This document shows, piece after piece, positions 1 to 64,000 of a stretch of 64,000 bases of DNA (its first letter is position 1; the number at the start of each line of letters is the position of its first letter). The stretch spans positions 126,790,001-126,854,000 of the forward strand of contig OX597814.1 of assembly GCA_951406725.2 (NCBI GenBank), in the 5' to 3' direction. Under the pieces are notes generated by a model. It searched no databases, had not been told where the DNA came from, and was given only the letters and a program-made list of their open reading frames with translations. This stretch comes from Octopus vulgaris. Taxonomy: Eukaryota. The translations under genes and the position numbers were made by a program.

Positions 1-29
1 AAAACCATATCAGCAGGCACTCGTTGGTT
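1..29 (-). CDS. ATP9B: ATP9-family P4-ATPase exon (partial, runs off window): NQRVPADMV(F/L), actuator domain
   Basis: Minus strand ...ctttcag|AAC CAA CGA GTG CCT GCT GAT ATG GTT TT. Acceptor AG at 30-31, phase 0 after ...TVEK. Matches the ATP9 NQR(V/I)P(A/S)DM motif that precedes DGET. Confidence 0.9.
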
Positions 30-210
30 CTGAAAGGAGAAAATGAAAATTAGCAAGTAAATTAAGGAATAACAATTTTGATTCTAGACAATATTGGGAG
101 TTATGAAATTTTCAACAACTGGACTTATCTAATTTTAATTAAATCTAAATTAGATTTTATTAACAAAACTACAAAATTGATTGAATGATATAAAAAGAAT
201 AACTATGCAT

Positions 211-795
211 AGGTGCAAGCATGGTTGTGTGGCTTTAAGCATGCTCTGAAACCACATGGTTTCAGGTTCAATCCCACTGGGCAAGTGCCTTCCACTATAG
301 CCTCAGGTTGACCAATTCTTCATGAGTAAATCTGGTAGACAGAAACTGTGTGGAAGCCTATCATGTATGTGTGTGCATCTGTGTCTGTCCTCTCAGCTTG
401 ACAACCAATGTTGGTTTGTTTACATCCCTGTGACTGAGTGGATTCAGCAAAAAAAGACTAATAGAATAATTACCAGACTTAAACCTTTATCATTCAGATT
501 AATTTATTAAATATAATGCTTATTTATCCTCATCTTTTAAAAATCAATCCTGTATTATCTCATAGCCTTGAGATTTTGATGATATGATTGTTTATTTTTA
601 GAATGGCATTGCAGGGTAGGTGTAAGAGGTTGGATCTGACCAGTTTCAACATAAAACTAGAAGAATATATAAGCCTGATATGGCTGATTTAAATGCTAAA
701 GAGTTAAATAAGTACTGGGTTCGATTTGGCGGACTAAACCCTTATGGGAAGTGCCCCAGCATGGCCACAGTCCACTGAGTGAAACAAGCAAAAGA
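211..795 (+). mobile_element. tRNA-derived SINE (family A), interrupted by a MITE at 483-703
   Basis: A/B-box-like head (TGGTTGTGTGG...GGTTCAATCCC), GGGCAAGTG core and 3' CAGCATGGCCACAGTC...GAAACAAG, shared with many copies. Confidence 0.8.
483..703. mobile_element. piggyBac-like MITE
   Basis: TTAA on both sides (479-482, 704-707). Imperfect TIRs ACCTTTATCATT / AATGCTAAAGAG. Splits a SINE. Confidence 0.55.
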
Positions 796-872
796 TATTT
801 CTAGTGTTGGAGACAAATGTATTTAGACTGTGTTGTAAGTGTAAATGAGAGAATATAAAAGATACTCTTTAC

Positions 873-1040
873 CTTTTCAACAGTTATTAAATCTCCAACT
901 TTTATATTGGAACTAGGGAGTAATTTCAACCCATCACGTGTAAGTTTTCCATACAGTTGTGAGTTGGCTTCTTTATCTCTTCGGTACCGCTGATAATCAT
1001 CGAAGCCTTCCCTCACCATTGTAACAAATATTACAAAGCA
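873..1040 (-). CDS. ATP9B: ATP9 exon, 168 nt: CFVIFVTMVREGFDDYQRYRRDKEANSQLYGKLTRDGLKLLPSSNIKVGDLITVEK (TM2 and start of A domain)
   Basis: Acceptor tag at 1041-1043, donor gtaaag at 872-867, phase 0/0, 56 codons. Typical P4-ATPase RE..DD..R..RD...N and VGD motifs. Confidence 0.96.
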
Positions 1041-1204
1041 CTATAAAAGAAAACAAGAAAATGTATTAAAATTTTACAAAACATTCCCTTCAGGGTCTGG
1101 AACAGTAAAAAACGAGAGGAACGAGCAATGTATCTTTTTATATATTAAAATATTTAGGGTAAAGAATTAGCAGAGATGGTATAGGATCAAGCTAAATGCT
1201 CATA

Positions 1205-1672
1205 AAGTACTTATCATCATCATCCTGGGCATGGATACATTGAAACTCCGACGTCTGGCAGCTGACTTGGCAGACACCCATAAAATTATTAACCATCTTA
1301 CAAACAATAGCTCTGAGTACCTTTTCAAACTCCACCTGTCTAACACCTGTGGACATGTTTACAAAGTCAGAAAACAGCACAGCTCTCATGACTTTTGGAA
1401 ACATTTTTTCATGCTAAGAGTTGCTGAAGCATGGAACAAACTGCCGGCATCAGTTGTTAGTTGTTGGAGCACTGCATCCTTCAAAACTTCCATGCTTCCT
1501 GAGATTCGCCAACACTACACCTGATTTTCTCTCCTCTATACACACGCAAGTATGTATCTGACTCATACACTGTTCACTTTCCAGACATTTGTACATTACT
1601 GCATATTTTTTATACGCACTTTTGACAAGTTGTGGTGCACCTGAGCACTGTATACAATAATTTCATTATTAT
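1205..1672 (+). mobile_element. 5'-truncated CR1-clade LINE (ORF2 C-terminus, 3' UTR, (ATT)n tail)
   Basis: ORF 1231-1524: TLKLRRLAADL...GHVYKVRK...FF.LRVAEAWNKLPASVV...FK. Other copies at 2400-2601 (-), 28636-28992 (+) and a diverged one at about 38700-39170 (-). Confidence 0.85.
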
Positions 1673-2399
1673 TTTATATCATCTAATATCCATTTTCCAT
1701 GCTGGCATCAATTGGATGATTTCACATGGTATGGCGAGCCATAAAGCCATGTTGAACTCCAGTGTCAGCTTTGGCATAGTTTCTATGTTGAGTACCATTT
1801 CAAATCCCAACCACTTTACAGTATGTACTGGGTACTTTTTTGTACCACTGGCATTAGTGAGGTCACCAAGTAAGGTACAAAACAAAAATAGAAGGGGAGA
1901 AAAGGCAAAAAGCCCCAATAAGTGGGGTATTTGGGAAGGGGAAGTGGCTTTAGGCCAGGTGCTGAAAGACTACAGTATGAAGGAAGGACAAGTGTCTTGC
2001 TACAGAAGGAATACATTATATAAAGGTGGATAGGTGGTAGTAGCCAGGAAGAAGATAAAGGTGGTGGTAGTAGTGATAAGGAGCCAGAGTAAGTTCAAAT
2101 CCCACAAAGATCAACATTGACTCTCATCCTTACAAAGTTAATACCAGTAATATCAGTATCAGTTCTTTCAATTGCACTCTTCTTTTCAAAAATAGTCTTG
2201 TACCAAAATAAGAAACCAATATTAAAATCTGTATGACAAGGTGATATCATGACTTATTTTACAAACAGAAATAAACCAACTGTCTTGAAACTAAACAGTG
2301 AATATCATTTGGAACAAACTATACAGTTTAATTTAACTTCAAGCCTAACTCACTAGGGGATACCTATACGAGATCAGCCAGCCTAATGATGGTAAACAT

Positions 2400-2601
2400 A
2401 TAATAATAATAATAATGAAATTATTGTATACAGTGCTCAGGTGCACTACAAAAGTGCATATAAAGCATATGCAGTAATGTACAATTGTCTGGGAAGTGAA
2501 CAGTGTATGAGTCAGATACATGCTTCCGTGTGTATGGAGGGGAGAAAATCAGGTGTAGTGTTGGTAAATCTCAGGAAGCATGGAAGTTTTGAAGGATGCA
2601 G
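2400..2601 (-). mobile_element. CR1 3'-end fragment, inverted relative to 1473-1672
   Basis: Reverse complement of the 3' UTR and tail of the 1205-1672 copy. Confidence 0.85.
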
Positions 2602-3280
2602 GAAACACAGAATGATGAATAGATCAAACATCAAAAAATAAATGATCTATCCAAAAAGTAGCAGAGATTGAAATGAATGGTTTTATATTGATTTTTTTTT
2701 TCTACCCTGACAATAGTAGAATGGTTCTTCACATCTCAGTGGTTAAATATGAACTTTTGATACAAGTTGTTCTATCTAGATATCATTTCCAACAATCAAT
2801 CAAGTAGGACATGACAGTGTGCTATCTACTTCACAGATGGTTAGGCTGAAATAAATTATTATCTTACATGGCAAGAGTTACAAGTGGGTCTCAACCAAAT
2901 AACCACTGTGTAAGTCATTGATGATATCATGACATTTATATAAACAAATAGCTATTTGCTGCTATAACAACCAACTGGATACAACATTTGTAGCTATGGT
3001 TACTAATTTCCTTCAATGATTTCTTTTTAATATGCTATTAACTCAACAGTAGTAACTTTGCATTGATAATGAACAGAGAACCTTAAGCAATTTAGATTAA
3101 TTTTAGAGTGGGTGTTAACATAAAACCAGTTTAATTTCTCTATGAATCTTAGACTCATGTTAATATTGAAAGACTGATATCAACTGTATTGGTTTCTCCT
3201 CCTCAGGGGTTTTAAACAATTTTACCAATACAGTGATGGCAGCTTAGAAAGAAAGAATAAAACAGTATAATTATACTCAC

Positions 3281-3394
3281 CAAAGGACCCCAGTATGTGT
3301 AGAGGTAACCAATACGGATTTCTGGTAGGAACTGGGAAATTGCCATTATAAGAAAATACAAATTCAAGAAAAAATTGAACTGTTCATATAATAC
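3281..3394 (-). CDS. ATP9B: ATP9 exon, 114 nt: [38 protein letters not shown] (TM1)
   Basis: ttttttgtag acceptor, gtgagt donor, phase 0/0. The [13 protein letters not shown] and GYLYTYW.PL motifs are diagnostic of ATP9/Neo1. Confidence 0.97.
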
Positions 3395-3554
3395 CTACAA
3401 AAAAAGAGTAAAGTTTCAGGAAAAGATTTCATGAGAAAGCAATTTATCATTAAAATATTCTATTGTAGAAATATTGGTCTTAACTGACAAGAAAAATTGG
3501 TCTTAACTGACTACTCAACATAAAAAAAAATCAAATGGAAATTATAGTTGTGAT

Positions 3555-3812
3555 ACCTGTGCCGGTGGCACGTAAAAAGCATCATCCATACATGGCCGAT
3601 GCCAGTGCTGCCTTGACTGGCTTCTGTGCTGGTGGCACATAAAAAGCACCCACCACACTCACGGAGTGGTTTGCGTGAAGAAGGGCATCCAGCTGTAGAA
3701 ACACTGCCAGATCAGACTGGAGCCTGGTGCAGCCTCCTGGCTTCCCAGACCCCAGTCAAACCATCCAACCCATGCTAGCATGAAAAACAGACGTTAAATG
3801 ATGATGATGACG
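3555..3812 (+). mobile_element. RTE-LINE 3'-tail repeat/SINE (family C) ending in (GAT)n
   Basis: GGTGGCACGTAAAAAGCA...GAAGGGCATCCAGCTGTAGAAA...GACGTTAAATGATGATGAT. Copies also at about 7460-7675+, 12350-12452+, 28163-28410-, 30525-30897+, 36888-37200-, 43380-43570+, 47425-47730- and 57052-57260-. Confidence 0.8.
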
Positions 3813-4395
3813 ATTCACGTATTTAACAATGTGTTTGCAATGTTTCAACTATATAATCAATACCTTAATTGAAACCCTACAAGACATTTCAAGATGTCCA
3901 AAAATGCCATTATCACCTACTCCTACTTTGGCTACCTCCACTATTATCTCATATCCATACCACCTCACCCACTTCTACTATAGCTATATACACTATCATC
4001 ACATACCACCATCACCTAGTCCTGCTACCAACCAGTACCATCACATTTCCTATCTCTACTGCCATAAAAGAAATGAAATGTTCCTAGTTTGAATTGCATT
4101 TAATCATGGGTCTAGTCAATCAGACCTACCTAGGATTTAAACAGCAGCAACTACCATGGTCTCTGCAAGAGATAGTACCCAAATCTCTCCCAAATCATAT
4201 CTCAAAAATAAACAACACCTTGGATAATGTAGTCCTAGATACTTCAAAAAGACAAAATAGTTGATCATCAGTCTATTAAAACAGGGTTGACTCAGAGCTA
4301 ACAACTGCTATTGAAGACCTCCTCCTGTACACTATCATCTCACTCTTATAATAGTACTGATATTTCCAAAAGAGGATCATAGTATTATTTCTTAC

Positions 4396-4546
4396 CTTTG
4401 GTATGAAACTAAATACACTATACTTCTGATTTCTGATCACATTCTTGGAGTACTTCTCCAGTGGGCCCCTCGATAAACCTATATGTATAATACGGGGCTG
4501 TAACTCTTTCTTCCTGCAACATTTTGAAAATAAAGATGCTAAACAC
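4396..4546 (-). CDS. ATP9B: ATP9 exon, 151 nt: (G)CLASLFSKCCRKKELQPRIIHIGLSRGPLEKYSKNVIRNQKYSVFSFIPK
   Basis: tttcag acceptor, gtaaga donor, phase 2/0. Has the N.I.NQKY..F.F.P motif and CRKKEL.R, as in ATP9B. Confidence 0.96.
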
Positions 4547-4789
4547 CTGAAATAGAAAACAAAAACAAAGAGTCAATTAGCAGTAATTAAACAAAGTTAT
4601 AACTCACTTTTATCACTTTTTATTGTTTCAGTCATTGACAGTGGACATGCTGGGGAAAAAACCTTAAAGGGTTTATTTATTTGAACAAGTCACCCTTAGT
4701 ACAGTAATCCCTCAACTATCGTGGGAGTTATTTTCTAAAACCTCCCACGATAGGTGAAAATCCGCGAAATAGAAAGTACTGTACTCTCT

Positions 4790-4991
4790 CTTTTAATTGT
4801 TTGTCATTTTGACTGTGGCCATGCTGGAGCACCGCCTTTAGTCAAGCAAATCAACCCCAGGTCTTATTCTTTGTAAGCCTAGTACTTATTCTATCAGTCT
4901 CTTTTGCCGAACCGCTAAGTTACGGGAAGGTAAACACATCAGTATTGGTTGTCAAGCAATGTTGGGGACACACACACACACACACACAAAC

Positions 4992-5024
<33 letters not shown>

Positions 5025-5208
5025 TATATACATATATATATACACGACGGGCTTCTTTCAGTTTCCGTCTACCAGATCCACTCACAAGGCTTTGGTTGGC
5101 CCGAAGCTATAGTAGAAGACACTTGCCCAAGATACCACGCAGTGGGACTGAACCCGGAACCATGTGGTTGGTAAGCAAGCTACTTACCACACAGCCACTC
5201 CTGCACCT
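4790..5208 (-). mobile_element. Young family-A SINE with internal (TA)/(CA) microsatellite
   Basis: Near-consensus copy. Related copies at 7760-8020-, 16400-16792-, 43050-43370-, 43920-44300-, 50558-50915+, 61292-61680+ and 39864-40140+ (deleted). Confidence 0.9.
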
Positions 5209-5554
5209 ATTGTATTGTATATATTTTTTATAATTTGTATATACTTCATTATAAATGCAAAACAATACCACACACTCACCTCCTGAGTTTCGTTTTACAT
5301 ACAGTATGTGTGATTCTTTGTTTACTCATTTACGGTACATTACATATTTTCATTTAATATATTTTAATTAATTTGTTATATGATGCAGTACTGTACTGTA
5401 TTTCTATTTATTAATTTATAGGTGTGAAAATGTTTATTTTACTACAGAAATAATTAAAATCTAAACAAATATAAATAGCTATCAGCCACAGAAACCCATG
5501 ATATACTGAGGAGTCCACAATATAAATTTACATATATTAGCCAGAAAAATCCAC

Positions 5555-5925
5555 AATGTACTAAGTGAGCGATGGGTGAACCATGATGTACTGAGTGCAC
5601 AATGGTTGAACCACGATGTACTGAGTGTGTAATGGGTGGACCGTGATGTGATGTACTGAGTGTGCAATGAGTGGACTGCAATGTACTAAGTGTGCAATGG
5701 GTGAACTGTGATGTACTGAGTGCACAATGGGTGAACTGCAATGTACTGAATGCACAATGGGTGAACTGTGATGTACTGAGTGCGCAATGGGTGAACCGCG
5801 ATGTGATGTACTGAGTGCGCAATGGGTGAACTGTGATGTACTGAGTGCACAATGGGTGAACTGCAATGTACTGAATGCACAATGGGTGAACTGTGATGTA
5901 CTGAGTGCACGATAGGTGAACCATG
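5555..5925. repeat. 30-bp minisatellite, about 12 units (GATGTACTGAGTGCACAATGGGTGAACTGT)
   Basis: Directly visible tandem units. Explains the repetitive ORFs at 5454-5924. Confidence 0.95.
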
Positions 5926-6439
5926 ATATGGCGAGGGATTATTGTACTTATCTTTAAGTCTTACTTATTCTATCGATCTCTTTTGCTAAACCGCTAAGTT
6001 ATGAGGATGTAAACCAACACCTGTTGTCAAGTGGTGGTGGGAAACAAACACACATATTCACACACAAGCAAAACAGGCATCCACACAGTCTTTACCTACC
6101 AAATTCCTTCACAAAGGATTATTCAAACCCCAGGGCTATAACATAAGACACTTGTTCAAGGTGTTACACAGTGGAACTGAACCCAAAACCATGTGGTTGC
6201 AAAATGAACTTCTTAATCACACAGCTATACCTGTGTCTTAACAATACAAAAAAAAATGGTAAAACTTGTGTTGAAAATGTTGTTTAAATTTGATTGTTGT
6301 TTTAAGAATAATGTATAAGAAAGAACAAACCCATGTTTGTCTCTTGAATATAGATTTTGATGAAAGAATTTTATCTGAAACGATGTGTTAAAGCAGTACA
6401 GGTATTCTACCAAACACAATAATACGGCTATGAAAACTT

Positions 6440-7410
6440 GGGGATAAGAGGCATTAGAAGTAGTGTGCAAGAGGGAAGACTGCACTGATATGGTCATGTG
6501 ATGCATATGGATGAAGACAGCTGCACAATGACGTGCTGAACTCTAAATGCAGAGAGAATCAGTGAAAGAGGAAAATCTAGAAAGACATGGGACAAGGTTG
6601 TGAGAAATGATTTTGAGATACTGAGCCTCAGAGAGATGACAAAGGACCAAGACTATTGGTAATGTGCTGTACTTGAGAAGACTTGTCCAGCAAAGTAAAA
6701 ATGATGCCATATAGGCATGTCCTTTATGTCCATGCCCCTGCACACAATCTGTCCCAGACAAACCTCTCCCCAACATCCCATCTTCTTAACACTTCCCCAA
6801 CTCACCCAAGTTCACCACTTGCTGTATTCCCCTCTGCTCTATCTCCCATTCTCCCTCATGGATCTAACTGCAGGCACTATGTCCCTGCTGAATCTCCTCC
6901 AAACAGGCCCTTCATCTATCTGTACCCACTCACTACATTCCCCATTTCTATCTCCCGGTCTCCTTTTGCAATTTCATGAACTTACCCACCCCTTCACTCT
7001 ACCCAATCTCTGGTTTACTTCATTATATACACCTCCCTTTAACTTGGCTGTATGCCCCATCACAGCTTTACTACCTTATCTCTCTCCTCTCTTGTAAGGC
7101 ACCTATTCCTGTCCCTCTTTTCATACTCTAACTTCTCATCACTTGGCACAAAGTCATCTTCCTCAATACTTTTCACTCCTCAGTTGTTGGGGGTCATGTC
7201 TTGCAAGTTACTTGGTGACCTCACTGCTGCTGGTACCACATAAAACCATCCACTACACTCTATAAAGTTGTTAGCATCATGAAGGGCACCCAACCATAGA
7301 AATCATGCCAAAGCAGATAGTAGAGCTTGGTGAAGTCTTCTGATTTTCCAGCTCCTGTCAAACTGTCCAACCCATGCAAGCATGGAAAATGGATGTTAAA
7401 TGATGATGAG
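6440..7410 (+). mobile_element. RTE-clade LINE 3' end (decayed ORF2 end, pyrimidine-rich UTR, family-C tail)
   Basis: Decayed VQ.GRLH.YGHVMHMDED...RGKSRKTW.KV motif followed by the family-C tail. Confidence 0.7.
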
Positions 7411-7835
7411 AAGGAGAGGGATGAATCATTACAATGTCAATATACATTAGGGAGTAAAGAATCATGGCCGATGCCAGTGCCGCTCGACTGGCTCCTGTGC
7501 TGGTGGCATGTAAAAAGCACCCGCTACACTCTTGGAGTGGTTGGATTAGGAAGAGCATCCAACTGTAGAAACCTTGCCAGATCATATTGGAGCCTGGTGC
7601 AACCTCCTGGCTTGCCAGTTCCCAGTCAAACCATTCAACCCATGCCAACATGGAAAGCAGTCGTTTGATGATGATGATTGCTCCTACTGCTAAATGTAAT
7701 TAGCAGTAGGAGCAATAATCAGCATGGAAAACGAACGTTAAATGATGATGATGACATAAGGCTGGAAAAACACCACTTGTAGGATGGTAACACTTGCTTA
7801 CAACCATTAAGCAATGTCAAGGTAAGGAGTCAGGG

Positions 7836-7878
<43 letters not shown>

Positions 7879-10800
7879 GGGCTTCTTTCAGTTTCTGCCT
7901 ACCAAATCCACTCCTAAGGCTTTAGTTGGTTCAAAGTTATAGCAGAAGACACTTCCCCCAAAGTGTCACATAGTGGGACTGAACCTGAAACCATTGGTTG
8001 GGAAGCAAACTTCTTATGCACAACCAATAAGCTGACATGGGTAGATTTGCTGAAGCAGGTTACACATAGTGGATCATAATACTTTACAAGACAGCATGTT
8101 ACTATTTTAAAACTAGGTCTACTGGTTGGTTTGGGAACTACTTAAAAAATTTGGCAGGACAACAATATGCTATTTCCCATTTTATTTGAAAATTTATATC
8201 AATGATATTTTTGGTCGATCATTAAAATTTTTAGACAATTCAGATGAATTCTACTATGCAATATTCTTCAATATTTTCATTCATATTGTATTATGAATGC
8301 ACAATCTTAGAAACACAAATCCCAGAGGCACAATAAATTTCTATGGAATTAAGTAACTTCATACATTAATTTACCAATGTTGTTCGTTTAAAGTGATGCA
8401 TAATTAAGAAGAGCCACTGACATGAAATTCCATGAACTTTTTCTTCCCACTGAAATTTATTGCACCGTTGATCATCTATTGCTGATTACATCATGCAAAC
8501 AACTGCTAACAGCACTATTAATTATATGTTCTGAACATGTTGCTCAAGCAATTATTACACCTGCATGTTAATATTTTAAGATATTTTCTTCATAAATCCA
8601 ATATAAAATTTCAATGTTGTTTAGAATTAATTCTCAATTCAAAATATTTTGATTATTATAAATAATTAATATAGTGAAACGACATTTGCACATATTATGT
8701 AATGACTGAATCCAGGATTCAGCAAAAGTTTTCCTTTAGGGAAAAGTCTTTACCATTGCAGTGTGACAAGTGTTGTTTATTAATAAATTTACACTAGCAC
8801 TAACATGCTATCTTAAAGATAGAATGATAAATTTTTTCAATGTATCCCTCTTTATTTAAAGACAGTAAGAGTATAAACTGAGAAATTTTTAGCTGATCTT
8901 TCTAGCACATTTAGTGACCACATAGAGGCACTCTCATATATGATAAAGTAAACCAGAAATTGTGAGCAGCAGTTATTCAGAAGTGGCAACTATTTTTAAA
9001 TAAATCCCAATTATTCCAAATCTGTATCCACTAATATTCTGAGCAAATGATCAAAGTATAAAATAAAGAGGTTTTAAAAATCCTGTCTAATGGATCCCAA
9101 GAACAGAAATAAAACACTATTGCAATAAAATTTAATGTAAAGTGCACAATCCTGAAATACGAATTCACAAAACTAGTTTTAATAATCCATACTTCTACAG
9201 CTAAACAACAAAAATAGTGTTGTAGGGTTAGGGTTAGCAGTTTTCCAGAGGCAAAATAACAAAATTACATCTGTAGATGTCATTTATGGTGGAAAGCTGG
9301 CAGAATTGTTAGCACATTAGACAAAATGCCATCACACATTATGATCCGTGTTCAAATGTTTGGAGACAGTAAAATAAAGTGCCAGTTAAGTACTAGGGTT
9401 AATGTAATTGACTTTATTCCCCCTTTAAAAATTGCTAGCCTTGGTCACTTAGAATTTAATAAGAGTTCAATCATCATCAATTGTAGCTAATTTGAAACTA
9501 CATAGAATAAAATGCACATCACATAATGTTATTGCTCCATCTTTACTTAAAGAACAAATTAAAGACATAATAGTCAGTTGTCCTTGGTTTTAAACAGATA
9601 TTGCTGGTGAAAAGCATCTATTTCTGTGAGTTGGATATTACAATAAACAACAAAATATAGCTGTATCATAGATTTTAGGATTAATTCCCATTATAAAAAC
9701 TCCTGATGAAATATTCAATGTAAAAGTTCTCAGGTGGTGTGGCAACTGATATTAAAAACTGTTTTGTTATTGCAACAAACAAACCTTCAAACCTTAGTGA
9801 CATTAATAATTCTCAGCACATTCATGAAATTAGATAATGCAAACTTGATTCTCTTAAAATGCTGAAAAGGATCAACAAAGAAGCCACTACAGGGTTGCTG
9901 GACTTGTTAATAATAGCAGCCAAAATAAAGGTTACATAAGATAATATAGACCTAGACACGCTGTCTGGGCAGAAGTAAAGATAGTGTTATTACAACCAGA
10001 ATGCCTCTGAGCATAGATCTAGTCAATGAGAGTTAACAATAAACAATAACAAGACAAACTAACAAGAAAACTGAAGTCAACAATGATATCCCTACATATT
10101 TGACCTGCTAGAAATAGCAACGAAATCTCATTCAAATCAAATTTACTATCTTAAAAAAAGGACATAAAATGTAGCCCTATATACTGCTAAAAGAAAAAAA
10201 ACAGACTTGTTGGATGCATGCATTTTATCAAAGGTCTGGTCAATTAGGATTAACCTAGGGTTAAACAGCAACAAACAGGTAGAAAAAGGAAATTCAAGGT
10301 GTGTTGAAAATATGGAGATATGAAAGTTATATCACTGCAACATAATATTACATAATAAAATGGTGATAATTGTACTATCCTGGCCCACCATGAAACCGAA
10401 TAAGAATTCTAAGATGCAAGAACATAAAAATAGTACTTGTATATACACTTTAGCAGTGATGAAATATGCAAAAATAATCAACCATATCAATCACATTAAA
10501 ATAATTATTTGAGGATGATGATAGTAATTGTTATTAATATTAGGGTAGTTAATGACAAAATCAATGATTAGTTTCACTCTTTTAGATTCTGGGTTCAAAT
10601 CCCACTGGTGTAAACTTTGTCTTTCATCCTTTCAGGGATCAATAAGATAAGGTATCAGTCAAGTACTGAAGTAAATTCAATCAACTAACCCTTCACCTCG
10701 ATATTACAGGTCATTTACCTAAATCAGAAACAAAGTAAGAAACAGTTAAGATGAGGTATTTAGTTTCACGCTTTCACATCCCAAGTTCAAACCTCACAAA

Positions 10801-11419
10801 AGTCATCATTGTCTTGTATTTCTCTGGATGATAAAACAAGTTCCAGAAATGCATATTTGGTTAATTAAAAAAAAAACCATACTACATTCTGTAAATATGT
10901 GACATTGTACCAAAGTTAGAATCAATCTCTTCTAAACAACAATGATATTGAAAATATCATTGTTATTAGTCTGAGATTAATAAAATACCTGTAATATACT
11001 AGTGTCAATTTAACTGACTGCACCTTACCTTAAAATGTGGCCTTATGCCAATTTAAGAGGAAATAAGATAAAGCAGCAGTCAAATGCTGAGGTAGTTATT
11101 ATCAACAGCTCCCCTCCAACTAAATTTGTAGCCTTGCAACACTTCTACTGTGGAAGACCTTGAGTATAGCAAGGCACCAGATATCTCATGTGGAATTCCT
11201 ACTTACTGCATTTCTGTTTATCAAACCTGGTAACTTTCCAGATGGCAATAAAGTCCTGTCTGCTTTCTGGGCAACAAAAACTTGTCTTTTCTAGATTTAC
11301 TTTGAGCAAAATCTGGAATTAATAATTCCAGATTTTGCTTCCATATTTAGAACTTCCCAAAAATGTTCAATAGATTCACTTGTGAGAAATGGTCATAAAT
11401 TCTTCTCCTGTGGCCTAGA

Positions 11420-11620
11420 AAACAAATATGCTAAATTCTTCACTGAACTTAATTTCTAACTTCTTACATTACTGACAACATCTCTGTTCATGGCTTGTGT
11501 AGACTTCAGAATACATTTATTTATACCTAATTTTCTTAGTATCCCCCAAACTGCTAAATGTGGTACACTGTCAAAGTTACCTTTATGTCGATGAATGCTT
11601 ACTAATAGTCTCAGTTTAAC
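11420..11620 (-). mobile_element. Decayed RTE reverse-transcriptase fragment
   Basis: Minus strand AFID...WGILRKLGINKCILKSTQAM, like RTE FVDLEKAFD..W.LRKLG. Confidence 0.5.
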
Positions 11621-12298
11621 TATTCACCACTGACCCTTTAGTTTTACTTCAATCACACTTATACCCCATACAATTCATCACTTCAGAGACATAGTATAAC
11701 TCAAAGAACAGATCACTGGGCCATACCTTGTCATTCAACTGACCACCTGTGAGTTAACAGAGCCAATACCTGAACTAGTAGAAAAAGCAGCCTAACATCT
11801 TAGAAAGGAAGAACACATTGTAAGTAGTAACCCTGGATATACACAAAGATGGAATAATAACAGCTGGACTGCATTTGCTTAAGTTTACCAGATCAGGACT
11901 GACTTGAATTAATTTACAACTTGTATGCTATAAGGTTTGCTCAAACAGGGTTGATGTGGGACTGCATAACATAACAACTGTGTTATCATTCTGAAGAGAG
12001 TGTGTACTTATTGTTCTTTGTAGTCTCATATTTTATGTATACATTATACATCCAATCAACCTCACCCAACCTAATCTACATTGTGACAATATTAACTTCA
12101 AAAGACCAAAGTTACTGTTGCACAAGGTTGTGGGAATTTATTAACGTTTTATATAAATGTCATGTTTGCAGTACACTGCTATTTATGTGCATGATTGCTT
12201 ACAAAATAATTTACACAAACAAATCAAACCTAAGTTTCATATCCACTTTCCAATGAAGCAATAGGAAGAATAGTAGAAAATTATTTGTCCACAAACAA

Positions 12299-12339
<41 letters not shown>

Positions 12340-12639
12340 CACACATATACTGCCAGATCAGATTGGAGCCCGGTGCAGCCTCCTGGCTTCCCAGACCCCA
12401 GTTGAACCATACAACCCATACCAGCATGGGAAACGGATGTTAAACGATGATGATATATACACAAGTGTGTGTGTGTGTGTGTGTGTGTAATCACTCAATA
12501 CTAAGTAGAATATCATATTTAATTTAACAAAGGAAAGGTTAACAGTGACTTCGGTTACCTTCATTAGAAAGTCTGGCAAAGGGAACTAAGGCAAAACTTC
12601 CAAGCCACTGTGTGAGTATGTATAGCATTAGCATAATTT

Positions 12640-14350
12640 AATATCTGTGTTCCATGCTGGCATGAGTTGGACAATGTAACAGGATCTCATAAGTAAGAGG
12701 ACTGCACTGAGCTCCAGTGTCTGCTCTGGCATGATTTCTACAGTTGGATGCCCTTCCTAATGCCAACCACTTTACAGAGTGTAGTGGTTGCTATCTTTGC
12801 AGCACCAGCACTAGTGGGGTCACCCAGTAACTCACAAGACAAATCTCCCCAACTGAATGGAGGGTGCAGTATTGAGGTATATCACTTTATGCCAAATGCT
12901 GAGAGGTTAAAACCCGATGGACAGGAATAGGGGTCTTGCTGTAGAAGTTACATGGCTGCTCCAGCCAGAAAGGATGATGGATATGAGATATCAGAAGGTA
13001 CCCTCAAGGTACAAGGTGATTATATGAGAGAATATGGACAGAGGATCAAGGATGGTTAGGTTCATGAGAGTGTGAAAGGAAAGTAGAGATGGTCAGAGAT
13101 GTGAGTGAATGCAGTGAGCTGTGAACACAGGTAGCAATGTGATTAATGGTGAATCTCAGTTTGGGCAGAAGAGTAAAGATAAGAATGGGTCAAAAAGGGG
13201 TAGATGATAAGTGGCAGTATGGTGGTGGAGTGCAACAGTAAATAAAACCATAGACAGAAGAGAAACAAAGACATGTGAAATAGGGGAGTGAGAAAGGAGT
13301 CGGGGGGAGAGACAAACATCAGAGGTATACTGAAGTGGATATTGTGACAAACAAAAGAGGTGGGTATCGATGGTAGATATGAGGGGTATTCAGGGGAAAC
13401 AGGCATTCAGTGGAAAATAAAGTAATAAAGCATGATACTGAAAATGTGAGTTAGGTAACAAGAGAAGTGGTTCCATGGAAGGATAACATGTAGCACAAAA
13501 AGAAGAATAAAAAATGTGTAGTTGTGCCATCATATAATTACAGCACTTGAGTAAATAGTCCCATAGAAGAGTGATAGAGGGATGAGTGATAGGAAGATGG
13601 TTGTGAGGAAGACTTGACAGGGGAAGGTCTGGATGTGGGGCAAAGACATAAATGATATGCTTTTTGGACTTCAATTTTTTGCTGGGATGGGCACGTCTTC
13701 AAGCACAGTGAATCGCCAATCATCTCAATCTTTTCTCATCTCCTCCATGAGGCTCAAGAACAGTGGTGAGTCTTCACTACTTCATTCCATATCTTCTTGG
13801 GTCTCCTCCTTTTATAGGTTCCATCCACATTTAGTGATTGACACTCCTTTATGCAGCTGTCTACATCTATACACATCACATGAGCATACCAGTGCAGTCT
13901 TTTCCCTTGCACCTAATTTTTCACAACGCATTTGCACTTTGTCATATATGTGCACATTGGTGTCACACATTCAACAAAGCATAGTAACTTCAGTTCTGTC
14001 TAGCCTTCATATGTCCTATCCAATCACAACCCATGATTGTCTACCACATAGCATTACTATTTGTACACAGGAATCATACAAGCTGCCTTTCACTCTGAGA
14101 GAAAGAGAGACAGAGAGGCCTTCTATTACCAACTTTCTCCAGCTGGTTCTTATTCTTGTAATTATACTTTTAGAACATCCTCCTCTGCTATTAATTAGGT
14201 AACAGAAATTTTCTGTTACCTCTAAGGATCCTTCTAGGCATTTAAACAATTTTGTTTTTGTGTGTTCTTAGTGTTTATTGTTCTTGTGCATCTGCCACAA
14301 ACAAAGTCTACTTTCTCTATTAATCTTCCTGTGATTCCGTTGTACCTCTT
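12640..14350 (-). mobile_element. RTE-clade LINE 3' portion
   Basis: ORF 14016-14249 ENFCYL...GGCSKSIITRIRTSWRKL...SLRVKGSLYDSCVQIVMLCG, then the UTR and family-C tail. Confidence 0.8.
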
Positions 14351-15028
14351 AATCATGCAGCCATGTCTGCTTCACAATCACAACATCCAAAGTTCAATCC
14401 CAGTTGGCAGCACTTTTGGCAAGTGTTTTCTACCCTAGCCTGACTTTTAGCAAAATATTGTGAATGAAATTGGGTGGATAGAAATTGTATAAAAGCTGTA
14501 CTTGTAATTTAAAGGACCAGCTTCATCACACTGATCTCGTCATTATTTTCAAGGATACAAGTGTTTGTGGAATTGTCAGCCGCTTACACATTAAAACGAG
14601 TAGGTAGTTCAGTTGATCAAACAACTGGAAAATTCACCCTGGAAACCACACACACATTTGTATGTGCTTATGGGTATTTGTAAGTGTTTGAATTTGTGTG
14701 CATGAATCCACAAATGTGTATTCACAAAAAAAAATACGTGTATATAAACTTAAGCACAAGTATGCATTTATGTGTTTTTATATGCATATATATATTTGTA
14801 TTATTTATGAGGATAATAGGAACATTTGTAGCAGAATTATTGAAGAGAGGTTTTTATAACCTTCTTTCACTAACCACTCAATTGTGCAGATGGCAGTGGT
14901 TAACCTACTTTTAATACATAGGTGAGAAATGTCTTGACTATTATATCACTCATACAATACAATGGCTGTAGCAAGGTTAATCTGACATCTGACAGCTTAT
15001 ATTCCATCCTGGAGGAGACAACACAAAG

Positions 15029-15084
<56 letters not shown>

Positions 15085-15764
15085 GAGAAAAATTACATCA
15101 TATAATATTCTTTTCTTCTTTTATTGATTTCAGTCATTGACTGGACAGCAGCTATACTGAGGTACCACCTTTAATTTTTTTTTTATTCATTACTTTCTAA
15201 ATAATATACCTAGTAGATATTTCAATCCAGTAATTATTTTATTGGGCTATTTATGAAATAACTAAGTTAGCTTTTAGCATAAAGGAATGCAATTAAAAGC
15301 AATGTTTTCCACCAGACTAACCTCATGTATGAGGAACTTCTCTCAGTTTTTGTTTTTCCAAATTTCACCCAGATATTATTCAACCTGATGTTGACCAATA
15401 GAAGACACCTAAATTACTGTAGATTGGGGCTGAACTTAGTATCATCTGGTAACAAAGCAAGCTTTTGTAACAGGATATGTAATTCTTTTAGTATTGTATA
15501 GGGAGGGATATTGAAACTGGATTTTCAAGCATTAAATTAGTTACTGAAAGTACATAGGAATTAATTCTATAAAAGAAAATATTTCTAAACATACTCTAAA
15601 ACAGGACACTCAGTTCTAATAACTAAAGAATAATTCTCTCTACACATGACTACATTCTCTATACTCTGCTACATTCCCTAAACTTATTCTTATTCCTTTT
15701 CTTCTTTTTAGCATGTGTCTGTGTAACAAAGAAACAGAACTTTAGTACTGTATTACTGTTGTTA

Positions 15765-15975
15765 GCTAGCAGAATCGTTAGCATGTTGAGCAAAACACTT
15801 AACAGCATTTTGATCATCTTTATGTTGAGTTCAAATTCTACCATGGTTGGCTTTTTGCCTTTTGTCCTTTCAGGGTCAATCAAATAGTACCAATCAAACA
15901 CTGGGGGTTGATATAATCAACTAGCCACCCAACTGTCCTGAACTTGCTGGCCTTGTGCTAAAATTTGAAACCATT
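15765..15975 (+). mobile_element. SINE family B (Deu/Nin-like central domain)
   Basis: GAGTTCAAATTC...GCCTTT..CCTTTCAGGGTC...GTACCA...GGCCTTGTGC.AAATTTGAAACC. Copies at 9290-9440+, 34075-34465- (two), 41733-41940-, 47145-47335-, 48410-48525- and 57810-57955-. Confidence 0.7.
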
Positions 15976-18544
15976 ATTATTGACACTGTAATGAGATACT
16001 ATTTAGTTAACTTCACCTAAAAATAGTACCATATGCACTACTTGGCCACATAATATGCAAGAATTCTCTAAAGGTATAATCCTTGGCTGCAATTTACAAT
16101 TGTTTAAAAGAATCATCATCCTTACCATTTTAACATCCACTTTTCCATGCTTGCATTGGTCGGATGATGCTTACTGAGACAGATTTTTCTACGTCTGGAT
16201 GGCCTTCCTGTTGCCAACTTTCACCTGTTTCCAAGCACGAGAATATTTCCCCAAGAGCAGACGTGTTTTTGCAGAATACTGGAAATGAATGACGCTGCTT
16301 GTATGACAGTGACTCATTTGCAACTACCATGTCACATTGACCACAAACATACACACACACACACACGTATATACATGTGTATGCGTATATATATACATAT
16401 TCTTTACTCTTATTTGTTTCAGTCACATGATTGTGGCCATGCTGGAGCACTGCCTTTAGTCGAACAACTCAACCCCAGGACTTATTCTTTGTAAACGTAA
16501 TACTTATTCTCTCTGTCTCTTTTGCCGAACCAAGTTACGGGGACATAAACACACCTGCATCGGTTGTCAAGTGATGGTCAGGGTGGGGTGGGGGTGCACT
16601 TATATATATATATATATATGTATATATATACATGACGGGCTTCTTTCAGTTTCCGTCTACGAAATCCACTCACAAGGCTTTGGTCAGCCCGCGGCTATAG
16701 AAGACACTTGCCCAAGGTGCCACGCAGTGGAACTGAACTCAGAGTCATGTGGTTGGTAAGCAAGCTACATACCACACAGCCACTCCTGCACTTGTATGTA
16801 TATATTAATATTTGTTTTTATGTTCAGTTGTAATAAAAACAATTTTACATTAATTTGATGGGTTACTCTATACTTTTGCAGAGTACAAGTTTATTATTCT
16901 TATACAAGAATGTTGTTAACAGCAACTTCAAAGTTTTGCCCAGCTAGGCCATTGTTGGACTGCTCACATTTTCCCACTCAAACAATGGCTAGCTGGCCAA
17001 AGCTTCAAAGTCACTATCAACAACATTCTTGTATAAGAATTAAAATATACACACACACACATAATGAGCTACTTTTAGCTTCTCTCTACCAAATCCACTC
17101 ACAAGGTCTTGGTTGGCCCAGGGCTACTGTAGAAGACATCCAAGGTGCCACGTAGTTGAGAAGTAAACTTCTTAACCACACAGCCATGCCAGCACCAATT
17201 ATATATGTACTATACACACACACTCTCAATGTAAATTTATTTACACCTCCACAAACTTTAATTAATACACATTGCCAGCAAATGTATTGATATGCAAATG
17301 AACAAAAGTAGTGCCCATTGTTTGTTGCAGTTTTCATAAATAGTTGGTGTCTGTCTGTCGCTTTCTTTCCTTCTCTCTCTCTCTCTGGGGCTAAAGAAAT
17401 AAACATCTATGATGAGCTGGTAATGATCAGACAAAATTAGCTGAGCTATTCTTCATTTCATCTTGCAATGAGAGCCATGTAGTTTAAGACCTGGGTCTTT
17501 TTGCAGAACATGGCTAAATATATGCTTATTTATTAAATGTATACATGTAAATATATTTACAATTTATCTACAAGCAAGCTGTCACAAAGTCCAAATGCCT
17601 GAATATGCCAAATGAAGAGATATGAATAGTGTTTTTAGTGTAGGAAAAACATTTGGATAAACTGACTCTGTATTGGATTTGGGCTAATCAGAGACACCAA
17701 AATGAAATGGAAACATGATGTGGAATCCCCTTTCTGTGACCATGGAATGGTCTAGCCCAAGAGTCACATGCTGGTTTGTTCTTCATTGGATTCTGGATGA
17801 TTTGAGAGTACAAAGTATGAAGATTTCATTAAAATATATAAAGATTTGATGCAGACATTAAATAATAATCTAACTTAATCTAGATGGTAACATCAAACCA
17901 TAGACACTAAGTCTATAGCATCATGATGATCTCTCACACACACACACGATTTTTGTTTCCAGGAGAGCCCAAGGAATTCATTGACTCTCCTTAAATGGTC
18001 AAGTAGTTGTCTATCTCCCTGTTCTAGTAGAATCCCAACTATCACTATGCTGTCTCTTTATTTAGGTAGAGAATCTAAGATAGCATTATCCAATGTATAC
18101 TACCATTTTCAAAGAACATGAAAGTTAACTGTTATTTCTAACAACTCAAATTACCAGGTTTATGCTCCCTTTTTTTAGCTTGAATCTGGTTAAGTTGATG
18201 CAGTTGATGTTTTTGTGTTTGCATAGATTGATATACGTAGGGAGAACAACCAAAGAGAGCTCTGACATGTATTTATTTCATAGAGAGGTTGGCAAAGTGC
18301 CTGGAGTGGGGTTTGGGGGATTAGACAGTAGGGATAGCAAAAATAAAATAGCTTTGCTCTTCTCATCAAGCAAGCTACATACTATAACTTCACAGTGTCT
18401 TTTCTCACTGAATCCCTACTGATTATTCACACACACTAAACACTTTACCCAATTCTTCTTGCTCCCTGGAATTTCTTATTAGCTCACATTTGCCCAGTAG
18501 GTGTCAAACCTACATAACATCAAGCTGAACATCACCAGTCTAGG

Positions 18545-18689
18545 TAGTGCTGTTTTAGTAGTATTACAGGCAAATCACTGTACAAGGCCCTTATTAACAT
18601 GCCAATTATACATAGATCAGAACTGGGCCCCTAGACCTGTGAGGTCCCATGGCAATTGCCCAGTGTGTCCATGCTTTGAAACAGCACTG
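18545..18689. mobile_element. 145-bp hAT-like MITE
   Basis: TIRs TAGTGCTGTTTTA / TTGAAACAGCACTG. 8-bp TSD AGTCTAGG / AGTCTCGG (7/8 match). Confidence 0.7.
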
Positions 18690-19517
18690 AGTCTCGGAAA
18701 GCCTTCTGAATTTGTTGACTCTTCTCCTCCCATGACTAATTTTTCCCATGATTAATTATTAATAATGTCAGTTCAAAAAGTGAAAGGAATTGTTGCAGAA
18801 GCAAAAAAGACGGAGAGTGAGTATGTTAAGTGTATTGATTGTTGTTGTGGGTTGGATGGTGAAAGGTTGTTAATTAGACGTTTCTTTTACATGATTTACA
18901 ATCTCTCTGATAGCAGTTGAAACACAGCTATGGGTGATTAAGCAGACCCAAATGAAGAGATTACCTATGCCTTTTGTACAGTCAGAGTAGTTTATGGTCA
19001 GAGAGACGGTCTAACCAACGAGATCTGTTACAAATATATGGTTCACTATAAGAGATCAGTTATTGTAAGGCCTACGATATGTAAAGTTTGAAGAGGGTTT
19101 AGTGATGCATTAAGGATATATACAATACTGAATATTTCTTTGAAATGTGTAATACTAACTGTGCTTTAATACCGATTATGGTAACCAGAATATCAGGTCT
19201 CTACTAAAGGTTGCTTTTTATCATGAAAGCAATGTACATATGGCTTACATGTGGGCTATATTTAAATGTATACAAAAGGTTATCGAGGCGTGAGGAGTGT
19301 ATTTGATGGCAGCAACAGTAAGTCGTTTTTATGAAGAAACTAAAATGTGGAAGAATAACTGAATTTAGAGTCCACCAATGTTAGAAGTACAGAAGTGCCG
19401 ATGTGGAATGGCCCGAAGACATAAATGAAGCACGAGCAGGCAATTTTGCAAAGTTTCTCATACCTAAACACATCAAACGTTTGTTTGATATCTAAGGTAA
19501 ATGTATAAATATCCATG

Positions 19518-19579
<62 letters not shown>

Positions 19580-20399
19580 CAAGGATAGTATTATTTGATT
19601 TGATATCTTAATGTCTGGTATTTTTTTTTTTTGTAACAGATTTCTTGTTTCATCGCCTGTACAAGAATATGGTAATCACTACTATGGCAGAGGTAAAGAA
19701 TATGCACACCACCCATTTTCGGTATAACCCTAACCCTAAACACCGGGTGTGTCTATTCTTTACTTTCATCCACTACTATATTGGATTAAACAATATTTAT
19801 GCCTATGTTCAGGCCTTTCGATCGATTGCATCAGCAAAAGTGTAAACATCAATGAGAAAAACCATGAAGCGGTGCCTTCGAACAAAACTACCTTGAAGTA
19901 TTTGTTCCGCTCGAGTTGCACGAAAGGCTCCCTTGTTACTAACGCCCCTAAAAACTGAACTAGAGGAGATATCTCTTTCGAAACCTGTAACCAGTCACGC
20001 TACTGTTCACAAAACATGAAGATATAAACTTTGAATAAAAATAAACCATACCGTGATTAATGAAAAGAGAGGAGTTCAAAGTAACTAACATGTACTGTGT
20101 AGTTTTAAAGAAAATTGAGAATAGAATTGGGTAGGATGATTATACAATAAGATAGATTCGGCTATGATAAAAACATATCATTCAAGAATCTAGAAAAAGC
20201 ACCAGAATCCATTTCTTCTTTATGTTTAATGATGGTTATAAAAGATAGGTCAATAAGAGTCACAGAGAGTCCCTTGTTCATTTTTCGATACGGATTTAAC
20301 GGCAATTTGGTAGATTTGATAGTGATTTTGAATAAATATATAATAAATAATCTAAGTAAAAAGTTTCTTGAGTCCCTTTAACAGAGGTTAAGAAACCGT

Positions 20400-21350
20400 T
20401 ACTCTCTCCACTCCAATAATACAACAAAAGTTACCAACCACTGATATATCCACCCAGTATACCAAAAGAGGTTACCACAAACTATCAATCTGTATTCACA
20501 CTAGTAATGCATCAGAGATGATTAGAAACCCTACTAATATAACTGAAAATGTCACAAAATCCTATTCTATCCACTCTGATAACAAAGGTCACTAAAAACC
20601 CTTGTTCGCCAACTCCAGCAATACGAATGTTATATACCGTTAGTATATGTTCCTTGATATTACAATAATGATTACCACAAACGAATAGCATATTTACGTA
20701 AGTAATCTGCAGACCTTGCATTTAAACCCATTGAATAACACAAGAAGTTACCACAAAAATAAACAATCTATCCACCCCAGTAACGCAACAAGAGGTTATC
20801 TCAAATCACAGGTGTCTATCCTACACAAACTATACCTACCTCAACAATAGAACAAATGTTATTATAAACCACTGGTGTATATATCTACTACAAATCATAC
20901 CCAATCTATCCACCCCAGATATACAGCAAAGGTTACAATATACTACTTATTAGTCTATATATACATCTCCATGATACAAATATTATCACCAAACAACTAG
21001 CATATGAAACAATGATTCATAAACCACTAGTCAGTTGACTCGAGTAATGCAACAAAGATTACTACTACAAATCATACCCAGTCTATCCACCTTAGTAATT
21101 ACAGCAAAGATTACCACATACCACGAGTCTACACACCTCAATAAACGTTATCACAAACCAATGAAACAGCCACCCAATAATACAACAGAGGTTACTACCA
21201 CAAACTCTAATGTCTCTCCATCCTAGTATTACAGTAGCGGTAAATACAATCTCTATCCACCTCAATGATACAAGAAATTGCCGCAAATCATCAATATCAA
21301 ATATGAAAGGATTCAACGATAGTGAGAACAACCAAATCAAACACTCAGTC
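20400..21350. repeat. Highly degenerate ~45-50-bp minisatellite (CTATCCACCCCAGTAATACAACAAAGGTTACCACAAACC-like)
   Basis: ATCCAC(C/T) and A(A/G)(A/G)GTTA(C/T)(C/T)ACAAA recur about every 45-50 bp across ~950 bp. Confidence 0.7.
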
Positions 21351-21499
21351 ATGGTCCAATGATGAAAGACTTACTGAAACTATAATTAATGGATTGTTTA
21401 GCTGCGAACTAAATTTTCTGTAAGAGTGGATAAACCATCAACAACAGTAACTGCTATTGCAAAAAACTATATATACTTAATTGTTGACTGAAACTACCT

Positions 21500-23400
21500 G
21501 ATAACAGCACCTTCGTTTAATCTCCAACCAGCCTTTATTATTATTATTATTATTAATATAACACAGCCCACTCTATTTTGTCTATATAACGATTATAAAC
21601 ACAGAATTGACTTGAATTAAAAGTGTCCCCCGTCTTAAAAAAAGGAGGGAGTAAAGTTTTAAAAAAAACGGATTGATTAAATCAAAACAAGTGAGAGGAC
21701 AAGAGAAGACATAAAAATGCTGCAGGCTAAAAGTAATTATCGATCCTTTTACAAACAGCTGCTGATTAAAGGAGTACTGCCATCCACATCTACCAGACAT
21801 TTATTGCTTTCCTTGATGGTGGTAAAATGAAAATTCACAAGAGATTTCTTATCTGATGCCCCACTGTCATATAACTCATTCATTTAATAATAAATAAAAG
21901 GTGGTTGGGGGAGGGGGAAAAAGGAAGTCTTGCCAGTCGAAATTCGGAAATATTCCATATATTTTCTAAAATCTAACTTTGGTGAATTAAGATGGAACTC
22001 ACCGGAACATTACACTGACCTCGAGGCAAACATAACATGCTCCCTAAAGAAATATACAGAGCGCAATATTATACAGTGCTCTGTATATTTCATCCATCAC
22101 CACTACTACCAGCTTAATGTGAGTTCACAGTTTAATCACCTCCGTTAGATAAACATATCTCTTCAAACCCTTCTCTTACCATTTCTATTCTATCAATGAT
22201 TTCTACAGCCTCCTCCACCATCAGCACTCTTGGCGCTCACAGGTTAAACTGTTTAGAATAACAATAATACAGGCGAGGAATGGTAGCACAGCAGAAAATG
22301 TCAACAATAGTCAGGGAATTCAGCAGGGAAATGTTAGGAAGAAAGAGAGCTACATCATTATTAACAATAATTGTAGCCAACAACTGGCCATCGAGTTGAG
22401 GGAAACTTATATGGTTCCATAAACCTATGTTGGCGGCGAACGAAACCTGTTTGGGGTCGAATGTGTCAGGGAAGTTTAATAAAAGTGCAAACTGAGTATA
22501 TTTAGTCTAACAGTGTTTGTAGGAAGACAGGAGACTTCGAATAAAACAAAAATGTCCAAACTGTGGAACTAGTTTCAATAATATTTATGTTCCGTTTGTT
22601 AAAAAAAACTTGCCGCAATGTTATGGTGAATATATTTGATAGACGTTACTAAAGTGCGATGCTCGGGCGAATTCAAACTATTAAACCATGTAAGACATGG
22701 ATAGATGTATTAGATACAATGTAAGAGAATAAAGTCTAAGAAGTAACCGAGATATAAAACAAAAATTCTATATTTCATAAAAATATCATTAACAGTAGTC
22801 TTCAGAAATTTAGAGGGGCAGATGTTATTGGGAGGAACAGTAAATATAGTGAGTGAATGAGATATCTAAACATTTACACAGAAAAATAGGTGACACGTAG
22901 AGTGGAACTGTGTTAGACAAACATATATTGTGTAGCAAGCAGGGTATTGACTCGGAACATTTTTTTTCCTTCGGAGGCGAGAAGAGAGGGGGTTAAACAA
23001 CGGATAGCCGGGGAAAATAACTTGTATAAAGATTAGGAAAGAATTAAATAGCAACAGATAACACAACTACCTGTCTCCGGTCGAATTCACACCTCCCGTT
23101 TTTTCCATGTTGTATGGTAATCTGCAGGACAAGCCAAAATATAATCCTGGCAGTAAGTTTAATAATCCTGCCGAATTTCAGTGGTCTCCATTGTGGCCGG
23201 CAATGCAAGGAGAATGCCGTGGTGTAGTCGTGGCAGAACCTAATGCCAATGACGCTGCTGACAGACCCATCAACACCTCCCTACTACCACGGAAAGTACA
23301 ATTACAGTAGAAGAGAGAAAGAAATAATATACAGTGACAGCACTGCTAAGGCGGTGCACACTCAAGGAATTATTCCAAGTCAGTCGGTGTGGAGTTTAAC
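21500..23400. promoter_or_regulatory. CpG-retaining, repeat-poor intronic island (possible internal promoter or enhancer)
   Basis: Many CpGs at 22900-23390 against strong CpG depletion elsewhere. No SINEs. Contains the candidate exon. Confidence 0.35.
23071..23121 (-). CDS. Candidate 51-nt symmetric cassette exon or alternative first exon of ATP9: (G)LPYNMEKTGGVNSTGD(R)
   Basis: ttttggcttgtcctgcag acceptor, CAG|gtagtt donor, phase 2/2 and stop-free. Contains aacATGG in frame and lies in a CpG-retaining, repeat-poor region. No homology evidence. Confidence 0.4.
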
Positions 23401-23849
23401 AAACTGTACTCAAAAACACCACAGTAACACACACCACTTTCATACAATTTCACTGACTCTATATTACAATCCTGACTTAAACTTTGTTTCACATTTTTTC
23501 TTTCCCAAAAGTATTCAGCTTATAAATATAAATAAATGTTTCCTCAAAGCTTTATATCAATAATTCTGTTGGATTTTTCTTTCTTTCTTTCTTTCTTTTT
23601 TTTTTGTTGCTTTTTATTGGTCCAGAAAGGGGTGTGGAGAAAGTATTAAATATTATCCGCTGTTGAAATTGTTATCAAAGTATAATTATTACTTTATATA
23701 CTAACAGAAATGGTACATAGGATAATTTGGTGACATGTAATATCGATTTTTCTTAGATACAAGACCCATTGATTAGATGATGGTGGGTGTCACCTAATGA
23801 CTCGACTTCAATATATTCCTTTTATTTATCCAGCCTCTAAGTAGTCACT

Positions 23850-24047
23850 CGAGGTGCTAGAAATAACAACCAAATCCCTTCGATCCACACTCTACCATCC
23901 ATCCCCCCAAAAAGGGATGCATTAAATAGTGTGACACCGGATATATTATTCCTGAAAGAAAAAGTGATATGACGATAGCTAGAATGCCTTTATGCCTTTA
24001 ATCATAGGTGCATTCAATCAAGGTTGACTTGAGACTAAACAACAGCT
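23850..24047 (+). repeat. Unclassified ~200-bp dispersed repeat (family D)
   Basis: GCTAGAAATAGCAGCCAAATCTC...GGATAATGTAGTCCTAGATA...GCCTTTGATCATAGG...CAATCAGGGYTGACYTGGGGCTAAACAAC consensus, with roughly 15 or more copies in the window. Confidence 0.75.
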
Positions 24048-27000
24048 GATATTTATGTTCATCTCAACGCAAGGAGACAAACGAACAGATTTAACATATA
24101 CAGGATTTGAACTCAGAACTATCAGATAGCAAATTTGATACAGTGAAGTGCCCAACCCAATTCTATATCCTTCATAGCAAATTTTATTAATGATTGGCTA
24201 CGACATCTGATACCTCCCACTTGCAATATCATCATACTTAAGTGAAAGTTACCCCATCAACTACAGTTAATGAAGGTTTGAAAAGAGTTAAGTGGGTTTA
24301 ATAACCAGCTGGAATAAACGAATCCCAAAACCCAGTCTACAGAAACATGTCGATTCTCGTCACAAGTAATAGAATAAGAAACTATCATATTTTGAAAACA
24401 CACACTCGCACACATATTAATTCCGTCTCCACAGACAAAACCACCTCTTCATGATCATCCCACCTACTAGAAACTATAAAACCTCCAGCAAACAATATCC
24501 TCAACCTTTTAAAGGCAGTGCACATGAGACAATGTCCTAGATATATAAAAAGACAGGATGGTCACAAATGAAACTACTTTGTTCATTGGTCAGCTTGATT
24601 AGAGTTGGCCTGGGGCTAAATAACAACTAGAACTCCTAACAATCCTCATTAAAGATACTAGAATTTTCAGTTTATTATTCTCAGCTTCAAATAAATATAT
24701 AATCACTAATCTAATACATTAACCTAACTCTATCAAGGTTGTAGAACATAGGATGTCACTCCAGATTATTCAAGTAGAGTTGCACAGTGGAACATCAACT
24801 CTCAATAGATGACATCTGAGATTCGATGTTAATTCTTTAGTGGAAAATGCTAATTCTGTTGGGAAGGGCATGTCTGTTTCAACTTCCTGCATGTATTCCA
24901 GGTCATCAAATGATCATTACAATACACCAGTAATCACATAGTTTGAATGAGAGCTCCCATAACTTACCCAGAAAACTGGTACCTCAAGTATAAATAGACT
25001 AAATTGATGTTGGTAGTCTAAAAATGACTAAAATATTTGATTTAGATACTTTGATACCAACCCATCTATGACTACCTCTGGTTTTAGAATTGGGACTTGG
25101 CATTGCTCTATATAACTTACGGAACCCTGTCAAACTGTCCAACCCAAACAAGCATGGAAAATTAACATTAATGATGATGATGAATTCATGACAGTCCTTT
25201 CTTTTTTAAGAGCCTTTGGTTAGGTTAAATTCTCAAATGCCATCTTAACAAAAGAGTGATTTTACTAAATCCTATGTTCAAAATTAAATGGAAACATAGA
25301 CAAAGTATTTTATTAGAGATATGGTTCTGAAAGGGTTAAACGGAAAGATCTTATATATTTATAGACAAGCTATCAGCTAATCAGTCATTTCATAACTAAA
25401 ACAATATACAACTGACCATTTAACAGCTATTACAATAGACAACAGAACATCTAACAACAACAGACAATAGTTCTTAATTAGATATGTGTATGACAGTTCT
25501 GTTATCAATTAATGTCCAAAATATTTTTGAAATGGAAAAATGAAAAAAAGATTAAAGCTTGGAAAGCCATTAGAATTAGTAGGCTCATTCTGGTATGAGT
25601 AGGGGTATACTGAAAATGAAAGCAAAATCACACAAGTGTGTGTGTGTGTTAGTAGTTGAAATGTATTTTCGGTGATACCTTTCATGTGAGGAGAAATAAC
25701 TATTTTAATAAAAAAGTAAAATAGCAGAACAGTGAGAAAAGTGCTAGAAATAAGCTTCAAAGACCAAAGTTTATAGAAACAGTAACTGACTAGATCAAAG
25801 TTTTCTTTAATACATGAAACATATTTACATAACACTATGGAAAATTTAACTCTTAAAAATAACATTTCAACTTGTAAGCTAATAAACATGTCCATTTCCA
25901 AACTGAGACACTTCATTAATCTTACTAAGTTCACCTTCCCAATCCTCACTGGAAAACTATGCAAAACCTATTATTTGAGAGTTAATAATTGTGTCAAGGT
26001 TCTATTTATTTGAATCAAGGTATGGTGGCTAGAAAAATTAAAGTGAGGGCAAATTAAGGGCCATAGAGTAGCATTAGCATGTCTCTTATATAAAGCAGGG
26101 CTTACCATATTGGCTGAGCTGGGCCCAAGTAAGCATTAGTTGAGTAATTTTTGAGACAAAGCAACACTGTCGTTGGACAAATGGAGGTCTAATAAGATCT
26201 AATAAAGAGGTCTAATAAGATCAAACAGACATGTCTAGAGTTGTGACTTGTATAGTTTCATAGTATCCTGCACTGACTCAGTGAAACTGGATCAGTGACT
26301 AGATTGCATGTGTATGATGAAAATTTTGAAATTTCATCTTTCTTTTAATGTCTCATTTTCCAAGCTAACATAATTAGATAAGAGTTATCTATGACCAGAT
26401 GCCCTTTCTGTCGCCAGCCAGCTGCTTGTTTCTAATCAGGATAATAATCTCACGGTCTCACAACAAATAACAAACAACCTGGGCAGATTTATGCAGAGAA
26501 CTGCAACCAAATGACACCATCAACAAGGCCAGTGTTCACGACCAGCAAACACATGTAAAGACAAGGGAAATAGAAACTCATACAAACACAGTCATGTATG
26601 CATGCCCCACCCCTTCATGATAGATCGTTAGCCACTACACACATTTTTTTTCTCTCCTTGTATGGCTTCAGTTTGCCTGGTTCTACAGTAGAGATACATG
26701 CCCAATGTATCACACAGTTTGACTGAATCTAAAGACACAAAGAGGAGAAGCAAACTTTTTAACCACACAGCCATGCCTGAGCCTATATAGCCATGAAATA
26801 AATTAAAATTTAGTGTAAATTTAATACCTTTTTATGTGTTCAAACAATTTATCCATTATGTAGTTACTTCAGTTTTAACACACTGTCTCAGATGAAGTAA
26901 AACTCCAAAATGTCTAGAATTATCTTCCATAAAGCCGAAATTATTGAAGTAATATTAGTCATTAAGCAAATGCTGTATTTTCATCACCATATAATTATTT

Positions 27001-27519
27001 TTGATAAACTTTTTCATGCAGGTGCAAGCATTGCTTTGTATTTGAGAAGTTAGTTTCCCAACCTCACAGTTTTGGGTTCAGCCATACTGCATGGCATCTG
27101 CTACAGCTTTGGACCAACCAGTGTGGCTTTTATTTCCCAAACTGTCAAACGCTTAAGCAGTATTATGTAGAATAATCTTTATTTCTTACATAGTAGAACT
27201 GGGGGGATGTGGTTCACAGAAAAGACTTGGCTCTGACAACATAATCTCCAAATATGAGTTATAGCCTCTACAGCAAATATTACAACTTTAGTTAATCCAC
27301 TCACAGCAAAGAAAACCTAGCAACACTATCAATAACACCAACCTTTCTTTCGATGATTCATATATCATGTGATAGGCAAATACTCTCCCTTCCTTATACT
27401 AGGTATCAAACTGTAGCATTATTTACTGAATAAAGTCTTTGGTATACCAATCTCTTATATTTACTACATATGAAAGTTTATTCAACAATTTAAATGTAGA
27501 TAGAGTTCAATGTACTGAA

Positions 27520-28100
27520 AGTTTCAATACAAATCCCCTTTCAATGAACATGAGCCTCTTCATAATTCAAATATTGGTCATGTTCATTTAAAAAATTTTC
27601 TTGCCACTGTTTTTAATCCTGACAAAATACACAGCCTTGTAAACTTCACGTTCCATGAAATACTCGAGTTTATCACAGATTGCAACAATTATGAGGATAT
27701 GATTAATTGCCAAAAGGATTATTTACATTGAACTGGTTAACAAAGTTATTGTGAGACATGAGGTTATAATTCACAAACAATAACTAACTGAATTGATTTC
27801 TTCAGGCCTTCAAACTCTTGGCTAAAGAATGCAACTTCAAGACAGTACCATCTGAACTGTACACAAAAATATTTGATAATGGAATCTTTTATTTCTGGAA
27901 TAATGTTGAATGCTATAAAACTCAGAGCAGTCAAAAGTAAAACACTAAACTGGGAAACATCTGTATCACAAATCAGAGTATTGGACATAAATGCAAAGAA
28001 TACAATCAAGATATCCTCTTAAATCTTACTACAGTTATAAAGGTGAGCACTGAGCAAGAAACTGTATCAGTAACTGCTTCAATGAAATAGAAAAGAGTTG
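27520..28100 (+). mobile_element. Decayed Ty3/Gypsy gag fragment
   Basis: Frameshifted ESFNTNP..FKYWSCSF..LVNF...EFITDCNNYED..VRH..QTLAKECNFK..ESFISG, resembling invertebrate Gypsy gag. Confidence 0.55.
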
Positions 28101-28635
28101 GAGAGAGAGTACAGACTTGACTGTAGAAAATATCCTGTAAAAGATGTCATATGTCACAAGTCATCATCATCGTTTAACATCTGCTTTCCATGCCAGCACA
28201 AGGCTCCAATCTTGATCTGGCAGAGTTTCTACAGCTGGATGCCCTTCCTAACGCCAACCACTCCGAGAGTGTAGTGGGTGCTTTTTACGTGCCACCGGCA
28301 TGTGGGCCAGTCAGGCAGTACTGGCAATGACCTCACTCGAATCTTTTACACATGCCACCAGCACAGGTGCCAGTAAGGCAACGTTGGTAATGATCACACT
28401 CGAATGGTGCCCGTGAAGAAAAATAGGTCCTTATTCTTGAGTGTGCAAATCACATAATGAACCCAAAAAGGTCCTTTATAAACCTAGTAATAACTCACTC
28501 TCCAGCACATTAAATTCTTCAACTAAGTTTTTCAGGTTTATTTGAACATACTTTGACTTGTGCACTCTTTAATAAGGTAATTAACAATCAATCAATGTAA
28601 GCTTTAGTTGACAATGGAAATACTGACAACTTGTG

Positions 28636-28992
28636 CACCTTTTCAAACTCCATCTGTCTAACACCCATGGACATGTTTACAAAGTCAGAAAACAGCACAG
28701 CTCCCATCACTTTTGGAAACATTTTTTCACGCTAAGAGTTGCTGAAGTATGGAACAAACTGCCGACATCAGTTGTTAGTTGTCAGAGCACTGCATCCTTC
28801 AAAACTTCCATGCTTCCTGAGATTTGCCAACACAACACCTCATTTTCTCCCCTCCATACACACGCAAGCATGTATCTGACTCATACACTGTTCACTTTTC
28901 AGACATTTGTACATTACTGCATATGCTTTATACGCACTTTTGACAAGTTGTGGTGCACCTGAGCACTGTATACAATAATTTCATTATTATTA
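28636..28992 (+). mobile_element. 5'-truncated CR1 LINE, same family as 1205-1672
   Basis: ORF 28633-28962 HLFKLHLSNTHGHVYKVRK...WNKLP, followed by an (ATT)n tail. Confidence 0.85.
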
Positions 28993-31900
28993 TATATATT
29001 TGATTAAAACTGATAAAGTTAAACAGAATGGTTTAGTCATTAAACTATTTGGAAGTAACAACTGATCTCTTAATAGAGGAAGCTGAAGTACTGAAATATA
29101 AGATAAATTAGCTTTTGTTTAAAAAAAACTAATGAAGTAGGAGATAGGAGCTCATTTCACAATTTGTTACAATGCTCAACATCTCCAAGTGATATAGTTA
29201 TATGTGCAGAATCAAACTTAATAATTACTAGATCTAAATAACAAGCCAAACTTTCATTCTTCCTCCTACAACATTATTTCTCAAGAAGGGACTCCCCCAC
29301 CAAGCTCGGCTTCTGTTGATAAAATTCATTATTCAAAGAGAACTAAAAGATTTAATTTGTGATTTTATTAACGTGTTAAATTGTATAAATATAAAAATCT
29401 AATTCCAGATTATAATACTATTTTATAATACAGTTATAATACTATTACTGTTCATTTTGGCTGATTTTACAATCTGATAGTCTATTGCTTTTTCTTAAGA
29501 GAGTGTGAATGCTGTGAGTCAATGCCATTTCTTTTTTCTCTTTCCAATAAATGACGTATCATGTGATGAGTGAATGCAGATTTTTACCTAAACCGGATGC
29601 TTAGCTGTAACATTATTCATTGAATACAGCCTTTGTATACAGATATCTTATGACCACTTATTATGACAACACACTAAATTTGACAAGTTGAAATAAAATA
29701 TTAAAGTATTTGAAGTCTGTTTTCAATGAATGGATGTAGGTATGACCAAATGGTTAAAACTTTGCTTCACAATCATAAATTCTTGAGTTTTATCCCATTG
29801 CATGGCATGTCTTACATCAAGCCTTCAGGTAAACCCAAACCTTAGTAATGAAACAGAAAAGACAGAAGATATTTGGAAGACTGTATCTGAACTTCAAAGA
29901 CCACCCTTGTCACAAACTGTTATGATGATTCTCTCTCATCTACTTACACTAATTTAATAAGTAGACCATTCTATTGCCTGAACAATTGGATTACACATGA
30001 GGGAAGCCAATGCAAGATCCATTTTAAATATGCCATGAACACAAGGAAATCAATGAAGATCATACAAGTTAATTTCACCTTATCAAAGGATCCACATTCA
30101 ATACAGAACATACAGAACCCTACCACAATTACCATTACAGTTGAACAGTAACTTTCATCACAAAGTTAGCTTCTGATTAAATAACAACCAGTTAACCAGC
30201 TACATACACACTAATTTCGTGATTAGATGGTTCTGCTGATTGAACAATTAGAACACAAATCTCAGTAACCAATACTAAATCTATTTTATATTTGCCATGA
30301 ACATCAGAAAATTGACTGAGCTATCTTTATGTCATATGTCAAAGAACTAACATACAATACAAACCCTCGATTACCAATGAAACACTTTCACAGCAAAGTT
30401 ATCTCCTGATTAAACAACAGCCAGTTAACTCGATTGTTCTTTGTCTACCTGTCACCTATAGATTGCTAACACCAGTTCAATCAATTAATAATGTTCCATG
30501 TAAGAATTCAAAGCCATAACTCAAGTCAAGTAAAACCAATATCGTAGCTGGGGCCGGTAACCCCTGACTGGCTCCCGTGCTGGTGGCACATAAAAAGCAC
30601 CATCCGAACGTGGTCAATGCCAGATCCCCCTAACTGGCTCCTATGCCAGTGGCACATAAAAAGCACCAACTGATGCCAGTACACCCTGACTGGCTCCTGT
30701 GCCGGTGACATGTAAAAAGTACCATCCAAAAAGCACTCACTACACTCTCAGAGTGGTTGGCATTAGGAAGGGCATCCAACTGTAGAAACTTTGCCAGATC
30801 AGATTGGAGCCTGGTGCAGCCGCTGGTTCTCTAGACCTTAGTCAAACCATCCAACCCATGCCAGCATGGAAAGCGGACGTTAATCGATGATGATGATAAC
30901 TTATAATATGAACTTTAAATATCATATAGGTGTGTGGTTCAGAAGTTCATTTTACAAATATGTGATTTTTGGTGCAGTTCACCTGTACAGAACCTTAGGC
31001 ACAGAACTTACTACAGCCTTAATTTAACCAATACTATTCGAGTGAAATATGTGTGGAAGCCTGTTGCAATACAAACACATACAAACATGTATGTGTGCAT
31101 GTGATGTATATCAGTGGTGAGAAAACACAAAAAGAAAAACAGCTTCACTAACAAAAGTCCCTTGAGATATATATTCTGCATCAAGTTGCAGACACTCCCT
31201 CATTCCTGTCACTGTCAGAAATACAATGAACTAGGAATGGTCCATTGGAAATTTATCACCAACATTGCTAATTGTCCACAAATTGTGATGTAAAATAAAA
31301 TTTACAAATAAATCTTATCTAAGATATAACACAACACTGGAATCATTCTATATGACAATTTTTGTTAGAAAAAGTTTCTAAATGTAAAATTTCTCATACT
31401 TGAACATTAATTGGCACTTGTGCCCCGTGCTAGTAGGGTGCTAAGAGCACCATCTGAGCATGATCGTTGCCAGAGCGGCTAACTGGCTTCCGTGCAAGTG
31501 GCATGTAGGAGGCACCATTCGAGTGGGATCGTTACCAGCATCGCCTTACTGGCACCTGTGCCGTTGGCATGTGTAAAAAAAAAATTCAAGCGAGGTTGTT
31601 GCCGCCTGACTGGCCCTCATGTCAGAAGTCTGAATGGTGTGTGTATGACAGTTGTGGTGGCGATGGTGGTGGTACTGGTGATGATGATGGTTGAAAACAA
31701 TCAACAGGGGAGAGAGAGAAAGAAAAGGTTAGACAGAAAAAAAATTGTACTGAATATATGTCCATATTGCAGAAAGGACTCCTTCCAATCTTCTCCAGTG
31801 GTGAAATGATTAGAGAAGACTCAAATTTTGTGAAATGATTAAAGAAGACCCAAAATTTGTGAATAAAGAGAGAAAAAAAACTACTTTTCAAAATGAATTT

Positions 31901-34900
31901 CATCGTAGTATTTTTTCTTCAGACACTTCTCTGTCACCTTTGACATCAGGAACCAGTGAATTGGTCCACTAGAAACCTGTATCTATCAAAGCTCATTCAC
32001 TAATTGCATATAAAAATATACAAATAAGGTAGTAGGGTGTGATTTAAGGGTGATTTGACTACTGTTTCTAGCAAGTCAAAAAATCGTATTGGCTTGAAGA
32101 AAGAAACTAAAGTTTTAATGAGAGATATAATCAAAAAGTTAAGTTACAAAACAACAGTGTTCAACTAAACATAACCAGCCTCATTCACAGAATAATTATC
32201 AATAGAATGTCTTTCACTTAATGATGCAGCCTTAATTTACTGTAATAAACTGCCATTTCATCTTCAGGATACCCTAACATTTGATAAAACTGATAGTACT
32301 CATTAAACCACATAAAAATCTACAAAGAATTCTTTATTCTTCATATTATTATTAAATCTTCAGAAATTAGTCTCTAAAATTAAATCATTCATTCTGGAAA
32401 CTCTTCAAAGGCAAAGATTTAGATTAAATCAGCTTAGCAAATCATATTAAGTCACTATCTGAATTCCTATAAAATTAAATAATATAACTGGCATGATACA
32501 CTCTTTTATGTTAATCTAGATATTTCTATTGTTGTTTGTAACATTTGTTACTTGTACACTCAATCAACTATTGATCTATTTGCTATCATGATCAGCTTGT
32601 CTCCAACAAATTCTATTTGCTGACATTTCTTTTTATTGAACAACTTTTATTCAACAATTTTTATTAAAATCTGTGTTTCATATTTTAGAAAAATTATAAA
32701 AGTTCTATGGACAGAAAAACAAAATAGTAGATATTGTAGGTTAGAGAGTAGGACAACATCTGAAAGGGAACAACATCTCAGCGATGTAAGTAGGGTGGCT
32801 ATTTATAGAGTCAACAGAGTTGATCAAGTGGTTTATATCTGGTGAGTGTGAATAAAGTGAGAGAGACACTCCTACACATACACAACATAGGCTTGCATTC
32901 CTTAACAGATGACCCAAAATACTTGCTTTCTGATAAGATTTAAACATATAGAAATGATGAAACCCTTGTATGTCTGAGTGCACAGTGATATCCTTAGCTA
33001 AGTAGAGGTGTGGTATATCCATAGTAATGGGTTTCTGGATCACACCTAGTTTGTTAAGTCAACTAATAATGTCATACATTTGCTCAATCAAAGCTGACTG
33101 AAGCTGGAGAACAGAGACATTATTTTAGTTATAGTGGTTTTATTTTCATCAATGCACCAAGAGAGTTAGGTACGAAGAAACTTTGTAATTTTACAGTATT
33201 AGATGAATACCAAAAATACATACAATATAATAAAAACAATATCAGTGAAACAATAAATGTTTCTATGGAAACAGACAATTTAGAATTCTAATTCAAAACA
33301 CTAAAAAGACTAATTTAAAGCAACCTATAAATGCCAGCTGTAATTATAGTTAATAGATTAGGAATTATGGCTCAGCTGGAGAAGCTAACACAAAGAATAC
33401 AGGTTCATTTCTCACATAGGTGTGATATACTATATTTGAAAAACAAACATTTAACTGTGTCTATGCTGTAGTAAACTCTTTAATGTAGTTCTCTTCTCCC
33501 AACAGTCTATTTATTGGCATGTGTCTGTACATGAAAATGTGTGTGTGTGTGTGTGTAAATAGCGGATGCGTGTGGGCGTGTTGATCTGCATGTGTATATA
33601 TTACATAATGTATATTAAATAAATTACGAATGCATGTGTGCGTCAGAAAAAAGTAAAAAATGTGGATAGATTAACACTGACAAACCACACCCACATCTGT
33701 GTCAAGCCACATCTGGAAGAGTTTACATAGTCAATAACACTTTCATTAATAACCAAAAGAAATATTTAGAGTCTACTTTTCTAGCATATACAGTATAGTT
33801 GGTTATTGTTGTTGTCATTGTTTTGGTTACTTTTTGGTCAAACCTGATCGAGTCGGCCTTTTGTCAAAGAGCCAGCCAGTAATCAGTCTCTCTTCTTTTG
33901 AAGCATAATATATCAAACTATATTTTCCAAAGATTCTTTTCATTCTTTTATGACAGTAAGGCATGATTTAAAGGAAATTTAGTTGCTATTTCTAACAATC
34001 TGACCAACTGAGTTAAGGTAGTTCTTTTGCAGGGCATAATTACTGTTATACACAATAGCAATTCTAGTGATGTGAAATAAGCACTTGATCCCAGTGTCCA
34101 ACTAGTACTTTATTTAATTGATCCCAAAAGGATGAAAGGCAAAGTTCACCCCAGTGGCATTTGTACTCAGAACAAAGTCCAAAGAAATACCACTCAGTAT
34201 TTTATCAGGGCAATAATGATTCTACTAGCTCACCAGCTTCCAGTCTGGAATAAATTGGTTTCAAATTTTGGCACAAGGCCATCAATTTTGGGAGGAAGGA
34301 CTAAGTCAATTGTCTGCCCCAGTGCTCAACTGGTACTTATTTTAAAGACCCCAAAAGGAAGAAAGACAAAGTTGACCTTAGCGGAATTTGAACTCAGAAT
34401 GTAAAAATGGATATGCCACTAAGCATTTTGCCCAACATGCTAACAATTCTGCCAGCTTGTTGCCTTCCTGGAATAATATTGACACCACTATCACCGACAT
34501 TTTCCCATCATGAACTATGTTGACAACTCTGCCATCTCACACTTTTTCCTATTTGAAATTATGTCAATGCTATTGCCACCATATGCTCTCTCTCTCTCTC
34601 TCTCTGTCTTCCATCTCAAGTAATGTTGACACTGCACCCATCTTTCACTACTTCCCATCTCAAGTAGCTATTGCACACTGTCTCCCAACACCACTGGCAT
34701 CATCATTAACTTATGCGTCTCATATAGTGTATTTATTTTATGAAACCTTAAAAAATTAAAAGGTTACATTAATTTTAGATGGATTTGAAATCAAAACTAT
34801 AAAGCTCTTATGTACAAACTAATGAGGAACTCTCCAGATATGGGGTTTAAACTACTTCAGATAGCAGTCAAATCTCTCTCATATCCTACTGTTTAAAAAT

Positions 34901-35724
34901 GGAAGGACACATAGAATAAGGCAGGATGATCATGACTGGAAAGTCTTTTGATCATAAGTCTTCTCAATTAGGGTTAACTTGGAGCTAAACAACAATATGC
35001 CCCTATCATCTCTACATCAACCACCTAAATATGCTACTTACAACATCCCTTGCTTATAAACTGTAGGTTGCAGAGGTGGTGCTTCACTCTATTTTCTATA
35101 GTAATAAATGATGAGACAGCCAACCCTGAATGTGATACTATTTCACTACCACATTTCCCAGGAAGTTGCAGGACTTATTATTCAGTGTCATGGTTTCAGT
35201 TATGTAGAATTGAACAATTTGTTCAATACAAGATCAGAGTGAAATACCAGTAGTGAAATTGAACTCATCATCCACAATTTACTAATATATTCCTTATCTG
35301 CTCATACACTTTACCTCTAACACTTCAATAAAAGAAAGTTGGATCTATTTTGAATCTAAACAACCAGCATAGGTGGTACTTCAGTATGACCATAGTCCAA
35401 TGACTGATATGAGCAAAAGGAAGTGAAAAAATATTTATAAGAGAAAAGTTTCTGGAAGTAAATCAAAATAAAGAAAGACATCTGAAATTCTTACTAAAAT
35501 ATTAAATCAGCCACCATAAGATGTTGAGTGGATAGAGTATTGAATAACTAGCTGAAAGGTCACTGGTTCATATTCCAGGAATTTATTGATGTTTCATATA
35601 TGACAAAACTTCAGTTTTGATAGCATCCTTCAGTTATTCCTGATATACCTGTAACTATCAACTTCTTCATTCTGGGACAGCCTGTAATGTTTATGGCACT
35701 GTTCCCTTTTCTTAAGAAAAGGTG

Positions 35725-36230
35725 ATAGTATTGTGTACATGGTAAAGACACTTAGCTGTCAATAGCCCAGTCTATCTAGTAAGAAGTAGGTACTCCAATT
35801 GGATACAGGTTATTGTGTTGTATCCGTGACCGATACAGCAATCTATAGCTTAGGCCATCTAGCTAGGACAAGTGTTGGCATTGTGTCCATGGTCAAGATG
35901 ATTGGCTGTCAACAGCCCAGCCCATCTAGTAAGAAGTAGGTACATCAATGTGGTATTGCTCATAGTACTGTGTCCATGACAATATAAATACTAACAGCTC
36001 AGTCTATATGACTCTATATAAGTACTCTAATGTAAGGTACTGTACAGTGTCTATACAACAGTCATCAGATCAACCCATGTAGCTAGAATATGTGGTGGCA
36101 CTGTGTCCATGGTCAAGATACTTAGCTGTCATTAGTTTAGTCTACCAGGCTGTATATAGGTCCACAGAGTGGTATAACTCATTTTACTAGGTCCGTAAAC
36201 CAAGACACTTAACTCTCAATAGACCATTTC
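35725..36230. repeat. Degenerate ~65-85-bp tandem repeat
   Basis: TGTGTCCATGGTCAAGA..CTTAGCTGTCAA.AGCCCAG.C.ATCTAG recurs about 6 times. Confidence 0.75.
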
Positions 36231-38038
36231 TTCACCAACCAAGCAATATACTACTTTGAGTGACAAAATTTCTGACTCCTAGGAGCATTTCACTGAAGTA
36301 ATAAATAAAGCCATTCGTTGGAAACCCAAGAGAGAGAGTCCTCAATGACAGAAAATTGGAAAAAGAGTAAGTGAGAGTGAGAATCTGTACAAGCAAGAGT
36401 ATGTGTACAAGTGGGAGAGACAGTACGAAAGCAAGAGTGTGTACAAGGGTGAGAACGTGTGTGTATGTATGAGTGAAAGAGACAGAAAGATAAAAAGTGC
36501 ATGAGGAAGTGAGAGAGATGGTAGGTGTGTGACAGAGAGAGTGAGAGATTAATATGACAGAGTTAACCAGTGCAAATTTATTGAGATCAGGTGAGGATAT
36601 AAAATCAAGGACATGAATTAACCCTTATCTGACAGTAATCAGGAAAGTATGTTACCTACTCAGGTAATTTAAGGAAAGCTGAGTAAAGAGGTATCAGGTG
36701 TCATTAACAGATTGTAGTCAAAGTAGAAACTTGATGATCTATGATAAGTTTAACAGTGGCTAAAGTCAGTTAATGCTGACACAACCTATTTCATTGTCAG
36801 GTTCAACCTTGTTTTAAAAGGAAAACATTTATGTTATCTACATTATGCATGAATACATTCTATGTGTGAATTTATATATATATATATCATCACCATCATC
36901 ATTTAACATCTGCTTTCCATGCTGGCATGGGTTGGACAGTTTGATTGAGGACTGGCAAGCCAGAAGGCTGTACCAGGTAACAATCTGATCTGGCAAGGTT
37001 TCTACAACTAGATGCCCTTCCTAACGCCAACCATTCTGAGAGTGTAGCGGGTGCTTTTTACGTACCACCAGCATGAGGGCCAGTCAGGCAGTATTGGCAT
37101 CAACTACGGTCGAATGGTGCTTTTTACATGCCACCTGCATGAAACCAGTCAGGCAGCACTGGCATCGGCCACAACAATGATTTCACTTAACAGGTCTTCT
37201 CAAGCATGGTTAATTGCCCAATGATTGAAGGGTACTCTTAAATGGGCCAGTTATGCTACACTGGCATAGGTCACATTTACGACACCTTTGCCCCACCAAC
37301 ATGCTGTCCCCTCACTCTGTCTAGTCTATCACCACTATGATATCTTCTGCTCCTCATAACCAAGATGCACTTCACCTCCAATCCAACCTATCTTACACAT
37401 TTCTATCCCTTTCTCTCATCATCCCTAGTCCCTAACATACCTTGCAGTAACCATTATTCCCACCAACTATAAAATAAGTACAGTACTTGATTCAAGCTCA
37501 ATAAGTACAAAACTGAAATAAGTACTGGTATTGATATGACCAATTAAAACCCTTGAAGATGGTACCTTAGTATAGACACGGTACAGTGACTGAACCCAGT
37601 AAAAGAACATAAGAAATGTGTGGAATGTGCAGATATATATAATATGGGAGAATAGAATTGTGAGAACTTGATGCAATGTGATTTGATAGTACATTGTGGA
37701 TAGCTTGGTGAAATAGCTACTATACAATATGTCCTCAATAGAATCTCCCTCCCACCTTTACACAAACAGGTATTAGTTTTCCCTCCTCCTCCTATTAAAT
37801 AATAAGCAAAAAAACTGAACCAATGAAAGAGTCTCTAAATAGTTGTTCAACCTGTTATAAATAGCAGCTAAATTTCCCTCAAACCACACCCTACTATCTT
37901 GAGTACAGAATGGGCATGTTAGACAATATAATCATAAGCGTATCTAACAAGTCCAAATGGTCTCAGCTGAAATGCATTTGATCATTGGTCAGATTGACTT
38001 AGGGTTAAACAGCAAAAACAAACTGTTGCATTACTTAC

Positions 38039-38212
38039 CCACAGCACACATGCCACCAGCCTTCAGATAAGTAATATCCTAAAGTTCTCAGGCGAGGACA
38101 CCTGGAACGTTTTTGTTTCATCAACGATTCGCTTTCGTCCATTTCGAAGTCTTCACCATTAAACATCAAAGGAACTTCATCCATTCCATCTTCATCTTCG
38201 CCGTCATATTGT
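38039..38212 (-). CDS. ATP9B: ATP9 N-terminal exon (probably exon 2), 174 nt: QYDGEDEDGMDEVPLMFNGEDFEMDESESLMKQKRSRCPRLRTLGYYLSEGWWHVCC(G)
   Basis: ttcttcag acceptor, gg|gtaagt donor, phase 2/2. The terminal GG joins the first G of exon 4546 to give Gly. DE.PLM and GW...C resemble the ATP9B N-terminus. Confidence 0.9.
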
Positions 38213-39903
38213 CTGAAGAAAACAAAAATTGAAAGAGAGTCAACTATTGAAAAGGTTGCAAGATGCAAGGAAAATTTTAAGAAAATAAAAATAAGAAATA
38301 AGTGGAAATTTTACCGGTGAATGTGTTACATTATAAGACACAAAAAGAAAATTACTCTCCCCAGACACAACAGAATATGCTTCAACACACAAACTCATAT
38401 AAAGAATCTTGCAAACCAAATCCAAAAACAAAAAATTGAAAATATTTTAGCTGATCCCCCAAAGTTCACCACTACATATTAGAGACTATGTTAATTCTAC
38501 TCTATAGTCTCTGAGATAAACCATTCTTTTGTTACAAATAAACAAACATTAGTTTGATGTGTAGCATTGTGTAAAATACTTATTTTTAAATTGTAACAAG
38601 TCTGATTTTGCTAAAAATATAATTTGTTTAATTCAAATATTTGGCCATTGAATGCTCCTGTCCCCAAACATAACAACCACTAAATTGAACAGTTTGCAAT
38701 ATATAACAATGAGCTTATTGTATATAGTGCTTAGATGCACTACAATTCAGTCTGTAAAGGTTAAAAGAGTGGACAGACAGCAGACATAAGTCAAATAAAG
38801 AAAGACATTAATGAAAGCTACAAGTACATATACAGTACATAGAATAAAACACAAAAATAGAGAAAAGTGAATATCAAAAGAATCATAAAGAATAAGGGTG
38901 CATAGGTATGTCAGGAGTAGTGTTGGTGAATTTCAGAAAGCATGGAATTTTTGTAGAATGCAGCATCCTGACAATTAACAAAAAATATAATTTTATAAGC
39001 ACGTTCATGGTTGGTAGGGATAAGGAATTCAAACTGGTGGCCAAAGTTGTTGATGTTGAAAGGATGGTGGATAATCTTGAGGCTTCCACCAAGTCAGCTG
39101 TTAAACATCAAAACTTCAGTGCCCAAATAAGTAAGATGTTCGAGATACTTTCACAAGCTTTTTGGTTTATAAACAAATCAAACAAGTAATTTATTTCATA
39201 GATGCACAATACACTCTTCAAAAATACTGCCATCAGTAAAAAAAAAATTCATTGTCACTGTAAATATCTAATGAAATATGTAAATTAACTAATTATATAT
39301 CCAAATTTCCAATTTGTAAATTAAGCAGATTAATTTTTCAAGTTTTTATCTGAATTACTTTCCCTAATAAACCTGTTGTATGTTATTGTTTGAATAGAAT
39401 TATGTTTTTGTTAACAATAATCCTCTGTTTCAATAAAATACAAACAATAGTATTGCAGTTAACTTTTCTCTGTCATTTTCCTATGTGCTACTCTCATTGT
39501 AAAGAAAATCTAACAGAAAATCTATTTAATGACTTTTGAGATTCAAAATTAATATCCTGCTTTCTTAATTCATCAAAAAAATCACAGAATTTATTAGCAA
39601 AATATGCCTGACGATTTGAATGATTTAATTCTATAAAATGAAATTTCTGGAAGCTGGACATTAGGTACAAAGGTCAGGGCTATAACAGCTATAAATAGCA
39701 CAGATCATATGATTTTAATTCTTAAGAATATTCTATTTTGTATTAAATATTTTCACAAAATCTATGGAAAGTAATCAGTGTGCATTCTTAACAGAGAAAA
39801 TTTTATTTCATATTTCATAAAAATCCACCAAAATGATAAATTTAAAAAAACAGTACTTCTGTATAGGCACAGACATGGCTGTGTAGTTAAGAAGGTCACT
39901 CCT

Positions 39904-39942
<39 letters not shown>

Positions 39943-40410
39943 ATGCATGTGTGTGTGCATTCTTGTATGTGTGTCTTTGTGTCTGTATTTGTCACCCACC
40001 ACCACCACCAATGCTTGACAACTGGTGTTCATTTGTTTACATCCAAAAAAAAAAAGATAAGTACTGAGATTGATTTGTTTGACTAAAACCCTTTAAGGTG
40101 GGGCCCCAACATGGCCACAATCCAAAGATTGAAACAAGTAAAATATATATATAAGATATGATAGTTTACTACTTTCAAAGAAATACACACCACGTGAATT
40201 GAAACAAATTAAGTTGTCTGCTTTTCTTTGATCACAAATCACTTAATTTTCAAAAAAATCTGTGAATTTCACTGTGTGTGCACACAACTGTGTGCAATTT
40301 ACAGTCTAACAGTTTTTGCAAACAAAGTGTTACAAATTTGAGAAAAATGTGAGTTTAAGTAAAATACAGAAATTACAAAAGACAAAAGGAAGATAAAGAA
40401 ACTGAATTAA

Positions 40411-40782
40411 TCTAGAAAAACGACGACGCCGTGGTGATCTCATTCTTGCTCACAACATCATAAGCGGAAAGTGTAACCTCTCGAAAGAGCTGTTCTTCAC
40501 TCCTGTTCCAGAGCGTCGGCTGCGGGGTCATTCCGAAAAGCTCTATCTGCAACGATTTCATCTCAATCGAAGGAGAGGGGTTTTCTCCGTCCGGGTTGCG
40601 GATCCGTGGAATAAGCTGCCGGACGAGATGGTGAAGATGCCGACGACCGCTCGGTTCAAAGTCTACCTTGACCACAAGTGGCCTGAACTCTTTACATGAA
40701 CACCAGCCTGTACATAACTCCATGTCCCCCTACATGGCCTTGCTTTTTGCTTTTTGAGCCAAAAAATTAACTAACTAACTAA
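40411..40782 (+). mobile_element. Young 5'-truncated CR1 LINE of a second family, with (TAAC)n tail
   Basis: Open frame 40412-40699: LEKRRRRGDLILAHNII...RLRGHSEKL...FSVRVADPWNKLPDEMV...FK..LD*. CpG-rich. Confidence 0.9.
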
Positions 40783-43003
40783 GAAAAATATATTTTTCAT
40801 TCAGCGCATGGCATAAAATTTCTCTTTTAATTTTAATTAAACCTCTGGTTCTGATCTCTAGTCAAAAAATTTGCTAATTTTGGACATTCTTCCTTACACA
40901 GTCTTCATGTTTGGTAACAACTCTATTATTAAACCCAACAGATTCCCTTAACCACTTTGTTTTCTACACAAACACAATCTCCACTCACCCAGGAATCATC
41001 AAACAAAATTGTTAGAATCTTTACACAATAAAAAAAATGAACTGTAATATCAATTCAACTGATCCATATCAGACTTTTTCAGCATCTTCTTCAATAGAGA
41101 CACCTGTAATAAATAGCTTCCTAGATTCTAAACTAAGATTTGAAACTGGATCTACATCTTAGGAAGCTATTTGTTACACACCTATTTGGGATCAAGCAAG
41201 TGTATCTCTCATTCCTACAGCTTTATTTTCTAAAGTTGCTAAATGAAAGCAAAAGCTTTCTGCTTGCTTGCTCTCTCTCTTTCTCTCTCCATCTACATGT
41301 CTTCCAAGCAAGTTAGGCAAACCAGTAATGGGTACCTAATTACAGTGGTAGTCACTGTATAACAGAAAACAATGACAAAAGAAAGGCTGCTGTGATGTAT
41401 ATTTACAAAACTTTTGACTAAGTATGTTGTATCCACCTTTCAGCTTCTCTCTACACCAAACATCACTTGAACTTTCTGTCTCTTTTCTCTTTGTGCCCAT
41501 CTAGCCTGTCCAACAATTTACACTTGCTTTCAATTAACAATATTGTCACTCATCTTCTTACCTACTTCTCTATTAGGGTTTCTGGAGAATATTGCTAAAC
41601 ACAGCACTTCATACACAAAAGTAACAGAAATATTTCTTGGTATTCATTCATAAAAAGCTGACAAAAAGCTAAATTGTCTGGGTCAACTTAAACTTTAGCA
41701 GGATGAACTCCTTGAAACAATATTTTATAGACTGGTTTCAAATTTTGGCACAAGGCCAGCAATTTTGGGGATGGGACCAGTCAATTATATCAACTCAGTG
41801 CTCAAATGGTACTTATTTTATCGACCTTGAAAGGATGAAAAGCAAAGTCAACTTTGGCAGAATTTAAACCCAGAACATAAAGATGGAAAAATGCTGCTAA
41901 GCATTTTGCCTGACATGTTAATCACTCTTGCAGCTCACCACTTATTTCAGATATTAAATACTTAAAATCTGAAACATTTTGTAATGTTTTTTCAGACCCA
42001 ACAATGTTATGTATGACAAAAACCTAAGCCATTACAGAAGAGTAGAAAAAAATTAGATATTTTTTACAAATATTTATAGAATACTGAAATAATATGCTAA
42101 ATTGTTTGAATGAATGGAATGTTAGATACTGTATTGAAATGATTTGTGTAGGAGTACAGCAGCTTGTAAGGCCAACAGTAAAAACCAGCAGTAACAATGG
42201 AGAACGCAATTACTAAAATTGAAGCATGAAAGAAAACTGTTGAAAATCAAACTTACACATTTACTAAATTCTCACAAGCAACAAATTATTTTAAAGCATA
42301 CCTCCACTGTGTTCTATGTGATAGTAGAAGTTAATTAAAGATCCAGACAAATTTTTACAATCAGTAACTTTGTTGGTAGGTAAAGAGCACAGATCAAAAA
42401 GCCATCTGTTTGATCCAGCAAGAAGCCAGTCAATGATAGAGTAACATTCACCTTAAGTAATATATATGTATATGTAGGTCATCACCAGTGTAACAAAACT
42501 GTAGTTAAACACTGCCAACAAAAGAGCTTTAATACAGTTGCTTAGCCTGCAAGAAATAGCAGTCAAAATCCCTCAAATCATACCCTACTATCATTTTATT
42601 TATTTATTCAATTTTAATGGCTTAGGAAGGGTAGTGTCCATAGCCATTTTCAAGGCATCTATGACTAGTAGGAGAAAGTTGTCTTCAGATCAAACATCTA
42701 GATTGAGTGGACTCAGCTAAAAGCACCCAAGGGTCAGGAGGTGGTGTTAAACCTGGCAACAGATTAAGTATACTACCCCAAAACAGAAACAATCTGTCAA
42801 ACAAACATCCACACAGTTTCTATCTTCTAGATTTCGCTCGAAAGGCTTTTCTTAACCTAAGACTATGATAAAAGACATTTGACCAAGTGTTGTGCAGTGC
42901 AATTGAGCCCAAAACCACCTAGTTGTAAAACTAACCTCTTTAACCACACAGTCATGCCTGTATTCAGCTTATAAAAGGAAAGGCATAGGGTCAATATAGT
43001 CTT

Positions 43004-43040
<37 letters not shown>

Positions 43041-44307
43041 GATATACTATTTTACTCTTACTTGTTACAGTCATTTGACTGTACTTATTCTATTAGTCAC
43101 TTTTGGCAAACCACTAAGTTACAGGGACATAAACACACCAGCATCGGATGTCAAGTGATGTTGGGGGGATAAACACAGACACAGAAACGTACACACACAC
43201 ATATACGATAGGCTTCTTTCAGTTTCCATCTACCAAATCCACTCACAAGGCTTTGGTTGGCCCGAGGCTATAGTAGAAGACACTTGCCCAAGGTACTATG
43301 CAGAGGGACTGAAACCGGAACCATGTGGTTGGTAAGCAAACTACTTACCACACAGCCACTCCTACGCCTATATATATATGTGCCGGTGGCACATAAAAAG
43401 CACCCACTACACTCACGGAGTGGTTGACTTTAGGAAGGCTATCCAGCTGTAGAAACACTGCCAGATCAGACTGGTGCCTGGTGCAGCCTCCTGGCTTCCC
43501 AGACCCCGGTCGAACCGTTCAACTCGTGCTAGCACGGAAAACGGATGTTAAACGATGATGATGATGATGAATATATATATATATATATAAAAGATGAAAT
43601 GATCTCAGCTGGAACTCCTTTGATCATAGCTCTGCTCAATCAGGGCTGATCTAGGGCTGAACAACTACAACAATAAGTGAAATAAAATCACTTATCACAA
43701 CAGGTAAAAAGAAGTCACAGTAAGATTTATATAAAACATATCAGGTAATCAATGATTTTTCTCTCTGTTGAAATAGGGTTAACATATCTAGGTTAGAATA
43801 TTGAATGACAACTAAATCGAGAAATTCAATCATAAAATATTTGCTATTAAACTTGCCTTGCTAACATTAACTTCAGTGTAAATACATCTGCTATAGTTGT
43901 TTATATATATATATCTTTTATCTCTAACTTGTTTCAGTCATTAGACTGCAGCCATGCTGTGGCACTACCATAAAAAATTTGATGCCAGTACATTTTTTTT
44001 CTTTAAGGCCTGATACCTATTCCATCAGTCTCATTTTGTCAAACCACTAGGTTACAGGTACATAAACACACCAACACTAGTTATCAGGAAGTGGTGGGGG
44101 ACAAACACAGACACAAAGACAGGTACATACACACAGATATTCAACGGGCATCTTTCAGCTTCTGCATACAAAATCCACTCACAAGGCTTTGGTTGGCCCA
44201 AGACTACAGTAGAAGACACTTTCCCAATGTGCCACACAATAGGACTGAACCTGGAACCATGTAGCTGGGAAGCAAGCTTCTTACTACACAACCACACCTA
44301 TGCCCAT

Positions 44308-44356
<49 letters not shown>

Positions 44357-44358
44357 TT

Positions 44359-44404
44359 TGTCAGTGAACAGGTCGCAGTTTCAAGTGACGAAAATATTTT
44401 GACA
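44359..44404 (+). ncRNA. Minimal type-I hammerhead ribozyme-like motif (G3:C8 core variant), left arm of palindrome
   Basis: TGTCA (stem I) GTGAACA (core) G GTCGC-agtttcaa-GTGAC (stem II) GAAA ATAT T T (palindromic minimal stem III, UUU site) TGACA (stem I). Confidence 0.55.
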
Positions 44405-44467
44405 CAAATTAAATTTAAATGTTGAAGTGAAACTAACAGTTTCACTTCAACATTTAAATTTAATTTG

Positions 44468-44513
44468 TGTCAAAATATTTTCGTCACTTGAAACCGCGAC
44501 CTGTTCACTGACA
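44468..44513 (-). ncRNA. Mirror copy of the minimal hammerhead-like motif, sense to ATP9 pre-mRNA
   Basis: Reverse complement of 44359-44404 with one difference in the stem II loop. Confidence 0.55.
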
Positions 44514-44539
44514 AAAGGTTAATAGAGAAAATAGTCTTT

Positions 44540-45450
44540 GTATGTAGCAAATGTGTGAGTACAATATGCACTAAAAATATGCAGAGAATAGACTCCCTCA
44601 AATGCCTGATGGGATCTTGAGAAGTAGTAGATAGCTTCTGTTACTTAGGTGACTGAATTAGCAGTGGAGGATAGAGTTCTGACAGTGCAGTTGCTAGAAT
44701 GGGAATGGGCTGGGCAAAGTTCACTCCCAGAAGGAAGGACAGATGGTTTGATACCTGTGTACATACAGCTATGCTACATGATAGTGAAACATGGGCCTTG
44801 ACTACAGAGGACTAACAAAGGCTTGAAAGTATTGAAGCTAGCATGCTCACTGGATGGGTAATGTCAGTGTACACACAAGAGAGTGTGAGTGATTTAAAAG
44901 GAAAACTGGGTATAAGAGATATCAGATATGTGCAAGAGAGAAGACTGCACTGGTTTGGTTATATGATGCATATGGATGAGAACAGTTGTATAAAGAAGTA
45001 CAAAGCTATAACTGTAGAGGGAACATGTGGAAGGGGTCGACCTAGGAACACATGGGATGAAGTGGTAAGAAAGGGTCTTTCGATACTGGGCCTCGCTGAG
45101 GAAATGAAAAGAGACTGGGAGTTGTGGTGATTTGTTGTACTTGAGAAGACATGTCAAAACAAGTATAATTGTTGTCATCCATACATACAGGCTTGTCCTT
45201 TACAGGTGCTGGTGCCACAGAAAATGCACGTTTGTCAATACTGTGTAAACGCACCCATGCCGGTGGTACATAAAAAGCACCTAGAGCACCCAGCACACTC
45301 TGTAAAGTGGTTGACATTAGGGAGGGCATCTATCTATAGAAACTATGCCACAACAGACAATTTGGAGTCTGAAGAGCTCCTCAGCTGGACAGCTCCTGTC
45401 AAACCGTCCAACCAATGCCAGTATGGAAAACAGACATTAAACAATGATGA
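44540..45450 (+). mobile_element. 5'-truncated RTE LINE 3' end with family-C tail
   Basis: ORF 44843-45130 VQERRLHWFGYMMHMDE..CIKK...VEGTCGRGRPRNTWDEVV. Confidence 0.85.
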
Positions 45451-46299
45451 TCATAATATACATAGGCAAGGAGTTTTAACTCAAAAGAGGATATCTGAAG
45501 TCATTCATTTTAATAAAGACGTAAGTAACAAAAGAGCTACACGAAAATTGACAAACAACTATAAATAATTCAAATCAGCAATAGAAGTCCCTTGTGTAAG
45601 AAGAGAGCTGAAAAATTTGACATGCCCACATTAAATAAGCTAAAGTCCTACTGTGTGACAGCTTTACAAATCGCTCACATATATATAACAACTAATTGCT
45701 ATTCATTTTCTGGGTCTTTGCTCTAAATCATAAACATAAAAAAATTTCAATTAGGTACAAGACAGTGGTGGCGGGGTAGCCTATTTACTGGTGGTTCAGT
45801 GACTATAAAATTGCCTATGATTTTTCAAATGATATAAGGAAGGGTAAGTTGTTCGGTTCGTCCAATAAAAAATTTATAAATGTTGATACAACAGAATTAG
45901 CAGAACATATAAATAGGTGATCAATTCCCATATTATCTTGTAAATGTCTTAAATACAATTTATATCTAAAAACCATAGCACTTTACTAATACGCATACAC
46001 ACACAGAGTACCAATATAATCTCCATACACTAATGAAGAAATGATACTACCAAAACTTAATGTTACTCATCTCCAAAGAGATACACAAAACATACAGATA
46101 AAGATAGAGGAGTAACATCATTGATATACATCTTCTGTGGAAGAAAATCTGTACAAAATTAATTGAATCATGTCTTTAAAACTAAGAAGCACTTCAGAAC
46201 AGAAAAGTCAGTGACTTTTTACAAATCATGCTCCCATCTTCATCTCTTTTCTAGACTGATCAGTTCTTCAGTCCATCTCACTTGTGTTTGCTCTTCAGA

Positions 46300-46870
46300 T
46301 GGCAGTTCTCTTCCAGTGTTCTCAATCAGCTGCATATTGTTCCTGTTTTTCTAGTGTTTACTGACAACCTTCACCTCTGCTTGAAAGGTTCAATATCATG
46401 TGGCTCCTGGTCATCATCATCTCCTTTCTGCTTTTGGTATTCATCTCAGTTCAAATGATCTGGTTACTGGAGGAAGTTATCAAACATCCCTATTCTTTAT
46501 TCCAGCATCAAGTCTTGGAGATTTTGCAATGATGCTCTACTTGAGACTTCATTTTTTATATGATCATGGTATAAAATTCTTGAGATTTTCCTGAAGCATC
46601 TTTGGTGAAAAGCAACCATTTTTTTTTTGTAAGTGACTTTCAGTTTTCTTTCACATTTTGTATGCATACAGCATTGTGGACTGTACAGGTGTATCATGAA
46701 ATTGGTTTCCTCTGATGTCTATGGACCAAATTTTGTACATTCTTTGAAATACTGCTAACAACTTTCTGATTCTGCATTTGACATCAGTTTCAGTGTCGTC
46801 ATCTTTGCTCAGAACACTGTCAAAGTGTTTTAGTTGGCTAATGTCTTCAATGGTCGCTTCATACACTCTT
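46300..46870 (-). mobile_element. Decayed RTE LINE fragment (different subfamily)
   Basis: IEDISQLKHFDSVLSKDDDTETDVKCRIRK and AFHQRCFRKISRILYHDHIKNE. Confidence 0.7.
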
Positions 46871-49819
46871 TGATGAAGTTGCTGTCAGTAAGCGGTTTTT
46901 CCCACTCTGCCATCCTATGCACTACTTTGCAACTAGTATGAGTGATTGATTCATTTTCAGCAAACATTCTCATGAAGAGAATGTTTAAACACAGCAATGC
47001 AAGTTAAAACACAGTTGCTGTAGGAATGAATTCTCAATGCAGGTACTTACACAAAAGGTATAGTGCAGCTATGGTAGGCCAAATGAATTGACCTCGCGTG
47101 CTGGATCTGGTCTGTGGGCCATAGTCTGGTTACCCCTGTGCTATAGGTACAAGGCCTGAAATTTGGTGGGAGGGAACTAGTCAACTCCAGTGCACAACTG
47201 GTATTTATTTCATCAAATACTGAAAGTATGAAAGGCAAAGGTGACCATAACAGAATTTTAACTCAGCTTGTAAAGACAAACAAAATGCCACTAAGAATTT
47301 GGTCTGGTATGCTGATAATTCTGCCAGCTCACCAGCTTAATAATAATAATAATGGTTTCAAATTTGGCAAAAGGCCATCAAGTTCAGAAGAGAGAGCAAT
47401 TTAATTACATCAACCTCAGTGCTCATCATCATCATCAACATCATTTAACGTCCATGTTCCATGCTAGCATGGGTGAGACAGTACCACAAGAGCTGGCTAG
47501 GCTGAAACCTGCACCAGACTTTTGTGACTGTTTTGGATACCCTTCCTAACACCAACCACTCAGCAGAGTGGACTTAGTGCTTTTTACGTGGCCCAAGCAC
47601 AGGCAAGGTCAGTTTTGACAAGATTTTTGCAGCTGGATGCCCTTCCTAACACCAACCACTTTACAGTGCGGACTGGGTGCTTTTAAGTAGCACCTGCACT
47701 GACAGGGTCACCAAGCACTTGCAAGACAATTTTTAAGAGGGGAGGAGGCATTGGAGTAGGTGATAATGAAAAGGTCACAGTGAGACTGATACAGGTGTCT
47801 TGCTGTAGAGGAAGTACAAGGTTACCTGGCTGGAGAGAGAAATATCAGGAATGAAGACAAAACAGATGTGCTACCACAAAGAAAATACATGGTCGCCCAA
47901 CCTGAGGGAAGTGCAGGAGAGAGAGAGAGAGATTGGGAGACTGCAGGATGTAGATAGTGGCAAAATGCCGGGCATACTCACAAGGAACAGGGATCATAGT
48001 ATAAATGAGATGGTTGAGTAAAGGAAGAGAGATACAGATAGTAGCAAGTGCCAGGGCATACTCTTGAGGTTCAAATACCATAACATAAGTGACAGGATAT
48101 TGCAAAGGGAGATTAATGAGTGCAAGTTAGTGGTGAAAGACCTGGGTATATAGAGAATTGGAGGGACTACCAGATAGCAATACAGAGGAACAGGGGTGTG
48201 AGGACAGGATTGGGGAGTGAGAGGAAATGCAAGAAAGAGATGTAGATTGGTTTGTTGGGGTAGGGTGAGAGAAAAGTTTTCTTATTACATATGGGTGGAA
48301 CATCCAGGTCAGGGGCTAGCAGATGGCAATAATAGAGTAAGACAAGGTATGTGGGTAGAACGCACATATCGAGGGGCAAGCAGAGAGCAATGATACAGTG
48401 GCACCAAGCCAAGGTACTAATTTTACTGACCCCAAAAAAAGGAAATATAAATTCATCCTTGGCAGAATTTAAGCTCAGCATATAAAGTTGTCTGGCATGT
48501 TAACAGTTCTGCCAGCTCGCTGCCTTTAAAAGCTGAGAGTTTCATACAAATAATAATAATAGATTATAATTTAGGCACAGCAATTTTGAGAAGGGTGAGG
48601 GAGGGAGATTAGTCAATTACATTAATCCAAGTATTTACACTTTATCAACCCTGGACAGGATGAAAAGTTGACTTCGATAGGATTTGAACTCTTGACATAA
48701 AAATCCCAAACAACTACTGCAAGGCATTTGTCTACTGCCAAGTCACCATCTTAATAATAAGAAAGGTGATAATTCCTAACAATAGAAGACTACAAATTTT
48801 GAAGAAAGGAACAATCCTCTGAGAAAAATAACATATTATTCCAATAGTAGAGGGAAGAGCCAAAAACTATTAAAGTATCTTGACCAAGGAGAAAAAAATG
48901 TGATGTCAATTATGAATTGGTTTCATAATCTATATGTGTATCCTATTAATTACCTATGAGCCACAAAAGTTCATATAACCAATGCTAAAATCTGAATAAT
49001 GTAATATTAAGAGGATGTGAGATATATCCCCTGGGAAAGGTTGCCAGATCTAATGCCTACAGTTTAGTGAACAGACATAATTAAAATTAAGTGCTCTCTC
49101 ACTATCTAGTATCATTAAATCTATTGCGTTTTGATAAATTAGTCCAAAACCAAAAAAGCTACTCATGCCATTATCAAACGAGCGAGTAGTAATAGTAAGA
49201 TATATTTGCTAATAGGTCTATAATATAGAGTGACACTTGTATGTCTGTACCTTACCAATAATCATTAATGAAAATAACGAATATAATAAATTCTAGGAAA
49301 AAATGTTTACTAATTTATCCTACATTCAGAACATTCTAAAATCTAGGCCTCTTCATAGAAAAGAGAATATCTAGAGAATATAAACAAGAAAAGTTTTGTG
49401 TCAGATACCCTCCCTAGTGCCAACTATCATCTCTACTCCCATAACAGTTTATAATTTTAGTAGAAATTTAATGGTCTTATGATATTTCATAGCAATATTT
49501 CAGCAAAATAGTGATGACTTGTTAACAAAGCAATCAGTTGGGTATGAAACATTTTATTATTTGCTTCACAGCAAAGAACTAGAGACACCAGAGAGACATG
49601 CTAGCATAAATTAGTAATAAACTTCTATCATCTACATAAATTTTCAAAGGCCAACATTTATTGTGCGGTTGTGACATTTTAGATTCATTCTGGATCATAC
49701 AGTCATTCACTGATTGTTTCCACAACAGATTTCTCCATGTTCTATTGACCAGAAACAGAAATCAAGACTAATTAATCAATTCATGTAAAGTACCGAAGAA
49801 TTCAACATAAACTGCTGCT

Positions 49820-50000
49820 GCTGCTGTTGTTGTTAGGTAACAACAGTTACCACAAAACACATACATTGTTATTGTTTTTAGCCAACAATAACACTGCATA
49901 CACCATTCAATGTTGTTGTTAGCTGACAACAACAAAACTACACACACCATTCAATGTTTTTATTGTTAGCTAACAGCAACAACACACACCCGATACAATA
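49820..50000. repeat. ~45-bp tandem repeat, about 4 units, with a palindromic core GTTGTTGTTAGCT(A/G)ACAACAAC
   Basis: CACCATTCAATGTT(G/T)TT..TTAGCT.ACA.CAACAA units. Confidence 0.7.
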
Positions 50001-52172
50001 TTGTCTTTAAATGTCACAATAAATACAGCCATCCACTAAACTACCACATTGCTTTGACTTCACTCAATGTATTTTATCTAAGTGTGCGACTAGGGGGTAC
50101 ATGTGTGTGGCTGTGTTTACACAGACAGAATGAAGGAACAGATGACAATCCATGCTACTCTGAAGAGAGAATATAAAAAGGTAGTGATGATGGTGTTTGG
50201 GAGATTTTAATTGCTAACCTTATGGTCAAGACCAGTAATTACATGTCCCTTAACCTACCTTTATTCTGTTCCCTATAAATGGCCAACAAATGACCCAATC
50301 TCATTGAAAGGTCATATACCTAGGTCAGGCATTATGTGTACACACACACACAAAAACACAGCACCTTTCCCAAGACATTGCTAAAGATCACTACATTTAA
50401 TGTGACATTGACAGACTCTCATTACTTACCTAGCAACTAACTCACAAACAGCTCAGTTGTTGAAGAAATGTTACAATAAAAATTAACACACACACACTAA
50501 GTCAAAGGATTGCACTGAAAGGAAGAACACAGAGTATAAAAAAATTTTTTAAGGAAGAGGCGCAGGAGTGACTATGTGGTAAGTAGCTTGCTTACCAACC
50601 ACATGGTTCTGGGTTCATTCCCACTGCATGACACCTTGGGCAAGTGTCTTCTACTATAGCCTCGGGCCAACCAAAGCCTTGTAAGTGGGTTTGGTAGACA
50701 GAAACTGAAAGAAGCCCATCGTATATATGTATATATATATGTAAGTGTGTGTATATGTTTGTGTGGTGTGTTTACATCCCAATAACTTAGGTTTGGCAAA
50801 AGAGACTGATAGAATAAATACTAGGCTTCCAAAGAATAAGTCCTGTGGTCGATTTGCTTGGCTAAAGGCAGTGCTCCAGCATGGCCGCAGTCAAATGACT
50901 CAAACAAGTAAAAGGGTAAGAATTAATATTTTAGAGCTTATGATGGTAGTAGTAGAAAGAAAAGAAAATATCTCCATCACTATGTTCTATTACATGTTTT
51001 GATATGATAGTATGTTTATAAAGCCTGCTAGAGAGAATTTGACAATTTTCATCAGTCTTCATTCTATCTTAATACAGCCTTGAGCCAACAAGAGAACTTC
51101 AACATAATCATCTGAACTGCTAGAAACAACAGCTAAATTTTCTTAAAAACACAGCCAACTATATTAAACAATAAAAGACACATTATGACATATGTCTCCC
51201 TCTGGTGAGACATAGTTTTTTCTATGAAGCTTTGCTTTAAGTCAGCAGCTATTTTCCTTAAGTATTATTATGAAAAGTATCAAGATTATTGACTACTTCT
51301 AAAATACAAAGTTGTTATGGAAGGAGAGACAAAAATCATCTATGATCAGCACTAGTGAGAATATCTGACACTCATATATACTAAATACAGATATGAGTGT
51401 ACATCGGAGTTATTAAATGTAGTGGTAAGATGTGAAGGGTCACTATATGCAATATACGAATATAAGGCTCTCATGTCAGGGGTACCAATCATATTGTACA
51501 GATGAAAAGTTATTTAATGTAGAAGTAGTGCTTCTTAAAAGAAAAGATGGTCACAGTCAGAATGCCCTTTAGTTATAGTTTTGCTTGATCAGTGTTCAAC
51601 TCGCAGAATTTTGCATGTTACGTCTTGACACAACAAACAAAATGCTCTGAATAAACCAGAATATGAATATTCACCACATTTTAATTTGTTGTCCACTTCA
51701 TTTAGCGATTCCTTGCTTCCTACACAGCATTTGCCTTCCTGCAACAATAGGTTTTCCTGATTCCCCATTTTCCATTACTTTCCTTATTTTTGTAGTAAAC
51801 AGAGTTCCTCAAGAGGAGCTTCATGCACTGGAGACTTTTGAAGTTCAGTCTACAAACCATTCTAGACTTTACAGATATCTGTGATATATGGCAATATTTT
51901 GGAGCAATGGATTATAAACATGGATGATAGCTATTGCTTATAATCTTTACAGATCCTCAAAGACCAGTAGGGTTAATGTTCATACACTGAAAGAAAGGGT
52001 ACCATATAAAGATTGATTGACTCATATCAAATCTGATGTGATGTGGTGCTGCTGCTAGGACTGTTTAAGCATGGTGGCATTGAAGCAGAATTGTGGTGTG
52101 AAAGTTTCTGTCATGGCCCATACTCAGAGTAAGATGTAAATTCATTATCATAAGCTAAGACATCAGTTAAAT

Positions 52173-52611
52173 CAGGTTCTCAACCGGGGTCCAGAAGATT
52201 CCCTGGACGGTGGAGAGCATGTAAGATTTTTGGGGGTCCATGCTAACAAAATAGTATTTTAAGGGCCTATGAAAAATTTTGATTTAAATGTATTTATTGC
52301 AAGAAACAGCTAAATCTCAAATGTTTTACACAAGAAATAAGTGGAAATTTTACCAGTGAGTGTGTTACATTATAAGGCACAAAAAGAAAATAACTCTCCC
52401 CAGACACAACAGAATATGCTTCACACAAACTCATAAAGAATCCAAATGCAAAAACGAAACCTACACAAGTTAATGTGTAAATAACAAAACAGGGATCTTG
52501 AAAGTAGTATCTATAAAACTAGTTTTTAAATGTCAAATGGATATGGTGACCCACCAGAATAAAATAGTAATCAAAGGGGTCCATAGGTTAAAAAGTAGCT
52601 GGGAACCTCTG
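52173..52611. mobile_element. hAT-like MITE carrying a ~130-bp copy of 38293-38432
   Basis: TIRs CAGGTTCTCAAC / GCTGGGAACCTCTG. Degenerate 8-bp TSD AGTTAAAT / AGCTAAAC. GGGGTCC subterminal motifs. Confidence 0.7.
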
Positions 52612-53291
52612 AGCTAAACTATAAAACAGTGAGTTGTATGACTAGGCAGACACACAGGCAAGACAAGTAACAAGATACAAACTAATAAACTACTCTGACA
52701 GTAGCTTGATGAACTATATAATCTTTGACAATACCTTGACATCCTACCAACTCTACCAGCTACAACTCTCCATGTAAAATACACACACACACACACACAG
52801 AGAAACACATGAACATAAAAAGACACGCAAACTAAAAATATATACAGAGTCACACTAAGTACAATAATGTTGGATCCTTTTTTTCTCTATCTATTTCTAC
52901 CTTCTTAATATCTAACTTCTTACTCGGATAAATATTATCTTTAATTCAATTCAAAAGATATTTTTACACATGAAGCAACAAGATTGAACACTGGCCAAGA
53001 TAGAGTTTAGGCTGCATTTATGCTGAGTATGTGCATGACTTCAAAGAGAGAGAGAGAGAGAGTGAGACATGTCTAGGTATTGCTTGAGGTGCTAGAAATA
53101 GCAGTCAATTTTAACTCAAATCACACCTGACTTTCTAAAAGAAAAAAGAAAACATGTATTCAGTATAATGTAGTTCCAGAAACATTACACTTTAAATAAA
53201 CACAAATGGTCTTAAAGGCTTGTCCAATCAAGGCTGACTTGGGGCTAAACAGTATGAAGCAACATGACCAAAATGCAAGCAGTGTTTAGAC

Positions 53292-53623
53292 CAGGGCTGG
53301 CCAACCTGAGGCCCGCGGTTTGCATGCGGCCCACAAACTTTTATCTTGCAGCCCACTTGATACTATCTTGAAATGGGTATATTTAAACAAACACTTCTAA
53401 AATTTTATCAAAAATTAAAGATTGTAATGAAAAGCAAAAAAAGAAAGATGCTACTGTTTTTGCAACGATAATATTTCATGTTGAATCAACAATCATTCAC
53501 TCATTATTGTAATAATAGCATGTGAAAGCAAAATGCTTTCAATTTTCTAAGTATATAAGTGGCCCTCAAAAACCTTATTGTGATTAAAGTGGTCTGCAAT
53601 GTAATTCAAGTTGGTCAGGCCTG
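53292..53623. mobile_element. hAT-like MITE
   Basis: TIRs CAGGGCTGGCCAAC / GTTGGTCAGGCCTG. TSD GTTTAGAC / GCTTAGAC. GCGGCCC subterminal motifs. Confidence 0.8.
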
Positions 53624-54229
53624 GCTTAGACACTTTGGAGACATCAGTTCACTCTATTCTAATTCCAACTTATATACAAGTATTAAAAAACCTTAGTTAT
53701 GGCAGTTAATTTATAAGAAAGTAAACAATCCAGGGTATGACTTTAAACAGTATCTGGTAATGGGGCCCTGGCTCAGGAGTTCCAGGGTTTTGAGGAGTGT
53801 ATAACCACCTCTTACCACTACTGTTTCCATGTCTACTCCAACTCGGAGTAGTAGCATCTATCAGGGTTCTAGCTATAGGTTAATTAGTATGTCATAGAAT
53901 TGCTTCTAGAAGACAACCACTCACGGACACCCAGACAGACCCAGGGGAGATAAGGTTTTTCAGCTTCTTAGCTACTCAACTAAAAGACAGTAACTCCATT
54001 CAAATCTTGCATCCTGATAACTACTGGGCCCACGGCAGTTGTTGCATTAGATCAATACAAGTTTGAAAAGCAAAACAGAAGGATTGGCTCTGCCAAAACC
54101 ATGCTTCACTATAATAATGAAACCCTGTTGTCTTGTGGGGTAATTTATTGAGCATTAAAAAAGTCTAAGGGAATAGACCCCTGTAGAAAATCCATGACCC
54201 AAAGATAGATATGTATGGTTATACTTAAC

Positions 54230-55720
54230 CAATATCTGATCTCCCTTGTGACTCCAAGGATGTTGTGAACAAAAAAATAGAGATTGCTCATTTATGAGTT
54301 CTCTTCTGGCAGAGTGGTTTTGCCACATACCTTTTGATGTTCCCTTACATTGGGATTGTTAGGACAAGATTTACAAGCTTCCCTTTTGGCTCTAGTATAC
54401 CGATTCATGTATATTCAAAGGCCTTGGCGTCCCTGGTGCTTGCTTTCTTCCAAGCAGAACTGTCTAAAGCAAGATTCTTCTATGAATATAGGTTAGTCTC
54501 GCAGTCTTTTAAGGTTGTTTTCAGTGCATCTCTGAATTTTTTATGAGATGCATCAATGCTACTTTTGAAAACTCAGAAGTGAATATTACTTTTGGCAATC
54601 TTCTAATCTGGCATTCTGACAACATGTCCAGCCCAGCACAACTGGATTTGCTTGAGCTAAGCAAACAAACTGGGTGCATTTTCACATTTGAGAACTTCTG
54701 TATTGGGAATTCTATCCTGCAATTTTATGCCAAGAATTTTCTTCAAGCAAGACATGTTGAAACAGTTGAGCTTTTTAAAATGAAGTTGGTACACTGTCTA
54801 AGTTTCAGCTCCATTGAGGAGAGTTAGATGGATGACAGTATTGTAAACTCTAATTTTGATATCAATGCGAATACCCAGGCCATCCCAGGCTTTATGTTGT
54901 AGTTTTCCAAAAGCTCCACTTGCCTGACTAATACATGATGACACTCTAGTATCAGTGTAGACATTTGAGGATTGTGTACTTCCAAGATATATTCAAGTGT
55001 CAACATCTTTCAGTTCATTTCCATTAATTTTATTCTGTAACACACACAATTGTGTATGTCCTAAGATAGGTCTATGCAAGACTCCTGTTTTTGCAGTACC
55101 AATAGTGAGGCCAACATTGTTGTGGGCCTTTGAGAGTTGGTCAACACATGCTTGCATGCTGGGTTTATTTTGTGCAAGCAGCCCACAATCATCTGCAACA
55201 GTAGTTCATTGAAAATCTTGATTTTTGCCTATAATCTCTGAAAATTGAACAACTTGCCATCATGTCTGTGCTTAGTGTCATGGCAGAAAATATGACATTA
55301 AAAATGGCAGGTGCTAAGACACAACCCTATTTCACACCATAAACTACCATAAACACACAATAAAAAACAGATAAAAATGTCCACATTGCTCCTAAAACAT
55401 ACCATCATAAAATTGGAACACCATACACATGAATACATGTAAACAACCATATTTGACAAGGTTTCTCCATAACCACCATGACACACTGTGACAACTTTTT
55501 GAGATCAACAAAAGTCATATATTCTACTCAGGACACTTCCAGATCTGTCTCAGTGTAACTATATATATAGTGCCCCATTCACAACAGAAACCACACTGGA
55601 TTTCTGGAAGGTGATTGTTAGTGGTGAGATATTGAGGCAATTCAGGAGCCTTCTTGCCAAAATTTTACCAGCAACTAACAAGAGAAAAATACTTTAGTAA
55701 TTGTGACACATACATGCGAC
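54230..55720 (-). mobile_element. Decayed RTE (BovB-like) LINE ORF2, RT region to C-terminus
   Basis: Minus strand SLLVAGKILAR, and VADDCGLLA...MQACVDQLSKA...GLTI...KT (RT ADD motif near 55190). Confidence 0.75.
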
Positions 55721-55959
55721 AAGTTAAACAGATAGCTTCAACACACATGCTGCTATTAATTTCATAACTTCATACAGTAGAATATATTGTATGTGTGTGT
55801 CTTTTCTCTCTCTCTCTCTCTCTCTCACTGACTTTTATATATTATGGAAACAGCTGTTACCATACATTGGACTGACATAGATTAGATATAGCACAAGAAA
55901 CTACAATTGGTAGATCATAATTAAAAAATACCACACATGGAAAACAAGAGTGTATAAAA

Positions 55960-57020
55960 GGAATGAAATGAGATGTCCCAACTGGGGAAAGTTACTTGGG
56001 ACCAATTAAGGAACTCACAAATCCAGAATTATCCTGACTATGAAGGAGCAGGTGCCTCAGCTGTGATCTCCAATCTAACAGCAAACCCTGAGAGTAAACC
56101 TATTTACTTGAGCCAGTTTCACTACTCTCCAATGAATTTCAGCACATCTACTGAAGAGCAGCACCTCCCCCTAAGTTGATGAAAGTTTAGTCAAGAGAAA
56201 AGTATCAGTACTCTCTCCCTTCAGTCTTGTTCATTATATAATCTATTTTACTATAGCCATCAGACAGAGCAAAACTGCCTGCCCTTATCAGCCGAAGGCA
56301 GATGGCTGAGTACTCCTCACAGCTGATAGCTGGATCTGGCCTAGTAACAACTACTGTTTAACATGACTCCACAAGTCAGCAATGCTCAGACACTAAACAG
56401 ATGCTTACACAAGTTTCGCCACTCTACACACATCTTGGACCAGCCTGGCTGATAGCACTACCATATCTATAGAATTTATTTTGAACCAACAAAGTTCCCT
56501 AAAAGCACTGTCAGGTCATAAAGTTTGTCCATAGTCCACAGCTGAAAGTCTTTCTTCAATGCAAAGATATTTCCATAGAATGTCATTATCTTGCTCCCCA
56601 CTTAACCATTTCAGAATGTTATGGTTGAAGTACCACCAGCTTGGTAAAGAACTGTGAATACCTGACAACATTCCAATGCCAAGTGCCCAATTTTTGTCAT
56701 TGCTTGACCCAGGGTTGCAGATCTACCCAAGAGATAAGGAGTAAAAAAAACCAAGCCTCACAAATAGCAACCACATTTTCTTAACATCTAGGACTCTCTG
56801 AAGATGCCACAGCATCAGTGTAAGCACATATACCAAGTTATCCATGCAGAGAATGTTGGTAGAAAATGGAGTTTCTGACCAGTGGGATGTGAAAGAAGCA
56901 AGAAAAAACAGATACTCCAGTCCTGTCAGATGAAAACCATGCAGAGATATAACATTCAGATAGTAACAGATAATGGAGTTATGTTCACCACCACTGTTTG
57001 CACATTTCTTAGTGAGATTA
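55960..57020 (+). mobile_element. Decayed Ty3/Gypsy pol fragment (RNase H to integrase)
   Basis: GAGASAVIS...ESKPIYLS (RNase H-like) and IVTDNGVMFT (integrase core-like), in Gypsy domain order. Confidence 0.5.
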
Positions 57021-57369
57021 GCTACCTTGCTCATAGCCTCAAAAATAAAAATCATCATCATTTAACGTCCATCTTCCATGCTCACATTGGTTGAATGGTT
57101 TGACAATATCCTGCAAGCCACAGAGCTGCATCATGCTCCAATGTCCACTTTGACATGATTTCTACAGCTGGATGCCTCCCTAACAACCACCACTTTACAG
57201 TGTGTACTGGGTGCTTTTTTCATGCCACCAGCACTAGTGAGATTGTCAAGCAACTTGCAAGGCAGGAAAGGAACAAGAAAAGGAAAAATAAAAAGTTCCC
57301 TTGACTAAGTAGCTACATCTTCAACTCTTCCTTAATTTGGATCAGTTGTGGCAGGACAGGTGTAACTTG

Positions 57370-58025
57370 TGACAGTAGATACAATAGTGGCTTTCAGGTA
57401 CAATAGTAGTTTACAGTTGCAACAGTGAATTATAGTTACAATGAGTTATAGCCACAATTATAGCTCACAATTGCAACAGTGGGTTATGGTTACAACAATA
57501 GTTTATAGTACAACATTGGGTTACATCTGAAACAATAATGAATAGATACAATAGTGGGTTATAATCACAACAATGGGTTATAGTTACAATAGCAGCTTAC
57601 AGTTGCAACAATGAGCTATAGGATTGGATTGGATTGCCCATGTCCAATCCACTGCAGAGCAATGGCCTCAGCATGTTCTCTCCCCAACTATAAATTCGAG
57701 CTTGAGATCATACTAGTTAGATGGCCTATTCTGCAACACTGGCTCAACATGGCTTGGTAGAAAAGTGCAGTTTTTATACTTATACCCAGGAGTAGTTAAG
57801 TCCATTACTTAACTACTCAACTGATACTTATTTTATCAATCCAGAATAGATGAAAAGCAAAGTTGGTCTTAGTGGGATTTGAACTCGGAATGTCAGGACA
57901 GACAAAATATTTCTGAGCATTTTGCCTGTGTGATAACGATTCTGCCAGCTCGCCACCATAACACTGGGTTATAGTTACAATAATCGCTTATAGTTACAAC
58001 AGTGGGTTATAATTTATAGTTATGC
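57370..58025. repeat. Degenerate ~20-bp minisatellite (ACAGTGGGTTATAGTTACA) split by other sequence including a family-B SINE
   Basis: Units at 57370-57620, resuming at 57960-58025. Confidence 0.7.
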
Positions 58026-59808
58026 TTATACTAAAAGCTATGGTTAATGAACACAACTTCAAATGCATGAGAAAACACTTCAGTTGTAACAAATACAGCT
58101 AGGTTTAACAAGAAACAGCTAAATCTAGCCTCAGTTTTCAAAGTATAATCTAGATGAAGGCAATAAACATTCTTATAATTAGTATAGCATAATGAAAGTA
58201 GATCAAACCAGACTTTGTATATAAAGTTCTATATGTGACAGTAAATATAGCTAAAATTAGATACTGTAACCCTAGATGTGTCAGTAAACATAGCTACAGA
58301 TAAGTTGAAACAAAATTACTAAAAGGGTTTGAATTATCAAACACTGGGAAAAAAAATTAAATGTGTAACAATTACCTACAACTAGGTAGTAGACATAGCA
58401 GCTAAGTCGCCTACGTATCCCATAGTAATGTTTAAAGAAAGGGAAACACTGGATAGTATGTCCTGAATGCACAATACTTGTGATCACATACCTACTCAAT
58501 CTAGGCTGACCTGGGATTAAACAACAGTCATTGAAAAAGCTTAAAATAATTATGACAGAAAACATTAAAACTGCAGCAATTTCTATAAGAGAAAATACTT
58601 TATCTGACTTGCATTAAGACCCTCTTAAGTCTAACAAGATGTTTCCATAAGTAGTTGGCAATTAACTCTCTTAATGCTGTCTACTATGCTGTCACTATGT
58701 CGGCTTCTTCGGTCAATGATACTAGGTCATAAGAAAACTGTCAACAGGATATTGTGTCTTATTAATTCTTATGAAATCAATACAAGTAATCATCATCGAA
58801 TAACATCCACTTTCCATGCTTGCATGGGTCATACAGAATCTGTTGTGGCAGACTTTTTATGGCCAGATACCCCTCCTTTCACTATCCCTTATTTGTTGCC
58901 AAGCAAGGTAATATTTTCCCATAGCTGGACATGTTTTTAATGAAAGACTCAAAACTAACAACCTCACATATATGATAGTAATGCTCATTTACACCAATCA
59001 CATGATGTCTAGTCAAGGGTACACACAAACAGGCACACACCCAAACTCATGCACACACACGACAGACTTCTTTCAGTTCCCACCTATCAAATCCAACTCA
59101 AAAACCAGATAGTTGGGAAGCAAGTCTCTTAACCTCACAGCAATCTCTGCACCTAGAATAAATAAGTAATGATATGAAACTCTAAGAAATGCTAAACAAA
59201 TTGTTATTTTTATTGGAGTGTACAAAAGAAAAAAACTGCAAAGAATCTGGCTTGTTTACCAAAACTGCATCAAAAGACTAAGATTCATCTTTAGAGGCAA
59301 GGAAAACTTCAGCCTTGCCCTGATCAGTTACTAAAACCTCAACACTAGAGTACTGCTCCACAAGATGCTGCTACTACAAAATATGTGCAAACTTCCTTAA
59401 CAACATCCAAAACAAGTTCATCTAACCAAGTGATAAATATCCACTCATCAACATAGTACAACTTCCAGCTCACAGATACACTGTTGCCTCTGTCTATCAC
59501 TTCTACAACTACTTTAATAGCCTTCACTCCTCTAATTTACCTAACTGCATACTCTCCTCAACCAGGTTTTCGTATCCCAACCATTTTCCCTATCATTACC
59601 CTTACTGTATCTAAACTTCTAAACAGTTATTCTCAAAACAGCATCCCTCTGAACTCTCCCCCAACTCCCATGGTTTTCTACAGACACTGATTTGCAGATG
59701 CTCTACCTGAACTCTAAGTACATGTATGCCAGCAGTTTAGGGCTGCTTCAATCATTTGTTTGTAAATATTCATTATTGAATGACAAGGAAACAAGAATTA
59801 CATAATCA

Positions 59809-59910
59809 ACTTCAATAGCTTACAGTTGTTTCCACTATAAGAAGCAGTGTATTCAAAGCTGGGTGCATGTGCAACATCTTGTAGCTTCCTCAGAGCCAAG
59901 AAATTGAAGT
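59809..59910 (-). ncRNA. Second minimal hammerhead-like motif (canonical CUGAGGA core, GUA site), partly decayed
   Basis: Minus strand: ACTTCAA..TGGCT CTGAGGA A GCTACAAGA-(loop)-TCTTATAGT G GAAA CAACTG TA AGCTA TTGAAGT. Confidence 0.5.
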
Positions 59911-61247
59911 GTATGTTTATTTCAGAAAGTGTTTAAATACTTAAATATTGTAATATAGTTTGAGGGTGAGAAGCCCCTCCCAGAAATATGCAGATTTAGA
60001 TAAACATATGTATTCACATTTGTTTTAATAGTTAAACCATTCAGTTTACACAGAATTTAATGCAGGAGATAAATCTAATCATGGCACAGAGTGTAGATTA
60101 AAAAAGTTGTTCCAATTGTCAGCATTCCCCCCCTTTATATGATTATCTAGGACTACAGTTATTCAATGTGTTCCTTTCATATCTAAAATAGAACACAAGA
60201 GAGTCATGTTAGAGATTTAGTTGCTATTTCTAGCATACTCCTTTTATTGGGCTCATGTACATGAGAGATAACACTGTACATAACACATTTGATAACATAC
60301 TGCCAAAAAGCTGGTGGCAGTAGAGGCTAGACTTTAAACAAAGTAATTGTAGAAGCAAGATTTGACAAATGAAATTGTGTAGGATGAAAACTTTTGGTGA
60401 ATGACGTAAAATGAATTTTTTAGTCAATGACGATGAGTCAGAATGTAATAAGTTAAACAAACTTGGTACCAAGTACACTAAATTTAATTCTTGCTCATAA
60501 ATATACTTCCCAACAGTAAATATTTATAGCTAAATTAGGCCTAACATAGTTAAATCCTGGGAGAACATGAAAAAGCTATCTCTCTCTCTCTCTGATATAC
60601 ACACACATTTATGTTGTAGATTTGAGTGTAAATTGATGCTTTGCTGCATATATGCTAAAGCATTAACATTCTTACAGAGGATGTTGACCCAAGGAAATGT
60701 TTTAGAAAGGGTGATAAATATATCTGTGGTAAAACAGGGAAACAAAAGAAACAACGAAGCTGTAACAGATTTCAATGAAGAGTAGAAGTAGATAAAACTA
60801 CAAGATGCCACAGTAATAATATTGGATAAAAGTTTGACAATAGAATTATTATGAAGCAGGGACCTATCCCTCACTAAAAGTTTTACTGGCTAAATCCTTT
60901 GTCTGAAAAAGCACCCAATGACAACTCAATGAAGGAGTGTCAATGTGTTTGTTTGGGCTGCTAGAACTAGCAGCCTAATCCCCATCAAATCACATCTAAT
61001 CCTCTTAAGTAAAAACACAGTGGACAATGTGTGTGTGTGTATTTACAGAGAGTGAGAGTTGTATCAATGTTTGCTTTTATGTAAAGTTATGTATAAAAAC
61101 AGTAAAACATTAAATTAAAAAATCACTTAATAATTTGCAGTTTATATTTATATATTTTTACAAGAAGTTGACAGTCTGGTGTGATCAGTTAGATGCTGGC
61201 AAGTAAACCTAAGCTTAGAAGTCATTATCACTTTTTCCTTAGCTGTT

Positions 61248-61281
<34 letters not shown>

Positions 61282-61291
61282 AGTGGCTGTG

Positions 61292-61680
61292 TGGAGACGT
61301 AGAAGTGGCTGTGTCGTAAGTAGCTTGCTTACGAACCACATTGTTCCGGGTTTGATCCCACTGCGTGGCACCCTGGGCAAGTGTCTGCTACTATAGCCCC
61401 GGGCCGACCAAAGCCGTGTGAGTGGATTTGGTAGATGGAAACTGAAAGAAGCCCGTCGTATATATGTATATATATGTATGTGTGTCTGTGTTTGTCCCCC
61501 ACCAACATCGCTTGACAACCGATGCTGGTGTGTTTACGTCCCCGTAAACACACAAACCTAGCGGTTCGGCAAAAAAGACCGATAGAATAAGTACTAGGCT
61601 TACAAAGAATAAGTCCTGGGGTCGATTTGCTCCACTAAAGGCGGTGCTCCAGTCAAATGACTGAAACAAGTAAAATAGAA
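61292..61680 (+). mobile_element. Young near-full-length family-A SINE
   Basis: Retains CpGs. Head GTGGCTGTG duplicated at 61284 and 61305. Confidence 0.9.
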
Positions 61681-62424
61681 AGAGAGTATATATACAATAT
61701 CTGTAAACAAACGATGTGGTTGGCTCACCATTTTTCAGTCATTTGGTTGTATTTAAAAATTGTCAGAGAATAAAGTATATATATAAAGTATATATACATA
61801 TATATATACACACACACACACACATGTATTCATATAAGTTTATACACACAGCCATAACAACCATCTGTTTCCACATAAAACAAGTGCATAAGAATTTGAA
61901 TACACTCAAACACATACACAAGGAGATAGGCAGACAGAGAATAACAGGAAGGGAACATGGTTATTTTATTAGTTCAGAGACATTAAGGCGATGGGTGCTC
62001 CAGCATGGCCACAATCAGACAACTGAAACAAGTAAAAGAATAACATCAGCCCATGACTCAGTACTCTACAATCTATCGAAAATACCACTACTATTACAAC
62101 TACTATAAAGTGTAGCAGCAGCAGCAGCCTTAATAGTAGTGGTGGTAGAACAATTGTATACTAATGAGGGCGTCAACTAAAATATAAAGCTAAGTTATAA
62201 TTAAAGAGAATAGGGCTAACTGAGTAACAGCTTTTGGAGACAAGCTACAGGACATTATTATTATTATTACCTCTCACCCCAAACTCAAGGGAGAATAGTA
62301 ACAAACACACTGATCACATGGTGATAGGCATTGTAATCTTTCCTTTTAAAATACAATTTATTTTATCCTCTTTATTTCATCAAAAGTATATATATCTACT
62401 ATCTACCTACACTATATGTGTACA

Positions 62425-62845
<421 letters not shown>

Positions 62846-63145
62846 TGGAGGTGATGACAAAGGACTGGGATGACTAGCAATATGCAGTTCTTAAGACCTA
62901 GCCATCTTGATGAAACCCAGTTCTAGTAGAACTGTGTGTGTGTGTGTATCAACAGTTCTCAATCATGGATCCCAGAGACACATGTGGCCCTTAAGCATCC
63001 TTCCGTCAGCCCCTGACAGTCATCCCCCTTCAGAGATAATAAATTTTTCTTTAATTGACTTGTGTTTTCTATTTTTTCATGCAGCCCCTACAAAAATTAT
63101 CTGGCCTGGATATTAAAAAGGTTGAAGACCATATATATATACACA

Positions 63146-64000
63146 CAGGGTGTGATGGATAAATTGTTGCCATTTTATATTTTTAATTTCGTGCATGTGC
63201 ATCATTTGTTTTTGATTTTGTCAACTACACAGTATAGTAGGGTCAGTTGGGCATCATCTGTGACAAAAACAGCACCATGAGGCAATTCACTCAGCCAGAA
63301 ATTTGGAAATGATGTACTGTATTGCTTGGCATTCACACCAGAAGCTCCAATACAAACATTTCAGAGAGTTGGGTATCAATATGAGCCCCCAAAACATAGA
63401 CCAAGAGTGATAAGAATCAAACATCCAGTCAACATCATTGTGTCTGGAGTGATCACTAGTGATAGCGATGTTGTGTCTCCATTCATCTTCCCACACAGCC
63501 TCAGGCTCAACACGGAGGCCTACATCAAGTGCATGGAGGAGGTAGTGCTGCCCTGGGTCAAGAGGGTAGTTGCTGGAAGAACTTATGTCTGACAACAGGA
63601 CTCTGCACCATGCCACACAAGCAGGAGAACCTAGTCATGGCTGTCAGACAATTTCTGTGACCACATCATCCCTAACATCTGGCCACCTAACTCCCTAGAC
63701 TGTAACCCTCTTGATTATTATGTGTGGGGTGCAGGTGAGTGAAAGACCAATAAAACTCCTTGTAATGCCAAAGATGAACTGAAGGCAAGGATTATGGCAG
63801 CATTCACCAACTTAAACAAGGGGACTATCCAGAAAAGTTGCAGGAGATTCTGAAGTCATTTGGAGGCTGTGGTTTATTGAATAAATTTACTCTTTAGTAT
63901 TTCAATATATTTTTACGTAATTTTGGTAAATATATCTGTTAAAATGAATGTCAGTTTTATTTTCATTTTTGCGTAATTTAGACAGTTCATTCACCACACC
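63146..64000 (+). mobile_element. Internally deleted, inactive Tc1/mariner transposon of DD37D (maT) type
   Basis: QQDSAPCH...WPPNSLDCNPLDYYVWG, with 37 residues between the 2nd and 3rd catalytic Asp. In-frame stops. Left TIR CAGGGTGTGATGGATAAATTGT; matching right TIR ACAGTTCATTCACCACACC cut by the window end. Confidence 0.88.

What the first reader, a model, noticed from the sequence alone, without database searches (positions are those of the whole stretch)
44356..44516. 161-bp palindrome whose arms encode a minimal hammerhead ribozyme with a compensatory G3:C8 core swap
Seen: 79-bp arms with one mismatch and a 3-nt loop. Each arm reads stem I TGTCA, core GTGAACA, an extra G, stem II GTCGC/GTGAC, GAAA, palindromic ATAT, UU, stem I TGACA. 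Established: the hammerhead core is C3UGANG8A with a C3:G8 tertiary pair, and Penelope-like retroelements carry minimal hammerheads with palindromic stem III that cleave as dimers. Here both positions are swapped (G3, C8), which suggests selection on the fold rather than decay. Inference: this is an inverted Penelope/retrozyme terminus placing a ribozyme on both strands. In the ATP9 pre-mRNA the ribozyme is transcribed first and then sequestered by its antisense in a 79-bp hairpin, where the mismatch becomes G-U. That hairpin would be a good ADAR/Dicer substrate.
Basis: partly seen in the sequence, partly recalled or inferred. Interest (0 to 1): 0.75.

Follow-up and report, generated by a model that had tools for sequence, protein, structure and literature searches.

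The report
Swapped-core hammerhead in folded-back retroelement end
This palindrome is a folded-back piece of a common jumping gene whose end carries a hammerhead-shaped RNA, predicted to cut itself slowly, in which two paired core letters have traded places; the swap is kept across related element families, while this particular hairpin is likely a one-off accident inside an intron.

Summary
The palindrome is real (79-bp arms, one mismatch). Each arm is the ribozyme-bearing part of the terminal repeat of a young Penelope-like element (Neptune/Nematis type; over 5,000 exact core copies; an RT plus GIY-YIG ORF lies ~1 kb upstream in long copies). The motif fits the published minimal PLE hammerhead except for G3:C8 and a G as the extra base. 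The swap is not decay. An older sister family keeps G3:C8 while changing N7, loop II, stem II and the stem III palindrome. A more distant homologous family has canonical C3:G8. I found no natural G3:C8 in the papers I could read; Lünse 2017 was not available. Cleavage is untested, and most copies were reverse-transcribed from uncut RNA. The local hairpin is atypical: family inversions join 5' ends (54 of 80), never 3' ends (0 of 80), and this junction is unique in the genome. It most likely arose by fold-back at a native 5-bp hairpin. It lies in ATP9B intron 1, where it would smother the ribozyme. This scan has noted the same swap before, elsewhere in this genome and in another.

The parts
44317..44351 (.). 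(TA)n microsatellite beside the insertion, the usual flank of this family
   Evidence: many family copies abut (TA)n; (TA)n bias of PLEs with the CX2-5CxxC linker in PMC8557442
44353..44442 (+). 5'- and 3'-truncated copy of the ~210-nt terminal repeat (pLTR) of a Penelope-like element; native sequence runs through the loop to 44442
   Evidence: L008 continues the same way; loose ends after 44442 read on into the family sequence in all four runs
44359..44404 (+). minimal type I hammerhead-like motif with G3 (44364) and C8 (44369); predicted cut after 44399; antisense to ATP9B
   Evidence: matches the published min-HHR layout apart from 3:8 and the extra G
44430..44442 (+). native 5-bp hairpin (AAACT-AAC-AGTTT), inferred priming point of the fold-back
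   Evidence: junction unique in the genome
44438..44516 (-). inverted copy of the left arm, sharing its 1-nt loop II deletion and stem II C>T; inferred fold-back product
   Evidence: one contig of run X1 bridges this arm to the right flank (44460-44778)
44468..44513 (-). second hammerhead-like motif, sense in the ATP9B pre-mRNA; G3 44508, C8 44503, predicted cut after 44473
   Evidence: mirror of the left arm
38215..64000 (-). ATP9B (P4-ATPase IIB) intron 1, about 41 kb, containing the palindrome; exon 1 lies at about window-equivalent 79,130-79,210
   Evidence: gene model of protein P0002, isoform X2 by its source name

Best explanation
The arm is the terminal repeat of a Penelope-like retroelement and carries a natural G3:C8 variant of the minimal hammerhead, which is predicted to cut slowly and only when dimerised or protein-assisted, while the palindrome at this locus likely arose once by fold-back copying and likely has no function. 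In the element lineage, the 3:8 Watson-Crick pair was inverted in the common ancestor of families A and C and has been kept since, so the hammerhead fold is inferred to be under selection. Cleavage must be slow or late, because most integrated copies run intact through the cut site. At this locus a truncated copy beside (TA)n would have folded back on its own 5-bp hairpin and been copied for 74 more bases. In ATP9B intron 1 the sense motif is followed within about 60 nt by its full complement, so a -125 kcal/mol hairpin would replace a -12 kcal/mol fold and silence it.
For: PLE origin: the arm is part of a ~210-nt repeat. 41 of 42 loci picked for the endonuclease ORF carry the motif, about 1 kb after the stop, and every printed core reads GTGAACA (some loci overlap). 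L225 holds a 1,025-aa frame with RT-like motifs and a GIY-YIG domain (E 1.8e-5). 3' ends are bimodal, about 55 nt apart, like the PLE tail (PMC11167929). Selection: family B, homologous beyond the ribozyme (scores above the maximum of 300 shuffles in 6 of 6 A-B comparisons), has C3:G8 (713 matches, control 8). In 48 aligned rows the pair is C:G in 26, G:C in 21, neither in 1, and stem II pair 4 switches between A-U and G-C. Old family C has G3 in 27 of 30, C8 in 27 of 30 and C at the free N7 position in 26 of 30, with a different loop II and a shorter palindrome. Within A, 0 of 13 subfamily-level variable columns fall in 28 core/stem II/III columns (P 0.018). Indels among subfamilies rule out coding constraint. 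Lab C3G/G8C double mutants partly restore cleavage in a PLE hammerhead (PMC11167929). Uncut template: 31 of 80 copies begin at -5..+3 of a YAG|ATG site upstream of the motif, 3 of 80 within 51-60 around the cut at 57; 53 of 80 span the whole motif. Fold-back; energies.
Against: No cleavage data exist for this sequence. The intermolecular stem III (AAUAUU) is only -0.2 kcal/mol, and cofolding two copies did not give the active dimer. The swap is one or a few events, and B and C rows were picked by searches that include the core, so the pair counts overstate independence. The P value leaves out CpG-decay columns, one of which (11.1, 8 of 53) lies in stem II. G3-G8 mismatched cores are not rare (36 of the first 100 of 402 non-C8 matches, against 5,012 G3:C8) and occur on both arms of some insertions, so an intact core is not needed for each insertion. 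The extra base is G where the published consensus has H. Stem I is poorly kept in much of family B (45% paired overall). Pfam found no RT domain in the 1,025-aa frame.
Confidence: 0.62

Rival explanations
1. The fold is conserved but no longer cuts: the G3:C8 motif serves as a structural or protein-binding signal of the element RNA (for RT loading or template choice), and the swap switched catalysis off while keeping the shape.
For: Copies come from uncut RNA; stem III is marginal; in the anole PLE the ribozyme was dispensable for insertion in vitro and no reads ended at the cut site (PMC11167929); mismatched cores were still copied.
Against: All catalytic-core letters except free N7 are kept between families A and C, the pattern expected of catalysis; low activity is normal for PLE min-HHRs (PMC4209133).
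Confidence: 0.2
2. The family motif is as described, but the palindrome at this locus is an assembly fold-back artefact or is private to one individual.
For: The junction is unique in 2.8 Gb, sits beside (TA)n, and is unlike the family's inversions.
Against: The arms differ by a CpG-type change; the inversion stops at the element boundary with different flanks on each side; a contig from run X1 bridges the right arm, with its private deletion, to the right flank (X1 may be the source sample).
Confidence: 0.13
3. The hairpin has been kept or co-opted as a double-stranded RNA element in ATP9B intron 1 (ADAR substrate, small-RNA source or splicing signal).
For: Near-perfect 79-bp stem, -125 kcal/mol on the transcribed strand; intronic in ATP9B; the arms are closer to each other (1 difference) than to most other copies (94-98%).
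Against: Two thirds of sampled family copies already form inverted repeats, so such hairpins are common by-products; it is 6 kb from the nearest exon; Rfam miRNA matches are far below gathering scores; no conservation or RNA evidence was obtained.
Confidence: 0.05

Closest known systems
[quoted passage not shown]
   Same: U-rich lead, short stem I, extra base between 9 and 10.1, G10.1-C11.1, 5-6 bp stem II, GAAA, palindromic stem III, UU at 16.1/17, AU-rich tail; place in the pLTR; thousands of solo and opposite-strand copies; a natural 3:8 covariation (U3-A8 in Schistosoma).
   Different: G3:C8 instead of C3:G8 or U3-A8; extra base G rather than H. Their CUGANGA and U3-A8 descriptors would miss it.
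Poseidon_Ac hammerhead of Anolis, Frangieh et al. 2024 (PMC11167929; read parts 1-2 of 4)
   Same: Two RT start sites giving an optional tail; uncut RNA as template; the engineered C3G/G8C double mutant partly active, with protein help.
   Different: There G3:C8 is a lab mutant; here it is the wild type of the ORF-bearing lineage. Here the motif lies ~1 kb after the ORF stop and is not coding.
Neptune/Nematis-type EN+ Penelope-like elements, Craig et al. 2021 (PMC8557442; passages)
   Same: C-terminal GIY-YIG with two cysteines between the motifs, CX3CxxC linker, (TA)n flanks, inverted 5'-truncated copy, optional tail.
   Different: Tail about 55 nt rather than 30-40; clade not placed on a tree. 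The window's 3'-side fold-back is not among the described arrangements that I saw.
Natural hammerhead core variants, Perreault et al. 2011 (PMC3088659; passages)
   Same: Covariation at 3:8 in nature.
   Different: Only U3-A8 is named in the passages seen.

Membership tests
PLE minimal hammerhead (min-HHR) | lies in the terminal repeat of a Penelope-like element | tested here: met
PLE minimal hammerhead (min-HHR) | core CUGANGA read literally | tested here: not met
   GUGAACA in the window and in 5,012 matches; hence a variant
PLE minimal hammerhead (min-HHR) | Watson-Crick pair between positions 3 and 8 | tested here: met
   47 of 48 rows paired, C:G 26 and G:C 21; family C 27 of 30 at each position
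PLE minimal hammerhead (min-HHR) | extra base after A9, G10.1-C11.1 and a stem II of 5 or more pairs | tested here: met
   (stem II 91% paired); the extra base is G, published consensus H
PLE minimal hammerhead (min-HHR) | GAAA, palindromic stem III, NUH, short stem I | tested here: met
   families A and C; stem I is inconsistent in much of family B
PLE minimal hammerhead (min-HHR) | site-specific self-cleavage, as a dimer | not testable with these tools
   needs a bench assay; computed stem III is only -0.2 kcal/mol
EN+ Penelope-like element, Neptune/Nematis type | C-terminal GIY-YIG endonuclease with CCHH and a CX2-5CxxC linker | tested here: met
   Pfam PF01541 over cut-off; cysteine and histidine pattern read against PMC8557442
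EN+ Penelope-like element, Neptune/Nematis type | reverse transcriptase in the same ORF | tested here: inconclusive
   RT-like motifs incl. YVDD read in the 1,025-aa frame (motif identity recalled); no Pfam RT or PDB hit
EN+ Penelope-like element, Neptune/Nematis type | inverted 5'-truncated copy and optional 3' tail | tested here: met
   54 of 80 copies; bimodal 3' ends
EN+ Penelope-like element, Neptune/Nematis type | clade placement by RT phylogeny | not tested
   no labelled reference set was fetched
non-LTR retrozyme | head-to-tail tandem units each with a hammerhead | tested here: not met
   copies are solo, inverted or ORF-linked; window has two inverted copies only
microRNA precursor / MITE | Rfam gathering score; or a family of elements bounded by these inverted ends | tested here: not met
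   all Rfam hits below gathering; junction found once in the genome

The most novel reading that the evidence does not exclude
A retroelement lineage has fixed, and kept across old and young families, a naturally inverted G3:C8 hammerhead core paired with U17. It is an active but deliberately slow ribozyme that lets reverse transcriptase copy uncut RNA, and it is invisible to standard CUGANGA searches, so a whole class of swapped-core hammerheads may be uncounted in animal genomes.
Probability: 0.4. Interest if true: 0.65.

Novelty: new variant of a known kind. Interest (0 to 1): 0.47.

Why it matters
The C3:G8 pair is one of the few tertiary contacts in the hammerhead core. Its inversion was known to me only as a lab rescue, so a lineage that fixed it is an evolutionary confirmation. 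Families A, B and C give a ready-made natural series to test what PLE hammerheads are for, an open question in the papers read: if the swap lowers the rate yet the lineage is young and abundant, slow cleavage is tolerated or favoured. Search descriptors should allow G3:C8. The palindrome itself matters little beyond illustrating the many intronic hairpins this family leaves.

Tried and rejected
Rfam gave no hammerhead match, only sub-threshold miRNA-like hits from the hairpin. Independent check of the hairpin centre: no listed contig of runs X1, X3, X4, X5 crossed 44437-44443. The output is cut and filtered and hairpins assemble poorly, so this is no evidence either way. No RNA holder was listed, so expression, editing and small RNAs were not examined. 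A C3:G8 subfamily inside family A was considered (3 loci), but 6 of 6 candidates proved to be family B and the rest are about what double mutation would give; rejected. An L019/L023 shared flank was another repeat, not the PLE body. A motif scan for P4-ATPase exons found nothing, nor did PF16212 near the window; 1 of 300 short ORFs (of 814 candidates) hit the N-terminal family. PDB search with the PLE ORF was blank and the Atlas was unavailable. Lünse et al. 2017 and Martick and Scott 2006 are not held. An untemplated cap-G or splicing explanation of the 5' hotspot was considered but cannot be separated from fold-back remnants.

Full report
Observation. The window holds two 79-bp arms (44356-44434, 44438-44516) around AAC, with one mismatch at 44377/44495. 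A single arm folds into stems I and II with an open core, though not more stably than shuffles (z -1.3, -1.6). Rfam has no hammerhead match.

What the arm is. It is part of a repeat of about 210 nt. A 21-mer has 4,829 exact matches and a downstream 23-mer pattern 10,415; controls gave 0. Loci between divergent copies contain a GIY-YIG endonuclease frame. A search with it returned 150 scored matches, many at 94-98% identity with open frames up to 1,025 aa. In 42 loci examined (30 returned, 12 refetched, some overlapping), 41 carry the motif, typically about 1 kb after the stop, and every printed core reads GTGAACA. The long frame has RT-like motifs (identity recalled; Pfam found only GIY-YIG), a CX3CxxC linker and two cysteines inside the endonuclease. 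These mark the Neptune/Nematis type in PMC8557442 (passages). In 80 copies anchored downstream of the motif (70 loci from the first 26 Mb of contig 1; five look duplicated and paired arms are not independent), 3' ends fall in two groups about 55 nt apart, and 54 have an inverted family piece on the 5' side. Both are PLE hallmarks (PMC11167929; PMC8557442).

Is it a hammerhead? The published consensus for metazoan PLE min-HHRs (PMC4209133 text parts 1-2 and supplement passages) matches at every feature except 3:8 and the identity of the extra base; UU at 16.1/17 is common there. A homologous family B (713 pattern matches, control 8) has canonical C3:G8 with an A-U at stem II pair 4. Its homology to A holds outside the ribozyme (6 of 6 comparisons above 300 shuffles). 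On 48 distinct rows of A and B, the 3:8 pair is C:G 26, G:C 21, unpaired 1; stem II is 91% paired, stem I only 45% because many B rows are out of register. These are few events and B rows were chosen on the core. It has G3 in 27 of 30, C8 in 27 of 30, C at N7 in 26 of 30, a 6-bp stem II, another loop II and a 2-nt instead of 4-nt palindrome insert. So between A and C the only core letter that changed is the free one. Within A, 53 of 80 copies span the motif; 13 subfamily-level variable columns lie in loop II, the flanks, and one stem I position that keeps pairing as U-G, and none in 28 core, stem II and stem III columns (P 0.018; CpG-decay columns left out, one of them in stem II). Indels between subfamilies exclude coding constraint. 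Against: G3-G8 cores make up 36 of the first 100 of 402 non-C8 matches against 5,012 G3:C8, and appear on both arms of some insertions.

How it likely works. Shown: most copies were made from RNA intact at the cut site. 31 of 80 begin at -5..+3 of a YAG|ATG site just upstream of the motif, only 3 within 51-60 around the cut at 57, and 2 extend further upstream. From papers: min-HHRs are inactive as monomers and weak as dimers; in the anole PLE the C3G/G8C double mutant is partly active, cleavage needs protein, and uncut RNA is the main template; a G3-C8 variant is less active with C17 than with G17 (PMC3884650, passage, data not shown there). Families A and C have U17, which would avoid a G3-C17 trap (inference). 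Computed: the dimer stem III is -0.2 kcal/mol. Inferred: a slow, dimer- or protein-dependent ribozyme that trims tandem or read-through transcripts late, under selection in master elements and not in dead copies such as this one.

The palindrome. It joins 3' sides, which 0 of 80 sampled copies do, and the junction pattern matches once in the genome. In this subfamily the native sequence continues AAC-AGTTT after AAACT, so the loop and the first five bases of the right arm are native. The simplest origin is fold-back priming at that 5-bp hairpin, copying 74 bases to the arm's 5' end. Both arms share a 1-nt deletion and a C>T; only the left has a further CpG change, so the copying, or later homogenisation, is more recent than those changes or they were in the template. 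One contig from run X1 bridges the right arm and its flank; the centre could not be checked.

Host gene. A Pfam hit led to ATP9-type matches and a 100% identical protein named by its source as phospholipid-transporting ATPase IIB of Octopus vulgaris. Its exons lie on the minus strand: exon 2 at 38038-38214, exon 1 about 15 kb past the window. The palindrome is thus in a 41-kb intron 1. The right-arm motif is transcribed first (cut site 44473) and its complement follows within about 60 nt, a second or two at usual Pol II speed (recalled). The hairpin is -125 kcal/mol against -12 for the motif, and no second sense copy of this family's 18-mer is in the window. Cleavage here is therefore unlikely. 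ADAR editing is plausible for any such hairpin (general knowledge) but untested, and thousands of family loci would form similar ones.

Novelty. PLE min-HHRs and natural U3-A8 covariation are published. I found no natural G3:C8 in searches, in the supplement file that could be searched, or in a recent octopus repeat annotation (PMC13282606, passages; no mention of ribozymes). Lünse et al. 2017, the paper most likely to list such variants, was not available (seen only as a reference in PMC6765202), so novelty is provisional. Earlier notes of this scan report the same swap at other places in this genome and in another genome; they are leads, not support. Verdict: a new variant of a known kind at family level, and a probably functionless one-off hairpin at this locus; interest 0.47.

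Noticed in passing
family-wide, e.g. L031, L225, L174; 5' ends of short copies pile up at a site that looks like a splice acceptor (branch-like CTAAC, pyrimidine run, CAG or TAG depending on subfamily) about 17 nt upstream of stem I. It may be a transcription start, an intron end as in Drosophila virilis Penelope, or an RT stop.
   Followed up: partly
L111-L123; G3-G8 mismatched cores are about twice as frequent as the other transversion at position 8 and are spread over several subfamilies; recurrent RT error, exchange with family B or a mutational hotspot are all open.
   Followed up: partly
L075, L078, L083, L085 and others (family B): The commonest B subfamily has a canonical core but no clean stem I register after the cut site, whereas L074, L089, L097 have the same layout as family A.
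   Followed up: no
L225 (G000:C25:44299500-44307500): Very young element lineage: dozens of near-identical endonuclease frames and long inverted 5' duplications of the 3' region, with an (ACAT)n-rich 1-kb UTR.
   Followed up: partly
L008:rc 240-1000: Broken RT fragment of another Penelope-like family near a family A copy.
   Followed up: no
window 43101-43381 and 44034-44317; 44816-45130; 54996-55205: Two copies of a common SINE-like repeat 933 nt apart, and LINE RT remnants flanking or near the palindrome.
   Followed up: no
L150, L184, L188, L189, L194: Five near-identical copies with the same junctions, suggesting this PLE fragment was carried along inside another repeat.
   Followed up: no
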